The notes under the pieces were generated by a model. The model was given only the letters and a program-made list of their open reading frames with translations, was not told the origin of the DNA and made no database searches. From the IMG/VR virus record IMGVR_UViG_3300000101_000006, positions 9,267-73,266 of that record: a stretch of DNA of 64,000 bases; one strand, written 5' to 3'. Shown here piece after piece: positions 1 to 64,000 of the stretch (positions within the stretch are counted from its first letter, which is position 1; every line of letters begins with the position of its first letter). The DNA comes from a virus. A program made the translations under genes and the position numbers.

Positions 1-2
1 CG

Positions 3-227
3 GCTCAAGAACTAGCCCAAGAGTATCACAAAGAGGGGTGGACAGGCGACTGTAACGACTTCACGCAAGCATCTTCATCGGTCTCACAGGAACTCACAAA
101 CCTAGAAGTCGAGAGACTATGGGACGAGTTTAAGGGCGAAGAACTTATCTCAGACAACGTGACCTTTACATTCACTCGACAGGGTCGAGACAAAGTGATT
201 ACAATCGAACAAACGGACAATAATTGA
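3..227 (+). CDS. Partial hypothetical protein (5' end outside the window)
   Basis: Hand-translated open frame AQELAQEYHKEG...IEQTDNN* ends at TGA 225-227; the stop lies inside the first palindrome. Confidence 0.6.
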   Translation, partial: AQELAQEYHKEGWTGDCNDFTQASSSVSQELTNLEVERLWDEFKGEELISDNVTFTFTRQGRDKVITIEQTDNN

Positions 228-278
228 CCGATAAAGTAGCAAATAAAACTTGACAAGTTAGTCCAAACGTATTACATT
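214..278 (+). promoter_or_regulatory. Early promoter cassette 1 (palindrome + sigma70 promoter, class I spacing)
   Basis: CGGACA-ATAAT-TGACCG 214-230; 19 nt gap; TTGACA 250-255; 17 nt spacer; TACATT 273-278. Confidence 0.85.
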
Positions 279-318
279 ACTAATATAACAACAAAACCTC
301 ACAACAAACGGAGACGTT

Positions 319-1554
319 ATGTCTGACGACAAAACAACAAACGAACCATTCGATCTCAATGCTCACACCTATCGGTTGCTAGAGTCTGAACCGTTCTTCG
401 CCAGTCTTTCGAGACGCATCAACAAGTCCATCATGAAGTCCATCCCAACGGCTGGTGTTCGCATTACCGAACAAGGTCAGTTTGAAATGGTCTACAATCC
501 CGACTTCTTCGAGGCTCTATCACAGAAAGAACGTAGTGGTGTTCTCAAGCATGAGTTTTACCACATCATCTTCGAACACGTTACAGGTCGTCTACCACCC
601 GAGGGTATGACTAAGATGTGGAACATCGCGACAGACCTTGCGATCAACTCACACTTGATGGATGAATTGCCCGAACAAGGTTGCTTCCCAAGTCGCAAGC
701 CCTTTGAGGACTATCCTGTCGGTCAAAGCGCAGAGTTTTACTTCAAGATGCTACAAGAGGATGAGCAGTTTCAGAACGACAAAGGCGAGGGTGAAGATGG
801 CGATGGTGAGGGTCAAGGACAAGGTGGTCAAGGCAATGGCTTGCCCGACAGTCTCGATGACCATTCGGGTTGGGGTGGCGAACACCTCGATGAAGAACAA
901 CGCCAAGCCCTACGAGATGTAGCACAGGAGCGTCTAAAGCAAGCAGTCAAGGACGCAGTCGAGGAGATCAACTCAAACGGTCGTGGTTGGGGCACTATCG
1001 GTGCAGACACTCGCAAGGCTATCCAAGATTTCATCAAGCCAAAAGTCAATTGGCGCAAGGTTCTTCGATACTTCATCAAGACCTCGCAACGAGCGAACAA
1101 ACGGTCTACCCCTAGACGTATCAACAAGCGTTTCCCTTACGTTCACAGTGGTAAACGTGTGACCCGAACGGCTAAAATTGCTATCTCTATCGACCAGTCG
1201 GGTTCTGTTTCAGATAGCATGCTTGCCTTGTTCTTTTCGGAACTATCGGGTCTATCCAAGTATGCCGAGTTTACCGTAATTCCATTCGACACCGAGGTTG
1301 CCGAGAATGAAGTCTTTGTGTGGAAGAAAGGTAAGAAGCGAACGTGGGAACGTGTGTCCTGTGGTGGTACAAACTTCGATGCACCCACCAAATACGTCAA
1401 TGAACGTCAGTTTGATGGTCACATCATCCTTACAGACATGGAAGCCCCAAAGCCCAAGCCTAGCAAGTGCCAACGAATGTGGGCTACCACCCCCGAGTAT
1501 GCCGAAAACCCCTACTTCAGCACCAATGAACGCATGTTGGTGATGGACAAGTAA
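319..1554 (+). CDS. DUF2201-type putative metallopeptidase fused to a vWA domain
   Basis: HEXXH (LKHEFYH), acidic/Gly-rich linker, MIDAS-like motifs IDQSGSV, GGTNFD and ILTD; GGAG RBS. Confidence 0.85.
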   Translation: MSDDKTTNEPFDLNAHTYRLLESEPFFASLSRRINKSIMKSIPTAGVRITEQGQFEMVYNPDFFEALSQKERSGVLKHEFYHIIFEHVTGRLPPEGMTKMWNIATDLAINSHLMDELPEQGCFPSRKPFEDYPVGQSAEFYFKMLQEDEQFQNDKGEGEDGDGEGQGQGGQGNGLPDSLDDHSGWGGEHLDEEQRQALRDVAQERLKQAVKDAVEEINSNGRGWGTIGADTRKAIQDFIKPKVNWRKVLRYFIKTSQRANKRSTPRRINKRFPYVHSGKRVTRTAKIAISIDQSGSVSDSMLALFFSELSGLSKYAEFTVIPFDTEVAENEVFVWKKGKKRTWERVSCGGTNFDAPTKYVNERQFDGHIILTDMEAPKPKPSKCQRMWATTPEYAENPYFSTNERMLVMDK

Positions 1555-1611
1555 AATGTCCTGTAAGCCCCTTTGGGGGCTTGCCCTACCCCTACCCCTA
1601 CGGAGATGCGA

Positions 1612-1929
1612 ATGGAACGTAAGAAGTGTATGTGTGGCTACGCAACGGACAAACCACACAAGTGGGACGTTGGTCTTGACTTATGTTGGCATTGCGCTAA
1701 GGAGAAGCGCGAAGATCAAAAGATCCAAGACTATCTCGATACCTTTGATGTCGGTGACCTTGTCGTTTGGAAAGAGCAAGGTCACCTATTGGCGCGCAAG
1801 CACAAGTCGGGTAGGCGATGGGACATGGTGAATACTACTACCCTATCCACCCACCCATTTTATCCACTAAACATTGAAAGGTACGATACTAGCGAGAACA
1901 TAAGGGACGTAATTTACAAACGGACATAA
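1612..1929 (+). CDS. Small protein with Zn-ribbon-like Cys pairs and an SH3/KOW-like GDLV motif
   Basis: CMCG...CWHC, then FDVGDLVVWK; RBS GGAGA at about 1602 favours ATG 1612 over the track start 1573. Confidence 0.6.
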   Translation: MERKKCMCGYATDKPHKWDVGLDLCWHCAKEKREDQKIQDYLDTFDVGDLVVWKEQGHLLARKHKSGRRWDMVNTTTLSTHPFYPLNIERYDTSENIRDVIYKRT

Positions 1930-1985
1930 TTTGTCCGAGAAAGTAAAAGAAAAAACTTGACAAACAACTCCAAACGCATTACCTT
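1921..1985 (+). promoter_or_regulatory. Early promoter cassette 2 (class I)
   Basis: CGGACA-TAATT-TGTCCG 1921-1937; TTGACA 1957-1962; TACCTT 1980-1985. Confidence 0.85.
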
Positions 1986-2016
1986 ATAAACATCAACAAC
2001 GAAACATGGAGACAAC

Positions 2017-2388
2017 ATGAAACAACCCACAAGGAAAGACACCATCAACTTACGAGTGTGGCGAGGTGATGGATTGGTAACAATGGAGGGTATCGTAGGC
2101 ATCAATGACTATCCTCTCGCAGTCCACAGACCCATCAGTGAGTTTGTAGAAATCCAACAAGACTTTAGAACTCGCTATGGTGGGACGTGGTGCGTAACTC
2201 ACATTCCAACAGGCAAGTCATTCGGCATCCGTTCTCGTAACTGGAACGCAGTCGCTGACTACATAGACAAGGTCAAAGACCATCCAGTGTTATTGATGCT
2301 TACGGATGAAACGATGGTGCAACACCCAATGTATAGTGACTTGTGCGACCTACACTTTAAAGCAAAGTCGGCAATCCCGACACAATAA
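2017..2388 (+). CDS. Hypothetical protein
   Basis: 123 aa ORF with RBS CATGGAGACAACATG directly after cassette 2. Confidence 0.75.
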   Translation: MKQPTRKDTINLRVWRGDGLVTMEGIVGINDYPLAVHRPISEFVEIQQDFRTRYGGTWCVTHIPTGKSFGIRSRNWNAVADYIDKVKDHPVLLMLTDETMVQHPMYSDLCDLHFKAKSAIPTQ

Positions 2389-2394
2389 ATCAAA

Positions 2395-2458
2395 CGGACA
2401 TTTTCTGTCCGAGAAAGTAATAAAAAAACTTGACAAGTTAATCCAAACGTATTACATT
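2395..2458 (+). promoter_or_regulatory. Early promoter cassette 3 (class I)
   Basis: CGGACA-TTTTC-TGTCCG 2395-2411; TTGACA 2430-2435; TACATT 2453-2458. Confidence 0.85.
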
Positions 2459-2504
2459 ACTAACATAACGAACAAACAACTCAATCACAAACATTGGAGA
2501 CAAA

Positions 2505-2522
2505 ATGCGTGATCCACCGTAA
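2505..2522 (+). CDS. Five-codon mini-ORF MRDPP*
   Basis: TTGGAGACAAA-ATG CGT GAT CCA CCG TAA directly after cassette 3. Confidence 0.45.
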   Translation: MRDPP

Positions 2523-2556
2523 CTCTCGACACAATAAATAAACTTTCACTTTTTAC

Positions 2557-2585
2557 TTGACAACCTTTCACCAACGTGTTACACT
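2557..2585 (+). promoter_or_regulatory. sigma70-type promoter without palindrome, upstream of the AAA gene
   Basis: TTGACA 2557-2562; 17 nt spacer; TACACT 2580-2585. Confidence 0.75.
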
Positions 2586-2639
2586 ATTTAGACTAGACAC
2601 GTTGTCTATTTCATTCAATCCTAACAAAGGTATTTACTC

Positions 2640-3698
2640 ATGGCTATTTCTTACAAAGTTTTATTCTCGGTTCTCCCATCAATTATTGATGCAAAGTTTC
2701 CTGTCCTCATTCGTGGTCGCCACGGTATCGGTAAGTCCACTATCGTCTACCAAATCGCCAAAGAACGTGGCTTGCCTGTTATCGAGCGTCGTGCATCTCA
2801 AATGACTGAGGGTGACTTGCTTGGTCTCCCAAAGGTCGAGAACAACGTCACTCAGTGGCTTGCTCCCGAATGGTTGCACGATGCCTGTAACAACGCAGTT
2901 GTCTTGTTTCTTGACGAAGTCGACCGTGCAACAATGGAAGTGCGTCAAGGCATCTTCGAGTTGTGCGACAGTCGCAAAATTGCAGGCTACGAACTACACA
3001 AAGACACAGTTATCTTTGCCTGTGTTAACGGTGGTGGCGATCATGGAGACCAGTATCAAGTCGGTGAGATGGATCCAGCCGAACTTGACCGTTACACTGT
3101 CTTTGACGTTAAGCCAACCGTAGAAGATTGGTTGGAATGGGCTGATGGTAACGTATCCCAAGCAATTTGGGACTTCATCAACGACAACCACAGTCACCTC
3201 GAACACAACGATGACTACGAGCCTAACAAGGTTTACCCATCACGTCGTTCATGGGAGCGTTTGTCCCAAACCATCGGAGACAAGGACATCAAAGCATTGT
3301 CCAACACAGGTGTTCTTTACCACCTTGCAACAGGGTTCATCGGTTTCGAGGGCGCAGTAGCATTGGTTGACTACATCAAGAACTACAACAAGATCGTCAC
3401 TGTCGAGGAAATCCTCGAGGGCAAGCATGCTAAGACCTCAAAGTTTAGCATCAACGACCACAACGCAATGATCGAGCGTTTCAAGCAGTCCAAAGTATTC
3501 GACAGAGACCTCACACCAACGGAGTTATCAAACGTCGCAGAATACTTTGTAACGCTCCCTAGCGAGTTAGGTATGTTGTTCTTCCAAGTTATCTCTAAAG
3601 GTTCGTCAGTAGCCCATAACGCTCATGGTATCCATACGGCTACCCTGTCCGATGGTTCTACCCCTAAGGACTACTTGATGAAAATCCTCGCTCAGTAA
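2640..3698 (+). CDS. MoxR-like AAA+ ATPase
   Basis: Walker A GRHGIGKS, Walker B LFLDEVDRA, MDPAELDRY and YPSRRSWE motifs. Confidence 0.9.
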   Translation: MAISYKVLFSVLPSIIDAKFPVLIRGRHGIGKSTIVYQIAKERGLPVIERRASQMTEGDLLGLPKVENNVTQWLAPEWLHDACNNAVVLFLDEVDRATMEVRQGIFELCDSRKIAGYELHKDTVIFACVNGGGDHGDQYQVGEMDPAELDRYTVFDVKPTVEDWLEWADGNVSQAIWDFINDNHSHLEHNDDYEPNKVYPSRRSWERLSQTIGDKDIKALSNTGVLYHLATGFIGFEGAVALVDYIKNYNKIVTVEEILEGKHAKTSKFSINDHNAMIERFKQSKVFDRDLTPTELSNVAEYFVTLPSELGMLFFQVISKGSSVAHNAHGIHTATLSDGSTPKDYLMKILAQ

Positions 3699-3753
3699 CC
3701 CACTCACCTACCCCACCCCTTGTGGGGGTGGGCATCCACTCACAGGAGCGCAC

Positions 3754-3939
3754 ATGAACTATCAGGTTGGAGACCTTGTCTCACACTCAAAGATGGGTGG
3801 CATCGCCATCATCACAGGCATAGCAGTCGATGGTGACGACCCAGTCTATCGCACCAAATGGCTTGTAGCCCCCATCAATAACTATGAACCCATCTCAGCC
3901 CCACAACGATACCTAACCCCCATACAGGAGCGCACATGA
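3754..3939 (+). CDS. Small SH3/KOW-like protein
   Basis: MNYQVGDLVSHS; RBS ACAGGAGCGCACATG. Confidence 0.6.
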   Translation: MNYQVGDLVSHSKMGGIAIITGIAVDGDDPVYRTKWLVAPINNYEPISAPQRYLTPIQERT

Positions 3940-4127
3940 CCTACCCCCAAGCAGGCGACCTCTATAGTCGCAACATCAACCCTAACGAGATAATCTTGAT
4001 AATTCGAATGAGTGAGTCTAAGAACCTTGTAAAGACACAACACATCACAGACCCCATAAACAGTGGATGGCGTGGCGTAGACGACATAAAACTCAACTGG
4101 AAACCCCTAACAAAGGACAGCAAATGA
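3936..4127 (+). CDS. Small SH3/KOW-like protein, probable paralogue of the previous gene
   Basis: MTYPQAGDL; identical RBS block ACAGGAGCGCACATGA; ATGA overlap with the previous gene. Confidence 0.6.
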   Translation: MTYPQAGDLYSRNINPNEIILIIRMSESKNLVKTQHITDPINSGWRGVDDIKLNWKPLTKDSK

Positions 4128-4285
4128 ACACACTACACTTACTTATCGCATGCGACCTAGGCTTTGCCCTATTCGTTTGGTGGACTTATCGAGACCACAA
4201 CCGAAAGATGGATGCGCTCTACAAGAAATACGATAAAGACTATTCCGACAGAGACGAGAGGATAGACGGAACGGACAAAAACTGA
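4124..4285 (+). CDS. Small single-TM membrane protein
   Basis: Hydrophobic N-terminus (LHLLIACDLGFALFVWW); ATGA overlap; stop codon lies inside palindrome 4. Confidence 0.55.
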   Translation: MNTLHLLIACDLGFALFVWWTYRDHNRKMDALYKKYDKDYSDRDERIDGTDKN

Positions 4286-4336
4286 CCGTTAAAGTAACAG
4301 AAATAATTTGACAACTCAGCCCAAACGTATTACATT
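4272..4336 (+). promoter_or_regulatory. Early promoter cassette 4 (class I)
   Basis: CGGACA-AAAAC-TGACCG 4272-4288; TTGACA 4308-4313; TACATT 4331-4336. Confidence 0.85.
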
Positions 4337-4366
4337 ATAAACATCACCACAAAACATGGAGACAAC

Positions 4367-4543
4367 ATGAAATACTTATCCCACGAAGAAATGATGGTAG
4401 TTTGCACTACTGTCGCAACAATGTGCCTTTTGGCTCTAACCCTATTCGCTCAACCTATCGCATCTTGCATAGCAGAAAAAGATAAACAAGCAATCAACGA
4501 CTACAGACATCACCTAACAAACCAACCAAAGGAAACAAAATGA
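4367..4543 (+). CDS. Small membrane protein (58 aa, not in ORF track)
   Basis: RBS CATGGAGACAACATG; MKYLSHEEMMVVCTTVATMCLLALTLFAQP... Confidence 0.55.
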   Translation: MKYLSHEEMMVVCTTVATMCLLALTLFAQPIASCIAEKDKQAINDYRHHLTNQPKETK

Positions 4544-4704
4544 ACAAGAAAAAAATCACAATCTACGACCGAGTGAAGATAACATTCTCAAACGGTACTA
4601 TCCTACAACTCCCCAAGCCTACGGACTTAACTGAGAAAGAACTGGCTAAACAACTCGTCAACCTCGAGAAGAACAAACTTGTCCTCTCAGCAATCATCAT
4701 CTAA
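4540..4704 (+). CDS. Hypothetical protein (54 aa, not in ORF track)
   Basis: ATGA-coupled to the previous gene; MNKKKITIYDRVKITF... Confidence 0.5.
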   Translation: MNKKKITIYDRVKITFSNGTILQLPKPTDLTEKELAKQLVNLEKNKLVLSAIII

Positions 4705-4734
4705 AGGCTCGATGCCTTCGGGTCAAAAAGTAAA

Positions 4735-4778
4735 CGGACATTTTTTGACCTTGACTTTTCTTCTCACCTTGTTACATT
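4735..4778 (+). promoter_or_regulatory. Early promoter cassette 5 (class II, palindrome touches -35)
   Basis: CGGACA-TTTTT-TGACCT 4735-4751; TTGACT 4751-4756; 16 nt spacer; TG-n-TACATT 4773-4778. Confidence 0.8.
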
Positions 4779-4808
4779 ACTAACATCACCAACAAACATG
4801 GAGACCTC

Positions 4809-5174
4809 ATGCAAGGTTCATTCAAATCAATCTCTCAATTTCGTCAACTCAACTATCAACAAGGCTACCATTGGTTCGATGCATCATCCATGAAGTTCTT
4901 CGGTACTAGGCTACATGCAGACCTCTACGGTGGGTGCGTGTTCGTCACAAGCGACAAGCAATACAACGGAGACCGAAAGTATTCCGTTCGTGTCGGGATG
5001 AAAGATGGAACCATCAACTCTTATGCCTTTGTCGAATACGACACACGTTCAGAAGCCCACAGAGAAGCCAAGTGGTTGGGCAGTGCCTTGAAGAACGGCA
5101 CAATGCGATGGTGCAACGACTCGTATGAGTTTGTTGGAGAACAGGCTGAGTTGTCGTTAGGCTCGGAGGAATAA
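4809..5174 (+). CDS. Conserved-looking phage hypothetical protein
   Basis: HWFDASSMKFFGTR motif; GGAGA RBS. Confidence 0.75.
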   Translation: MQGSFKSISQFRQLNYQQGYHWFDASSMKFFGTRLHADLYGGCVFVTSDKQYNGDRKYSVRVGMKDGTINSYAFVEYDTRSEAHREAKWLGSALKNGTMRWCNDSYEFVGEQAELSLGSEE

Positions 5175-5179
5175 CCAAA

Positions 5180-5223
5180 CGGACATTTTCTGTCCTTGAC
5201 TTTTCTGACCAACGAGATACATT
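5180..5223 (+). promoter_or_regulatory. Early promoter cassette 6 (class II)
   Basis: CGGACA-TTTTC-TGTCCT 5180-5196; TTGACT 5196-5201; TACATT 5218-5223. Confidence 0.8.
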
Positions 5224-5263
5224 ATAAGAGAACAGAGAGAAATCTCGCAACACTGGAGACCAA

Positions 5264-5458
5264 ATGACTTTAGATCAATTCATCGCAGACTACCGTATCC
5301 CCTACTCAAACGACATACTCGACATCATTGAGGAAATCATCCATGACTTCTTCGAACAAGTCAAGGGTGACTACGATATGCACAACCTTGTTGACTGGAT
5401 AGCCTGTGAACTTGACTGTAACAAGTCTGACGTTTACGATGCCTACGACGCTTATTGA
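5264..5458 (+). CDS. Small acidic helical protein
   Basis: 64 aa Asp/Glu-rich ORF; GGAGA RBS. Confidence 0.7.
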   Translation: MTLDQFIADYRIPYSNDILDIIEEIIHDFFEQVKGDYDMHNLVDWIACELDCNKSDVYDAYDAY

Positions 5459-5462
5459 TGGT

Positions 5463-5527
5463 CGGTCATTTTCTGTCCGAGAAAGCAACAGAAAAAACTT
5501 GACAGATGAAACCAAACGTGATACATT
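5463..5527 (+). promoter_or_regulatory. Early promoter cassette 7 (class I)
   Basis: CGGTCA-TTTTC-TGTCCG 5463-5479; TTGACA 5499-5504; TACATT 5522-5527. Confidence 0.85.
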
Positions 5528-5579
5528 ATAAGAGAACAGAGGGAAAAGCCCTTTACTAACCAGTCACCAAGGAAACACC

Positions 5580-6179
5580 ATGACTACTCAAACCACTCAA
5601 ATCACCCCAAATGCACAGGTAATTACCATGACCGACAAAATGAACCTTTCATCTTTTATCCGTTTATTCGACACCCCAACCGACGCAATCGACCACATCC
5701 TTGAGTGCAACGAGAAAGGTCTTGTCGAGGTGTCCGAGAACACCTTGCCTGTCTACACGTTCGTCAATGGTCGGATCATCACTTATGCAGATTGGCAACC
5801 ACAGACCCATTCTTTCGACGTTCGCATCCAACGATGGTATGAGGATGAGGAATGCTCAAAGGACGCAGTCGTTCGTTTCGATTATACCGATGGGATCGAC
5901 CTCTATTGGAATCAACTGTCTCATGACTTGGATGGTGTAACCGATGAAAGCGAAATGCACTGGCAAGACAACATCGAGACCCACCACAGACGAGAGCGTG
6001 ACGCACTTGCTTTACAGGTGGTGATCAATAACCGTAGGTTAGCATCGACTCGAATCTATCTCATTGAAAAGGGCGCAACCATCACCCCCAATGAGTTTGA
6101 GCAACACTGTGAAAGGGTCGCAAAAATGCGAGAAGAAAACGAAAGAGCACTTAAGCGCATCGAAGAACTCGACTACTAA
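5580..6179 (+). CDS. Hypothetical protein
   Basis: 199 aa ORF with AAGGA RBS, downstream of cassette 7. Confidence 0.75.
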   Translation: MTTQTTQITPNAQVITMTDKMNLSSFIRLFDTPTDAIDHILECNEKGLVEVSENTLPVYTFVNGRIITYADWQPQTHSFDVRIQRWYEDEECSKDAVVRFDYTDGIDLYWNQLSHDLDGVTDESEMHWQDNIETHHRRERDALALQVVINNRRLASTRIYLIEKGATITPNEFEQHCERVAKMREENERALKRIEELDY

Positions 6180-6185
6180 GCCAAA

Positions 6186-6230
6186 CGGACAGTTTTTGTC
6201 CTTGACAAAGTGTCTTGGCCTTGTTACACT
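6186..6230 (+). promoter_or_regulatory. Early promoter cassette 8 (class II)
   Basis: CGGACA-GTTTT-TGTCCT 6186-6202; TTGACA 6202-6207; 17 nt spacer; TACACT 6225-6230. Confidence 0.85.
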
Positions 6231-6260
6231 ATAAACATCACCCCAACTCATGGAGACAAC

Positions 6261-6467
6261 ATGAACATCAAACAAGTTAAAACCCTTAAAGTAGGCGACG
6301 TAGTCCGTTGCCTTTGGAACCACCCATCAGGCAAAACAATCGACAAAGTCGAGACCGTGACCGTTGCTTGGGGCGTTGATGTTGCTATGGGTGTTCCAAG
6401 CGCAACGTTAGAGACTTTGTATATCACCCCTTATAACCACAAACACTTCACCATCGTATCCCAATAA
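6261..6467 (+). CDS. Small SH3/KOW-like protein
   Basis: RBS CATGGAGACAACATG gives start 6261; LKVGDVVRC motif. Confidence 0.6.
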   Translation: MNIKQVKTLKVGDVVRCLWNHPSGKTIDKVETVTVAWGVDVAMGVPSATLETLYITPYNHKHFTIVSQ

Positions 6468-6479
6468 CTCGGAGACAAC

Positions 6480-6677
6480 ATGGACATCTATAAAACCCCC
6501 AAAGGAACCTTGTTCCGTTTGTTCGACCAAACCTTGATCACCACAAGCGAGTATTACTATTGCCCACACCACAAGATCCACAAGGTCAAGGCACACAACA
6601 TCACAAAGGGCATCGACAAGGAAATCGGAGAGATCGCAATGCTCGATGCACACCCAATGAAACAGGAGACAAAATGA
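6480..6677 (+). CDS. Hypothetical protein
   Basis: 65 aa; GGAGACAACATG RBS. Confidence 0.6.
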   Translation: MDIYKTPKGTLFRLFDQTLITTSEYYYCPHHKIHKVKAHNITKGIDKEIGEIAMLDAHPMKQETK

Positions 6678-6958
6678 ACCAAGAAGAAATTATACAAGAC
6701 GCTTTCGACCAACTGTTGCATGAACAACGAGTGTCCAACAAAGGCTCCATTGAGACCATAAAGCACAGAGACAACTCGGTTGAGTGCAACCTGTCGAACG
6801 GATGGATGGTCGAACGCATTCACTTCACATCTTATTCCACAGGGTTGCCCATCGTTGCTAGCACATCCGTTTGTCTCTACGACAACAAAGGCGAGTTAGT
6901 GAGAGAGACAGTCTTTACCCACGAAAACAAGGAAACCCCATGCAAGCACTCACATTGA
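6674..6958 (+). CDS. Hypothetical protein
   Basis: RBS CAGGAGACAAAATG gives start 6674 within the track ORF 6560..6958. Confidence 0.6.
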   Translation: MNQEEIIQDAFDQLLHEQRVSNKGSIETIKHRDNSVECNLSNGWMVERIHFTSYSTGLPIVASTSVCLYDNKGELVRETVFTHENKETPCKHSH

Positions 6959-7176
6959 TTATCGTTAACCTCATGGCTATGGCGATTTACATTCCCTATT
7001 TACTGGACAAGGAGCGAAAGTATGACAACCAAACCGACACTACATCCAAGCCCATTCGCACTGGACATATTCATCACCCCACCACATCCCAATAGCCGAG
7101 TTGCCCGAGACCATAAAAAAAATAAAGTTAAACCATCGAAAGTAACGACACCAAAAGAGAATACAAAGGATAAGAA

Positions 7177-7452
7177 ATGAATATATCAAACAACTCACCA
7201 AAGCAATACGATACAGTATACCACGTAGAATACGGTAAAGGAACAATAGTAACAATCCAGTATAGAAAGGATGGAGGTTTAGCAATGTGCTACTTCCCCA
7301 AAGCAAAGGAGCATGATTGGATAACAATCCAACAGTTGTGTGTAGGTACAGGAGATATAACAATGCAACCTTTACCAACGAATAGTAATGAGAAAGTATC
7401 GGATGATCTTCAGAGCGCGTTAGAGAACCTTTTCTCGATGCCTAAGAGGTAG
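7177..7452 (+). CDS. Small SH3-like protein (CarD/TRCF-like strand pattern)
   Basis: DTVYHVEYGKGTIV motif. Confidence 0.55.
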   Translation: MNISNNSPKQYDTVYHVEYGKGTIVTIQYRKDGGLAMCYFPKAKEHDWITIQQLCVGTGDITMQPLPTNSNEKVSDDLQSALENLFSMPKR

Positions 7453-7668
7453 GACAAAAAAGACATTTGGTTTTATCCCTCAGAATGGTATGAGTATTGA
7501 GTTGTACAAGAACTCCCAGTGTATAGGTGAATGTGCGAAAGAGTGGCTAGAATGGAGTGTATCAGACCCATTTTTAAGGCACAACAAGGCACATACAACG
7601 CATCCTAGCACATACACCCATACCATTACGGCCCCAAACACCTAGGCGAACGTACAGACCCATCCTTG

Positions 7669-7741
7669 CCCCTCCTAGACCCTATCCCTTTTCCCCTACA
7701 CTCTACCCACCTACCCTACTACCCTACCCCCCGACAACCCC
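7669..7741 (-). repeat. C-rich tract; the minus strand has two canonical G-quadruplex motifs
   Basis: Nine runs of 3 or more C between 7669 and 7741, with loops of 2-9 nt. Confidence 0.6.
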
Positions 7742-7763
7742 ACCACTACCGAGAGAATAGCAC

Positions 7764-7937
7764 ATGACCCCACAAATAGGCACATTATTCACACACAAGT
7801 TCATAGACATGGGCTTGTTCATCGTTGTCTACCACTCAGACAAACGACTAGGGCTTAAGTCCATAGACACAGGTAAGACACGCTACATAGACCACAGGCA
7901 TCTGTCTAGCCAATACAAGCCCCTTACACACGAGTAG
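7764..7937 (+). CDS. Small SH3-like protein (57 aa, not in ORF track)
   Basis: MTPQIGTLFTHKF...YKPLTHE*; N- and C-termini resemble the 3936 gene. Confidence 0.5.
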   Translation: MTPQIGTLFTHKFIDMGLFIVVYHSDKRLGLKSIDTGKTRYIDHRHLSSQYKPLTHE

Positions 7938-7960
7938 CAACTGATTGGGGTCTCGGACAC

Positions 7961-8330
7961 ATGAGGGCACATCATGCTACATCATCAGCATTGTTGCATT
8001 CGCAACATTCACGTGTTGTCACATACACACATGACGCACTTGCAACAAACACGCATTAAGCGCACGAATGACGCATTATCAGCAATCAAAGATTGCCATG
8101 CACATATGACGCACATACAGCAATTAAAAATTGCTCTCCCTTACGGGCGTACCTATATAAACCTACGGTTTAAGGCTACGGATCATTAAGTTGGTCTATT
8201 GCGTCTACAGCAATTTACTTAACATAACTATGATCTTGCGTGCGCAGCATAATAAACTTTACATAACTATGATTCTAGAGTCTTAATTGATATGTTGCAT
8301 AAGCAACATTCACTTACTTTACATAACTAT
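7961..8330. repeat. Non-coding block with several repeat families
   Basis: ATGACGCA at 8031, 8068 and 8106; TGTTGC-N4-GCAACA at 7992 and 8293; ACTT(T/A)ACATAACTAT at 8217, 8256 and 8316. Confidence 0.7.
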
Positions 8331-8442
8331 TAGAGGTGATTGCTCTAGGTGGAATGGAATTTCTTTTCCCTCTACGATGTGCCAGCTCCCGAGGACATAG
8401 AAGGTTTACCGACGAAAGTGTAAAAAAACTTAGCCTTTCGAT

Positions 8443-8471
8443 TTGACAAGATACTCCAAACGGATTACATT
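8443..8471 (+). promoter_or_regulatory. sigma70-type early promoter without palindrome
   Basis: TTGACA 8443-8448; 17 nt spacer; TACATT 8466-8471. Confidence 0.8.
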
Positions 8472-8523
8472 ATAAACAACAGAACAACTCAGTTCTCAAA
8501 ACCCCCGATCTAGGAGATCAACA

Positions 8524-8817
8524 ATGGCTATTAACCATAACGTCCAACTTCAGTCAATGCTTTACTCTTTCAACAATTCTGCTTTGTATCTCGGCAACAC
8601 CAAGGTCGAAAGCATGGAGATGCTTGTTCCTCAGATGGTAAAGGCGTTCACCCAGTTAAGAGATCAAATCAGATCAATCCCAGTAAGTGACTGCCCTTAT
8701 CAAAAAGAGTGGGCACAAGCGACCATTAAGGAGGCCTTCGGACTCATCGACCTCATCAGTGAGACAGGGATGATGCCACTTGTTTACGAACAAGCAACAA
8801 AGCAAGACCGTAAATAA
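8524..8817 (+). CDS. Hypothetical protein
   Basis: 97 aa; AGGAG RBS. Confidence 0.7.
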   Translation: MAINHNVQLQSMLYSFNNSALYLGNTKVESMEMLVPQMVKAFTQLRDQIRSIPVSDCPYQKEWAQATIKEAFGLIDLISETGMMPLVYEQATKQDRK

Positions 8818-8834
8818 GGGCAACATAGAACGAA

Positions 8835-8899
8835 CGGACAGAAAATGTCCGTTCAACTAACACTTTTCATTTGACAACTCATCCATAACAGATTACATT
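8835..8899 (+). promoter_or_regulatory. Early promoter cassette 9 (class I)
   Basis: CGGACA-GAAAA-TGTCCG 8835-8851 (extends to GAACGGACA/TGTCCGTTC); TTGACA 8871-8876; TACATT 8894-8899. Confidence 0.85.
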
Positions 8900-8949
8900 A
8901 TAAACAATAGAACAACTCAGTTCTCAAAACCCCTCGCTCAGGAGAGCAT

Positions 8950-9609
8950 ATGACTTATAAAACTTCAACCCTTAACAACTTCGTTGGAACTTCCGAGCCT
9001 ACTTTCGTAGGTAACACTCAAATTGATGGTTACATCAATGATCGCCCTGTCGTCTTGCGTCGCCTTAAGAATGGTACAGTGATGCCCTGCGTAGGTACTA
9101 CCCTGCCTACCTCGATGGGTATGGGACGTGTTCGTGGTACTATGGACGGCAATCTTCTTGTAGACATCGTGTCTTTCAATGGAGCCTATATGTGGGAAAA
9201 TGCCGATGGTAGCGACATCTTCGATGCCGAAGAAAAAGTCGCAATGCTTAACGGATGTCTTCGACGTTCGCTAGACTCCATCATCGCAGACTACACTAGA
9301 GTCCACAAGTCCGAGATTACGGGCAAGTTAAGCCCTAGTCGTCAAGAAAAGTTAGATGCCTACTTGCCCGAGATTACCGACCGTACCCTGTCTATGTCTT
9401 TCAGTCCTCGAGTAATTGGGATGAATACTCCAATTATGTATGATGAAGTCAAGACTCCTAAGATGACCCCTGCTGAACGTCGTAAGCAACGAGCCTTAGA
9501 GGTTGCCGAGATCCAACGGATTGCTGATGCGATGTTAGAAGATGAGGTCGTACCGAGCGATGTCCAAGACGAGTTGGATGAAATGTTCGGTAATGATGGG
9601 GAGTTCTAA
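8950..9609 (+). CDS. Hypothetical protein
   Basis: 219 aa; AGGAG RBS. Confidence 0.75.
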   Translation: MTYKTSTLNNFVGTSEPTFVGNTQIDGYINDRPVVLRRLKNGTVMPCVGTTLPTSMGMGRVRGTMDGNLLVDIVSFNGAYMWENADGSDIFDAEEKVAMLNGCLRRSLDSIIADYTRVHKSEITGKLSPSRQEKLDAYLPEITDRTLSMSFSPRVIGMNTPIMYDEVKTPKMTPAERRKQRALEVAEIQRIADAMLEDEVVPSDVQDELDEMFGNDGEF

Positions 9610-9634
9610 ACCCTCGACCCACAGGGGAATGTAG

Positions 9635-9680
9635 AAGGCTCTATGATGTCGGTAGCCCCGACGTTGTAGGGCTTTTGTTT
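9635..9680 (+). terminator. Long intrinsic terminator hairpin
   Basis: 18-bp stem (9635-9652 with 9658-9675) including five G-U pairs, followed by a U-rich tail. Confidence 0.7.
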
Positions 9681-9732
9681 TATCCGAGACACTTACTTTA
9701 CATAACTATAAAGAGAAAAAAAGATTCCCATT

Positions 9733-9796
9733 CGGTCAGAAAGTGTCCGAAAAGAACGTCCTTTGGTTTGACAGGTAGGTCAAAACGTGATACATT
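9733..9796 (+). promoter_or_regulatory. Early promoter cassette 10 (class I)
   Basis: CGGTCA-GAAAG-TGTCCG 9733-9749; TTGACA 9768-9773; TACATT 9791-9796. Confidence 0.85.
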
Positions 9797-9818
9797 CTAG
9801 TATAACCAAGGAGTTCAA

Positions 9819-10847
9819 ATGACTAAACAATCTCTTCAAACTATCGCAATCATCGCAATCTATACAATCGCGATTGCCTACGTTATTCTGTGTACCTTTC
9901 AAACCATCGAGAATCTCGAACTCCTAGGAGCATCTATGCTAGCATTCAAACCATCTTTTTCTGTTGACTCACTTGTCTCAAAGTCTCGTAAGTATGGGGA
10001 GTCTAGCCACAATCGAAACTTTTGTGGTCTACATACCCCAATCTACCGAGTGATTAACTTTGCACAGGACTGGATCCTACAACACCGTATCGCTCGGGAC
10101 TTTATGATGAATACCTCTAGAGGTCAGGCAAAGTGGATAGTTCAGAATGACGATGCTCTTTCAATCCAAATGGCATATGGCTACAGTACCGTAAAAATCG
10201 GTGCTCGCACAATCTTCGCAGTTGATGAGAACACTCGTACCATCTATCACATCGACAGTACCGGGGTCCTACAGGTTACCGACTACTATCAAGACTACGA
10301 TATGAGTGACGTCAACGCTCAAGTCCTCGAAGTTCTCGAGGTTATAGCAGATCACTACAATGCCGAGAAATACGAGGCTTTAGACAATGATGCAAAACAA
10401 TATGATTGGCAGTTGATGTCCGATACTTGCGAGTTTACCGAGCGTACCGAGTGGAATAGAGCAACCGTAAAAGTATGGTGTCTTAACTTCTCTAAGACGT
10501 CGGTAGAATGGGAACGACAGTATGGTCGTATCAATCGCAACGGCTCGGTATCATACAAGACTGAGAAAGGCGATTACCCTAAGGCATATAAGGTCGCTAT
10601 TGGCGACGTCGTAGCGTGGGTTCCTCACTCTATAATGTCGAGTCGCACGACGTTGCACGGTGGACGTGTAGTAATCCATAAAGGGGATGATAACTTTTTG
10701 GGATGTTACACACACGCTCAGCCAATCGACCTACCTGTCTGGTGGCTCGAGAAAACCGTAGGTGTAGACTGGTCTGATAAGGTCGAGCCTATCGGACGTT
10801 CAGCATACATCAAGATGGTACAAAGAAAACGTCGTTGGAACCGATGA
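9819..10847 (+). CDS. Hypothetical protein with N-terminal TM segment and a possible internal start at 9936
   Basis: Hydrophobic IAIIAIYTIAIAYVILC; internal AGGAG-CATCT-ATG in frame. Confidence 0.7.
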   Translation: MTKQSLQTIAIIAIYTIAIAYVILCTFQTIENLELLGASMLAFKPSFSVDSLVSKSRKYGESSHNRNFCGLHTPIYRVINFAQDWILQHRIARDFMMNTSRGQAKWIVQNDDALSIQMAYGYSTVKIGARTIFAVDENTRTIYHIDSTGVLQVTDYYQDYDMSDVNAQVLEVLEVIADHYNAEKYEALDNDAKQYDWQLMSDTCEFTERTEWNRATVKVWCLNFSKTSVEWERQYGRINRNGSVSYKTEKGDYPKAYKVAIGDVVAWVPHSIMSSRTTLHGGRVVIHKGDDNFLGCYTHAQPIDLPVWWLEKTVGVDWSDKVEPIGRSAYIKMVQRKRRWNR

Positions 10848-10937
10848 TGTAGAACATCCTATGAGGCCGGTAGCACCGGCCTTGTTCGAGGTCCCACTTA
10901 CTTTACATAACTATGGGGAGCGGATCCGCTTTGCAAC

Positions 10938-11002
10938 CGGACATATTCTGTCCGTTAAAGTTACCCTATTTGTTTGACAGCTGTGTCTGAACGCGTTACA
11001 TT
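10938..11002 (+). promoter_or_regulatory. Early promoter cassette 11 (class I)
   Basis: CGGACA-TATTC-TGTCCG 10938-10954; TTGACA 10974-10979; TACATT 10997-11002. Confidence 0.85.
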
Positions 11003-11049
11003 ATTACTATGGAAACAATGTTGTTTTCACTTCGATCGGGAGATCAACC

Positions 11050-11484
11050 ATGGACAATACACAATCAATTCAAACCATCCGTTACAACGCTAACATGATA
11101 CTTAGCACCTCACGCGCTACGACTGCAACCCTGCCTAACTATCGTTACCTTTTAAATCTTGGTAAGCGCATGGATGCGATCTCTGCATCTATTCGTTCTA
11201 TTGGTGAAGACTTTGAGAATGAACCAGTCGCCAACACGGTGGCGAACTCTATCCATAAGGCTATCAGCAATTTGATCCCCATCGTTCCAGTGTTGGACTT
11301 TGATCATGATGGTGTAGGTGAAGACCTCAACATTTTGGTGAGCAAGGCTATCGCTATTCTTGATGACTGTGATGAGGGTGGTTTAGGTTCGACGTTGTCG
11401 GATAGGTTCAACACCTTTATCCGAATGATGGAGATCCATGAAGAGTTAGAATTAGAATGGCTCGAGATGTTAGCAAACGATTAA
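11050..11484 (+). CDS. Hypothetical helical protein
   Basis: 144 aa; GGGAG RBS. Confidence 0.7.
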   Translation: MDNTQSIQTIRYNANMILSTSRATTATLPNYRYLLNLGKRMDAISASIRSIGEDFENEPVANTVANSIHKAISNLIPIVPVLDFDHDGVGEDLNILVSKAIAILDDCDEGGLGSTLSDRFNTFIRMMEIHEELELEWLEMLAND

Positions 11485-11506
11485 GGTTTGTTGCCTTTCC
11501 TTTTTT

Positions 11507-11534
11507 GCCTGCGCTTTTTAGCGTGGGCTTTTTT
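11507..11534 (+). terminator. Intrinsic terminator closing the early region
   Basis: GCCTGCGCT-TTTT-AGCGTGGGC followed by TTTTTT. Confidence 0.7.
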
Positions 11535-11768
11535 GTGGGGACCCCCTCCCCCTACACCCTCGAGAGAGCCGATGAAATAAGTACTTACTAATGGGTTTTC
11601 GCCCACGAGCGCAGCGAGGTACATTTATACCCTCTACAAAATTTCCCAGAATCGAACTTACCCATTCGGACCGGCATTATAGAACTTTTGAAGAAAGGTT
11701 CCGAAAAAATTTCTTAAAAAAATTTTCAGGACTTTCACTTCCCTACTTACTTTAGGAGGGATCGCATT

Positions 11769-13295
11769 ATGTTACTATTAGCGCTACTATGGGCATGTTC
11801 AGACATCGCCATCAATGAGGTTAAACAACCAGAGATTATCGTCGCACCAAACACACTGGACTTCGGACACTTACTTTCGGGACATGAGTCAGATACAATG
11901 ACCGTCACGATTGCGAACGGGGGCGCAGCAGATCTTGTTGTGGACCACCTAGAGCTCGACGGAGAAAATTATTTTGTTGATGAGAGTGGCTTTACAGTTC
12001 CAGCCGGTGGTTGGCACCAGATTGAAGTGGGATATGCACCAAGAACTTTGGAGCACAACGAAGGATACTTAGATATCTATTTAGAGGGCGATGAAGAGCC
12101 TTCTGAGGGCGTCTGGTTAAATGGGAATGGTGATGCACCTGTAATTAATGTAACGCCGTCTACGCTTGATTTTGGAAGCCCTTTGTTGGGATGTGATACA
12201 ACGACTGAAATTACCATTCAGAATGATGGAAACGTTGATTTAATTGTTGACGATATTGATATTATGGCTTCAGTGCCGCCGGACATCACAATTAATTTTG
12301 GAACGTTGCCGGAATTACCATGGACATTGGCTCCAAATGCGAGAATTGAGTTTTTTGCGAGTTATGTTCCGTTAGATACGAATGATGACCTTACCATGTA
12401 CGACATTTCTTCAAGCGACCCATTGACTCCGATATATAATGCTACGGCAGAAGGTACGGCAGTGTTGTCAAACGAAAGGATCCAGCGATGGATTCAAGAT
12501 TCGAAATTAATTGTCGACATTATCTGGGTTATTGATAATTCAGGTTCTATGTCTGTCTACCAAAGTATGCTTGGACAGAATATGGCCGACTTTATGCAAG
12601 TGTTTCTATCATATTCGCCTGATTTTCAAATTACTTTTATCACAACCGACTCGCCCGAGCTAATCGGACTAATTTCTTCGCAAAACTCTACAGATCCTTT
12701 AAATGAATCCGTTGCTGCGATTAACTCTATCGGAATTACAGGGTCTGGTTGGGAAAAAGGGTTGCAGATGCTAAGAGATTGCATGATTGGTGGCGAATGT
12801 GCTACATGGATGAGACCGGATGCGACTCTTATCGCGATTTTTTTGTCGGATGAGCCTGACAACTCGCCTATTACGGTAAACTCACTTATCGCAGATATCG
12901 ACTCTGTAAAGCCGGACAAGTTTATTCCATATGCGATCATTGGCGACGTGCCTCAAGGATGCCCATCGGGGTCTGGTTGGAATACTCAACCAGGTTGGGG
13001 CTATTACGATATTGTGCAACACTATGGTTCGCAATGGTGGAGCATTTGTGGTGAAGATTGGGGCACAAAGATGGAAGAGATTGCTTTAGAGGTTTCGATA
13101 CAAACTGTTTTCGAGCTAGATTCCGAAGATCCGCATCTCGACACGCTTCGCGTGTGGATTAATGGACAACTAGCTGCATCTGGATGGGAATATGACGAGC
13201 TTTTAAATGCTGTTGTGTTTACTTATGAAGATGCTCCGGAACAAGGGGACACTTTGGAGATTGGATATTCTACTTGGGGCTGTGAACCTGAGTAA
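11769..13295 (+). CDS. Putative lipoprotein: two Ig-like choice-of-anchor D/ASH domains plus a vWA domain
   Basis: Signal MLLLALLWA-C; repeats I.V.P..LDFG and I.N.G...L.V..I; MIDAS VDIIWVIDNSGSM and IFLSDE. Confidence 0.75.
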   Translation: MLLLALLWACSDIAINEVKQPEIIVAPNTLDFGHLLSGHESDTMTVTIANGGAADLVVDHLELDGENYFVDESGFTVPAGGWHQIEVGYAPRTLEHNEGYLDIYLEGDEEPSEGVWLNGNGDAPVINVTPSTLDFGSPLLGCDTTTEITIQNDGNVDLIVDDIDIMASVPPDITINFGTLPELPWTLAPNARIEFFASYVPLDTNDDLTMYDISSSDPLTPIYNATAEGTAVLSNERIQRWIQDSKLIVDIIWVIDNSGSMSVYQSMLGQNMADFMQVFLSYSPDFQITFITTDSPELIGLISSQNSTDPLNESVAAINSIGITGSGWEKGLQMLRDCMIGGECATWMRPDATLIAIFLSDEPDNSPITVNSLIADIDSVKPDKFIPYAIIGDVPQGCPSGSGWNTQPGWGYYDIVQHYGSQWWSICGEDWGTKMEEIALEVSIQTVFELDSEDPHLDTLRVWINGQLAASGWEYDELLNAVVFTYEDAPEQGDTLEIGYSTWGCEPE

Positions 13296-13400
13296 TATTT
13301 ACATAATGTGTCCGAAAATCGTATTAAGTTCGTGAATGAGAGTTTAAAGTGAAAAAAATTTGGCGAAATCTCTTTCACGGGCTTATGTCTTTCGTGTCGC

Positions 13401-13408
13401 ACTATTTA
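13401..13408 (+). promoter_or_regulatory. Candidate phage late promoter ACTA(A/T)TTA
   Basis: Same 8-mer in short intergenic gaps at 13401, 15915, 20458, 40164, 49968 and 60001. Confidence 0.6.
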
Positions 13409-13424
13409 ATTCGAGGGTGCGATC

Positions 13425-13784
13425 ATGAAAATTAGAATTAAAATCAAAAAGAAGCTCGAAGAGATCTCTGCAATGGGTGGAGATGGTGGTGGTGATGTTC
13501 AAGGCAGCGCAGGAAGTGCTGCTAAGCCAGCAAAGCATCCGGATGACCTTCCTGATGGCGGGCTGGTCGAAATGTTCTCCACCCAAGGGATACAAGGTGG
13601 GATTACCATATCCCTATCCGCTGGTGATGCGCATCATTGGGGTCACGTCCAACGTTCTAAGGCTCAAGGGCTACGAAACGTCATGGAAGAAGACACGGAA
13701 GAGATGGAAGAGGAAGCTATAGACGAAAAACTTCAAGAAATTCAACAATTTCGAAAGAAAATGCTGCGAAACCTTCGAAAATAG
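13425..13784 (+). CDS. Low-complexity protein with a basic N-terminus ending in LEE (candidate head protein)
   Basis: MKIRIKIKKKLEE; Gly-rich and acidic segments; follows the late motif. Confidence 0.65.
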   Translation: MKIRIKIKKKLEEISAMGGDGGGDVQGSAGSAAKPAKHPDDLPDGGLVEMFSTQGIQGGITISLSAGDAHHWGHVQRSKAQGLRNVMEEDTEEMEEEAIDEKLQEIQQFRKKMLRNLRK

Positions 13785-13810
13785 TGTATAATGTACTTAG
13801 GAGGTATGAT

Positions 13811-15103
13811 ATGAAAGAATTATTTGAAGTAATGGGGAAGCTCAAGGACGGTCGGAATGGCGATGTGGTCACTTTTGACTTTGACAACACAGTTGTTAAG
13901 TCCTTTTCCAACAAAACAGTCGATGGCGAAGAGCAATATCAGTTCGGCGGCATCAATAAAGAGATTATTAAGCGAATTAAAACGTTTAAGAAAGAGGGTA
14001 AGACGGTTTTTATCGTTACATCTCGCCAAAATCACTTAGAAAACCCTGAGTCTTCGGTAAAATCATTACTAAGAGACTTAAAAATCGAAGTTGATGGTGT
14101 CTTCTATACTAACGGAGAACCAAAAGCACAGAAATTGTACGAACTAGGCTCAACATTGCACTATGATGATGACCCTGCAGAGCGTGAAGCCATTGAAGCT
14201 TACAAGAATTTACATAAAAACTTCAACATATTGGTGAAAGACCCTGAAGAGTTGGTTAAAGATATTGATGCTATAGCTAAAGGCGTCATTATTACCTCCG
14301 ATCACAAGATCATTATAGCTCAAAGGTCAGATTCATACGAGTGGGATGCACCCGGTGGACATATACAGGACGGTGAAGAGGCTAATTTTGCCTTTTGGCG
14401 GGAAGTAAAAGAAGAGTTAGGTATGGAAGTCGAAGAAGTTAAGTTCCTTGACAAGGCGGAAACCACTTGGAAGGGTGTAACAAAGGATTCTTTCTATTTT
14501 TTTGGTAGAACAAGCCAACCATCAGACATGCTTGAAGGTATAATCAATCTGCAATGGGAGGTTTCTGATTGGTTCTGTGGTGATTATGAAGAAGTACTCC
14601 GGAAATGCAAGGGAAATGCAACGCAAAATCTCACAAACGTGTTAAACATGTTGCAACATCAGCAAGAGATGATTGAATCGTATCAATACAAACCTAGAAG
14701 TAGTATTCTCAAAGAAAGGAACTATCAAAAAAACTCTTCTAAGCTAAAGAGCTACACCAGTGATGCGAATCAGCTTCTAAGCACTGGGCCTCAGTCTGAT
14801 GGGTCTCCATATAAGGACATGAGAGCTATAAAAGGCAAGTCAGCACCTCCAGGAGCTCCCGGTGGAGGCATCGGACCAGCCCTTGAAGAGTCAGAAGACA
14901 AAAAGATTCAAAAAAAAATAAAAATATCCATCATTTCCGATCTCGATGAGAAGAAGAAGCGCAAGAAACGCAAAAAGAAGAGAAAATCTCGGAAATCTGC
15001 AGCCAAAGTAGGTTCTTTTTGGCCATACGGAGGATATTCTACCCATCATAACGACTCTGACGGAGGAGACGGTGGTGGAGATGCCGGCGGCGGAGGTGAG
15101 TAA
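13811..15103 (+). CDS. HAD-family phosphatase + NUDIX hydrolase fusion with a low-complexity tail
   Basis: HAD motif I FDFDNT; Nudix box GGHIQDGEEANFAFWREVKEELG; poly-Lys/Arg and Gly/Asp tail; AGGAGG RBS favours ATG 13811. Confidence 0.85.
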   Translation: MKELFEVMGKLKDGRNGDVVTFDFDNTVVKSFSNKTVDGEEQYQFGGINKEIIKRIKTFKKEGKTVFIVTSRQNHLENPESSVKSLLRDLKIEVDGVFYTNGEPKAQKLYELGSTLHYDDDPAEREAIEAYKNLHKNFNILVKDPEELVKDIDAIAKGVIITSDHKIIIAQRSDSYEWDAPGGHIQDGEEANFAFWREVKEELGMEVEEVKFLDKAETTWKGVTKDSFYFFGRTSQPSDMLEGIINLQWEVSDWFCGDYEEVLRKCKGNATQNLTNVLNMLQHQQEMIESYQYKPRSSILKERNYQKNSSKLKSYTSDANQLLSTGPQSDGSPYKDMRAIKGKSAPPGAPGGGIGPALEESEDKKIQKKIKISIISDLDEKKKRKKRKKKRKSRKSAAKVGSFWPYGGYSTHHNDSDGGDGGGDAGGGGE

Positions 15104-15237
15104 TGCCAAATGAAGAGTATGCGATAGCAAAAATGATGCAAACAACAGTTTTTATGCTATTTATGTTGTTCATCGGAGTATTTTTTGGTCCTGAGTGGTC
15201 AATTATTGCTTTGTTAAGTTTAATTTACATGAGGTAG
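15103..15237 (+). CDS. Small hydrophobic membrane peptide (44 aa, not in ORF track)
   Basis: TAATG-coupled; MPNEEYAIAKMMQTTVFMLFMLFIGVFFGPEWSIIALLSLIYMR*. Confidence 0.5.
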   Translation: MPNEEYAIAKMMQTTVFMLFMLFIGVFFGPEWSIIALLSLIYMR

Positions 15238-15245
15238 TAGCAACT

Positions 15246-15620
15246 ATGAAGATTTCAAAAGAAAAATTGATTCAAATAATCAAAGAAGAGTGCGATAATG
15301 CTATGGGTGGCAGTGCAATGGACCACATAGACATGGAAGGGAAGATGGCTAAGAGACAATTGTCTCAAATTGCTGAATATTCAGCAGAATTAGAGCAAAT
15401 GTTGATGGATGATACGCAATTAGAGGCCTGGGTTCAAGCAAAACTCACAAAAGCAGCTGATTATATCAAAACGGTGAAGCATTATGTCGAATATGGCATG
15501 AAAGAAGGCGAATATGACCAAGTTAATGGCGAAATGGTTGACCAAGCAGTACCAAATGTTGCAAATGCAGTAGAAATGATTGATTTGAAACAAATTGGAA
15601 GCGATATTTACGAATATTAG
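15246..15620 (+). CDS. MKISKEKL-family protein (candidate head protein)
   Basis: Starts MKISKEKLIQIIKEE; GAGG RBS gives start 15246. Confidence 0.7.
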   Translation: MKISKEKLIQIIKEECDNAMGGSAMDHIDMEGKMAKRQLSQIAEYSAELEQMLMDDTQLEAWVQAKLTKAADYIKTVKHYVEYGMKEGEYDQVNGEMVDQAVPNVANAVEMIDLKQIGSDIYEY

Positions 15621-15625
15621 ATAAA

Positions 15626-15919
15626 ATGAGCAAGAAAATCATCATAAAAGACGAAAAAAAGTTCAAATCGATGAAAAATAGCGCACTTGGATCGTCAAGA
15701 GTAGCTAATTTGGAGATTGGAGACATCGTTTCTTGGAGTTCTTGGGCTTGGGAGCTAGATCAGGACGTCTTTGAGGACAAAGAAGGCCTACTATTGGAGA
15801 TAATAGAAGAAACTAGGCTCACTAATATCGTGTTAATAGCCAAAATAATGCCCTTTGGGAGCAATGAGTATGAATTTATACCACTACTTTCATTGAAAAA
15901 AAGCCTAAAAAGAGACTAA
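15626..15919 (+). CDS. Small protein with SH3-like GDIV motif
   Basis: LEIGDIVSW. Confidence 0.6.
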   Translation: MSKKIIIKDEKKFKSMKNSALGSSRVANLEIGDIVSWSSWAWELDQDVFEDKEGLLLEIIEETRLTNIVLIAKIMPFGSNEYEFIPLLSLKKSLKRD

Positions 15920-15926
15920 TTATAGT

Positions 15927-16715
15927 ATGAACTGTACAATTAAAAACCCTGCCAATCACGACTTAGGTGACCTTGAGACTCATACACACGAAATGTATGA
16001 TTTTTTTGCGTCCAAATACGGCTTCAAGAAGCCCCCTACAATGGTTTTTGACTCCGACCCTAGTAATCAGTCCAATGTGCTTGGTAAAACGGCATACTAC
16101 GACCCTCAGAGCCTTGAGATACATATATTCGTCGATGGAAGACATCCGAAAGATATATTGAGATCAATTGCTCATGAATTAATACATCATAGGCAAAATT
16201 TAGAGGATAGACTGGATGTTGGTGGCTATAATGGACCGGGATACTATTTAGAAAACGAAGAATTAAAAGATATTGAACATGAAGCTATGCTCGAAGGCAA
16301 CGCTACAATGAGAGAATATGAAGATACTAAAAAATACAAGGAGAACAAAGACATGTCTTTGAATGAATGGAAAAATAACGAGTTGAACCAACTTCTCATG
16401 AAAAAGTTCGGAATCTTAAAAGAAAATAAAACCTCTAAGCATGATGATGATCCAAAGCTAAAAGGTGGACAAAAGGATTTACCTGATGGTTTACAAAAAG
16501 CAATAATCGGTTCTACAAACGAAGAACTTGATGAATCCAATTGCGGCGGGTCTCACAAGAGAGATGATGACGTTAGTGAAGGTAAGGACTGTGAGAAATG
16601 CAAGTCTAGTGATTGTGAATGCGAAGAAAAGCGGCAGGCAGGAGCACTAAAAGAAGCAATCACTAAGATTGCAAACGCTAAGAGAATATTTTTAAAAAAT
16701 AAAAGGATTAAATAA
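15927..16715 (+). CDS. Putative zinc metallopeptidase with a low-complexity C-terminus
   Basis: LRSIAHELIH (HEXXH) followed by EHEA; preceded by ACTAATTA at 15915. Confidence 0.7.
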   Translation: MNCTIKNPANHDLGDLETHTHEMYDFFASKYGFKKPPTMVFDSDPSNQSNVLGKTAYYDPQSLEIHIFVDGRHPKDILRSIAHELIHHRQNLEDRLDVGGYNGPGYYLENEELKDIEHEAMLEGNATMREYEDTKKYKENKDMSLNEWKNNELNQLLMKKFGILKENKTSKHDDDPKLKGGQKDLPDGLQKAIIGSTNEELDESNCGGSHKRDDDVSEGKDCEKCKSSDCECEEKRQAGALKEAITKIANAKRIFLKNKRIK

Positions 16716-17611
16716 TGAATCGCAAAGATGAAAAGCTGTTAAGAGAGTTTGTCAGAGATAACTTGGTCAAGCCAATTGTTGAACAACAAAAAGAAGAAGA
16801 CAAAGTCAGACAATGGGCTCGCTCTTTAATAAAAGAGGCTCAAGACACACTGGTCTTGGAAACTCTTTATGAAGCAAAAGATATGGCCAATCCACATCCA
16901 AATACTGGTATAAATAAGTTGCGGGATGCTCTAAGAAAAGCTAAGCCTTCGATTAAGGCAAAATATCAACAACTAACCACCAATGGTGAGCAAAGGGAGT
17001 CTTTTAGTAGTCACTTCCTAAATGCGATGGTGAGACTCTTCGATGAACTTGATGCGCTCAGTGCTCAAGGAAAAAAAGCTGAAGATATTGATACTGCGGC
17101 TATCGCTGCGGCTGCAACAGAAATAGAAGCTCCACCAGAGGATGTTACTTCTGATGAGATGGGTGCTGCTATTGAGGATGGGCTAAGCGATCTAGAGAAT
17201 CTTCAAGAATCAATTCTTGAGAGTATTCTAAAAGAAATCGAAATTGATGTCGAAGAAGGTGGAGAGGAAGTTGATGTCGTCTCTGATGATTTGAAAGATG
17301 AGGATGAGAAAGAAAAAATCAAAAACAAAACTCAAGCAGAAAAAGATTTCGACAAGAAAAGTGATGATGAAGAAAAAAGAAAAGAGTTCTCAGGCGGTCT
17401 CGAAGGAGACATGACCGGAAGAAACCAAGCTTTCGATGCATTCAATCTAGTTCAATCATATTTCTCAGATGCTTACTTGGATTTGAATAATCCAGAAGAT
17501 CAAGAAATGTTCAAAAAATGGGGATTATATAATAACAAATTGTTACTTGGCAAGTATGAAGAAGAACTCTCCTCCAACCCCGAACAGCCAGATATCGAAA
17601 ACCCAACATAA
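16715..17611 (+). CDS. Acidic helical protein (candidate head or scaffold protein)
   Basis: Very acidic; repeated LQE/ILE/LKE; TAATG coupling. Confidence 0.7.
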   Translation: MNRKDEKLLREFVRDNLVKPIVEQQKEEDKVRQWARSLIKEAQDTLVLETLYEAKDMANPHPNTGINKLRDALRKAKPSIKAKYQQLTTNGEQRESFSSHFLNAMVRLFDELDALSAQGKKAEDIDTAAIAAAATEIEAPPEDVTSDEMGAAIEDGLSDLENLQESILESILKEIEIDVEEGGEEVDVVSDDLKDEDEKEKIKNKTQAEKDFDKKSDDEEKRKEFSGGLEGDMTGRNQAFDAFNLVQSYFSDAYLDLNNPEDQEMFKKWGLYNNKLLLGKYEEELSSNPEQPDIENPT

Positions 17612-17679
17612 ACCCTCCTGTACGAAAAAAACATTTAAAAACACACTACACTCTTATAATATAACATGCTGGAGAAGGT

Positions 17680-18000
17680 TTGTCAAGGGAAACACAACAA
17701 AAAAAATCATTTATTTTATCTTTAAAAAAAGAAGGTCGAGTCAATGAGGGTTTTCTCAACATAGTATCTGATTTAACTTTGGAAGAATTGATTGCTGTAA
17801 AGCTTGAACAAAGTTCTAAAATGATGAGAGGTAAGCTATACAACTTTCCTTTGTGGTACACTATGCCTAATGTCTGTAGAGATGCTTGTATGTTATTTGT
17901 TAGAACATGTTGTAGTACTAAAGCAGATATGGCTTCCGTATTAGGTGTTCCTTATGATTACTTTATTGATTTATACAAGAAATACTATAAAGAATACTAA
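17680..18000 (+). CDS. Putative DNA-binding protein with a C-terminal Fis-like HTH
   Basis: TKADMASVLGVPYDYF pattern; TTG start with GGAGA RBS. Confidence 0.5.
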   Translation: MSRETQQKKSFILSLKKEGRVNEGFLNIVSDLTLEELIAVKLEQSSKMMRGKLYNFPLWYTMPNVCRDACMLFVRTCCSTKADMASVLGVPYDYFIDLYKKYYKEY

Positions 18001-18102
18001 AGAAGAATATTAGAATAGTATTATATTATTATTATATATATAAATAAAATATGCTCAGATTTTTCTCGTTTTCATATTTTTTTAAAAACTTACGTATTGG
18101 AC

Positions 18103-18131
18103 TTGACAGTCCCTTCAGAATGTGATATAAT
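18103..18131 (+). promoter_or_regulatory. Consensus sigma70 promoter
   Basis: TTGACA 18103-18108; 17 nt spacer; TATAAT 18126-18131. Confidence 0.85.
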
Positions 18132-18171
18132 AATAGTACACACAAACACACAACTTGAAGACGGAGCAGTA

Positions 18172-18960
18172 ATGAACAGGAACATTGTTTTATTTGATAT
18201 GGATGGGACCTTAACAGAATCTAGGCAAAAATTTGATTCTAATATTTTGTCCTCCTCCCTAAAAGAATTGAGTCAATATGCCGAAATCGGCATAGTCACA
18301 GGTTCTGATTATGATTATTTGAATGAACAGTTGAGTCCCCTATTGAATAGTTCCATTCGTTACTGTCTCCATCTTTTACCTTGTAACGGAACAAAATACT
18401 ATGCTCCGCCAAAAACCGAATCAGATGATTTTGAGTTAACGAAAGAAGCTTCCATGCAAAAGCAACTTGGAAAAGTTGCATGGAGGAGATTGATGGAGAT
18501 TTTAGTAGCGAAACAATTGAAAGCATCAGAGCTCGATATTCCTCTCGCAGGACATTTCATATCAGCTCGCGGTTCAATGATCAATTGGTCCCCGTCAGGT
18601 CGCAATGCTAACAATAAAGAAAGAACAAGATTTATGCGTTATGACAAAAAATACAATTTTAGAAAAAGAAATTTATCCGAGATACGGTCAGAACTAGCTT
18701 CTGCCTGCTTAGACAATATCACAGTAAAACTTGGAGGTGATACTTCATTTGATATCTACCCCACCGGTTGGGATAAGACATATGCTCTTCGCTACTTTGA
18801 TGGTAGCAATGTTTGGTTTGTTGGTGATCGAGCTCTAACTCCTAATGGTAATGATTATGAAATCCATAAGGCATGTGAGCCTCGGTCCTTTAATACGACG
18901 GGTCCAAAAGAGACTGTGGATATCGTCGACAATATAATTAATCAAATCAAGGGAGAATAA
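18172..18960 (+). CDS. Eukaryote-type (HAD-IIB) phosphomannomutase
   Basis: FDMDGTLT..R, GSMINWSPSGR, GGDTSFDIYPTGWDKTYAL, FVGDR...GNDYEI parallel the PMM2/Sec53 motifs; GGAG RBS gives start 18172. Confidence 0.85.
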   Translation: MNRNIVLFDMDGTLTESRQKFDSNILSSSLKELSQYAEIGIVTGSDYDYLNEQLSPLLNSSIRYCLHLLPCNGTKYYAPPKTESDDFELTKEASMQKQLGKVAWRRLMEILVAKQLKASELDIPLAGHFISARGSMINWSPSGRNANNKERTRFMRYDKKYNFRKRNLSEIRSELASACLDNITVKLGGDTSFDIYPTGWDKTYALRYFDGSNVWFVGDRALTPNGNDYEIHKACEPRSFNTTGPKETVDIVDNIINQIKGE

Positions 18961-18963
18961 GAA

Positions 18964-19362
18964 ATGGATTCAAAATTCAGCGACATGCTTAAATTCGGTA
19001 TTAACTTAAAGCTCTCAGGACCATCTGAAGATAAGTATTATGCACAAAGATTGATGTTTTTCATTATAAACAAAGAAGATTTCGATGCAGATACAGAAGA
19101 TGATGAACGAATAAATATTTATGTAGGGTCTGAGTTGTCTCTGGTAGTTAGGATAGTTGATTCCGTATTGACCTTTGATCCATTGGAAGAATCTTGTTAT
19201 GATGCGATAATGTTGGTTTTGGATTTTGTTGCGAACCTACATCAACAAGTCCAAGAGGACTACTTAAAAGATGACGTCATCGAAAATGAGTTCTCTACGA
19301 CAAACGAAATGGAGCAATCAGACGAAGAAGATGAGTCAGATGATGATATGGAGTGGATTTAA
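18964..19362 (+). CDS. Hypothetical acidic protein
   Basis: 132 aa ORF with an acidic tail. Confidence 0.65.
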   Translation: MDSKFSDMLKFGINLKLSGPSEDKYYAQRLMFFIINKEDFDADTEDDERINIYVGSELSLVVRIVDSVLTFDPLEESCYDAIMLVLDFVANLHQQVQEDYLKDDVIENEFSTTNEMEQSDEEDESDDDMEWI

Positions 19363-19364
19363 TT

Positions 19365-19688
19365 ATGAAGATTTTTTATTTAAACAGAACTGAAGATGAA
19401 TCAGGTGTATCAGGCACTGGCCGAGTCGCACAGGGTTTTATTTTTGATAATGGTAAGGTAGCAGTAACTTGGTTATCTGAACACCCGACAGTTACAGTTT
19501 ACGATAACATCGGTGAAGTGCACGCAATTCACGGTCATGGCGGAAAAACAGAAGTTACGATGGAACCAGACTTCAAAAAAGCTTTTGGAGAACTTAAGTC
19601 ATGTGTTGATAATTTTTCTCTTTCCGAAATCGTTAACTCCAGAATACCACAGGAAGGTGCCGCATCGAAACTATTAACTAAGAACTAG
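19365..19688 (+). CDS. Conserved-looking phage protein
   Basis: RTEDESGVSGTGRVAQG...W...HGHGG motif; the second Met of the track ORF is the likely start. Confidence 0.65.
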   Translation: MKIFYLNRTEDESGVSGTGRVAQGFIFDNGKVAVTWLSEHPTVTVYDNIGEVHAIHGHGGKTEVTMEPDFKKAFGELKSCVDNFSLSEIVNSRIPQEGAASKLLTKN

Positions 19689-19696
19689 TTAAAAAT

Positions 19697-20221
19697 GTGA
19701 ACAATTTATACACGCTAAAGTTAGACGCATCTTGGCAACCAATCGAGATTGTCGATGCATACAAAGGTTTTTCATTGGTGTTCTCCGGAAGGGCGCGAGT
19801 CGTTGAGGATTATTCTCTTCAGGCTTGTGCCCTTTTTTACTTTCCGTCTGTAATTGTTTTGAATAATTACATTAGAAAGAAAGGATTCACCGTCCCTCCT
19901 TCAAGGAAAACAATATTCTTTAGAGACAATTATGAATGTCAATATTGCGGAAATGAATTTATGAAACATCAACTTACATTGGATCACGTCATACCGAAGT
20001 CAAGAGGGGGTCTTAAAAGCTGGGAAAACCTTTCGTCATGTTGCGTACCTTGTAATCAAAAAAAGGGCAACAAAACGCCTTCTGAGGCTCGTATGGATAT
20101 ACTGAAGGAACCAATGGAGCCAAGTTGGAGATTATGGTCCTCCCCAACTTGGATGATGAGAAAACATGGATCAAAGAAAATCCCTGAATCATGGGAAAAA
20201 TTTTTAGGAGAATCAAAATGA
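19697..20221 (+). CDS. HNH endonuclease
   Basis: RDNYECQYCG...LTLDHVIPKSRGG...WENLSSCCVPCNQKKGNKTP. Confidence 0.9.
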   Translation: MNNLYTLKLDASWQPIEIVDAYKGFSLVFSGRARVVEDYSLQACALFYFPSVIVLNNYIRKKGFTVPPSRKTIFFRDNYECQYCGNEFMKHQLTLDHVIPKSRGGLKSWENLSSCCVPCNQKKGNKTPSEARMDILKEPMEPSWRLWSSPTWMMRKHGSKKIPESWEKFLGESK

Positions 20222-20457
20222 ATGAAGAATTAATGGACAAGATTATTGAGCGCTGTCAAGAAGACCCAAAGTTTGCTGAGGCATTCGACTATTTGCTCAA
20301 AGCTTCTCAAGGAGCTGCACTTGCTGGTTTCTCGAATGAAGAGATGGCGAATGTGTGCATCATGGGTTGGCTAATCGGAATGGACCCAAGTTTAGGCGAA
20401 ATGGTTAAGAGTATGGCGAAAATTAGTAAAATGGGACTAGACATTGTGGATAAGTGA
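20218..20457 (+). CDS. Hypothetical protein
   Basis: ATGA-coupled to the HNH gene; 79 aa. Confidence 0.6.
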   Translation: MNEELMDKIIERCQEDPKFAEAFDYLLKASQGAALAGFSNEEMANVCIMGWLIGMDPSLGEMVKSMAKISKMGLDIVDK

Positions 20458-20492
20458 ACTAATTACAGCATTATTTGGGAGAAAAAAATATT

Positions 20493-21182
20493 ATGTCTAA
20501 AGAAATGAAATTAATTTTTGAAAACTACAGAGGGGGATCTTTATCTAAGAGCAAGACTCTTCTTGAGTCTTGCAACTTTAATGAAGAAGAGCTCACAATG
20601 TTTAATGGCGGAGAGGTTCTAAACGAAGGAGTTTTTCAATTCGGAGCCAATCTTTGGAATCGTGGTGTGAAGCCACTAATGACCAGCATCAAAAACTACG
20701 CTGATGAAAAGGTAATGGCGTTACTAAGGAAGATGCGTATTGCTTATGAGGGCTTTATTAAAAAGGCTAATAAAAACTTTCCAGAAATAATGACGGATAC
20801 ACAAAAAAGACTTGAAAAAGCAGCAATTAGGCTTTTAAATACAAAAAGACATGCGCGCTTGGGAATCCTGATCCTTACAGCCATATTTAAAGCTCTTGGA
20901 GGAGCAGCAATCGAAGCCATTGCTGATTCTGAAGGTACTGTGAAGAAACTTAAAGACATCATGACTGAGTTGATTGAAGGTACCCCAGCTAGAGTCATAA
21001 AAGCGCTTTTCGGAGCAGCAGATATAATGGAGATCGGAGAAATAATTAAGTTGTTTAATAATTTTCGCTCAGACATGAAATCCCCTGCACTTAGTATTGC
21101 TTCAAGTCAAGATTCTGGCGTTGTTGGTACGGACTTGGAACTCGCTGAAATATTTAAAAAAAACATTGGAGAAATAAAATGA
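20493..21182 (+). CDS. Helical protein with (L/I)-x-E motifs (candidate head protein)
   Basis: MSKEMKLIFENYR, LLES, VLNEG, ELAE; preceded by ACTAATTA at 20458. Confidence 0.7.
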   Translation: MSKEMKLIFENYRGGSLSKSKTLLESCNFNEEELTMFNGGEVLNEGVFQFGANLWNRGVKPLMTSIKNYADEKVMALLRKMRIAYEGFIKKANKNFPEIMTDTQKRLEKAAIRLLNTKRHARLGILILTAIFKALGGAAIEAIADSEGTVKKLKDIMTELIEGTPARVIKALFGAADIMEIGEIIKLFNNFRSDMKSPALSIASSQDSGVVGTDLELAEIFKKNIGEIK

Positions 21183-21493
21183 AAATATCTAAAGAAAAAT
21201 TAAAACAAATCATCAAGGAAGAACTTGAACTGTTCGAAATGGATGAACCAATTCCTGACGATGAAAATAGTCCAGAAGTAGTTAAGTCAAAATCTGAGTT
21301 TGCGAAGCAATTCTTAGAATTATCAAAAACAGTAAGAGGTACTTCTGGATTGGATGCTAATGAGATGCAGATGATTATGTCTCTAACGGTTTCTTTGATT
21401 AAGTTAGCCGCTGGAAAAAGTGCTGGCCCTATCTTGAAACAAATTAGCGATATTTCTAATAAGAAAATGGGGAACACTGGAGATGTTCAATGA
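21179..21493 (+). CDS. MKISKEKL-family protein (candidate head protein)
   Basis: Starts MKISKEKLKQIIKEELE. Confidence 0.75.
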   Translation: MKISKEKLKQIIKEELELFEMDEPIPDDENSPEVVKSKSEFAKQFLELSKTVRGTSGLDANEMQMIMSLTVSLIKLAAGKSAGPILKQISDISNKKMGNTGDVQ

Positions 21494-24400
21494 ACAAAAA
21501 AGAATTAGCAAGATTATTGTTTCAACGAAAAGACATTAGAGCCTTGTTTGAATCTCGACGTTTTGACGCGTCAACATTGAAGAGAGTTATCTCCGAAGAA
21601 ATCATGCGAGAAGCATTTGAAGAGATCCCGCAGGATTCTGATTTTGTCATAGACAATCGCCCATCGGAGGACAATATCTCACAAATGACTTCCATGATTG
21701 AAGATCTGAAAGCTACGCTTGACGAATTTAAGGGTCGCCTGGCTGACGTGAAAAAAGAGTTCACCCAGGCTAGAACCGACAGAGATCGACCAACGCAGAG
21801 AAACCTTGCAGATGAGAAAAGAATGATCACATCCGACATCGACCGATTAGAGGTTGAAATTAGAGGACTTGAAGCAGAACTACAAATTGCCTATAAAGCT
21901 GCTGGTAAATCACCTGCGAAAGAGGATGATGTACAGGTTGCTAGAATAGCCAAAGCGGTAAAGGATGTCGTGACTCAAGCCTCCGATAACTTGGAGCAAT
22001 CTAAAGATACCCCAGAAAACGTTGAGAAAATAGTAAAATCTGCAACAGCCAAATTGGACACAGCTGCTCAAAAATCGAAAGAAGTAGCCAAGAAAGCACA
22101 GTCAGCTCCAACACCTCAGCCCACAGTTGATTATGATAAAACCATCGACGCAATAAAGAAAGTAAGGACTCCTCAAGCTACAACACCGAATCAAGTATCT
22201 ACAGAATTAATATCGTCTCAAACCGGCCTGAGTCTCGACTCATATCGAGCAACATCACTCATTATGAACCCAATTGCCGCTGCAGTTCGAAGACTGAGTT
22301 TTCTTGCTGGTTTAACTTTTGGAATCGAAAATATAACAATCGGAGATGTGATATACTATGCCTCTGGGAAAGAAGGTTACAGCCCTAGGGCGGCCGAAGC
22401 ACGCAAGCAACTGGAGAAAACCGTTAGTCCAGAAGATTGGAAGGGTCAGACCGGCCAACTCACCGATTTGGATAAGCAAAAGCGAAGCGTTCCGCTTGTA
22501 GGATTTCTGAAAAGCAATGGGAAAATAGTCAAAACCATTATACAAAGAGAACTTGATGCAGCAAAGAGTAAATTATCAGCCGGAGGCGTTTCAATGAAAC
22601 CCTTTGCTGAGCAAGAAGCGGGATCTTCCGCGCCTTCTCCTCAAGCAGCGCCAACCAAACCCAAGGGTCGGAAAAGTAGAGGTGGTGTAAGGTTGGCCTC
22701 AAAGGCAATCGATGGTGAAAATGTGGAAACATCATCCATCACACCAGCAGATGTCAAGGCAGCTGTGGAGCAAGATGTTGAACAAATAAAATCAAATCCA
22801 GAAATGAAGCAAAATGCAAAAGACCTTATGCAACAAGTTCAAACACCAGAAGAAGAAACCACTTCTCAACTTCCAGCAGGCAAAGGTTGGAAAGACGCCA
22901 AAGATGCAGCAAGAAAAAAGGTCACAGAAGCCACAACCATAGAGCAAATCAAAGCATCACTAGAATCCGCAGACGCATTTAAGGCTTTCTGGGGAGTCAA
23001 AGGAGAAGTAGATACTAAGATGGAGCAAGCAAAAGCATTGTTTGACGATAAGTATTTTGCAGCCCGAATCGAAGAGTTGAAAGCTAAAGCAACCGATGAA
23101 GGCAAAAAACAAGAAGTTGCTGAAGAAGCAGCAAATCTTGCCGCAACGGTAATGGGGTACAGCGAATTCTTAAATAACATGATGTCTCAACAACCAGATT
23201 TCAAACCTCCAGAAATGGACTTCCCACAAGCAATTCCAGAAGATGAAGGAGAATTCAATCGCTCCTTCATTCAACCTCTCGTCAAAATCCAAGAGCCGCC
23301 CGATGCATCTGTGAACAAAGATGGTTTGAAAGAAGATCAATACATTGAATTGTTTACAACTAATGCTGAGAATAATGATGTTTTAAAGTCAATAACTGAA
23401 GAAGACTTGCAAGTCTTTGGCGGATGGTACATCATGTCGAAACAAAGCAAGTCACTGAATGAAGCAAAAGAAGACCAACTAGTTCAAATTGAAAATTATG
23501 GAAACTTTAATGATTTTTGGAACACCACAAATGGCCCAAAGTTTGTTAATGATGAAATTAAAAAATCTATTAAACAAAGATTTAGAAAAAAAGACCCTAA
23601 ACTCGAAGCAACATTGGCTGGAATTCAAACACTAATTGATAGCGGCCAAATCTCAATTCCTGACTCTATAACGATTGGCGAAGACCCAAATAAAGAAGCA
23701 GTTGGTCTCGTAGACAAGCAAATGGTTCAAGATGTAATCCAAAACACTCCAGAAGTAGAGCCGGATGCAGATGCCGATTTGAGCCCTCTCGCAACAGAAG
23801 AGATGGATACCGCATGGGCCACAACTCTCGACACCTTCTTCGGAAAGAGCCGAGAAAACTCAAGCTTCATGAGACAATTCTTATTAAAGAATCAAGCATC
23901 AATGCTATATGGGATGATCGACGTTCTTGGGCAAATCACTACAGGCGGTGCAGGCAACGAAGAACGAGCTTACACTGGCGAGAAAACTCAAGTAAAACGA
24001 AAGGAAGAGCCTGTCGTACCCCCAGCAGAAGCTGATAAGAAAGAAGCCCCACCTAAGACAGATACGACCTCTACAGATACATCTGTTGATGATGAAGAGA
24101 CGGAAAAAACCACTAGCGTCATTCCAGAATCTCTCGAAGAACAAGTTATCAATGAGATCTTTGGAATGTTTGGTGGCAAAGACAATGAAGACAAGGAAAT
24201 CAAGTTCTCTCCAAAGTCAACAAGTCTCATGAGACAAGACTTGGAAGCAATGGTTGACCTTTTACGTTCATTGAAAACAGATATCGGTCAATACAAAAAG
24301 TATTCGACATCATCTTCCGTTGATCCAAGATTCGACGGTTCAACATTGAAAAGAGCAATGGACGCGAAATTAAAGGTTGTCCAACAATCAATTGCCCACT

Positions 24401-26202
24401 TGACAAAGGTCATCGATATTGAAGTTCAAAGCCAAAAAGATCAACTTAAGGCTGACGGAGCGCAAGCAGCCCAAGACTCAGTTGATTTGCAAGAAGCAAG
24501 CGGAAGCGATAGAAAAGTTAGAATCGCCGAAGTTGAGAAAGTTTACAATGAAATGAGGAGGCAATATCTAAAAGGTCTCAAAGTTTCTTTGTCTACAAAT
24601 GATGCTGAAAAGGCAAAAGCCGGAGCGAAAGAGTTGAAGGATTACGTAATGGGTCAAGAAACTTTCATGAGCTATTTCCCATCCAACATTATAACATCTA
24701 GCGGTGGAGTGATGACTTTGGGTGCTGCTCACGAATCTATGGTAGCTATTATCGCACCATTCATTGAAACGATCCGCGACATCGTCACAATCACAAAGAC
24801 ACAAAAAGTTTCTGAGTCCAATTTGCAACAAGCAATTGGAAACTTAGTTATGATATCTGATTCTATCGAAAGCATGTTCAAAGTACCGTCTTTGATCGAT
24901 AGAGAATTCATGAAGAAGTACATCGAAGCAGCAAAGCAGAACCCAGAAAACCAACCATTAACAGATGAAGAGCCTGGAATGATGGATAGAATGAAAGACC
25001 TTGCAGGAAAAGGTCTCGAGAAGCTTAAGCAAGCATTCCAGTGGATGTCTGAGAAGATGTTGGTGTTCATGATGAAGCACTTTGGTGGAGATAGTAAATT
25101 CTTAAGTCAACTTGAAGACACGGATTTGAGCGACGACGAGAAGCAAGAGATGGTGGAAGAAGTAGAAACCGCCATTGGCTTCTTGCAAAACCTAGACGAC
25201 GCGGAAGAACAGGCTGTCAACAAGTTGTTTATAGATATGGGTAAAAGAGGTGCTCAATTAGCAGAAGAAGTTTTTAAATATACAAATGTCCGAGATTTTG
25301 AAAGGCAATTATCGAGCAAGTTTGATTCTAAACTCAAAGAAATTTTATTCATCTCTATGAATAAAGCACTTAGTGATGAAGAGAGGGATCTAGTCGTGGG
25401 AATAATGAGAAACAAGCAAGATGAATTTGTTTCATTTATGACAACATTTTTCAAAATCAAAGAAAAACTCGGCGATGAAGCGGCAAAAGAAGTTCTAAAT
25501 CCACAAGACGCCACAATCACACAAGGCAATCAAGATCCAAGTGCAGAAGATGAAGTGCCTGAACCGGAAAATCTAGGCAAAGACAACTCCGAACTTGAAG
25601 ATGTCGATGGTTTTGATGACTCTGAGAAGACTGATGACTCAGGAACTCCGGAAGACGAAGATGATATTGCAGACTTCAATAGAGAAGTTGAATCTGTGGA
25701 CGAATTCCTTCCTCGCCTTAAGAAACCAACCAATCCCATTGCTAAACAAATCCAGCCAATTAAAGATGGATTTGTAGATGTCTTATCAAAACAGAAAAAG
25801 ATCCCAGTCCGCCGTGCTACAGAAATGTTTAATAAGTTTTTTCTCTTGATTTTCAAACAAATGAATAAAGATTTGGTAATGGAAGATAAAGATCAGTTTG
25901 CGAAAACCTTGATTCCAAAAATCAAACAAGATACAAAGAGGTTCATATCTAGCCTTGGTAGTGATGAATTAAAAATCCGAGACTTTAATATTTTCTTTAA
26001 AAATATTAAAGAAGCAGATTTGATTAAATTAATCGCATTAATTCGTAAGCACAAGGTGAAAATCGCAAAGATTGTTTATGGAGAAAAGGGACAAGTCTCT
26101 CAAGATAACTCAGAAAAAGCCGTTAGAGGCAAAGAAGTCACTCTTCAAGAAGCTCTCAGCCCAATTATCGAAAAAATGCTCAACGAGCACTACAACTACT
26201 AA
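21490..26202 (+). CDS. 1570-aa helical/coiled-coil protein (candidate internal head polyprotein)
   Basis: Long ORF with coiled-coil and acidic linker segments and recurrent (L/I)-x-E motifs; no enzyme motif seen. Confidence 0.8.
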   Translation: MNKKELARLLFQRKDIRALFESRRFDASTLKRVISEEIMREAFEEIPQDSDFVIDNRPSEDNISQMTSMIEDLKATLDEFKGRLADVKKEFTQARTDRDRPTQRNLADEKRMITSDIDRLEVEIRGLEAELQIAYKAAGKSPAKEDDVQVARIAKAVKDVVTQASDNLEQSKDTPENVEKIVKSATAKLDTAAQKSKEVAKKAQSAPTPQPTVDYDKTIDAIKKVRTPQATTPNQVSTELISSQTGLSLDSYRATSLIMNPIAAAVRRLSFLAGLTFGIENITIGDVIYYASGKEGYSPRAAEARKQLEKTVSPEDWKGQTGQLTDLDKQKRSVPLVGFLKSNGKIVKTIIQRELDAAKSKLSAGGVSMKPFAEQEAGSSAPSPQAAPTKPKGRKSRGGVRLASKAIDGENVETSSITPADVKAAVEQDVEQIKSNPEMKQNAKDLMQQVQTPEEETTSQLPAGKGWKDAKDAARKKVTEATTIEQIKASLESADAFKAFWGVKGEVDTKMEQAKALFDDKYFAARIEELKAKATDEGKKQEVAEEAANLAATVMGYSEFLNNMMSQQPDFKPPEMDFPQAIPEDEGEFNRSFIQPLVKIQEPPDASVNKDGLKEDQYIELFTTNAENNDVLKSITEEDLQVFGGWYIMSKQSKSLNEAKEDQLVQIENYGNFNDFWNTTNGPKFVNDEIKKSIKQRFRKKDPKLEATLAGIQTLIDSGQISIPDSITIGEDPNKEAVGLVDKQMVQDVIQNTPEVEPDADADLSPLATEEMDTAWATTLDTFFGKSRENSSFMRQFLLKNQASMLYGMIDVLGQITTGGAGNEERAYTGEKTQVKRKEEPVVPPAEADKKEAPPKTDTTSTDTSVDDEETEKTTSVIPESLEEQVINEIFGMFGGKDNEDKEIKFSPKSTSLMRQDLEAMVDLLRSLKTDIGQYKKYSTSSSVDPRFDGSTLKRAMDAKLKVVQQSIAHLTKVIDIEVQSQKDQLKADGAQAAQDSVDLQEASGSDRKVRIAEVEKVYNEMRRQYLKGLKVSLSTNDAEKAKAGAKELKDYVMGQETFMSYFPSNIITSSGGVMTLGAAHESMVAIIAPFIETIRDIVTITKTQKVSESNLQQAIGNLVMISDSIESMFKVPSLIDREFMKKYIEAAKQNPENQPLTDEEPGMMDRMKDLAGKGLEKLKQAFQWMSEKMLVFMMKHFGGDSKFLSQLEDTDLSDDEKQEMVEEVETAIGFLQNLDDAEEQAVNKLFIDMGKRGAQLAEEVFKYTNVRDFERQLSSKFDSKLKEILFISMNKALSDEERDLVVGIMRNKQDEFVSFMTTFFKIKEKLGDEAAKEVLNPQDATITQGNQDPSAEDEVPEPENLGKDNSELEDVDGFDDSEKTDDSGTPEDEDDIADFNREVESVDEFLPRLKKPTNPIAKQIQPIKDGFVDVLSKQKKIPVRRATEMFNKFFLLIFKQMNKDLVMEDKDQFAKTLIPKIKQDTKRFISSLGSDELKIRDFNIFFKNIKEADLIKLIALIRKHKVKIAKIVYGEKGQVSQDNSEKAVRGKEVTLQEALSPIIEKMLNEHYNY

Positions 26203-26211
26203 GGAGCCATC

Positions 26212-27555
26212 ATGGCAAAAAAAAACTTAATCATCGATACAAACGTTTTCCTTTCGGATAGCGAGTGCTTCGAGAAGTTCGAAAATAATGACCTGTTTGT
26301 ACCAATCAAGGTCTTGGAGGAATTAGACAAACATAAGACCCGACAAGACTCCGTTGGCTTTCATGCACGTCAAGCCATTAGGCGATTTGACGTTTTAAGA
26401 GCCTCTGGAAGCCTCTCAAAGGGTGTTAGACTTGGTAAGGGGTTAGGAGTGCTTCGCTTTGTTAAAGCGGAGGAGAACGCACTAGAGGAGCTCCCAAAGG
26501 GACTCTCACATAAGTCATCGGACAACTTGATCTTGGCTGCTGCCTTAGCAATTAGAGCCGAGAATCCAAAGAGAAAGACAATCGTTGTTTCTCAAGATGT
26601 TAACATGCGAGTTATCGCAGATGCTCTAGGGTTATTGACTGAAGATTATGTCTCCTCACAAGTCGTTGCATCTCGAGATGTTATCTATGAAGGCTTCTCA
26701 AAGTTCCTCGTCGATGATTTTATGGTTGATGAGTTCTATGATAATCAAGACGTTTGGCTCTATGAGGAAGACGCACTAGAGCAAGGCATTGTGTTATATC
26801 TAAATCAATACGTCATGCTTGTGTCAACAGAAAATGAAAAGAAAACAGCAATTGCTAGATTCTCCGGTTGGAACAATCCTATCAAACAAATCGCTCGTAG
26901 AGATGATACTTTCTCTTGGGGAATCAAGCCAAGAAACAAAGAACAAAAGTGTGGCTTAGACATGCTTATGAACGACGACATTCCCTTTGTAAGCATGATT
27001 GGACGTGCCGGTAGTGGTAAGACCCTTATGGCGATGGCCGCTGGCTTAGAACAAGTCCTAGGGCTCGAGAAGGGACGTTACAATCGCATCATTATTTCGA
27101 GACCAGTCCAGCCATTAGGTAAAGACATTGGATTCCTTCCCGGAACAATGGAAGAGAAGATGGCTCCTTGGATGAAGCCTATCTTTGATAACATGCAATA
27201 CATCATGGGATCTGATCGAACAATGCTTGACCTTTATCTCGAGAAAGGTGTTATTGAGATTGACGCAATCACTTATATTCGTGGACGCTCCATTTCAAAT
27301 GCCTATGTCATCATTGATGAAGCACAAAATCTAACAGCTCACGAAGTAAAGACTATTCTTACTCGAATCGGCGAGAACACCAAGATTGTTTTAACTGGAG
27401 ACATCGAACAGATCGACAACGTCTACACTAACGAAACATCTAACGGTTTGACTTATGCGATTGAGAAATTCAAAGAGTCTCCATTATCTGGTCACATCAC
27501 GTTTAAGAAAGGTGAAAGATCGAAATTAGCCACTGAAGCTTCAAAACTTCTTTGA
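26212..27555 (+). CDS. phoH: PIN-domain PhoH-family ATPase
   Basis: PIN IIDTNV...VLEELD...DNLIL...SQDVNMR; Walker A GRAGSGKT; ISRP; IRGRS; IIDEAQN; GDIEQID. Confidence 0.92.
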   Translation: MAKKNLIIDTNVFLSDSECFEKFENNDLFVPIKVLEELDKHKTRQDSVGFHARQAIRRFDVLRASGSLSKGVRLGKGLGVLRFVKAEENALEELPKGLSHKSSDNLILAAALAIRAENPKRKTIVVSQDVNMRVIADALGLLTEDYVSSQVVASRDVIYEGFSKFLVDDFMVDEFYDNQDVWLYEEDALEQGIVLYLNQYVMLVSTENEKKTAIARFSGWNNPIKQIARRDDTFSWGIKPRNKEQKCGLDMLMNDDIPFVSMIGRAGSGKTLMAMAAGLEQVLGLEKGRYNRIIISRPVQPLGKDIGFLPGTMEEKMAPWMKPIFDNMQYIMGSDRTMLDLYLEKGVIEIDAITYIRGRSISNAYVIIDEAQNLTAHEVKTILTRIGENTKIVLTGDIEQIDNVYTNETSNGLTYAIEKFKESPLSGHITFKKGERSKLATEASKLL

Positions 27556-27580
27556 CATTCATTGTTTTATATGTTATAAT
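27552..27580 (+). promoter_or_regulatory. Consensus sigma70 promoter
   Basis: TTGACA 27552-27557; 17 nt spacer; TATAAT 27575-27580. Confidence 0.8.
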
Positions 27581-27598
27581 ATATAAAAGGAGACAACT

Positions 27599-28273
27599 AT
27601 GTGGATAACTGAGTCGGCAAAAAAAGGTCGGAAAATGAAAGATATGTTTAATTTAAATGATATAACTATAATCATAAAAGATAAGATATCGGACGACGTG
27701 GACTTTGAGTTCGTTCTCAATTACATCGCAGCAAGAGTCCCCTTCTATTTAACTTCCAATATTGAAATGATCTATGTCGGGCAGTTTCCGGAAATGAAGG
27801 AAAGAGACATTAATGCATTCTATGAAAATGACGCTATTTACGTCACAAACAAGCAAGATGGTGAGATGGATATGATTGAAGATGTTATTCATGAAATCTC
27901 ACACGCCGTTGAACAATATAATCAGGAGTTCATTTATGGATCAGGAGCATTGCAAAGAGAATTTGTCGCAAAACGAAAAAGGTTGTCCGCACTGTTATCG
28001 CAGAAATATGAAGTACCTGCTGATTTTAATATTAACTTCGAGTACGATAGGGCCATTGATGAATTTCTTTACCGTGACGTCGGATATGACGCACTCAATC
28101 AGATTTGTGTTAATATCTTTCCTTCTGCTTATGCTTGTACGTCGGTAAGCGAGTATTGGGCAAAAGGGTTCGAGGAACTATTTATTGGCGAAACAAATAA
28201 TCTAAGACAAATGTGTCCTGTTTTATATAAGACACTCGCATTGCTAATAAAAGAACTTAAAGAAAATACTTGA
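27599..28273 (+). CDS. Putative zinc metallopeptidase-like protein
   Basis: VIHEISH (HEXXH) followed by SEYWAKGFE. Confidence 0.6.
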   Translation: MWITESAKKGRKMKDMFNLNDITIIIKDKISDDVDFEFVLNYIAARVPFYLTSNIEMIYVGQFPEMKERDINAFYENDAIYVTNKQDGEMDMIEDVIHEISHAVEQYNQEFIYGSGALQREFVAKRKRLSALLSQKYEVPADFNINFEYDRAIDEFLYRDVGYDALNQICVNIFPSAYACTSVSEYWAKGFEELFIGETNNLRQMCPVLYKTLALLIKELKENT

Positions 28274-28298
28274 CAAACATTCTTCACCGTGTTACCTT
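28270..28298 (+). promoter_or_regulatory. sigma70 promoter
   Basis: TTGACA 28270-28275; 17 nt spacer; TACCTT 28293-28298. Confidence 0.7.
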
Positions 28299-28318
28299 AT
28301 TAAGACACGGAGGACTTT

Positions 28319-29095
28319 ATGTCAAAACAACACATTTCTTATTCAGAATTAAAAATCTTTACGGAGTGCCCATACAAATGGAAACTTCAATACCTAGACG
28401 GACTCAAAGGCTTTACAGGTAACATATATACCGCTTTTGGATCAGCCATACATGCGGTATGCGAACAATCAGCACTAGGCAATCTAGAACCAGAGAATTA
28501 TGCAGAGTACTTTGATACTGCTTTCTTGTTGGAGCTCAAGAATCTTGACGAGAAACCAAAGAACAAGATGATCGTGGAGATGCGAGAACAAAGCCGTGAG
28601 ATCTTCCACAAGGTCTTTCCTGCTCTCCAAGAGATGTTTCCGGGCTATGAGGTATACTCTTCAGAAGAAGACATCTACGAGCCGATACAAGAGCTTAAGT
28701 TCACACGCTATCTCAAAGGATTCATTGACCTTGTTATTAAAACGCCTGACGGCAAGTTTCACATCATTGACTGGAAGTCTTGCTCTTGGGGTTGGGATAT
28801 GAAACGCAAAAGCGAACCAATGACCACTTACCAGTTGACGCTATATAAAAAGTTCTTCTGTGAGAAACATGACGTTGATGCGAAGATGGTTGAGACATAT
28901 TTTGGACTTCTCAAGCGAACAGCGAAAAAGGACAACGTCGAAATCTTCCGAGTCACATCCGGACCAAAGAAAACAGAGAATGCGACAAAGGTGCTTACAA
29001 ATGCATGTAACTTGATCAATAAAGGCATAGCCATCAAGAATCGAAACTCCTGCTCAAAGTGTCCTTTCAACAACACGGAGCATTGCACAAGATAA
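28319..29095 (+). CDS. PD-(D/E)XK exonuclease, Cas4/RecB/AddB-like with Fe-S cysteines
   Basis: ISYS...ECPYKW, FGSAIH, GFIDLV...IIDWKS, QLTLY, C-terminal CSKCPF....C. Confidence 0.85.
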   Translation: MSKQHISYSELKIFTECPYKWKLQYLDGLKGFTGNIYTAFGSAIHAVCEQSALGNLEPENYAEYFDTAFLLELKNLDEKPKNKMIVEMREQSREIFHKVFPALQEMFPGYEVYSSEEDIYEPIQELKFTRYLKGFIDLVIKTPDGKFHIIDWKSCSWGWDMKRKSEPMTTYQLTLYKKFFCEKHDVDAKMVETYFGLLKRTAKKDNVEIFRVTSGPKKTENATKVLTNACNLINKGIAIKNRNSCSKCPFNNTEHCTR

Positions 29096-29121
29096 GAAAA
29101 ATAAAAAAATAAATAAAAAAC

Positions 29122-29180
29122 TTGACAACCCCCAACTAATGTGGTATCATTAGTAATGAAAAGTGGGGTTGTCTTTTTTT
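29122..29180 (+). promoter_or_regulatory. sigma70 promoter nested in a terminator-like hairpin
   Basis: TTGACA 29122; TATCAT 29145; GACAACCCC 29124-29132 pairs with GGGGTTGTC 29165-29173, followed by T7. Confidence 0.7.
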
Positions 29181-29209
29181 GTGCCCCAAAAAATCGATAA
29201 GGAATTAAT

Positions 29210-30475
29210 ATGACTAAGAAGATTAAAGTATTGACCTTGAGCGATCATCCGTTGTCTCCTTCGGGCGTGGGCACTCAAACAAAATATGTTATTGAAGCTC
29301 TACTGAAGAGTGGAAAATTTGAAGTTCTATCTTTAGGTGGAGCAATGAAGCACAGAGATTATACCCCAACTGTTGTTGATCCGTACGGAGAAGATTGGAG
29401 AATCATTCCTGTAGATGGATATGGTACACAAGAGATGATACGCTCAGTGATTCGTAATGAGAGACCAGATATATTATGGTTTATGACTGACCCTAGATTC
29501 TATGAGTGGTTGTGGGAGATGGAGAATGAAATCCGTCCACTGCTTCCAATGGTCTACTATCACGTCTGGGACAACAAGCCACTACCGATGTTCAATAAGA
29601 AATTTTATGAATCAAACGATCACATCGCTACAATTTCTAGAATTACTCACGAATGCGTTCAAGGTGTTGCACCGGAAACTAGTTCGTCATATCTACCTCA
29701 CGCGGTAGATTCTCAATACTTCTACCCTAGAACTTTGGAAGAAAAGAAAGAGTTGCGAAACCAGATAGTTCCAAAAGAAGATCAAGACAAGTTCATTGTT
29801 TTTTGGAACAATAGAAACGCTCGAAGAAAACAGTCTGGTACTTTGCTTTGGTGGTGGAAGGAATGGTTAGATAAGCGAGACCTATCCGATAAAGCTCAAA
29901 TGATTATGCACACCAACCCATTTGATGTTCACGGACAGAATTTAAATCAGATCGCAGAAGAACTTGGAATGTCCAATCGAGAAGTTGTATTTTCAACAAA
30001 CAAGATTGCTTTGGATAAAATGTACTCTCTGTACACTATCGCAGATTGTACAGTTAATATTGCAGATGCTGAAGGTTTTGGCTTGGCAACATTGGAATCT
30101 CTTGCTTGTGGAACTCCCATTATCGTCAATATGACCGGTGGATTGCAAGAACAAGTCATGGGTCAAGACGGACCTTTTGGTTTTCCAATTTATCCGATGG
30201 CCAAATCAATTATTGGATCTCAACAGGTTCCGTATATTTTTGAAGATAGGATCTCAAAAGAACAATTGCATTCTGCACTTGATAAAATGTATGCCCTATC
30301 GATAGAAGAGAGACACGAACTTGGAATTAAAGGAGCAAAACATGTCGAAAACAATTATAACTTTGAACAATTTGGAAAAAAGTGGGTCAATCTTATGTCT
30401 AAGATTCACGAAGAGCATGGTTCTTGGGAGACAAGGAAAGGTTACGTTGGAGTTACGTTCAAGGAAGTCGCATGA
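29210..30475 (+). CDS. GT-B (GT4-like) glycosyltransferase
   Basis: SGVG...; RNARRKQ; EGFGLATLESLACGTPII..TGGL.E. Confidence 0.9.
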   Translation: MTKKIKVLTLSDHPLSPSGVGTQTKYVIEALLKSGKFEVLSLGGAMKHRDYTPTVVDPYGEDWRIIPVDGYGTQEMIRSVIRNERPDILWFMTDPRFYEWLWEMENEIRPLLPMVYYHVWDNKPLPMFNKKFYESNDHIATISRITHECVQGVAPETSSSYLPHAVDSQYFYPRTLEEKKELRNQIVPKEDQDKFIVFWNNRNARRKQSGTLLWWWKEWLDKRDLSDKAQMIMHTNPFDVHGQNLNQIAEELGMSNREVVFSTNKIALDKMYSLYTIADCTVNIADAEGFGLATLESLACGTPIIVNMTGGLQEQVMGQDGPFGFPIYPMAKSIIGSQQVPYIFEDRISKEQLHSALDKMYALSIEERHELGIKGAKHVENNYNFEQFGKKWVNLMSKIHEEHGSWETRKGYVGVTFKEVA

Positions 30476-30783
30476 AAGTGCCGGACGAATTAAGAATGTT
30501 GCCTGACGATGGACAAATGAGAATGTGGGCTAGCCAAGGCTACATGCATCACATATCTGAAGATATATATGATAATGAGATAACTTATAATGTTAATATG
30601 CGTTGGCTAAAGGAGATCAACAATATCAAACCGGGAAACTTGGTATCAACACCAGAAGAAGAAGTTGCCCTTGTTTTGGAGTTTATCTCCAAAGACTTGC
30701 AAGGTTTTGATATATACAAGGTTCTCGTGAATGGCGAAGAGCACCTATATTCAACATTAGAGTTAGCAAATGTGGGAGATTAA
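30472..30783 (+). CDS. Hypothetical protein with an SH3-like C-terminus
   Basis: ATGA-coupled start at 30472; IKPGNLVS motif. Confidence 0.55.
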   Translation: MKVPDELRMLPDDGQMRMWASQGYMHHISEDIYDNEITYNVNMRWLKEINNIKPGNLVSTPEEEVALVLEFISKDLQGFDIYKVLVNGEEHLYSTLELANVGD

Positions 30784-31200
30784 ATGAAAAAAACAATTAT
30801 GGTATCAGGAGGTTTCGATCCTCCACACATTGGACACATAAGAATGTTCAAAGAGGCTTCCAAGTGGGGCAAAGTTATTGTGGCTCTTAACTCTGATGAG
30901 TGGCTCATGAGAAAAAAGGGCTATGTATTCATGACCTTTAAGGAGCGCATGGAAATCATCTCAGAATTCGCATCTGTTGAATATGTGATGGGTTTTGATG
31001 ATGCAGATAATACAGCTTGTGATGCGATTATCTGTATGAAGCCCGACGCCTTTGCCAACGGCGGAGACCGCAAGAAAGAAAACACTCCGGAAATGGATGT
31101 GTGTGACGAATTAGGAATTCAAATGCTCTGGGGGATTGGCGGACAAGATAAGCCGCAATCATCTTCATGGCTTGTTAATAAATTTTTGGAGAACAAATGA
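30784..31200 (+). CDS. Cytidylyltransferase/adenylyltransferase (HIGH family, RfaE/TagD-like)
   Basis: SGGFDPPHIGH, VALNSDEW, ER.EII, KPDAFANGGDR, SSS. Confidence 0.9.
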   Translation: MKKTIMVSGGFDPPHIGHIRMFKEASKWGKVIVALNSDEWLMRKKGYVFMTFKERMEIISEFASVEYVMGFDDADNTACDAIICMKPDAFANGGDRKKENTPEMDVCDELGIQMLWGIGGQDKPQSSSWLVNKFLENK

Positions 31201-32417
31201 AAAAGAAAATTTTCGTAAGAGCCCCCGTCTTAACGGCAAGTGGCTATGGAGAACAGGCTCGTTTTGCTATGAGAGCATTGCGATCTAGAGAGGATCTGTT
31301 TGATATTTACATTCAACCCATTCCATGGGGCAAAACTGGTTGGATCTGGGAAAACAACGAAGAACGAGAGTGGATGGATGCTAGAATTGCTGAGACTCAA
31401 ATTCTTTTGCAACAAAAAAATCTCCAACCAGACATCTCACTTCAAGTAACGATACCAAATGAGTTTCAAAAGTTGTGTCCAATAAATATTGGCTTCACTG
31501 CTGGAATCGAAACAGATCGAGTATCCCCTATTTGGTTAGAGAAAGGAAATGAGATGGACAAGATTCTTGTTGTTTCCGAACACGCCAAGACAACATATGA
31601 AGGAACAACTTCTTTACTTCAATTTGGGACAAAATACAAACTACAAACTCCAATTGAAGTCGTCCATGAGACAACTCCACATGCACAATCACCAGAAGAG
31701 ATCTTGGGTTTCAACCCTCGTCATGACTTCAACTTTTTAGTTGTATCGCAATTTGGCCCTCGAAAGAATTTTGAAAACACAATCACTTGGTTCGTTGAGA
31801 AATTTCAAGATAAAGATGTGGGACTAATTCTCAAGACATCGATTAAAGGATCATCACGTATAGACTTGGAACAAACTGAGGCTCGCTTAAAGGGTCTTCT
31901 GAGTCGTTTTCCTGATCGGAAGTGTTCTGTGTCTCTGCTTCACGGAGATCTCTCTGAGGGGCAAATGAGGGGCCTTTATGAGCATGATAAGGTGAAAGCT
32001 TTGGTGAACATTGCTCACGGAGAAGGATTTGGACTTCCATTGTTCGAAGCTGCTCGAACAGCTCTTCCAATCATTACCATTCCTTGGTCTGGTCAAATGG
32101 ACTTTTTGAGACATGGTGATAAGAACTATTTTGCCACCGTAAGTCACGTCACACGACCAGTACAACCGGAAGCAGTGTGGAAAGGCGTAATCGAAGAGAA
32201 TGCAAATTGGGCATATGCTGAAGAAGGTTCGTACAAAATGGCCCTTCAAATGGTTCATGAGCGCTGGAGTGAATATAAGACTCAAGCAGTGGAGCTTCAA
32301 TGTTTGGTGAATGATAAATTCAACCCCGAAAATCTTTATGAAGGTTTTTGCAATGCGATTGAGAGTCTTTATGATGCAAATGTTGAGGTCGATGAGTGGG
32401 GCATTGAAGCAAAGTGA
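31197..32417 (+). CDS. GT-B (GT4-like) glycosyltransferase
   Basis: SGYGEQAR; PRKNFE; HGEGFGLPLFEA..T.LPII. Confidence 0.9.
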   Translation: MKKKIFVRAPVLTASGYGEQARFAMRALRSREDLFDIYIQPIPWGKTGWIWENNEEREWMDARIAETQILLQQKNLQPDISLQVTIPNEFQKLCPINIGFTAGIETDRVSPIWLEKGNEMDKILVVSEHAKTTYEGTTSLLQFGTKYKLQTPIEVVHETTPHAQSPEEILGFNPRHDFNFLVVSQFGPRKNFENTITWFVEKFQDKDVGLILKTSIKGSSRIDLEQTEARLKGLLSRFPDRKCSVSLLHGDLSEGQMRGLYEHDKVKALVNIAHGEGFGLPLFEAARTALPIITIPWSGQMDFLRHGDKNYFATVSHVTRPVQPEAVWKGVIEENANWAYAEEGSYKMALQMVHERWSEYKTQAVELQCLVNDKFNPENLYEGFCNAIESLYDANVEVDEWGIEAK

Positions 32418-33349
32418 AAATTTTAATAATCGGAACACCTAGAGCTCCAACGTTGAACGTTGGATCAAATGGCCTTGGGAGACATGTTTATGACTTTTTG
32501 AAATTGTTTGTTAAGCAAGGTTGTGAAATAACAACAATCTTACACCCAGCGTCCAAGCTAGAGTGGGATAGTGTGAAACAATTACATTTCACAGATGAGG
32601 TATCATCCGTACATGACATTAGAAAGTTAATTTTGATGGAAAAATACGATGTAATACTTGACAATACCCACTTTAAGATGTTGAGTAGGAATTATCACAA
32701 AGACAATTTACCTATTGTAAATTTTATCCACGATGAAGAGTGCCCCTATGTTCCACCCAATTGCCTGTTGGGGAATTTACATCAAAAACAAAAATATACC
32801 AGCGGAAAAGTATTTAAGACTGGAGTTATTTTTGATAATTATAATCTATATGAAGAGAAAGAAAATTATTTTTGCTTTGCTGGTAAATTAGAACATAGAA
32901 AGGGCTTTGATATTGCCCTAGAAGTTGCAAATAGGACCGGTATAGAGATTAAGTTCGCAGGACCAGACATAGCTGGTGTCGCAGACTCTCTTCCGTCTTG
33001 GGTTGGAGAGATAAAAGATCGTGAAAAATTTTGCGATTTCGTAGGTAAATCTCAAGGCTTATTTTATCCAAGTAGGTCAGACGCTGGTGGTATGGGAATA
33101 TGGGAGGCAGCTGCCTTGGGTACTCCTACAATTACGACATTTTCATCTGGAGCAAGGTGCAATGTCATTCATGAAAAAACAGGATTTATCGCAAATAATA
33201 TTGAGGATTTATGCAATGCAGTTGATAAAGTAAGAAAGTTGAATCCAAAAAGTGTAAGACAAGAGTCTTCTAAAGTTTGGGATTTGTCCGAAAACTTTAA
33301 ACAAATTTATGAACTATTAAGTGAAGTCGGGATGGGAAGAAGATGGTAA
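32414..33349 (+). CDS. GT-B (GT4-like) glycosyltransferase
   Basis: FAGKLEHRKG; YPSRSDAGGMGIWEAAALGTP; HEKTGF. Confidence 0.85.
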   Translation: MKILIIGTPRAPTLNVGSNGLGRHVYDFLKLFVKQGCEITTILHPASKLEWDSVKQLHFTDEVSSVHDIRKLILMEKYDVILDNTHFKMLSRNYHKDNLPIVNFIHDEECPYVPPNCLLGNLHQKQKYTSGKVFKTGVIFDNYNLYEEKENYFCFAGKLEHRKGFDIALEVANRTGIEIKFAGPDIAGVADSLPSWVGEIKDREKFCDFVGKSQGLFYPSRSDAGGMGIWEAAALGTPTITTFSSGARCNVIHEKTGFIANNIEDLCNAVDKVRKLNPKSVRQESSKVWDLSENFKQIYELLSEVGMGRRW

Positions 33350-34026
33350 AAAAAAGACCAATTATAAACTGTAGAGGCACGTTCATAAGACAAGTGTCCA
33401 ATATGAGGAAATCAAATAGTTACCTGGAGATTGGACTAAGTGAAAATCCTAGAGCTCCATATCGGTTGGTGGATATGCAAGACAAAACATCTATAGATAT
33501 GAGGAAAGAAACAAATCCAGACTTTTGTATGGCCTCGGATGATTTTTTTAAAAAATTAAACGATGGCTTAACGAAATTTAATAAAGACAAGAAGTGGGAT
33601 TTGATTTTTATCGATGGCGATCATTTCGCGGAGCAAGTATATAAAGACCTATGCAACTCTTTTGAGCACCTAAGTGATGATGGGATTATATTCCTCCATG
33701 ATTCTCTTCCATGGAGATACGATATGACAATTGAGTGGCATGTTGGAACAAAAGAAGCTACTTGCCAAGATGCTTGGAAGGTTGTAGAATATTGCCTAAA
33801 GGAACGAGAGGATATGCACGTAGCGACCATTGAAGAGTTGGGTGGCGGCATAGGCGTTATTACCAAATCCAAAGGCTTAAGACGACCAATGCTAGAAAAA
33901 TCCTTCAATAGATTTTATCAGTATGGAGTGTATGAGAGGGATAGGTTCAAAATGATGAATTGTATCCAACCATCTAGTATTTTAGATTGGTTAGATAATC
34001 CAAGTTACTCTTTCGGCAAAACTTGA
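33343..34026 (+). CDS. Class I SAM-dependent methyltransferase (Methyltransf_24-like)
   Basis: YLEIG; DLIFIDGDH; D...L...G.I..HD. Confidence 0.85.
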   Translation: MVKKRPIINCRGTFIRQVSNMRKSNSYLEIGLSENPRAPYRLVDMQDKTSIDMRKETNPDFCMASDDFFKKLNDGLTKFNKDKKWDLIFIDGDHFAEQVYKDLCNSFEHLSDDGIIFLHDSLPWRYDMTIEWHVGTKEATCQDAWKVVEYCLKEREDMHVATIEELGGGIGVITKSKGLRRPMLEKSFNRFYQYGVYERDRFKMMNCIQPSSILDWLDNPSYSFGKT

Positions 34027-34027
34027 T

Positions 34028-34783
34028 ATGACAAATTTCAATTTTGATCAATTCTATAATTTGGGATATCAAGTTTTGCCTAATATCTTGAGCGACCAGC
34101 AGGTTCTACGCTTAAAACATCGATTAGATGAAATATACCAGATTCAACTTTCCGAATTTGGAGAAGAAGACATGGCACTGATAGGTGAATCGGATACTGT
34201 ACGGGCTCCATTCCTGTATGATGATTTATTCATTAATCTTTTTAGTGGTCCATTCGCCAAGACTGTAACTACGAAAATCTTAGGAGAGCATAGAATTTTA
34301 AGTTTGCAAAATGCAATACTGGTAAGACCAGGAAAGTCACATCATCAATCTTCTTATCATCGTGATATTGTACATCAAAATTTTACCTCCTCAACTCCAT
34401 TGGCAATTAATTTATACTATTGCTTGGACAACTACAACCTAGATACTGGTGGTACTCATTTTTTAGCTTCAAGCCATAGACTTGACCATTTTCCAAAAAA
34501 TCAACAGCCACATATTCCAAATATTTCAGCGGGATCAGTAGTACTGTTTGACTCAATGATCTATCACAAATCTGGAGCCAATATTTCAAACTCAGATAGA
34601 TACGGCATAAATAACATGTTTACATTACCTTTCATAAAGCAACAAATTGACTATCCATCAATATTAAAAACCCCGACCAACGATAAAGATTTAAATCAAC
34701 TTTTTGGCTTCCATAGTAGAGAATTTGATAATGTCATTGGCTTTAGGAAGTATAGACTTGAGAGGTTTGGTAATGACAAGTAA
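34028..34783 (+). CDS. 2OG-Fe(II) dioxygenase, PhyH family
   Basis: YHRD (HxD), LD......GGT......SH, GSVVLFD...YH.SG.N.S...R. Confidence 0.85.
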   Translation: MTNFNFDQFYNLGYQVLPNILSDQQVLRLKHRLDEIYQIQLSEFGEEDMALIGESDTVRAPFLYDDLFINLFSGPFAKTVTTKILGEHRILSLQNAILVRPGKSHHQSSYHRDIVHQNFTSSTPLAINLYYCLDNYNLDTGGTHFLASSHRLDHFPKNQQPHIPNISAGSVVLFDSMIYHKSGANISNSDRYGINNMFTLPFIKQQIDYPSILKTPTNDKDLNQLFGFHSREFDNVIGFRKYRLERFGNDK

Positions 34784-35477
34784 AGCAATAATTACACAAT
34801 CTAATTATGTACCATGGAAGGGGTATTTCACCAGTATGATTTCCGCAACTCACCTGGTGTTGTATGATGATATGCAATACACCAAAAGAGACTGGAGGAA
34901 TAGAAACAAAATCATAACCAGAAGCGGCCCAAAGTGGTTATCAATTCCAGTGGATACTAAAGGCAAGTATCATCAAAAAATTAACGAAACCAAAATAAAA
35001 GACCCCGATTGGAATCTAAAACATTGGAATAATATAAAGGAAAATTATAGAAAAGCTCCATTTTTTTCTGACTATGGAAAGGTGATTGAAGAAATTTACC
35101 TAAAAGAATTACAGGGCGTGGAATACTTATCATCTATAAATCGTAAGATTTTGGAAAGATTCATACAAATGTTGGGGTTGCAAATAGAAATTATTGACTC
35201 TAGAGATTTTGATCTAATTGGAAACAAAACAGAAAAATTAGTAAACATTTGCAAAGACTTAGATGCAACTGAATACTTTACTGGACCAGCTGCAAAATCC
35301 TATATGCAAGAGGACCTATTCACATCACAAGGTATCAAGGTGAATTATTACAACTTAGACGGCTTTCAGGAATATAATCAAATGTGGGATGGTTTTGATC
35401 ATTTTGTGAGCATTATAGATATGTTCATGAACTTAGGAGAGGACACGATAAAATATTTTAATCGGGAGATGGAATGA
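34773..35477 (+). CDS. wbqC: WbqC-family protein (putative aminoacyl/glycyl transferase)
   Basis: QSNYVPWKGYF, YDDMQY..RDWRNRN.I, W...H...I..NY.KAPFF, Y..GP....Y, SIID..MN.G. Confidence 0.85.
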   Translation: MTSKAIITQSNYVPWKGYFTSMISATHLVLYDDMQYTKRDWRNRNKIITRSGPKWLSIPVDTKGKYHQKINETKIKDPDWNLKHWNNIKENYRKAPFFSDYGKVIEEIYLKELQGVEYLSSINRKILERFIQMLGLQIEIIDSRDFDLIGNKTEKLVNICKDLDATEYFTGPAAKSYMQEDLFTSQGIKVNYYNLDGFQEYNQMWDGFDHFVSIIDMFMNLGEDTIKYFNREME

Positions 35478-36139
35478 AAAGTAAAAAATTAATTTTATTC
35501 GGTGAAGGATTGTATACAGAAGTTGCATACCAATACTTCACAGATGATAGTGAATATGATGTGGTTTGTTTTACAAAAGATGATGGATACATTTCTTCCG
35601 AAGACTACTTGGGCCTACCAATGATCAAGTTTTCAGAAATACAAGATAAATATCCCCCTTCTGATTACGACATGCATGTCGCCGTAAGCTATACTGACAT
35701 GAACAAGCTTAGGGAAAGAGTTTATCGTGAAGCGAAAGAGAAAGGTTACAAACTTCCTTCTTACATTAGTTCAAAATGCACTAACATGACAAAACATGAC
35801 ATTGGCGATAATTGCTTCATTTTTGAAGACAATACTATTCAACCGTTTGTTAAAATAGGCGCCAATGTAATTTTGTGGAGCGGTAATCACATTGGCCACC
35901 ATAGTACCATTAAATCCCATAACTTTATTAGTTCTCACGCTGTAATCTCAGGACAATGTACTGTGGAATCAAATTGTTTTATTGGAGTTAATAGCACCAT
36001 AGGTCACGGAGTAACAATCGCAAAATCCACCTTGCTTGGTGCAGGTGCAATCATTACTAAAAATACAGAGAAGGAATCTGTTTATGTACCTGCTAGGTCT
36101 ATAAAACTTGGGAAAAAAAGCACAGAGTTTAAATTATGA
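35474..36139 (+). CDS. Hexapeptide-repeat acetyltransferase (NeuD/PglD-like)
   Basis: Left-handed beta-helix repeats IGDNCFI, IGANVIL, IGHHS.I, IGHGVTI. Confidence 0.88.
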   Translation: MKSKKLILFGEGLYTEVAYQYFTDDSEYDVVCFTKDDGYISSEDYLGLPMIKFSEIQDKYPPSDYDMHVAVSYTDMNKLRERVYREAKEKGYKLPSYISSKCTNMTKHDIGDNCFIFEDNTIQPFVKIGANVILWSGNHIGHHSTIKSHNFISSHAVISGQCTVESNCFIGVNSTIGHGVTIAKSTLLGAGAIITKNTEKESVYVPARSIKLGKKSTEFKL

Positions 36140-37023
36140 ACCAGTTTGAGTGGAAAAAAAGAGGACTGATCTATTCACCAAGTAATAGTGACTCAAAACT
36201 GATGACACATGCATCTAACCCGTTGGCTACTCATTTAGATGGCGATATTTTTAGGGTTTTTTATAGTGGCCGAGATTGCAACAATAGATCCTCGGTTTCA
36301 TATGTGGATATTGACTTTAGAACATTTGATATTGTAGACGATTACAAGAAGCCAATTATCTGCTTCGGTCATAAACACAGTTTCTACTCTCATGGAATTA
36401 CGATTGGAAACCTTTGGGAATCCAATGGGGAAAAGTTTGTAGGATTTATGGGCTGGCAACACAGGACAGGTCAGCATTGGAGGGGAGATATAGGAAAGTT
36501 CAACCTTTCCACAAAGGAAGTTAGTTTAGTTTTGAGTAAAAACAATGTTGACAAAGTTAGCCTCTCCTACCCATTTGTCTTAAAGGACGAGGGCATCTAT
36601 AAGATGTGGTATGGTTCAACAATTTCATGGTCTTCTGAGAACAATGAGATGGTACATGTATTGAATTACGCAGAATCTTTAGATTCTATAAAGTGGGATA
36701 CCAAAGGCGAAGCAATCCCATGGCAAATCGGCGAAGCCCAAGCATTTTCTAGACCAAGCGTCCTCAAGGTGAATAACGAATATCATATGTGGTACTCCTA
36801 TAGAACCGGTGATGGTACACCTTATAGAATTGGGTATTCAAATAGTATAGATGGTCTTGAGTGGAAAAATTCAAAAAGCAACATTGATGTATCTGAACTT
36901 GGGTGGGACTCTGAGATGATATGTTACCCATTTGTATTTAAGCATGACAACACTCTTTTCATGTTGTACAATGGTAATGGTCACGGAAAAACAGGCTTCG
37001 GACTGGCTACTTGCAAAATTTAA
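36136..37023 (+). CDS. Five-bladed beta-propeller glycosidase-like protein
   Basis: Repeated blades YP.V......YKMWY, RP.V......YHMWY and YP.V......MLYNGN. Confidence 0.75.
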   Translation: MNQFEWKKRGLIYSPSNSDSKLMTHASNPLATHLDGDIFRVFYSGRDCNNRSSVSYVDIDFRTFDIVDDYKKPIICFGHKHSFYSHGITIGNLWESNGEKFVGFMGWQHRTGQHWRGDIGKFNLSTKEVSLVLSKNNVDKVSLSYPFVLKDEGIYKMWYGSTISWSSENNEMVHVLNYAESLDSIKWDTKGEAIPWQIGEAQAFSRPSVLKVNNEYHMWYSYRTGDGTPYRIGYSNSIDGLEWKNSKSNIDVSELGWDSEMICYPFVFKHDNTLFMLYNGNGHGKTGFGLATCKI

Positions 37024-37033
37024 AAAATAAAGC

Positions 37034-37062
37034 TTGATTAATTAAGAATAATATGCTATAAT
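37034..37062 (+). promoter_or_regulatory. sigma70 promoter
   Basis: TTGATT 37034-37039; 17 nt spacer; TATAAT 37057-37062. Confidence 0.7.
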
Positions 37063-37086
37063 GATTTGTAACAATAGGAGTTTAAA

Positions 37087-37701
37087 ATGAGACATAACCC
37101 ATATAGAATAGTCAAAATGTTTGAAGAGACAGTGGCCGACTACTGCGGCTCAAAATATGCAGTATCAACTGATAGTTGCACTGATGCATTGCTGCTTTGC
37201 TGTGAGTACTATCATGTTGACAACGTAACGATTCCATCCAAGACATACTTGTCTGTACCTCAGTCCATCCTCCACGCAGGAGGCACTCCAGTCTTTAGAG
37301 ATTATAGTTGGAAGGGCATATATCAATTAGAACCCTATCCTATCTGGGACGCCGCGAAAAGATTTACAAGTAACATGTACATTCCGGGATCTCTAATGTG
37401 TCTATCTTTTCACATCAAGAAGCACTTGAAAATAGGAAAGGGAGGCATGATACTAACTGATAGCGAAGAAGCAGCTAAATGGTTTAGAAAGGCTCGATAT
37501 GAAGGTCGCGGAGAAGTGATGTATCATGAAGACGATATTGAGATTAATGGCTGGAATGCTTATATGTCTCCCGAACAAGCCGCAAGGGGTCTAATGCTTA
37601 TGCAGAATTATCCGGACCACGTAGATGACCTACCAGAGCTACCATCCTATAGAGATCTAAGAGAGTTTCCACTGTTCAAAGACGTAGAGGTGGTAAGATG
37701 A
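37087..37701 (+). CDS. Short DegT/DnrJ/EryC1/StrS-family sugar aminotransferase
   Basis: DSCTDAL, WDAA, SFHIKK..IGKGGMILTD, GWNAYM..EQAARG; only 204 aa. Confidence 0.8.
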   Translation: MRHNPYRIVKMFEETVADYCGSKYAVSTDSCTDALLLCCEYYHVDNVTIPSKTYLSVPQSILHAGGTPVFRDYSWKGIYQLEPYPIWDAAKRFTSNMYIPGSLMCLSFHIKKHLKIGKGGMILTDSEEAAKWFRKARYEGRGEVMYHEDDIEINGWNAYMSPEQAARGLMLMQNYPDHVDDLPELPSYRDLREFPLFKDVEVVR

Positions 37702-38654
37702 AGTTGATAGTGATAACTGGATGTTTGGGCCTTATTGGTAACCATGTGACAAGACAATGTTTGAGCAAAGGATGGAGAGTGTTAGGGATAGATAAGATGA
37801 CCTATGCTGCTAATGATTGGGCACTACAGGAATTTTCAGCCAATGAGAATTTTACATTCATGAAAAAAGATATTTGTGATCTCAAAACCCTACCTGACTG
37901 TGACTATGTAATAAACATAGCAGCAGAGTCACATGTTGAAAATAGTATTAGAGACTCAGATGTATTCATGCAATCTAATGTGATTGGAGTAAAGAATCTC
38001 CTAAACATTATAAAAGATAAACATGGTAACGTATTTAAGAGACCAGTGTTTTTTCACTTTAGTACCGATGAAGTGTATGGAGATATCAAAGCAGGTTCTC
38101 ACATTGAAACAGATATCTTAAAACCTAGCAATCCTTATTCTGCCTCGAAAGCAGCTGCAGACATGTTAGTTCTTGCATGGTCTAGGACATATGATTTGGA
38201 TTATATAATTTTGAGACCTACAAACAATTACGGCATTGGACAATATTGTGAAAAATTGATACCGCTATCAGTGAAATTGTTGTCTTTAGGTAGAAAGATA
38301 AATCTCCACGACAAAGGTCAACCAGTTAGAAATTGGCTACATTCTTCTGATACTGCACAAGCAGTGATAAAAATCATAGAGTCAGGCAGAATTAACGAGA
38401 TCTTCAATGTTGCTGGTAACTTAGAACAGAAAAACTATGAAACTGCGACTAAAATAGTAACATCGTTTCATGCAGATATGTCATCTGACTCGGTTTCGTC
38501 TTTTTTTAATCTAGAGCATGTTCGAAAGGGTCAAGATGTTAGGTATGCCCTAGACGATTCAAAGTTAAAAAAACTAGGATGGTCTCCATCCAAAAACTTT
38601 GATGATGAAATTGTTTCTATAGTAAAATATTATAAAAATAATTTTAAATGGTAA
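37698..38654 (+). CDS. rmlB: dTDP-glucose 4,6-dehydratase
   Basis: TGCLGLIG, DKMTYAAN, AAESHV..SI, STDEVYG, PSNPYSASKA, R.TNNYG..Q..EKLIP, RNWLH, R.GQD.RYALD. Confidence 0.92.
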   Translation: MKLIVITGCLGLIGNHVTRQCLSKGWRVLGIDKMTYAANDWALQEFSANENFTFMKKDICDLKTLPDCDYVINIAAESHVENSIRDSDVFMQSNVIGVKNLLNIIKDKHGNVFKRPVFFHFSTDEVYGDIKAGSHIETDILKPSNPYSASKAAADMLVLAWSRTYDLDYIILRPTNNYGIGQYCEKLIPLSVKLLSLGRKINLHDKGQPVRNWLHSSDTAQAVIKIIESGRINEIFNVAGNLEQKNYETATKIVTSFHADMSSDSVSSFFNLEHVRKGQDVRYALDDSKLKKLGWSPSKNFDDEIVSIVKYYKNNFKW

Positions 38655-38659
38655 AACAC

Positions 38660-38688
38660 TTGACAAGAGCCATTATTTGTGATATAAT
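38660..38688 (+). promoter_or_regulatory. Consensus sigma70 promoter
   Basis: TTGACA 38660-38665; 17 nt spacer; TATAAT 38683-38688. Confidence 0.85.
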
Positions 38689-38714
38689 GGTATTATAAAT
38701 TATAGGAGATTATT

Positions 38715-38909
38715 ATGGATCATAAATTATCAAATCAAGCCGTCGGAGCAATCATGATGGCGTTACAAAAATCACTCATGGAACAAACGGATATTACACC
38801 GGTGTTACAAGACTTCCAAATTCAAGTTGATGACTCAGGACAATTAGTCGTGATGAATCCTCCCACTTTTGAAGTAAAGGATTCTGTTAAGGTAGACAAG
38901 GATGCCTAG
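38715..38909 (+). CDS. Small hypothetical protein
   Basis: 64 aa; AGGAG RBS. Confidence 0.7.
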   Translation: MDHKLSNQAVGAIMMALQKSLMEQTDITPVLQDFQIQVDDSGQLVVMNPPTFEVKDSVKVDKDA

Positions 38910-39159
38910 ATACACTTACAAGTGTCTAGACTGCGAAGAGGTGTTTGATGTTGTTCATGGTATGAATGACGAGCACTTTACATGTGGATTTTGCATATCA
39001 AGAAACATCCGTAAAGTGCCTCAAATGCCTCATGTCGCTCGCCAAACTACTCCAAAGGGTGGTAAGGTAGGCGATGAAGTAAAACGCGCTATAGAAGAGA
39101 ATAGGGCTATCCTAAAGGAAGAACAAAAGATAAGAGTGGAGTTGCCTGATGATGATTGA
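38902..39159 (+). CDS. FmdB-family zinc-ribbon protein
   Basis: MPRYTYKCLDC...F...H......CGFC. Confidence 0.8.
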   Translation: MPRYTYKCLDCEEVFDVVHGMNDEHFTCGFCISRNIRKVPQMPHVARQTTPKGGKVGDEVKRAIEENRAILKEEQKIRVELPDDD

Positions 39160-39535
39160 AGTTTGGCTTATTATAGCACTAGTAGTATCTGCAGCCTTGA
39201 ATTGTGTTCTCTGGTGGCTCTTAAGAGCACAATCATATGAACTAACAACAGTAGCAGACAATTCAGAAGATTTGATTGAGATGATAAATAGTTTTAAAAA
39301 TCACATTAAAGCTGTCTATAGTTTGGACTCCTTCTATGGAGATGAGACACTAAAAGGCTTAATGGATCATGCCGGATCATTATCTATCATCCTAGAAGAT
39401 CAATACGGCGACATAGCATCATTATCAGAACCAGTAGAATATGAAGAACAACAGGAAGATCAAAATGGCGAGAAAGAGAGCTCCGAAAAAGAAAAACATG
39501 TACTTTACGCAGGTACACGAAGACGCGATAGTTAA
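39149..39535 (+). CDS. Single-TM membrane protein with a coiled coil
   Basis: N-terminal VWLIIALVVSAALNCVLWWLL. Confidence 0.65.
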   Translation: MMIEVWLIIALVVSAALNCVLWWLLRAQSYELTTVADNSEDLIEMINSFKNHIKAVYSLDSFYGDETLKGLMDHAGSLSIILEDQYGDIASLSEPVEYEEQQEDQNGEKESSEKEKHVLYAGTRRRDS

Positions 39536-40157
39536 ATATTGCTCAACTGATGAGATGAGGAAAAAGGAAGAGTTATACAATTCTTTAATTCAGCCTGCAT
39601 TTTCTCAAATGGTTGATAAGATTGTATTTACTTATCGTTTCACAACGTTACCAGATATCGACGATTTACGTGAAGAGTGTAAAGGCTGGCTTGTAACCAT
39701 TCTTGCGAAGTTTGATCCCAACAAGGGACACAAGGCTTTTTCATACTTTTCTGTTGTCACAAAGAATTGGTTTATTCACAAAGTAAAGAAGAACAAGAAG
39801 CGACTTGAAAGAGAAGTATCGTTTGAGTCAGTCGATTATGATCTCGAGAGAGATCTCGCAGACAAGGGACAATCATATCAGGACCTTAAAATCCGCCGAG
39901 AAATGATGGCGAATCTGAAGGACGAAATGGCTTCTTGGAAAGTTGACTTCCAGAAAGAATCGGAAAAGAAGGTTTACGAAGCCGTATTGGTACTCTTTGA
40001 GTCAGCAGAGGAGATTGAGATATTCAATAAGAAAGCCATCTATCTTTATCTCCGAGAGCTCACGGGTATGAATACGAAACAAATCGTTGTCCAATTAAAT
40101 AAAATGCGATCTCGATATAGAGACTTTAGAAAGGACTGGGATAACGGCGAAATTTAA
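39465..40157 (+). CDS. Phage RNA polymerase sigma factor (gp55-like late sigma candidate)
   Basis: YFT...E.AI..Y; DDL.EEC......KFDP.KG.KAFSYF..V..N.FI (region 2-like); C-terminal helical HTH-like segment. Confidence 0.7.
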   Translation: MARKRAPKKKNMYFTQVHEDAIVKYCSTDEMRKKEELYNSLIQPAFSQMVDKIVFTYRFTTLPDIDDLREECKGWLVTILAKFDPNKGHKAFSYFSVVTKNWFIHKVKKNKKRLEREVSFESVDYDLERDLADKGQSYQDLKIRREMMANLKDEMASWKVDFQKESEKKVYEAVLVLFESAEEIEIFNKKAIYLYLRELTGMNTKQIVVQLNKMRSRYRDFRKDWDNGEI

Positions 40158-40176
40158 GCTGGAACTAATTATTACC

Positions 40177-40461
40177 ATGAGCAGCAAAAAATTTATCGAT
40201 GAAGCCATAGAAAACATTAGGGAGGACCGAGAAACTACTCGAGAACTCCTTGATGATGCTATGCGTTATTTGTCACAAGACCAATCTCGACATAGAGACA
40301 TAGGACAAACTCTTGCGAAATATGTAGAGACTCTACAACGATCCAACGAACAACTTGTAAAGCTTTGTGGATTATTATCAAAGAACGAAAAGACCGAGGA
40401 GTTGACCGATAAAGACTTTGCTCAAATATTTGATCAAATTCAAGAATCGGAGGATAAGTAG
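40177..40461 (+). CDS. Small helical late protein
   Basis: 94 aa; directly after ACTAATTA at 40164. Confidence 0.7.
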   Translation: MSSKKFIDEAIENIREDRETTRELLDDAMRYLSQDQSRHRDIGQTLAKYVETLQRSNEQLVKLCGLLSKNEKTEELTDKDFAQIFDQIQESEDK

Positions 40462-41771
40462 TGTCTTTAAAAAAGTATGTCCCAAGGTCCATTCAAAATA
40501 TCTTTAACCGCCTCGAAGCTTTCAATGAGAGCTTAACTGAAAAGCTGTTCTCTGAACAACTGCCCGAGACCTTCGAGGTGGTCGTGTACTGCTCGAAGAA
40601 TCCCGAGACCAGCACACCAACATCTGAGGATCCTGCAGATTTATCCCCAGATGTTGCGAATTACAACTTTTTCAAGGCACGATCACTAGCTGGACATCAT
40701 GATCTTTTGGTCGCACCAGAGAATGCAAGATTTGTTGATGAATATGAAAGGTTACGCAATTTGCACTTTCAAGCAATCCAAAAGAAATCCTCAGGAATGA
40801 CGCTCCCGGAAACTGGGGATGTATACTTGGCGACACAAGTAGGCGGCAATATGGTTTCTCTGATAAGTTTTGAGAGAAGCGGTGATCCCAATAAGTTTAA
40901 AATCCCAGAAGGTGATGGACCAGCACAGGCTGCTTACACAAATGGTACCTCGCCAACAACAACTGTAGGCGCTGCAACAACACCAGCTGGAACTACACAA
41001 GCATCATCGTATACGCCAATATCACCATCCGGTAATCTTCCGACAAGCGCCCTTCCGTTGCCCACACTCGATGCTACTCAGCGAAAACTTCTTGACTTTA
41101 TTTCATCCGGCGAAGGTAAATACGACGCGTCCAACAATGGAACCAAGAAAAATGGAACACAAGGGCCATGGTTCGTCAATTCGATTGGTACAACATCTTG
41201 GGTAGCCTACATGAATGTTACAGAAACAAAAATAAACCAAGATCAGAAGTTGCTATCCACATTAACAATCGGAGAGATAAAAGCCTTTCAAGGTTGGAAC
41301 ACCAACGAAGGAAACAGCCTCAAGAATCATACCTTTGCACCACGAGCCGATGCAACCCGAACTTTGTTCGCAGTGGGAAGGTATCAGATAATCCCATCAA
41401 CAATGATACATGTCTTGGGAGACACTGGATATGATGATAGTGTAGTTTTCGCCAAAGAAATACAAGACCAGATGGGGTTGACTCTGGTATATGGTACAAA
41501 AAAGAAAAACTTGAGAAAATACCTAAAAGGATCAAGTGCTGTAACTTTACGCGCTGCATGTTTGGCCATCGCACAAGAATGGGCGTCGTTCCCAGACCCG
41601 GATAAGTACTACGATGGCTACGTGGATGCTGCCGGTGACCAGCAGCCCCCTGGACAAAATGTATCTTTCCATGGTTCCGGTAACAAAGCCAAACACACAA
41701 TTCCTGAAGTCGAAAAACTCCTCAAAGAAATTAGAGACTACAACATCTCCCAAGGATATACGGAAACATAA
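40461..41771 (+). CDS. Baseplate hub-like protein with a lambda-lysozyme-like muramidase domain
   Basis: LLDFISSGEG, AVGRYQII..T, QD..G..L, IAQEWASFP; N-terminal P..GD.. segment and a Thr/Pro linker. Confidence 0.75.
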   Translation: MSLKKYVPRSIQNIFNRLEAFNESLTEKLFSEQLPETFEVVVYCSKNPETSTPTSEDPADLSPDVANYNFFKARSLAGHHDLLVAPENARFVDEYERLRNLHFQAIQKKSSGMTLPETGDVYLATQVGGNMVSLISFERSGDPNKFKIPEGDGPAQAAYTNGTSPTTTVGAATTPAGTTQASSYTPISPSGNLPTSALPLPTLDATQRKLLDFISSGEGKYDASNNGTKKNGTQGPWFVNSIGTTSWVAYMNVTETKINQDQKLLSTLTIGEIKAFQGWNTNEGNSLKNHTFAPRADATRTLFAVGRYQIIPSTMIHVLGDTGYDDSVVFAKEIQDQMGLTLVYGTKKKNLRKYLKGSSAVTLRAACLAIAQEWASFPDPDKYYDGYVDAAGDQQPPGQNVSFHGSGNKAKHTIPEVEKLLKEIRDYNISQGYTET

Positions 41772-42784
41772 TGAAAAACATAAACTACAAAAACAAGGCT
41801 GCATATAATGCGATCTCTCACGAAAACCGATGCAATATAGAAGAAGAAGTTGAGGAAATACTTGAGCACCAATTGGAAGATTGCGTCGGAATTTTCTTGA
41901 CAGACAACAAAGAATCTCTACCAGTGTTCGCACCTGTTGGGTCTTGCGAGAGAGTCATTTCTAGGAAGAAAAGCTTGAGAGGAGATCACACCGGAGCTAG
42001 AATTGTTCTCACAAGAGACAATCATGGCCACAGAGCTACAGGTCTTGGTGGTGCTGGTGCGACAAAGTGTGAAGCAATTGATATTGTCGCAGGATCTTTA
42101 TCGTGCGCAAAGGATATCAAAACAGGCAAAACTCAGTCACGAGCTAACTTTGCTGAAGACGGAGCAAGACTTTATCTCACAGAACGTGGAGATGTGAATG
42201 CATACTTCGCAACTGCGAAATCTGATACTGCTGGCGTTTACGCTTCTTCAAAGTTTAAATCTGGTCTAGGTTTAAAATCCGACCACACACTGATTATTGG
42301 CCGAGAGAGAGTTAGGATACTTGCTGGAGTATCAAAATACGATAATGGCGAGCGACTTGTGACAGGTAACGAACCAGCTAAACCAGTTATTGAAATTGGA
42401 TCAACTTCTTCAGAAAAGCATCATCCAGCAGTTCTTGGAACCAATTTAGTAAAATACTTGAAGAAAGTCAATGAACAAATGAACAAAATGAATGCGAAGA
42501 TAACAAATCTTGAAATTGCTCTCTTGCAATACAAGTTGGCTATGGCCAGTCATCAACATCTTGGTGCAGGCGTTGGAGCCATTGTAACTTTTCCAGATGT
42601 TATACAGGCAGTTCCTGAGTTCCTAGAGGAAGTTCCCAAAACAATAAACAGCATTACAACGACAGTAACGGATCAATACAACAAGATCGTTAGTGACTAT
42701 TCTTATTTTGGAATGCCTGAAATTGGTTTAGAGGGTTCGATTGATGAAAAAATACTCAGCTCAACAGTTTACTTAGGAGAATGA
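41771..42784 (+). CDS. Baseplate spike/puncturing protein
   Basis: Beta-rich repeats; C-terminal HQH metal-tip motif; tail gene context. Confidence 0.65.
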   Translation: MKNINYKNKAAYNAISHENRCNIEEEVEEILEHQLEDCVGIFLTDNKESLPVFAPVGSCERVISRKKSLRGDHTGARIVLTRDNHGHRATGLGGAGATKCEAIDIVAGSLSCAKDIKTGKTQSRANFAEDGARLYLTERGDVNAYFATAKSDTAGVYASSKFKSGLGLKSDHTLIIGRERVRILAGVSKYDNGERLVTGNEPAKPVIEIGSTSSEKHHPAVLGTNLVKYLKKVNEQMNKMNAKITNLEIALLQYKLAMASHQHLGAGVGAIVTFPDVIQAVPEFLEEVPKTINSITTTVTDQYNKIVSDYSYFGMPEIGLEGSIDEKILSSTVYLGE

Positions 42785-42785
42785 C

Positions 42786-45700
42786 ATGTCCGAGACTAAT
42801 TTTAAAAATCTACAGAAAGAAGTGTGTGCTCCAGAGCTCGAACCACCACCGTTAAAGAAATTTTGCGCTCCTTGCGTCCCCAATCAAAACTATATTGAAC
42901 CAGATTGGGAATTTGTAGAGATTGGCGAACCTTATTTAAACGAAAAACAGTGTGAGTACCAAGCTACCCTTACAGTAAATAAGTTCGGCGATTCATTTAC
43001 TGCGAGAGAATTTAGAGACCTCCAAGGAAGACAGGAAGGCTTCGCCTCTAGAGATCTTTTACTTAGAAGCTTTATCCATCCAGCCATAGTTCTCATCTTA
43101 GAGGAGTACGGCAAGCTTGTTGCAGATCAAATCATCTGTGCGACCTTTCCGGGTCTCGAAGAGATTGGAACACCTCAAGAGATCGTCTCTCAATTTGACT
43201 CCTTCGAAGGGGCCTTCATTAAATTGTCGGAACAACAAATCGACAGGAATCGTGTAAGATGCAAGGACTTACCGATAGCCACGGTTACAAAGACCGACCC
43301 TTCAGAACCTTTTGACTTTCAGCAGGCAATCGCAAATAATGGTTCGATATCACAGGTTCAAAATCCTTTTGCTTTGGAGCTTTACGCACAGGTAAATGAC
43401 TTCTATATCGACCCAATAGAGAACGTACTAAAGGTGCATATCGGAATCCCCGCATTTATAGTAGATCAAGTCCCAACACTGCCTTCGAAAGAAGAGTTGG
43501 AAGAAGAAGCGATGACCACTCAAAAATCCGCTGCTCTTGATGTTAAAAGTCTATTTGGGCAAATAAAGAGACTTAGCGTCTCTCTTCAGACTTTTGGTAA
43601 GTACCAATCTAACTTCTATCAAACCCAAGACGGATTCTTAAAGTTTAAAGAAAATGGAAAAGACTATTATGCCACCAGAATGTCCTCAAAAGTAGATCAA
43701 TTTTACTCAGACCTAAAGCAACTAGCTACCAAGAATGATATGAATATCAGATCTAATACCCCCAGCCTCAACAAGTTGAATGCAGACAATGTTCGTATAG
43801 ATTTTAAAACAGGTCCAAACGGCAACCCATATACAATCAAAGCAATATATGCATGGAAAGAAGGTTGTGATGAACAAAAGCTCCGAAAGGGGATTAAGAA
43901 ATTTAAAAAGAAATACGATAAGCGCCCAACATTGTTGAACTATATTGCGAAGATAGGCGACATAGATATGACTCTCCAAGCACGAGAGACTCTACCTTGG
44001 CTTGATTTTCTTGTGAAATATACATATCCGCTAATTACCGTAGACTATGGAAATCTAAACATGCAATCCGTTGGAGATTCACTCGGAAAGTGCGTAGAGG
44101 AAAATGTTAGAGAGTTCGGTGGAGAACTGCGAGACTACGTTCTCAACGAAGCACTGTCTTTCATGGAAAGCTTATCATTCCAATATTCCTCAGCTGCATC
44201 ATGCGAAGACCTGTACTCAGCAGAAAATCAACCAGAAAAGAAAGAGTTTGAGAAGGTTGACTATGGATATGGAGAACAAAGAGCCGCCAAAAAAGCATTG
44301 AAAGAACAGCAAGATGCACGCCCAGATGATAAGCAGGAAATCATCGACACCATAATTGTTTTGGATCGAAGGATAACTCTAATCAGAACTCAACAAGAAA
44401 ACATGCAGATTCTCATAGGCGAAACACAAGGGCAGCTGGCGATACTCGACAATGCTGCTTTACGAGCAAAAATAGTCGAGTACGATAAAGCACTCAACAC
44501 CTTGAGGGAAACAGAGCTTAGTACAAAACTAGAAAGAGCCCGACTTAACTCAAAACTTAGAACTCTAAATAAGGATGATGGCGAAAAGCTGCAACGCAAA
44601 AAGGAGAGAACTCAAAGAAAAAATGTGGGCAAAAAAGCACGACGCAATGCGAAATCTCACCCATACACGAAGAAAGCGCACAAAATCGCTAGAGAAGAGA
44701 TGAAGAAGAGTGATACCTTGCTCTCATCTTTGATCGACTGGGAGGAGTATGAGAAGACCGGCAAGCCATCGTTTAAAAAAATGGAGCAAAAAATAGGGTC
44801 GTTGGACGACATGAAGGATCTCTTAGCTAGATTATCGATTTGCAATTTAAACGCCATCACAATAAATGCTATTCGCTGCTTATTCTCCGGAGTAACAAAA
44901 GAACGAGCCTTTGACAAGATGTTTCGAGCAGCAATGCAAGCTATGGATTTGGATGTGTTCGGATTCTTTATCGGTGGCCTCCCTCCAGACAAGCAGGCAG
45001 AGCTCCGTAAAAAGATGGAAGCAGAATTCGGAAACATTCCTTTACCATGGGAAGACGATTATGATAGTGGAGCAGCAAATCAGAATGCTTACAAGAGCTA
45101 TTTGTCTGCAGATGCAACAGGAGCTAAAGATAAGAGCAAAGAGAAGAATGCCCTACGTCAACAGATAAGGACGCTAAAAGGCAACATTAGAGATTTGGAA
45201 AAGAGCATCGGCTCCGAAGCTGTAAATGCCGAAGAGGAACTTAAGGCTGTAAATCTTACAATAAAAGAGTTTGAAGATTTCTTTGCGCTGTCTAATGAAC
45301 AAAGGCTTGCTAGCGATAATGACCCAACCACCAGCAGTTCTGGGCAACAACAATTTGATTTGTATACAGCAGCGAAAGAGCGGAAAAAGTATCTAACAGG
45401 CTTAGTTGATAACCCTCAGTCAAAACTCTTGGCAGAGTTAGCTAACAAGTTAGAAACTCTTGAATCTCAAGCAGCAGCTATTCAGCCGGTTGAAATAAGG
45501 CAGACCGGCCTCGGAGAAGAATTCGACGCAATGACTGACGAAGAGAAGAGTGAATTATTGGAAGAGCAAAAGAAGGCGCAAGGGACTTTTGGTAAGCCAC
45601 TAGGAAATATCCAAGAAGCAGTCGTTGAGGCCTATATGGATTATATTTTTGACGTAATGAATGTTGATGAAATTGGAGATTATCTATCGCAAGTTCCCGG

Positions 45701-48700
45701 TGGAACTTTAGTGTTTAACACCTTAGATCAGATATTTAAGTGCTCAACCCAAGGGCAATTTAATCCTCCAATAAAAAGCTTTCTAAGCTCTTTGTCTTTG
45801 GATGTATGTGGCCCTACTCGTCACGTTGGCCTTGCGTGGCCAGAGAAAATTAAAGAAATTAAGGAGCCACTGTCTTTCAATAGGGCATTTTTTCTCACAA
45901 AACTTAGAAATGCATTTATTACCAAGGTCGAGACCGTAATTACAAAAGTCATCACGATGTTGATCTTAAAACTATTCGAGACTTTAGACAATGCTCTGTG
46001 CAAGTCACTAAATGCGATTAGCCAAGCAGCCATTGGAACATTAACTGGTGGGTCTTCATCGGGATTAGATGAGGCATTTGCTGACGCTTTCTGTGCTGAT
46101 GCCAATGCTGACGAATTGAAAAATGTTCAAAGGAACGCTTTTGGAAATGCCCTTGGTGAAGGTGCAGCTCCCGATTCTGCTTATGATTGCCTATTCAAAG
46201 CTATTAATGGCACAATGTCCAAGAGAGAAATAATCGATCTATTAACAAATACTCCAAGCAATATGGATGATCAGATAGCTTCTAAGTTCTCACTATTGGT
46301 GAACTCAAAGTGTCCAGAGCTGTCTGACTTGCTTGGTGATGTAGAAGCTGTCAAAGATGCTTTTGGTTCAATGGGAAAATACATACCACCAGACTTAAAA
46401 GATTTTCTTAAAAAGCAGTCCGAAGAAGACTTGGACGCTCCGATATATGATGCGATCTGTCTCACACAGCCTGAGTTGGACCTTTGGAATGCTAATAGGA
46501 AAAATCTTTATTTAGACAATGGACTTGATGAAGCTACGGCTGACGACATGATAAATAAGGCTAATGATCGCGCACTTGATAACCTTGGCTCTTTAGCCGA
46601 TATCCTTCAAAAAGGTCCTGACGGGCTACTGGGGGAAGCACTAGACGCCATTCTGAAACAAGCGGACCCTGCATGTGCGAATGATCCTTCTGCTATCATT
46701 ATGGAAGATGAATCACTGGCGAAAGACAAACAGGACTTGCTCAACGGCTATTTTAAAAGAATTGAATCCTCGTTTCTTCAGGATTTAATTGGAGAAAGAC
46801 GATCTTTGATTGGAAATATTTTGATCGACACTCGAGGCAATCATCTGCAACAACACAACAGGCAAGTAAAAATTGGTGATCGTACCTTTTTGTACGCCAA
46901 TTATGTTGATACAGAAGAGCAGTGGGACAAGAGAAAGGATGATGCTGGCTTCATTAAGAATAAGATCATGGATAAGGGTGACGAACGAGGAATGTTGCCT
47001 GAAACTGTTGGATTGCAAACGATGAACCAAATAAGAGAGTTGTCTCTCGACTATAAGACCAACAAGCATGAACCACAATTGAGGATGCGATTCCAGGACT
47101 CGGAAAATCCAAACTATGAATCATTATTATCATACGAACTCTCGCACGATGAAAAATCAACACAAAGAATACGCATCAAAGAAACCAATATTGTAAAACT
47201 ATTGGGCATCAAACTGTCTGAGGACACAGAAACTGTTTTAAATACCACCAAGGAGAATCATTTCAACAAGAAAGAGATTGGTCTGGTAAACTATGAAGTC
47301 GCCCCTAACGAAATTAAGTTATTCTCTGACCTCTTGAAACAGAAGTCTGGCTCTAGTAAGCCACCTATCACATCTAAGATAATCGAATTGTTTGATAGGC
47401 TGAACACCAAGGCCTTGAGGACTATACGAAACACAATTGTTGAAACCCCAAATGGCAACACCCCTGTCGGATTTAATTTTGGATACGATCAACAACAAGC
47501 GATAGGGTTTGAAGACATGATTTATGTTGACCCAACAGCAGACCCTAATGATCAAAGTACGTGGAAATATACTCATGATGAGGAAGACTCAGTACTTGGC
47601 AAATCAGCAACAGAAAATCCAAGAGTATATTTCTTGGATCCAATAGTCCATGGCGGCAGATTCAAAGCTCCAAAGATATATATCGAACCCGCGACCTATA
47701 ATGGTTGGCTTGGAACGATCAAAACATTTGTTCCACAACTTGAAGCATGTGAAGACAAAGATAATGGATTCCTAAATATGACTGAGATCGCCGAGAGGGC
47801 AAAGCAAGTTGAGTCAAACCTCCCACTGGATGAGAGACTAAGTCAACCTTTGGAGTGTCGTCTTGAAGTTCCATACGACAGACAAGTTATGCCTGCGAAC
47901 CATGGGCTCATTGAAGGAATTATGATTTCAACAATACGAACTTATGCTACAGAGTTTATGGTTAGAACCTTCCCTGTGTTTGGTTCGATTCGATTCTCAG
48001 ATTTAAATGTGGATTCTTTGATTACAAAATCTATAGCAGACGTAATGCAGAGAGAGATGTCGGAGGCTGGCTATCTTTCAAGCATCTCGCGATTAGCATA
48101 TTACTTATTGTTTTTAGAACAAGCTGTTCAAGTCGTCCAACGACAGATCATTGATGGTCTGATGGAAGAAACGGAAGAAATAAGAGAAGCTTCAAAGGTA
48201 ATAAATAAAGCTCAAAATAATTATGAGAGACTGAAAGTGTCTGAATTGTTGTTCGGAGAAATACCTAGCACAATCGGCACTCAGTTGTTAAATGGGTCAC
48301 GAATACTTGCCTATGGAAACAAGTGGCCATCCAACACAACAGATTATCCATTAAACTTTAAAACTTTAAATGGGTACAAAATCAATCTCGCACGAAAGGT
48401 TGCAGTCATATATGATACACAGGACGCCGCAAAGGTGTTTCTAGCCGCTTTGATTGAGAAGGAGACTGTTATCCTATCCAAGAAGTTAAACCTCAACCTA
48501 AGACCACGACCGCACGTCTTCGACATCAAAAAGTTCATGTTGTCAACTGAAGGCATGTTAGACCAATCAGCCATCAAATCCGGATTTACCACTGTAGAGC
48601 AAGAGGTTATCGAAGGCGGTAGCAAGCCTGATTATGGCGACATCCTAAGTTGTGCATCTGAAGATCTCGAAAGTCCTTTAGGGACAATAACTAAGACTCT

Positions 48701-49565
48701 AGAAGATATCGAAAAAACAGGCGTAATGTATCTAGAGAAATATATAAGAGTTATTAACAAGGATGCTACCCAACAAGTAATGAAAGTATCAGAGTTTCAG
48801 TCGATGATGTCGGATAGGACAATTTATGACGAAAACTTAAAACTATCAGATTACTTTGGTAACGCTTTCGTCATTTTAGGAGACAAGCTAGGAGGGTCCA
48901 TTGGAGTAAAATTCGGAGTCAGACTCATGATGTGCCTACCTGAAACAATTGGTCTAGAACCAGATTTAGATTCAAACATCGAACGTCTCCCTCAATCTAT
49001 AATATCTGGAGAAGACACTGTTGCTCTCCATCACATACCTGTCTCCTCATATGAGCTTGACGTGATGGATGTTGAAATCAAGGAACTCGATTTGGAAGAT
49101 CCAAATATGGGAGAAGATATTAAGTGTTACGTTGATAGGTTGTCCGAGGAAGATAGTTTCACTACCTTGTTTGAGAAGATATTTAAGATAAAAAGCTTCA
49201 CCTCTTTGTTTGGAGTGTACTCTTACCAAAACTTTATTGAGTCCATTGGAAAATTAGAAGTTGAAGAGGATCGACAAATGTTTATTGAGAACGGCTGGAA
49301 AAAGAGAATATTTAATGATACAAAGCGATTATTGCGAAAGCAATTTCGTTCTGTATATAATTCTCAAGACGATACCAATGATGGTCGATCATCAAGAAAT
49401 AGACAATCGAACATAAACTTCTTAAAGAATTTGATACCGGACCTCTACTTAAATATAAGTGGAGTAGGTTTCTTGCAGAGACTTAGGATTGTTGATGCAA
49501 AACCATTTGATGAAGATGGCAAGCCTTGTGTGAATGAATTCCAAAAACTATTTGAGGATGATTAA
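42786..49565 (+). CDS. 2259-aa virion/baseplate-associated protein
   Basis: Very long ORF between the spike and the gp25-like gene; coiled-coil inserts. Confidence 0.75.
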   Translation: MSETNFKNLQKEVCAPELEPPPLKKFCAPCVPNQNYIEPDWEFVEIGEPYLNEKQCEYQATLTVNKFGDSFTAREFRDLQGRQEGFASRDLLLRSFIHPAIVLILEEYGKLVADQIICATFPGLEEIGTPQEIVSQFDSFEGAFIKLSEQQIDRNRVRCKDLPIATVTKTDPSEPFDFQQAIANNGSISQVQNPFALELYAQVNDFYIDPIENVLKVHIGIPAFIVDQVPTLPSKEELEEEAMTTQKSAALDVKSLFGQIKRLSVSLQTFGKYQSNFYQTQDGFLKFKENGKDYYATRMSSKVDQFYSDLKQLATKNDMNIRSNTPSLNKLNADNVRIDFKTGPNGNPYTIKAIYAWKEGCDEQKLRKGIKKFKKKYDKRPTLLNYIAKIGDIDMTLQARETLPWLDFLVKYTYPLITVDYGNLNMQSVGDSLGKCVEENVREFGGELRDYVLNEALSFMESLSFQYSSAASCEDLYSAENQPEKKEFEKVDYGYGEQRAAKKALKEQQDARPDDKQEIIDTIIVLDRRITLIRTQQENMQILIGETQGQLAILDNAALRAKIVEYDKALNTLRETELSTKLERARLNSKLRTLNKDDGEKLQRKKERTQRKNVGKKARRNAKSHPYTKKAHKIAREEMKKSDTLLSSLIDWEEYEKTGKPSFKKMEQKIGSLDDMKDLLARLSICNLNAITINAIRCLFSGVTKERAFDKMFRAAMQAMDLDVFGFFIGGLPPDKQAELRKKMEAEFGNIPLPWEDDYDSGAANQNAYKSYLSADATGAKDKSKEKNALRQQIRTLKGNIRDLEKSIGSEAVNAEEELKAVNLTIKEFEDFFALSNEQRLASDNDPTTSSSGQQQFDLYTAAKERKKYLTGLVDNPQSKLLAELANKLETLESQAAAIQPVEIRQTGLGEEFDAMTDEEKSELLEEQKKAQGTFGKPLGNIQEAVVEAYMDYIFDVMNVDEIGDYLSQVPGGTLVFNTLDQIFKCSTQGQFNPPIKSFLSSLSLDVCGPTRHVGLAWPEKIKEIKEPLSFNRAFFLTKLRNAFITKVETVITKVITMLILKLFETLDNALCKSLNAISQAAIGTLTGGSSSGLDEAFADAFCADANADELKNVQRNAFGNALGEGAAPDSAYDCLFKAINGTMSKREIIDLLTNTPSNMDDQIASKFSLLVNSKCPELSDLLGDVEAVKDAFGSMGKYIPPDLKDFLKKQSEEDLDAPIYDAICLTQPELDLWNANRKNLYLDNGLDEATADDMINKANDRALDNLGSLADILQKGPDGLLGEALDAILKQADPACANDPSAIIMEDESLAKDKQDLLNGYFKRIESSFLQDLIGERRSLIGNILIDTRGNHLQQHNRQVKIGDRTFLYANYVDTEEQWDKRKDDAGFIKNKIMDKGDERGMLPETVGLQTMNQIRELSLDYKTNKHEPQLRMRFQDSENPNYESLLSYELSHDEKSTQRIRIKETNIVKLLGIKLSEDTETVLNTTKENHFNKKEIGLVNYEVAPNEIKLFSDLLKQKSGSSKPPITSKIIELFDRLNTKALRTIRNTIVETPNGNTPVGFNFGYDQQQAIGFEDMIYVDPTADPNDQSTWKYTHDEEDSVLGKSATENPRVYFLDPIVHGGRFKAPKIYIEPATYNGWLGTIKTFVPQLEACEDKDNGFLNMTEIAERAKQVESNLPLDERLSQPLECRLEVPYDRQVMPANHGLIEGIMISTIRTYATEFMVRTFPVFGSIRFSDLNVDSLITKSIADVMQREMSEAGYLSSISRLAYYLLFLEQAVQVVQRQIIDGLMEETEEIREASKVINKAQNNYERLKVSELLFGEIPSTIGTQLLNGSRILAYGNKWPSNTTDYPLNFKTLNGYKINLARKVAVIYDTQDAAKVFLAALIEKETVILSKKLNLNLRPRPHVFDIKKFMLSTEGMLDQSAIKSGFTTVEQEVIEGGSKPDYGDILSCASEDLESPLGTITKTLEDIEKTGVMYLEKYIRVINKDATQQVMKVSEFQSMMSDRTIYDENLKLSDYFGNAFVILGDKLGGSIGVKFGVRLMMCLPETIGLEPDLDSNIERLPQSIISGEDTVALHHIPVSSYELDVMDVEIKELDLEDPNMGEDIKCYVDRLSEEDSFTTLFEKIFKIKSFTSLFGVYSYQNFIESIGKLEVEEDRQMFIENGWKKRIFNDTKRLLRKQFRSVYNSQDDTNDGRSSRNRQSNINFLKNLIPDLYLNISGVGFLQRLRIVDAKPFDEDGKPCVNEFQKLFEDD

Positions 49566-49943
49566 ATGTCTTTATCGATAATATTTCCAATCAACATGAA
49601 CAGCGATAGTAATGCTGGTATCGATTCGTATCCAAATACAGACACAACAGGCGCCATCAAACAGAATATGAGAATGTTGTTGTTGACGCGAAAAGGTGAA
49701 TATGTTTGGGATCCAAACTTCGGAGTTGGCTTGCATGCATATTTGTTTGAAAACGACTCAACAATATCAACAGGTTTTCTAGAAGGGGAAATAAGAAACC
49801 AGTCTGCGACTTACATGCCATACGTACAAATTGACGGAATAAACATAGAGATTGATTCAAACATTCAACTATTAAAGGTTCAAATAAGATTTAGATACAA
49901 TGGACTGAGCATTCCAGAGCTTTTTGAGGTCGAGGTGTCTTAA
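49566..49943 (+). CDS. gp25-like baseplate wedge protein
   Basis: IKQNMRMLLLTRKGE...PNFG.GL..YLFE; I.......MPYV.I..I. Confidence 0.9.
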   Translation: MSLSIIFPINMNSDSNAGIDSYPNTDTTGAIKQNMRMLLLTRKGEYVWDPNFGVGLHAYLFENDSTISTGFLEGEIRNQSATYMPYVQIDGINIEIDSNIQLLKVQIRFRYNGLSIPELFEVEVS

Positions 49944-49995
49944 ACAACAATCGCTTTTCCTTGAATAACTATTTAGTTCATGATGAGGGTCCCAT

Positions 49996-51798
49996 ATGTC
50001 TAAACAAAAGAAAACACCAATAAAATATACCAGTAGAGATTTCGATACAATTCGGCAAGATTTAATAGAACACGCTAAACGATTCTATCCAGACGAATGG
50101 AAAGATTTTTCCAAATCAACAATCAACTCTTTAATGATTGATTCTGTTGCCTATGTTGGAGACGTACTTTCTTTCTATTTGGATTATCAAGCAAACGAAT
50201 CATTTCTTGACACAGCTATCGAATTTAACAATGTCCGAAAACACGCAAGAACCTTGGGATTTAAATATGCAGGCTCTCCAAGCACTTACGGTCTTATTTC
50301 TATCTTTTGCATGATACCTGCTAACAATGACGGTACAGCACCTGACTTAACTTATATGCCCATTCTTCAACAAGGTGCGACTTTTTCAAGTACAAATGGT
50401 GGAAACTTCATACTAACCGAAGATGTCGATCTCGGAGACTTGAATAACGACATCGTAGCAGCAAGATTCGATAATACCACAGGCGCAACAACATTTTTTG
50501 CCGTCAAGGCATTCGGCCAAATATCTTCTGGCCTATTTTCTAGAGCAACGGTTGACTTAACAAACTCTTCATTTGAAAGATTTAAAAGAGTCCGCATCGG
50601 CGGCGACGATGTTGTCGAGGTCACATCAGTTGTAGATTCAGATGGTAACAAATATTACGAAGTCGACAACCTATCTCAAGAAGTCGTATTCGAAGAGACC
50701 ACAAACAGAAACGCAACATCTGAAGGTGTAAGGAGCATCCTCAAACCATTCTCCGCAGCTCGAAGATTTGTAATGGAACAAGATGATACTGGAACATATC
50801 TCCAGTTTGGCTTCGGTTCTGAAGATTCTGACGAAGAAGATTTGATTGACCCATCGAAAGTCGCGATGCAAATGCACGGAAAGACCTATGTGTCTAATTT
50901 TAGATTTGACCCCTCAAAGTTAGTAGGTACCTCTAAACTTGGACTCTCTCCTTCTGGTACGAAGTTAACCATCCTAATGAAGACAAATGACTCTAATTCA
51001 GCCAACGCCTCCTCAAATACCGTCAACAAGGTGCAACTCGCAAGTTTTAAGTTTCCAAATGAATTGACTTTGAACCAAGCAAAAAAGAACTCCGTCATAA
51101 GTTCTCTCGAAATAACAAATGAAGAGCCAATCGTTGGAGCAACGGAGCAAATCACAACAGAAGAACTAAAGCAGAGAGCAAAGGGATACTACACCACTCA
51201 ATCAAGAGCAGTAACTCGACAAGACTATGAATCAATGATTTATAATATGCCTAACAAGTTTGGAATCATCAAGCGTGTAAGTGTAGTGAATGATCCTTCT
51301 TCAACCAATAGAAGAATGGCCACCTATGTTATCTCTGAAGATCAAAACGGAAACCTAGTAACAGCTGGGTCCTCTTTGAAGACTAATATGAAAAACTGGA
51401 TCTCTCAATACAAGGCAATGAATGATATAGTGGATATTTTCGACGCTAAAATTGTAAACTTTGGAATCGACTATAAAGTTGTCTTGGACACAAGATTTAA
51501 AGCAATAAATATTGTTGGTAAGTGCAACTCTGCCCTTAGGGAGTACTTCTCTAACCAATTGTATATTGGAGAGCCAATCTATATTACAAGACTATATTCT
51601 ATCCTTGGCAAGGTCGAGGGCGTTGCCGATGTTAAGACTGTTAGGGTAATGCAAAAGCGCGGAGCTGATTATTCATCAGTCAATATTAATTTTGACGATG
51701 CACTTTCTGCAGATGGAACATATATTATGACTCCAAAGAATGCTATTATGGAATTGAAATATCCTAACAGAGATATTAAGGGGACACTAATCCGATGA
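49996..51798 (+). CDS. Baseplate wedge subunit (T4 gp6/baseplate J-like)
   Basis: Y.SRDFD.I...L, AYVGDVLSFYLD.QANE.FL.TA, FG.G, Q.RAVT..DY. Confidence 0.9.
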   Translation: MSKQKKTPIKYTSRDFDTIRQDLIEHAKRFYPDEWKDFSKSTINSLMIDSVAYVGDVLSFYLDYQANESFLDTAIEFNNVRKHARTLGFKYAGSPSTYGLISIFCMIPANNDGTAPDLTYMPILQQGATFSSTNGGNFILTEDVDLGDLNNDIVAARFDNTTGATTFFAVKAFGQISSGLFSRATVDLTNSSFERFKRVRIGGDDVVEVTSVVDSDGNKYYEVDNLSQEVVFEETTNRNATSEGVRSILKPFSAARRFVMEQDDTGTYLQFGFGSEDSDEEDLIDPSKVAMQMHGKTYVSNFRFDPSKLVGTSKLGLSPSGTKLTILMKTNDSNSANASSNTVNKVQLASFKFPNELTLNQAKKNSVISSLEITNEEPIVGATEQITTEELKQRAKGYYTTQSRAVTRQDYESMIYNMPNKFGIIKRVSVVNDPSSTNRRMATYVISEDQNGNLVTAGSSLKTNMKNWISQYKAMNDIVDIFDAKIVNFGIDYKVVLDTRFKAINIVGKCNSALREYFSNQLYIGEPIYITRLYSILGKVEGVADVKTVRVMQKRGADYSSVNINFDDALSADGTYIMTPKNAIMELKYPNRDIKGTLIR

Positions 51799-53990
51799 TT
51801 AAAAGATACTTTGCTACACAAGACAATACAATTACAAACGCATTTGATGAATCTCTAACTACAAGAGGTGTCTCTGGTAGTATGGGTCTTTCCGACATAC
51901 TAGAGGTATTCAGTATATATGGGCAAGTATCATCTTCTGCGAGTGGATTTTCAAAAGAAGAGGCTAGAGTCTTGGTTGAATTTGATTTAACTCAAATCGA
52001 AGCAGATATAGCCAATAAAACAATCCCCTCAAATGCAAAATACTTTCTTAGATTGTTCAACGCCGAACATGGAGAGACCATCCCTAGGGAATATAATCTG
52101 AATGTAAACAGTGTTAACGGCGCTTGGCAGGAAGGCCTGGGGTTGGACATGGAAGGGTACAAGGATTTATCTTCAGGTTTTGGATCTAACTGGATTGTCC
52201 GATCAGGCTCAACAGCGTGGGCTGCCGAAGGTGGTGATATACACGCATCTCCTACTGCTACTCAATTTTTAGACACTGGATTGGAAGATTTAAATGTGGA
52301 TGTAACATCTCAAGTCGCATTGTGGCTAGATAGTACCAAGGCAAATAATGGCTTTCTAGTTAAACTTCCAACTTCATTAACCGACGGCAGCCAACAGAGA
52401 TCTTATTATACCAAAAGATTCTTCGCAAGGGGAACTGAATTTTTCCACAAACGACCATGCTTGGAAGTCCGATGGAATTCGCAAGTGATGGATGATAGAG
52501 TTAATTTCTATTCTTCGTCCTCATTAGCACCAGCAGTAGATAACTTGAATACTCTCTATCTTTATAACTATCACCGTGGTCAACTCACCAACATCCCAAG
52601 CATAGGAGAGGGCAATATATATGTAAATCTCTACGAAACATTGGGGGGATCCCCTCTTGCCCAATGCATAGATACTCCTGCGACTGGAGGATATGTGTCT
52701 ACTGGAATATATACTGCTAGTGTCTGTCTACAAACAACAGCCTCAACCATTCACGACGTGTGGCATAGTGGCTCTCAAGCCTCAACAGTATTGACTTTCG
52801 GACCAAATGTGCCCTCTAACGGGCCTTTGGCCATAAATTTTAGCCAACTAGGGACTTTTACTCTCACCTTTGATAATACAGCAGCGTCAACTGATGCAGA
52901 TGTTGGAAACAAAGCTTCTACAGTTCTGACTTTTGGACCAGAAGTGCCTTCCAATGGTCCGCTAGTAATAGCCTTCGGCGAAGTTGGTACGTTTACTCTC
53001 ACTTTTGATAGTGCAGCCGGCTCAACAGATCCCGATATCGGATCTGATAATGCTGCAACAATAGACCCATCCGCGGAAAGAGATTCAGCAGGCAACGCTC
53101 AGAGAGTCTTATTGTTGTTGAGAGATGGTGTAGAAGGAGATGTGATTAAAAACGCTTATGATTTTGCTTATGATGGGTCGAGTGTTGGCGCCGAGACTGT
53201 GACGATTACTGCTAAAGAAAAAGGTTCAACGCACAACATTACTGTGACGGAAACATTAAGCAACATTTCTTCTGTTGTAACTACTGGCTCTGATAATACT
53301 GCGACAATAAATCAATCGATAGAGGGAGACTCAGCTGGAAACGCCCAGAGAACATTGTTGTTGTTACGAGACGGAGTCACTGGCGATAGGATTAAAAATG
53401 CTTATGATTTTGCTTATGATGGATCGAGTGTCGGTGCTGAAACTGTTACAATTACTGCTAAAGAAAAAGGACCGACACACAATATAGTCGTAACGGAAAC
53501 ATTGGACTATGTTTCTTCCGTTGTGTCCAACGGAAGTATGATCAATTATCACTCTGGAACCATTGACGTTAAGCAATCCACAGCAATCACTGCTGCACCC
53601 GATAATAATCTAGTGGTAACGGTATCAAACAATCGAAGCTTCCACTATAAAGATCAGACAAGTAGATTCTATCTCTACATTAGACAGAAGAATTGGTCAC
53701 CCAACATCTTCACCACAGCAACAACCGTGCCTCAAACTGAAGTGTTTGAGAACCTTTATTATAAAATTATTAAAGTTGCCACAGATGAAACAATCTTTGA
53801 CTACGACACAACAAACAACTCGACTTTGCTATCATACGATTCTCGAGGGAACTATTTTGATTTGGACATAGGAATGTTGGAGCCCAACTACACTTACCAA
53901 GTTGAACTATCCTTGTATAACGTCGCGACCAAGTCGTATGAACAACTTTCTTTCAAGCACAAGTTTAGAGTGGTGAACAATGAGTATTAA
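51795..53990 (+). CDS. Virion protein with a DNRLRE-like N-terminal domain and an internally duplicated insert
   Basis: RVLVEFDL, NNGFLVK, FF.R.....RP.LEVRW; 45-aa and 82-aa tandem repeats. Confidence 0.75.
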   Translation: MIKRYFATQDNTITNAFDESLTTRGVSGSMGLSDILEVFSIYGQVSSSASGFSKEEARVLVEFDLTQIEADIANKTIPSNAKYFLRLFNAEHGETIPREYNLNVNSVNGAWQEGLGLDMEGYKDLSSGFGSNWIVRSGSTAWAAEGGDIHASPTATQFLDTGLEDLNVDVTSQVALWLDSTKANNGFLVKLPTSLTDGSQQRSYYTKRFFARGTEFFHKRPCLEVRWNSQVMDDRVNFYSSSSLAPAVDNLNTLYLYNYHRGQLTNIPSIGEGNIYVNLYETLGGSPLAQCIDTPATGGYVSTGIYTASVCLQTTASTIHDVWHSGSQASTVLTFGPNVPSNGPLAINFSQLGTFTLTFDNTAASTDADVGNKASTVLTFGPEVPSNGPLVIAFGEVGTFTLTFDSAAGSTDPDIGSDNAATIDPSAERDSAGNAQRVLLLLRDGVEGDVIKNAYDFAYDGSSVGAETVTITAKEKGSTHNITVTETLSNISSVVTTGSDNTATINQSIEGDSAGNAQRTLLLLRDGVTGDRIKNAYDFAYDGSSVGAETVTITAKEKGPTHNIVVTETLDYVSSVVSNGSMINYHSGTIDVKQSTAITAAPDNNLVVTVSNNRSFHYKDQTSRFYLYIRQKNWSPNIFTTATTVPQTEVFENLYYKIIKVATDETIFDYDTTNNSTLLSYDSRGNYFDLDIGMLEPNYTYQVELSLYNVATKSYEQLSFKHKFRVVNNEY
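52779..53534 (+). repeat. A-A'-B-B' intragenic tandem duplications
   Basis: 135-nt unit at 52779 and 52914; 246-nt unit at 53043 and 53289, sharing IKNAYDFAYDGSSVGAETVTITAKEKG. Confidence 0.9.
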
Positions 53991-56900
53991 AAATCTTTTC
54001 GGAAAAACCGTAACAAGCTACAATGACGTAGCAGCAGATGTAGAATCAACTGACTTTATCGACGAAGTTGTTGCTAAAAGAGATACCTACTTACCACCAA
54101 TCGACTTTTCTGATCCAAAGAACTTTGTATTCTACGGCTCAGCAGAGCTTTACTATGAAGCAGCCATCAAGAGAATCTATGAAGACTATCCTTATGATGG
54201 ATCAAAAGCCGAACAGATTGACTTTGAAGAGCGGTCATCATACTTGGAACGTTGGCTATACGACAACAAGTATCCAAAGACAACCGGGCATGTTGTGCTC
54301 GGAACTTCTGCTAACCTAACTGCAGCCACTGGCGATTATTTAAACACAACAGTACCTGAGTACATCCGAGTCTGGGGTGGGTTGCATACCGATTCAACAT
54401 CCAATGATTTGGATTATCAACTAGACAACTCTGCAAAGTATGACGCAGAAAATAACAGAACTCAAAATTTCAATTGCGACTTTGGAAACAAAGGTATTAC
54501 TATCGAATTTTGGATGAAAAAGTCTACATACACCTCTACAAACAAAGAGGTCATCTTGGATCTTTCTAACGGCATCACTGGCCCAACACCAAGCCGCTCT
54601 AGGATACTTGTTGAGACTTTTGACGATGCCGGAATTAAGAAGATGGCCATAACTATCGCCCAAGGCGCAGCATCTACAACTGTGACTTTTGCAATGGGCA
54701 CCACTGAGACCGATTGGAACCATTATGCAATCTCAGTTGTAGATATCGCATCAGCCCAATCGTTGGCTAGATTTTACACAAATGGAGAAGAGTCATCATC
54801 ACAATCCATCGCCGGACCATACGGAATCTTGGAAGGTAGATTAGACGGCTTCATTGGCGCACTTCAGGCTGCGTCACCGAACGGTGGTGGTGCAACCAAT
54901 GGTGGTAAACTATCCGCCCAACTCGACGAGTTCCGCTTTTGGAAAACTCGAAGAACATCGAGACAAATCAAGCTCAACTGGTTCCGCGAAATTGGTGGTG
55001 GAGCAAACACTGACGACGCAACATCGGATTTGGGAGTATATCTCAAATTCAACGAAGGCATCACAGGGACAAGCTCAATTGACTCCAACGTTCTAGATTA
55101 CTCAGGACGCTTGGCAAACGGAACTTGGATTGGCTACTCAAGCACAACGAGCGCAAGATCAACAGACTCCGCATTGACTGCTGCTGGCTACACAGAAAAG
55201 CCAAGTCCAATCATCTATTCAACCCACCCTTCCGTCACCGCTCTCGAAGCAGAGATGACCCTTAGTGGATCTGATTATGATTCTGGTAGAGGAGAGGCGT
55301 TCTATCGCTCTCTTCCAAATTGGCTTGTCGAAGACGACAAGACCCTTGGAGACGAGAACTTAAGAAAGATTTCTCACATTATGTCAAGCTATATGGACAC
55401 CTTGAAGGTTCAAATCGATTCACTCAGTAGTTTGCAAGATAAACAATATCTATCGTCTAGCTATAAATCATCCCCATTCTCCGAGGAGCTCTTGAAGGGC
55501 AAAGGGTTCACAACGAGTGAAATGTTTCTTTCATCGGAAGTATTCGAGGCATTCTCAGACGTTGATTATGATGCTAGACAATTCGACCTCAATATTGATG
55601 AAATTAAGAATCTCATCTTCACAAACATTTACAACAACCTCGAGAACATCTACAACTCAAAGGGAACTGAAAAGTCAATTAGAAACCTCATCCGATGCTT
55701 CGGTATTGATGATGAACTAATCAAACTAAACCAATATACAGACAATGGAACGCAATATCTTGGAGACAAATATAGAACAACATCTGTAAAGAAGAAGTAC
55801 ATCAATCTTAATAGTGCAACCCTGTTTTCTGGGACAATGTATCAAAGCGGCTCTAGAACATTCATTTCCGGCTCCAACAATGCCTCTGTAGCTGCGTTTA
55901 CGATGGAAGCTGATATAGTAGTGCCCAACAAGAAAGAAATAGGAGAGAATGGATTCTTCGCAACACCATTCCTATCTGCATCCGTGATGGGTTTTCACGA
56001 GGCAATGCCGACCGATGCTTCGAACTTTACTTGGTGGGCAGATCAGCTTGCTGCAACTGCAGCTGCAACGGGTCAAATAACTCTCAATAGTACTGCCGCA
56101 GTATCAACGTGGGAAGGTGAAACGATAACATTGACGTCCACCAGTGGAGTTACTAGAACTTATGAATTTACAGCAACAGGCACTGGAACCAGTGGTAACC
56201 TATTGCCCAATGGAAATATTGAGGTAGTAATAGGTGTGCTGTGGTTGACTACTAGGAATCTTCGTGATGCAATCAATTCCGTTAACGGACATGGCGCTAC
56301 GATAACGGCAACATGGACAGCCGCTTCCCCAAATTACAACATTGGACTAACGCAAGACCTATCCGGCGCAAACGGAAACACTATTATAACTTCGACATTT
56401 CCTCTGTCAATAATTACGATTACCAACTTCACCGGTGGAACTTCAACATTCAAAGAAGCTCGAGACCTCCAAGTCTATCTTGTTCGAGACTCAAGTGAGT
56501 CAAAGCATGGAAAGTTCGTAATAAAGAACCAAACCGAAACAATCTATCAAGAGTCGGATTATGTCTATGATATTTACGAAGAAGAACACTACAATGTCGC
56601 TTTAAGAATTAAGCCTCAAACTTATCCGTACGCTGGTAACGTTACAAACATAACACCAGATTATGACATTGAACTATATGCAGTATCTCACAACTTCGAC
56701 GAACTTAAGGAAGAAGTATTGGTCACAACAACTGTAGATAACGCCACGGGATCTGCCTATCTTCAAGCACCAAAGAGGATCTATGCAGCATCACATTACG
56801 AAAACTTCACAGGCTCCGTACTTCACAAGACTGATTTGGAGTTTGGTAGAGTCTCTGCATGGCTTGACTACTTACCTAATAGCTCTATTCAAGAGCACAA

Positions 56901-59900
56901 TAAAGATGTCTTAAACTATGGTAACTTTAAATCCATAGATGGCTCAAATGCCTTCGCAATTACCGACACCCAAATTCCAACAATGGACTTATCCATTTTA
57001 AATTGGGACTTTGATACCGTTACGACTTCCGACTCTTCTGGAGAATTCGTCATAGAAGATACTACTTCTGGCTCTTCCGATACAATCTATGGATGGGTTG
57101 ACAACATCATCCGCCGAGAGCACGATGGTAAAGGAGATAACTTCCCAACAACTTCAACTGCATTTTTGGAAAATGAATTCCTCTATGCGACCAAGAAGGA
57201 GTTACCGGAGACCTCATTCAATTCTAACAATATCTTCATCAAAGGCGATAGACAGATCTTCTTCGGAGAAGACGAAGATGTGAGCGACAACTTATTCGTT
57301 CTAGAAAAGTCACCCGCTGCAACCGTCTCAGAGGAGATGCTTAAGTTATTCTCAACAACTCAAGAGTTTTCTAATCTATTTGGACGTCATGTTGATAGAT
57401 ATAGAATAGAATACAAAGACGTGAACAGAGCAAGACAACTGTTCTATCAGAGAGTAGACACTGGATTAGACTTTGACAAGTTCTTCACATACTTCAAGTG
57501 GATAGACCAGTCCATTTCTGAAATGATAAATCAACTCATACCGGCTTCTGTTAACTTTGCTGGTGGAGTAACCGATATCATCGAACCACATCTTCTCGAA
57601 AGAGACAAATATCAAAGGCAAATTGGCTTACTAACAACTGTTACATCCACCGAAGCATCTGCTCGTGGAGTGCAAGAGCTGAACTACAATTGGAGAATCG
57701 GCCACGCTCCTCTTCCAACGGAAGATCAAGACTCAAACTCTTTGTGGCAAAGTGAGCGTAGAGAAAGAGCAACAACGGATGCTGAAATCATCCGCGAAGT
57801 TATTATTCGACAAACAGACCAAGAGTTCACAAACCCAATCAACCTTCCAACAGCTCCAAACTCCAAAACGTTATATTCTGGAAGTGTATATGCAACCCGA
57901 AGATTCTCGAGACCATATTCTGTCGAAACAGACTTCAGCGACTCAATTCATGGTGGGATCAATTATGTTAAGAGCAAAGACCGAGACTTGTTCAAGTCTG
58001 GTATCGGGCTTCACTCACCAATAGGCTCTACCGGTGCCCCTAAGAACGTCATAACATTCGGTGCCGGACTTGGTGATGGTTTGAATGTTCTCGAGGTTGA
58101 TATGGACAAGGACACCCGTAAACCCAACGAGATGATCAGGTACGATGGATTTGGGTTGATGGGTAGATATACAGATTTTGTACATTCGGAATATGCACCA
58201 GTATCTCCAGAAGTTGATTACTACAGTAGGAGAAAAGTTTGCAATCTTTTTATTGGAAATATCGTCTCTAGTAGTGTTGATACTGGATACAATGCTTTAA
58301 TTAATGTCTCTGGTTCTGGTTTTCGTGTTGGCGTTAATGTAGTAAATCTACATTCCGACACGACAGACATCACAAACGTCATCCCCCTTCAGGGCCCATT
58401 CACGAATCGTTGGATTGGAGGTAGACAATCTAGACATACTGCTTTGAACAATCCCGGCAAGTTTAGAAACTCGCCTAGTGCCGTACCTAACGACTTGGAT
58501 TGCGAATTTTCAAGACCAGAAGAGTATCGACTCTTGGTTGGAAAAAACCCTATTCTCAATACTGGATCGATAGGAGACTTAAATCCTATTGAGCCAGATC
58601 AAGATGGAGCATTAGGATTCACGGCACCTGACTATGGACTTACAAGTACAAACACGTGGCCTGATACTGACCGATTATATTCAATATTTTATCGTGAAGA
58701 GCGAGCAAAGCGTCCATTGAATATCAAGAATATTCAAACAACCACATCTTCTGTATCTCACGGAAACTACCAACATGAGTACGAGGTATTCTCAACGTTT
58801 GGAGATCAGGGTTATTTCTTAAAGAGAGCCGGAAACCTATTACCACCAGCCATCGCTAGCGAACTACCTGAGACTACAAATTATTCTACCTTGATCGCAC
58901 AATCCGAAGGGACGCCTGCAGGAAATATCGGTAATTTACAACTGAACCAACCTGGTGGTCCTCAAAGTAATCGATTAGTAAATTCCAACATTACTCCGAC
59001 TCAAGACCGCACAACAGGATCTGGACATGTTATTCGAACTAGGTTTTCCGCTCCTGGTGGCCCTGAAATCAACACATCTGGTTATTTAGACATAGCGACT
59101 CAACAATATTCTGTTTATAATTCAATGAACTTTAGAAACTTATCTGTGCGAACCAATGGTTCCGGAGAAACTGATACACCCAGAGTGAACTCTCACTCGG
59201 ACCGTAGAGAGGGCTTGAGGACTCTATTATCGCGACATCAGGGAAAGTTTGGAATTGACTCAAAGCATGGTTCCATCAATTCTTCCGATTACGTTTCCGA
59301 AGCTTCATTTCACAAGCAACACAGAAACACAACAAAAGTTGCTAAGCTTGGGGACTTCACAAATCCAAAATGGACAACTGAGACATCTGGTACGACCAAT
59401 CGTTACGACAGTGCCGTAATTAACACTCCGATTCCTGCTTCTGATTTCCAATATTCTTGGATCAATGCTGCGATTAGTGGGTCTAACTGGGAAGCGGATC
59501 AAAAGGTCTTAACTTATGCACCAAAGAACGGTATGATGAGTTCCTCTGTAGGTTTTACCGAGGCAATTATCTTTCCGGCAATTTCGGACATCTCTTGTTG
59601 CTTTGATGAACTAGCCTTCAGAATAGTGTATGATTTAAGTGAAGGGGCAACTAACACTATCACAACTGATACAACATTGACTGTTAGCTCCTCCGATAGC
59701 GGAACTACAGGTAATGGACAAATCTACCAAAATGATATAGTGAATATGGATGTTCAAATTACAAACCTTGGTTGCTGCGAAGACGACACTTTGAAATATC
59801 GAATTGTATCAGTACCATCCACTGGTGATACCGTAGACACCGGTTGGCAAACCTCGGAACAAGACCCGCCAAGCAACATAATTAAGGATAATAACGAAGA

Positions 59901-60000
59901 CAACCCTGGATCAATCGTCATCACCTTCTATGTTGAAGATTGCGATGGAAATGTTAAAACCATCGTAGTAACACTTCTAAAGGCAAAGTTTAATACATAA
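53980..60000 (+). CDS. 2006-aa LamG/ConA-domain virion (tail or baseplate) protein
   Basis: ITIEFWMK, WNHYAIS, LDEFRFW...RT..QI; then YNSKGT..SIRNL.RCFG, resembling a gpI/tail P2-type wedge segment. Confidence 0.8.
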   Translation: MSIKNLFGKTVTSYNDVAADVESTDFIDEVVAKRDTYLPPIDFSDPKNFVFYGSAELYYEAAIKRIYEDYPYDGSKAEQIDFEERSSYLERWLYDNKYPKTTGHVVLGTSANLTAATGDYLNTTVPEYIRVWGGLHTDSTSNDLDYQLDNSAKYDAENNRTQNFNCDFGNKGITIEFWMKKSTYTSTNKEVILDLSNGITGPTPSRSRILVETFDDAGIKKMAITIAQGAASTTVTFAMGTTETDWNHYAISVVDIASAQSLARFYTNGEESSSQSIAGPYGILEGRLDGFIGALQAASPNGGGATNGGKLSAQLDEFRFWKTRRTSRQIKLNWFREIGGGANTDDATSDLGVYLKFNEGITGTSSIDSNVLDYSGRLANGTWIGYSSTTSARSTDSALTAAGYTEKPSPIIYSTHPSVTALEAEMTLSGSDYDSGRGEAFYRSLPNWLVEDDKTLGDENLRKISHIMSSYMDTLKVQIDSLSSLQDKQYLSSSYKSSPFSEELLKGKGFTTSEMFLSSEVFEAFSDVDYDARQFDLNIDEIKNLIFTNIYNNLENIYNSKGTEKSIRNLIRCFGIDDELIKLNQYTDNGTQYLGDKYRTTSVKKKYINLNSATLFSGTMYQSGSRTFISGSNNASVAAFTMEADIVVPNKKEIGENGFFATPFLSASVMGFHEAMPTDASNFTWWADQLAATAAATGQITLNSTAAVSTWEGETITLTSTSGVTRTYEFTATGTGTSGNLLPNGNIEVVIGVLWLTTRNLRDAINSVNGHGATITATWTAASPNYNIGLTQDLSGANGNTIITSTFPLSIITITNFTGGTSTFKEARDLQVYLVRDSSESKHGKFVIKNQTETIYQESDYVYDIYEEEHYNVALRIKPQTYPYAGNVTNITPDYDIELYAVSHNFDELKEEVLVTTTVDNATGSAYLQAPKRIYAASHYENFTGSVLHKTDLEFGRVSAWLDYLPNSSIQEHNKDVLNYGNFKSIDGSNAFAITDTQIPTMDLSILNWDFDTVTTSDSSGEFVIEDTTSGSSDTIYGWVDNIIRREHDGKGDNFPTTSTAFLENEFLYATKKELPETSFNSNNIFIKGDRQIFFGEDEDVSDNLFVLEKSPAATVSEEMLKLFSTTQEFSNLFGRHVDRYRIEYKDVNRARQLFYQRVDTGLDFDKFFTYFKWIDQSISEMINQLIPASVNFAGGVTDIIEPHLLERDKYQRQIGLLTTVTSTEASARGVQELNYNWRIGHAPLPTEDQDSNSLWQSERRERATTDAEIIREVIIRQTDQEFTNPINLPTAPNSKTLYSGSVYATRRFSRPYSVETDFSDSIHGGINYVKSKDRDLFKSGIGLHSPIGSTGAPKNVITFGAGLGDGLNVLEVDMDKDTRKPNEMIRYDGFGLMGRYTDFVHSEYAPVSPEVDYYSRRKVCNLFIGNIVSSSVDTGYNALINVSGSGFRVGVNVVNLHSDTTDITNVIPLQGPFTNRWIGGRQSRHTALNNPGKFRNSPSAVPNDLDCEFSRPEEYRLLVGKNPILNTGSIGDLNPIEPDQDGALGFTAPDYGLTSTNTWPDTDRLYSIFYREERAKRPLNIKNIQTTTSSVSHGNYQHEYEVFSTFGDQGYFLKRAGNLLPPAIASELPETTNYSTLIAQSEGTPAGNIGNLQLNQPGGPQSNRLVNSNITPTQDRTTGSGHVIRTRFSAPGGPEINTSGYLDIATQQYSVYNSMNFRNLSVRTNGSGETDTPRVNSHSDRREGLRTLLSRHQGKFGIDSKHGSINSSDYVSEASFHKQHRNTTKVAKLGDFTNPKWTTETSGTTNRYDSAVINTPIPASDFQYSWINAAISGSNWEADQKVLTYAPKNGMMSSSVGFTEAIIFPAISDISCCFDELAFRIVYDLSEGATNTITTDTTLTVSSSDSGTTGNGQIYQNDIVNMDVQITNLGCCEDDTLKYRIVSVPSTGDTVDTGWQTSEQDPPSNIIKDNNEDNPGSIVITFYVEDCDGNVKTIVVTLLKAKFNT

Positions 60001-60026
60001 ACTATTTAGTCTAAAAAGGAACTGCA

Positions 60027-63000
60027 ATGTCTAATTTTAAAGATTTCGTTGGAATAAATATTTGTATTTATGAGCCAACCCTCAACGATTCCGGCGCTAT
60101 AGGGGGAAATACTCTTGGATATGATCCAAACAATGCATTTTTCTACACAGATAATGTGGGCATTGGGAATGTTGGGCCCCTTACGAAGGCTCCCGTCTCG
60201 AAAACGCTAGTGTTACTAAACCTCCACAGGAATGGACCATATGGATATCCAATGTGGAAACAGATGAGGACATCTCAGAATCACTTGACTCGAGCCCTGA
60301 ATGCGAAAAACACATTTACATATGTACAAGAGCCGGGTGCCTTGTTGGGTACAAAGCAGGCAAAGTATGGAAACATCATCAGCTTAAAGGAACCGACAAT
60401 TTCGAGTAACTTACCGATTTCACTTATAGGTGAAGTTGCGATCTACAATGAAGAGTTGGGAATATTTGAAAAGAAACCAGTTGAAATCAAAACAGCATTC
60501 AATAATGAGACAGTATTTTTTGCGAACCAACAAGCCAATGAATACTTTAATACAATATCTCAAACCGATGAGAACTATGAAACCTTAAAAGAAATGTATT
60601 TAGACGGAGGTCTCGACGACGAAGGTTCTTTGCTTGACTCATTCTCTCTTTTGACTTATCGTCAAACGATTTGGCCAAAGCAACAATTCACATACCTCAA
60701 TAGGACAAGATCTAGAACCTTCTATGTTAACACATTTTGGAGAAGTGCGAGAGATGACCGATCGCAACTAAATGTGGATAATGGCTTCGGCGCAACAGTC
60801 CCATCACAATCCATGTGGTCTTTAGACGCAAGATTGGATTTCAAAACAAGAACCGCGAAAACAAATACTGCAGTTCCAGCAGACCCATTCGCTAAATTTG
60901 AATTTGATATCGGAGGTACGTCAGCAGATGATACTGAAAATTCTCCAGGACAATTATTAAATAGGTACTCAACATTCACTTTAGCTGGATTTTACAACAA
61001 AACAACTGGTGAACCAGCATTTGCCCAAAACTTTTTGACGGCATCTTTGACTTTGGATGTTGGATCGGCGTTAACAGCATCCGCGATTTATTCGAGACTA
61101 CATACTTTGAAGAATCTTTTTTCAGGCATTAACCCAAGCGGCCCGTTCCTCATAAACAATGAAATGGTAGATGATCAGGTCGCGGGAGCACCCCTGTGGC
61201 CTTCAAATAGTACTGGGTCGATATTCAACGGACACGCAAATTGGGATGCTCCAGCATTGTCGGGAAAAGAACCATTCTATGATTCATATGAGAAATTTTC
61301 CGAAGACATTAAGAGAAAAGGGAAGGGATATTCAATTATTCCGGAATTCAAGATAAGCGCTCATGTAGAAGAGTATCAAACCAAAGGAGTTACAGCGAAA
61401 CTTAGTAACATTTTTGAATTGTCTGGTGGATTATCTCAAAATACAACAACAGAAAGCGAGCCAAATTTCTACAAGATACTTTCTACAACTGATTTTTTAA
61501 AACATTTTGATCTAGTGAAAAAAGACCACAAAGGCTTCGCAGACGAAAAGATATTGACAATAAAATGTAAAGCAATTAAAAAGTTCGTTCCCTATGAGGG
61601 ATTCTACCCTAATCAACGAACTATGGACATATCCCGTCAATTCTCATCTAGCTATGGTCAAAACATCAGTGTAAGCACTTCTGGCTCAAATGTTACGATT
61701 TCTAATTATGATCAATTTTCAATAAAACCTCTCCTTACTCCCATTTGTGCCCCGGGAATCTTGTTCAATACGATAAAATCTGGGATTGCTGTTGATTTTC
61801 CATTGATTTTTCAAGAAGACATTATCAAGAATACTGGTGAAGGCTTCAATACTTTCATCTATGCAGATGATATAGGTAGAAGAATTAACGGCACTACGAC
61901 ATCTGGATCGTACACACCAAGTGACACGAACAATATGTTGCTGGGCCATACCGAAAGAACCCCATTGGATAAGTATGATTCGATTTATTCAAGCAGAATT
62001 CCATTCGAAGCTCTTGTAGAGCCAGAGGTGTATTTAGCAAATGAGAACTTGATTCTACAAGAACCACACGTATTTGGACTAAGCGACTTTGAAATTGAAG
62101 CCAACTGGGACGGTGGTGGAAACTCTCTATATAAAAAAATGATTTCCAACTTCCTCGCAGAAGTACCTGAATTCTTTATAAGCAATAAAAACTTCAAAAC
62201 AATCTCGTCGTTAGAAGAGCAAAACCCAGAATTTGGAAATGCAATCTCAGGGACTTATTATTTGATGCGAGTTAAAATGACTAAGAGCAGAGAGGGTACA
62301 AATAAGACCCTTGGAGGTCTTGGTGGCTTCCCAGTAGTTCCTCCTCAAGATGTTGTGTCACAAGGTATCAACACTCTAGGTCAAAACCCATCTGGTGGTT
62401 TTGCGACTGGTAGATCTAGAACCGTTAGAGAGTCGATCACAATGTATTCTAGACCTAGCTCTTTTGGCCCACCTTCAATAGGAGATGGCGGAAATATTGA
62501 AATTAATGGTCTCAGCTTTTGGATGGGATCATCTTGGGGATTTAATTTCCCATATACTCCACCTTACTATCACGGAGAATCTTGGTGCGATTTGGTTTTC
62601 TATGCCGATGAAACAAAGAAGTATACTTTGGACGAGATCCTTTCAGGATCAAAAGAATATCCTTACTTTACCAGATATTGGAACCCATCATTTCATGATG
62701 CACTAAGGGACCTTAGTGGATATCGAAATAGCCAAGATCCACTGAGTGCAACCACCGGGATCAGCGGAAGTAGGTATGAAAAATACTACGACTCCCCATG
62801 GGCAGATCTGATGACGAACCCAGTAACAAGAATTTATGAATCTATCGAACCAATTTCTCAAAGCTCTGCAAACCTTGACTACGATTGGGAGGTTTGGGGT
62901 AATATGGTTAGAAACAACGTCACATCCAGCTGGAAAGCTCCGCAAACTGTTCCCGGTGGAACCCAAGCCCAAAACGAAGCAGCGTGGAGATATACAGGTC

Positions 63001-64000
63001 CGCAATCACCAGTCTTTTTAAACTACAATGCAATGCAGCTCGATTCCAGTATAAACTTGTTTGGAAAAGGAACCGTCAGGGAGGTACTAGATAGGGAGGT
63101 AGATACAATCAGTGAAGTCGCCAGCTCAGATACCATTAAAGGCAAAACTAGATGGATTATCCAATCTAAATTTGAGTGTCCAATTTTAAACTTCAATAAG
63201 TATGACGACCTTAATCAGACCAATTTGACTCGCCCTAACGTTGGCCGTTCTCAGGTTCCACGGGGTATGTGGCATCAATATGGAGATATTCCATCGGAAG
63301 ATGAAGGTATACATTTGCAAGTTTCCGACATTCCTCAGTTTTGGCTTCGTGGAGCACTGGGTATAGCCAGAGGTCGACCGCAGATCAAATCCTTAGCAGA
63401 TCTTGTTGGTTTCTCAAAAGACCCAGTAAGACTTGGAGAGGTTGCTTCTCAAAAAGAAATATCAGAATGTGTCGTGGCCGTTCCATTTATTGAACAATCT
63501 GCAACTCGAAAGTTCTTTTCTATACCTAGAGCAGACATCAATTCATGCATTGACGCAGCACGTCGTGAGATTGGTGGTCAATTCCCCGCTGGTGGTCCTC
63601 CAAAGGCTGGAGATACAGTCTACCAAATGGTCAAAAAGATGCAGAAATATGTATTTCCGCCTTCAATGGATTTTATAAGATATGAAGAAATTGATCCATT
63701 CGCAATGTATATTTTTGAATTCAAACACACTCTCTCGAAACAAGACCTCGCGGATATTTGGCAAAACCTATCACCAGAAATTGGAACAAAAATGGAAGAA
63801 TCAGAGGCATCAATATCGCATGAACTATTATCTGCAGAGCTCTTAGGTGACGGGGCAGTTGTGAAAAACAACACTCTCGATGAGAACGCTGAGGGAAAAG
63901 GTATTCCATCTAACATTCAATGGATGATATTCAAAGTCAAAAAGAGAGCAAAAACAAACTATTTTGACAAGGTTGTAGCTAAGAAAGGAACAACGGATGA
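60027..64000 (+). CDS. Large virion protein, over 1300 aa, running off the window (absent from ORF track)
   Basis: ATG 60027 after ACTATTTA 60001 and AAGGA RBS; the last 5' and 3' codons read in the same frame (MSNFKDFVG... WMIFKVKKRAKTNYFD); the track lists no stop-terminated ORF from this start. Confidence 0.8.
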   Translation, partial: MSNFKDFVGINICIYEPTLNDSGAIGGNTLGYDPNNAFFYTDNVGIGNVGPLTKAPVSKTLVLLNLHRNGPYGYPMWKQMRTSQNHLTRALNAKNTFTYVQEPGALLGTKQAKYGNIISLKEPTISSNLPISLIGEVAIYNEELGIFEKKPVEIKTAFNNETVFFANQQANEYFNTISQTDENYETLKEMYLDGGLDDEGSLLDSFSLLTYRQTIWPKQQFTYLNRTRSRTFYVNTFWRSARDDRSQLNVDNGFGATVPSQSMWSLDARLDFKTRTAKTNTAVPADPFAKFEFDIGGTSADDTENSPGQLLNRYSTFTLAGFYNKTTGEPAFAQNFLTASLTLDVGSALTASAIYSRLHTLKNLFSGINPSGPFLINNEMVDDQVAGAPLWPSNSTGSIFNGHANWDAPALSGKEPFYDSYEKFSEDIKRKGKGYSIIPEFKISAHVEEYQTKGVTAKLSNIFELSGGLSQNTTTESEPNFYKILSTTDFLKHFDLVKKDHKGFADEKILTIKCKAIKKFVPYEGFYPNQRTMDISRQFSSSYGQNISVSTSGSNVTISNYDQFSIKPLLTPICAPGILFNTIKSGIAVDFPLIFQEDIIKNTGEGFNTFIYADDIGRRINGTTTSGSYTPSDTNNMLLGHTERTPLDKYDSIYSSRIPFEALVEPEVYLANENLILQEPHVFGLSDFEIEANWDGGGNSLYKKMISNFLAEVPEFFISNKNFKTISSLEEQNPEFGNAISGTYYLMRVKMTKSREGTNKTLGGLGGFPVVPPQDVVSQGINTLGQNPSGGFATGRSRTVRESITMYSRPSSFGPPSIGDGGNIEINGLSFWMGSSWGFNFPYTPPYYHGESWCDLVFYADETKKYTLDEILSGSKEYPYFTRYWNPSFHDALRDLSGYRNSQDPLSATTGISGSRYEKYYDSPWADLMTNPVTRIYESIEPISQSSANLDYDWEVWGNMVRNNVTSSWKAPQTVPGGTQAQNEAAWRYTGPQSPVFLNYNAMQLDSSINLFGKGTVREVLDREVDTISEVASSDTIKGKTRWIIQSKFECPILNFNKYDDLNQTNLTRPNVGRSQVPRGMWHQYGDIPSEDEGIHLQVSDIPQFWLRGALGIARGRPQIKSLADLVGFSKDPVRLGEVASQKEISECVVAVPFIEQSATRKFFSIPRADINSCIDAARREIGGQFPAGGPPKAGDTVYQMVKKMQKYVFPPSMDFIRYEEIDPFAMYIFEFKHTLSKQDLADIWQNLSPEIGTKMEESEASISHELLSAELLGDGAVVKNNTLDENAEGKGIPSNIQWMIFKVKKRAKTNYFDKVVAKKGTTD

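Follow-up and report, generated by a model that had tools for sequence, protein, structure and literature searches.

Most promoters of the early small-gene block in an abundant uncultured marine T4-like phage and its relatives carry, at a small number of set distances, an invariant palindrome of 15-17 bp, a putative docking site for a dimeric regulator which is probably an activator. Our preferred reading, to which we would assign a probability of roughly 0.45, is that the palindrome constitutes an operator in double-stranded DNA for a dimeric activator that would work together with the host sigma70 RNA polymerase and be present at infection, with a Fis-type protein as the best candidate. The features on which this reading builds, namely the sites, their invariance, their distances, the lack of selection for a hairpin and the decay of certain -35 boxes, can be taken directly from the DNA.

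The window, i.e. the whole stretch of 64,000 nucleotides analysed here, comprises bases 9267-73266 of a 127,431-bp virus record. The phage has been detected in seawater metagenomes of 11 studies and possesses a T4-type gene set (gp23-like capsid protein, sheath, baseplate wedge, portal, TerL and a gp55-like late sigma factor). Its early block consists of about 60 small ORFs, roughly half of which have no homologue in the closest relative, and the conserved backbone of early genes keeps its order between the two; a synteny map against G001 reveals both gain and loss of ORFs within the block. Orthologous early proteins share only 37-89% identity. Contigs of related strains fuse different genes and their joints fall inside promoter cassettes (1965 to 6240, 1967 to 272, 1967 to 4346 and 2428 to 268), which suggests that the breakpoints of gene gain, loss and replacement are located there, although repeats can also break alignments at cassettes.

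The palindrome is a dyad with the 15-bp core GGWCA-N5-TGWCC, of odd length and centred on a base pair. The pattern CGGWCANNNNNTGWCCK has 11 exact matches in the window (at 214, 1921, 2395, 4272, 4735, 5180, 5463, 6186, 8835, 9733 and 10938), exactly where an earlier note on this DNA had placed them, while shuffles gave a mean expectation of 0.02 matches for CGGWCA-N5-TGWCCK. The promoter which that note had described after every site was likewise seen in 11 of 11 cases: each palindrome is followed downstream by TTGAC(A/T), 16-17 nt, TAC(A/C)(T/C)T, then a GGAG ribosome site and an ATG. The cassettes are listed in window coordinates, with the gene that each is predicted to drive:

214..278, + strand: cassette 1; palindrome 214-230, A-rich 19-nt spacer, -35 250-255, -10 273-278; gene 319-1554, DUF2201 metallopeptidase/VWA
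1921..1985, + strand: cassette 2; palindrome 1921-1937, 19-nt spacer, -35 1957-1962, -10 TACCTT 1980-1985; gene 2017-2388, conserved 123-aa protein
2395..2458, + strand: cassette 3; palindrome 2395-2411, 18-nt spacer, -35 2430-2435, -10 2453-2458; gene 2505-2522, MRDPP minigene only
4272..4336, + strand: cassette 4; palindrome 4272-4288, 19-nt spacer, -35 4308-4313, -10 4331-4336
4735..4778, + strand: cassette 5, overlapping class; palindrome 4735-4751, its last T being the first T of the -35 TTGACT 4751-4756; 16-nt promoter spacer, -10 4773-4778 with TG in front; gene 4809-5174, DUF7447
5180..5223, + strand: cassette 6, overlapping class; palindrome 5180-5196, -35 TTGACT 5196-5201, -10 5218-5223
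5463..5527, + strand: cassette 7; palindrome 5463-5479, 19-nt spacer, -35 5499-5504, -10 5522-5527; gene 5580-6179, 199-aa protein
6186..6230, + strand: cassette 8, overlapping class; palindrome 6186-6202, -35 TTGACA 6202-6207, -10 TACACT 6225-6230 with TG in front
8835..8899, + strand: cassette 9; palindrome 8835-8851, 19-nt spacer of unrelated sequence, -35 8871-8876, -10 8894-8899; gene 8950-9609, 219-aa protein
9733..9796, + strand: cassette 10; palindrome 9733-9749, 18-nt spacer of unrelated sequence, -35 9768-9773, -10 9791-9796; gene 9819-10847, 342-aa protein
10938..11002, + strand: cassette 11; palindrome 10938-10954, 19-nt spacer of unrelated sequence, -35 10974-10979, -10 10997-11002; gene 11050-11484, 144-aa protein

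The right arm of cassette 1 contains the stop codon of an upstream 85-aa ORF, and a strong terminator and a ACATAACTAT motif are found upstream of cassette 10.

A motif scan of the full genome, as proposed in the earlier note, yielded 18 sites in the 127,431-bp record, every one within its first 20 kb; seven are located 5' of the window (record positions 1196, 2407, 4909, 6133, 6654, 7611 and 8649) and none was found elsewhere in the record beyond these and the 11 in the window. Six related marine phage contigs contribute about 100 sites beyond the record's 18. In all, the early regions of 7 related contigs contain 115 sites, and approximately 18-28 promoters per genome are marked. Tandem abutting sites are present in one relative. 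The palindrome marks the early small-gene block only. Strong sigma70-like promoters at 18103, 27552, 28270, 29122, 36944 and 38660 of the window are devoid of the motif, which bears out a further statement of the earlier note. Inside the block itself two promoters of the same type also lack the palindrome, and two ordinary terminators are found:

2557..2585, + strand: palindrome-free promoter (TTGACA-17-TACACT) before the MoxR-like AAA ATPase gene 2640-3698
8443..8471, + strand: palindrome-free promoter (TTGACA-17-TACATT) before the 97-aa ORF 8524-8817
9634..9676, + strand: canonical intrinsic terminator, 19-bp stem, -25.6 kcal/mol, T run
11507..11528, + strand: canonical intrinsic terminator closing the early block, 9-bp GC-rich stem, -14.2 kcal/mol, T6

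The promoter of the orthologous MoxR-like AAA ATPase gene does carry the palindrome in three relatives, in the overlapping position.

Conservation of the site is all-or-none. When 106 strong early promoters were collected irrespective of the palindrome, 87 had a perfect core (10 of 10 positions), none had a single mismatch and 19 had no site, while variation is free at the W bases, within N5 and in the flanks. The position relative to the promoter is likewise restricted. As claimed before, eight of the window sites end 18-19 nt 5' of the -35 box and three (4735, 5180 and 6186) have their last T in common with it, so that the centres are at -62/-63 and -42/-43 if the -10 is placed at -12 to -7. 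Across the relatives the centres remain discrete, near -42, -52, -62 and -73, the third and fourth position (about -52 and -73) being added by the relatives. In detail, the palindrome lies 21/22 nt from the -10 in 55 sites, 31/32 nt in 9, 41/42 nt in 25 and 52/53 nt in 2, and 9 further sites with weak -35 boxes have the 21/22-nt distance. At orthologous genes in different phages the gap may be 19, 9 or -1 nt, i.e. the position jumps by 10 or 20 bp, and the length of the class B spacers and of five class C spacers is maintained although their sequences are unrelated. Part of the fixed spacing does come by cassette inheritance. These discrete distances and jumps support a dimer-type site tied to the promoter, and the steps of 10 and 20 bp with centres from -42 to -73 agree with the helical-turn geometry suggested earlier. 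This geometry does not hold throughout, however, because two more distant sub-lineages have a gap of 5-6 nt which places the centre at about -50, some 100 degrees out of helical phase, and this counts against an activator.

An indication of a positive function comes from the -35 boxes, which have decayed in those promoters that are overlapped by a site while the palindrome itself is perfect. A perfect TTGACA is found at 34 of 37 distal sites as opposed to 5 of 55 overlapping sites, and in one sub-lineage CTGCGG or TTGCGG replaces the -35 next to an intact palindrome and a consensus -10 (TATAAT). The earlier proposal that an activator gates the whole early block is supported in part: an activator is the better reading, but the site does not control the whole block, since the promoters at 2557 and 8443 are of the same type and have no site.

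The earlier note missed the fit of the core to the Fis consensus, as well as the published PeSL cassette context discussed below. The published Fis consensus is GNNYAWWWWWTRNNC (PMC3302801), and the determinants published for high-affinity sites are G-7/C+7 and a Y-R step at +/-3-4 around an A/T centre, with T excluded at +4 and G at -8 (PMC4784862). Judged by its sequence, the core meets every one of these determinants. G at -7 and C at +7 occur in all sites but were demanded by the search pattern; the promoter-first collection has 87 perfect cores among 106 promoters. The central positions were free in the pattern: among 68 sites, 203 of the 204 bases at -1, 0 and +1 are A or T, and A or T also prevails at -2 and +2, where G at -2 or C at +2 is accepted. 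The Y-R steps read CA and TG and +4 is occupied by G; position -8 is C in 57, T in 7, A in 4 and G in none of the 68 sites, and position +8 is G in 33, T in 34 and C in 1. Nevertheless, T at -8, the best flank for Fis, is rare, and positions -8, -6 and -5 are conserved far beyond the needs of E. coli Fis. The degeneracy typical of Fis sites, in which only +/-7 is strongly conserved, is also missing, as -6, -4, -3 and their mirrors are invariant; such all-or-none sites argue that the binder is more specific or that selection is very strong. In addition, predicted Fis sites frequently fail to bind (PMC2885671).

What the preferred reading of an activator's operator adds by inference are the transcription start sites, the binding of a protein, its identity and whether it regulates positively or negatively. 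A dimeric protein on the dyad would cooperate with the sigma70 RNA polymerase of the host at promoters in the hyperplastic early block, most likely in a positive manner. From about -62 or -52 it would sit just 5' of an A-rich UP-like tract and help the alpha subunits of the polymerase, whereas from about -42 it would abut the -35 and replace the UP tract and, in part, the -35. As the cassette promoters seem to be the earliest ones, the binder is expected to be in the cell already at infection, and would either be made by the host or enter by injection along with the DNA; the best concrete candidate would be a nucleoid protein of the Fis type from a gammaproteobacterial host. Two further observations weigh against this reading. 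With their consensus -35, a spacing of 17 bp and an A-rich tract, the distal promoters should fire unaided, which speaks against the need for an activator. Furthermore, the exact pattern was not found outside the present lineage among the IMG/VR phages searched, and in a sample of 401 Pseudomonadota genomes the number of copies never exceeded two, just as with the reversed control.

The apparently constitutive strength of the distal promoters would suit an operator for a repressor or shut-off factor encoded by the phage, an early or middle protein that would bind every palindrome and silence the early block at the early-to-middle transition, an explanation we consider unlikely, albeit worth serious attention. 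It could act by occluding the -35 at overlapping sites and by holding the polymerase or blocking the alpha-CTD at upstream sites, as phi29 p4 does at A2c. The limitation of the motif to one temporal and functional block and its absence from the other sigma70-type promoters of the genome, the all-or-none high-information sites typical of a dedicated operator set, the restriction to this phage lineage in IMG/VR and the tandem sites all fit such a factor; lambdoid operators, too, are 17-bp dyads centred on a base pair. On the other hand, a repressor explains neither why the -35 boxes decay exactly under overlapping sites nor why upstream sites avoid the core promoter and yet keep quantised distances. 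No recognisable DNA-binding domain was detected in three complete genomes or the scanned early ORFs, HTH_3, RHH_1, HU, HTH_8, Cro/CI-like HTH and Ogr/Delta domains being absent from this record and three complete relatives, which also speaks for the preferred reading, and the modelled folds of two conserved early proteins gave no DNA-binding match.

The shuffling of early genes, with about half of the ORFs lacking a homologue around a backbone of conserved order and with breakpoints inside cassettes (e.g. 1965 to 6240, 1967 to 272 and 2428 to 268), would be accounted for if the palindrome were a recombination module only, homogenised between cassettes by concerted evolution or targeted by a recombinase, with no role in transcription. 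PeSL mini-circles offer a precedent (PMC2839356). This is nevertheless improbable, as homogenisation should equally make N5, the flanks and the W bases uniform, all of which vary freely, and the -35 decay at overlapping sites points to a transcriptional role. The arms are also, to our knowledge, too short for known recombinase core sites.

PeSL (promoter-early stem-loop) cassettes are known in the T4-type phages RB49/phi1, T4/PST and KVP40/nt-1 (Arbiol et al. 2010, PMC2839356; Comeau et al. 2014, PMC4122927), where the stems are phage-specific G/C-rich terminating hairpins in which pairing alone matters; for RB49/phi1 they were shown to be terminators/attenuators (PMC2839356, PMC4122927). The context here is the same, in that a block rich in ORFans in a T4-like phage has a stem-loop followed by an AT-rich tract, a sigma70 promoter and an SD (PMC2839356, PMC4122927), the palindromes sit immediately 3' of upstream stop codons, and a T-rich tail follows 21 of 68 sites, all of the overlapping class. 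A stem-loop in RNA or single-stranded DNA which insulates each early cassette is, however, quite improbable. Left and right W bases vary independently (39 of 68 sites complementary, 41.9 expected; Fisher p = 0.53), and an A-A or T-T clash interrupts the 6-bp stem in 29 of the 68. The mean folding energy is -7.5 kcal/mol for matched and -3.0 kcal/mol for mismatched stems, compared with -25.6 and -14.2 kcal/mol for the phage's real terminators; ordinary terminators are in use elsewhere. Distal sites are followed by an A-rich tract and no U tract, the arm sequence itself is invariant beyond pairing across diverged phages, and a terminator has no need of a quantised distance to the -10. On these grounds the palindrome very probably does not qualify as a PeSL hairpin.

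A CRP/FNR-family dimer at the canonical class I (-61.5) and class II (-41.5) positions, as proposed in the earlier note from the centres near -62/-63 and -42/-43 under its own assumption for the -10, is very improbable, since CRP (TGTGA-N6-TCACA) and FNR (TTGAT-N4-ATCAA) sites are of even length and centred between base pairs and do not fit a 5-N5-5 site with GGWCA arms, an odd 15-bp core and a base-pair centre, and since the relatives also use centres at about -52 and -50, from which CRP reportedly gives no activation.

Compared with known systems, the cassettes resemble class I/II CRP/FNR promoters in having a putative dimer site near -62 (5' of the alpha-CTD contact region) or -42 (abutting the -35) and weaker -35 boxes in the latter case, but differ in the odd length, the N5 spacer, the GGWCA arms and the extra positions near -52, -50 and -73. 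With PeSL cassettes they share T4-related myoviruses with hyperplastic small-ORFan blocks, a repeated unit of approximately 100 bp (dyad, AT-rich tract, near-consensus sigma70 promoter, SD, ATG) and relatives that differ in gene content with breakpoints within cassettes; the invariant arms without covariation, the weak stems, the missing U tract after distal sites and the quantised promoter distance set them apart.

Phi29 p4 binds 5' of strong early promoters, contacts the alpha-CTD and can repress by over-stabilising the polymerase. It provides a precedent for negative action from a phased upstream operator, but acts at two or three promoters as opposed to some 18-28 per genome here, where a p4-like protein was not found. 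Lambda CI at OR2 activates PRM, and P2 Ogr and P4 Delta use a dyad near -55 of late promoters. These are also phage-specific dyads at a fixed place 5' of or abutting a sigma70 -35, read by small dimeric or zinc-finger activators that contact polymerase, and the lambda operators are 17 bp as well; they are, however, single switches or late regulons with recognisable proteins, whereas the present genes are early.

Finally, the Fis sites of tyrT and rrnB P1 share one face of the helix and precede promoters that contain an UP element (rrnB P1 -71, -102 and -143; tyrT -71, -91 and -122; PMC2885671). Like those of Fis-UP-core rRNA and tRNA promoters, the phage sites directly precede an A-rich tract that leads into a near-consensus core promoter, and the positions used differ by one or two helical turns. 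Unlike them, the main predicted positions in this phage are -62 and -42 and not -71, and each promoter carries a single non-degenerate site instead of an array. If the binder were indeed Fis, the cassettes would imitate rRNA P1 promoters in their Fis-UP-core layout, and early phage expression would be tied to the growth state of the host.

All eleven palindromes described in the earlier note (17-bp CGGWCA-N5-TGWCCK dyads, cassettes 1–11, window 214–11002) are exact matches of the pattern CGGWCANNNNNTGWCCK, and the window holds these same eleven and no others, the chance expectation being a mean of 0.02 matches in 100 dinucleotide-preserving shuffles. The claimed layout of dyad, TTGAC(A/T), 16–17 nt and TAC(A/C)(T/C)T recurs at all flanks, which also place a short leader, GGAG and ATG after the -10 box of every dyad promoter, and the same promoters were retrieved by an independent consensus scan. 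The dyad-to-35 distance is likewise as claimed, namely 18–19 nt in eight of the eleven, with the last T shared with the -35 box in the other three. At window 214–230 the right arm contains the TGA stop of the 85-aa ORF upstream, which is conserved, so that this palindrome covers the final 14 nt of that ORF.

The motif scan of the full genome that had been proposed gave seven more dyads, all before the start of the window, and nothing in the other 107 kb, confining them to the first 20.3 kb of the record. Strong sigma70-type promoter matches on the plus strand of the record number 37, of which 18 carry a dyad, all within these 20.3 kb. Another 14, downstream of the early block, are all without one, and the six downstream sigma70 promoters reported as motif-free are indeed so. 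The suggestion that the motif governs the whole early block has to be narrowed, as five strong promoters there lack a dyad, including those at window 2557 and 8443.

All genes of the record lie on a single strand and include a gp23-like major head protein, portal, large terminase, tail sheath and baseplate wedge proteins, in addition to a gp55-like late sigma factor, PhoH and a sugar-modification cluster. The capsid protein has only distant T4-related phage matches, Flavobacterium phage immuto (47% identity) being the best, along with Rhodothermus phage RM378; when the early block and a structural stretch of 20 kb were compared by megablast with 50,697 phage records, no close cultured relatives emerged, and protein searches returned distant T4-like matches only. 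DNA of this phage was found in seawater and marine metagenomes of 11 studies. Six related contigs (G001–G006) were obtained by IMG/VR pattern scans and a protein-based search, three of them estimated complete at 184–192 kb, each with 8–28 dyads clustered in one 10–20 kb region of small genes, and 115 sites were analysed overall.

Circularity was avoided by calling strong promoters first, in seven early regions, and scoring the best upstream match to the 15-bp core GGWCA-N5-TGWCC afterwards. Among 106 promoters, 87 match the core at 10/10 positions, none has one mismatch and a single one has two, the remaining 18 being at background with three or more. A or T make up 203 of the 204 bases at the middle three positions of N5, which the search pattern left free; immediately 5' of the core stands C in 57 sites, T in 7, A in 4 and G in none, and in most sites a run of AAA comes ahead of this base. 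The dyad is a genuine, strongly non-random feature that a diverse lineage of marine phages has conserved. Two abutting palindrome pairs were seen in G004 (IMGVR_UViG_3300040751_002893, record 51644–51673 and 51964–51993), where the paired 17-mers overlap by their terminal CG at a centre-to-centre distance of 15 bp, with one promoter just downstream of each pair.

The distance from the end of the dyad to the start of the -10 box takes only a few discrete values.

Spacing classes, dyad end to -10 start (G000 is the present record)
21/22 nt: 55 sites, and 9 with weak -35 boxes; all seven contigs
28/29 nt: 7 sites; G004 only
31/32 nt: 9 sites; G001 and G002
41/42 nt: 25 sites; mostly G000 and G001
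52/53 nt: 2 sites; G003 and G006

Assuming the -10 box at -12 to -7, the computed centres fall near -42, -50, -52, -62 and -73. The two-position geometry of the earlier note is a fair class I/class II description of this genome, but it is only part of a longer series, and the attribution to a CRP/FNR-type protein is mismatched by the site format. The regularity is partly inherited because many 18–19 nt spacers have the common consensus AAAGTAACAGAAAA.AC; length is kept despite unrelated sequence in nine of nine 8–9 nt spacers and in five of those of 18–19 nt. Moreover, orthologous genes fall into different spacing classes in different phages.

Gaps between dyad and -35 box at orthologous genes
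one zinc-knuckle gene: 19, 9 and -1 nt
DUF2201 gene: 19, 19 and -1 nt
123-aa gene: 19 and 9 nt
219-aa gene: 19 and 9 nt

It follows that, within the clade of the window, the permitted positions are spaced by one helical turn. Exceptions are G004 and a metagenomic sub-lineage (L067), whose gap of 5–6 nt puts the dyad out of phase by about three base pairs.

The sign of the regulation may be read from the -35 boxes. Of the 37 distal sites, 34 have a perfect TTGACA, whereas among the 55 overlapping sites only 5 boxes are perfect, the others reading TTGACT, TCGACA, TTTACA, TTGCTT and similar; several promoters of L067 even have CTGCGG or TTGCGG at this position, with the dyad intact and a -10 consensus of TATAAT. 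Decay of the -35 box where a perfect dyad abuts it would be expected of an activator standing in for the box, and is not predicted by a model in which a repressor occupies the dyad. The distal promoters, however, appear strong without help, which counts against an activator; on balance we consider activation about twice as likely as repression.

A quite different reading takes the dyad for a terminator hairpin. The promoter-early stem-loop (PeSL) elements published for T4-type phages comprise a terminator stem-loop, an AT-rich tract, a sigma70 early promoter and a Shine-Dalgarno sequence (PMC2839356, PMC4122927). Arm position 4 of the dyad (A or T) is chosen independently in each arm, 39 of 68 sites being complementary against 41.9 expected (Fisher p = 0.53), and the mean folding energy is -3.0 kcal/mol for the 29 non-complementary sites and -7.5 kcal/mol for the rest. 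The real terminators of the early block, at window 9634–9676 and 11507–11528, reach -25.6 and -14.2 kcal/mol, each with a T run behind it, whereas an A-rich tract comes after the distal dyads. The lack of covariation, the folding energies and the tails speak against a terminator, and this reading was rejected. Independent arms, weak folding and A-rich tails point instead to selection acting, in duplex DNA, on each half-site for its sequence, as expected of the target of a dimeric protein, and the dyad is best described as an operator-like DNA site at quantised promoter distances. An origin from a restriction site (CGGWCCG split by insertion) was discarded as meaningless.

Both the binder and the sign of regulation are predictions. 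An activator of first-firing promoters must pre-exist, suggesting either a host protein or one injected with the DNA. The 15-bp core conforms to the published high-affinity consensus of the host protein Fis, GNNYAWWWWWTRNNC (PMC3302801), and satisfies every structural determinant described in PMC4784862, namely the contacts of Arg85 (G at -7, C at +7), an A/T centre permitting minor-groove compression, a Y-R step at ±(3–4), a purine in place of T at +4, and the absence of G at -8, where G costs 150-fold and C only 3-fold (PMC4784862). At stable-RNA promoters with UP elements, the Fis sites occupy a single face of the helix further upstream, at -71, -102 and -143 in rrnB P1 and at -71, -91 and -122 in tyrT (PMC2885671). 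Serious caveats apply, since the Fis consensus is loose and predicted Fis sites frequently fail to bind (PMC2885671). In addition, the dyad differs from natural Fis sites in being invariant at -6, -5 and -8 and in having no degenerate copies, and T at -8, the optimum of E. coli Fis, is rare among the dyads. Fis is therefore a tentative candidate, and we put the probability that a widespread marine T4-like lineage wires nearly all of its accessory early-gene promoters to host growth-phase Fis, in the manner of rRNA P1 promoters, at about 0.22. Under the Fis reading the first minutes of infection would scale with host growth rate, and the few palindrome-free promoters would remain independent of the growth signal.

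Searches for a binder encoded by the phage identified none. Pfam scans found no DNA-binding family in 20 early proteins, and HTH_8, HTH_3, RHH_1, HU and Ogr_Delta gave nothing above cut-off in six-frame translations of the present record and the three complete relatives. The two best-conserved small basic early proteins, of 112 and 123 aa, have confident AlphaFold models (pLDDT 84 and 94) with no significant match to solved structures or DNA-binding folds (best scores Foldseek E ~1, VIA Z 3.2), and Atlas look-ups returned viral hypothetical clusters only. The 123-aa protein (window 2017–2388; pTM 0.86), for which Z 3.2 was the best among solved chains, may be a new fold as judged from its model; its homologues make up at least 70 clusters in marine metagenomes. 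A basic protein of 132 aa, encoded downstream of a promoter that lacks the palindrome, was rejected since it is not conserved in the relatives. The 111-aa protein at 5200–5535 of locus L006 of the record, with a C-x2-C...C-x2-C motif, is among the best-conserved early proteins, with 88% identity to its G001 counterpart and about 61% to those of G002 and G006; it gave no Pfam, PDB-sequence or Ogr/Delta match and is a candidate nucleic-acid binder, to be taken as a lead.

No host regulon emerged, as none of 401 sampled Pseudomonadota genomes is enriched, CGGWCANWWWNTGWCCG reaching at most two copies per genome, equal to the reversed control. The exact 17-mer CGGTCAGAAAGTGACCG occurs once or twice in each of eight of these genomes, which exceeds chance for one sequence. 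Two IMG/VR pattern scans gave only a few single-copy contigs with the strict cassette pattern outside the lineage. Among these are two high-GC viral contigs, L010 (~6335–6372) and L011 (~10336–10373), apparently unrelated to the lineage, in which CGGACA-N5-TGTCC stands twice in tandem, 21 bp apart, upstream of TTGACA; such a pair may serve as the operator for a related binder that acts in a different group of hosts.

As to the host, the RmlB-like gene is uninformative (~63% identity to short contigs of mixed MAGs), a single tRNA gene, tRNA-Ala, was found, and all contigs with a homologue of the 123-aa protein are metagenomic. The G+C content is 40–45%, which together with strong GGAG ribosome sites and TTGACA-type promoters presumably argues against a Bacteroidota or cyanobacterial host. 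A marine gammaproteobacterium would be compatible with these features.

Early proteins share only 37–89% identity with those of the closest relative, where roughly half of the present early ORFs are without a match, and the early block is hyperplastic in the way described for T4-type phages. Contigs from four metatranscriptome runs of one marine study span most of window 1–5800 at 90–99% identity; being assembled, they allow neither strand nor transcript ends to be read, and DNA carry-over is possible. They represent related strains with genes joined differently, the breakpoints falling within promoter cassettes, which is suggestive of PeSL-like shuffling.

Strain joints (window positions)
1965 joined to 6240
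1967 joined to 272
1967 joined to 4346
2428 joined to 268

Several other elements of the early block were noted. A full cassette and a strong ribosome-binding site serve the pentapeptide ORF MRDPP-stop alone (window 2505–2522), and G001 has MNDPP-stop at the equivalent place (locus L015, minus strand, ~2650), likewise between two cassettes, so the minigene seems conserved and not accidental. The 10-mer ACATAACTAT is present in five copies against 0.15 expected, usually inside (T)TTAC(T)TTACATAACTAT.

Copies of the 10-mer (window positions)
8222–8231, non-coding stretch
8261–8270, non-coding stretch
8321–8330, non-coding stretch
9700–9709, exactly 23 nt before a palindrome, one of the last two
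10905–10914, exactly 23 nt before a palindrome, one of the last two

It also precedes a G001 site, and may mark either another class of promoter or another binding site. More than a dozen early ORFs of 50–80 aa (record bases 93–9263, locus L006, and window 3754–8000) begin M-I/K-E/x-V/I-G-D/T-L-V (MIEVGDLV, MKIGDLV, MNIGDLV) and make up a large family of tiny paralogous proteins that is represented in each of the four closest relatives. Two ~315-aa paralogues (locus L006, 1296–2240 and 7719–8669) carry an N-terminal C-x2-C-x4-H-x4-C zinc knuckle; both are kept in four phages, with a palindrome cassette ahead of each.

A dyad under such selection points to a regulator that reads about 20 early promoters together in abundant, uncultured ocean phages. 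Should the host supply this regulator, as with Fis, the phage would sense the physiological state of its host from the very start of infection; a regulator encoded by the phage would represent a new DNA-binding family, given that the common domains are all absent. A 27-bp oligonucleotide of the site is a ready bait for the binder, and the site, if regulatory, would be a compact, portable control element for strong promoters.

The distal cassettes share with the Fis-UP-core design a site, an A-rich tract and a near-consensus core, and would imitate this layout of stable-RNA promoters. PeSL-type cassettes are regarded as promoter-plus-terminator modules which enable the shuffling of accessory genes in T4-like phages; those described here match them in context and layout, and are grouped with them by context and probably by evolutionary role. 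They differ, however, in that their dyad shows no stem-like behaviour and is selected for sequence and promoter distance, not for pairing.
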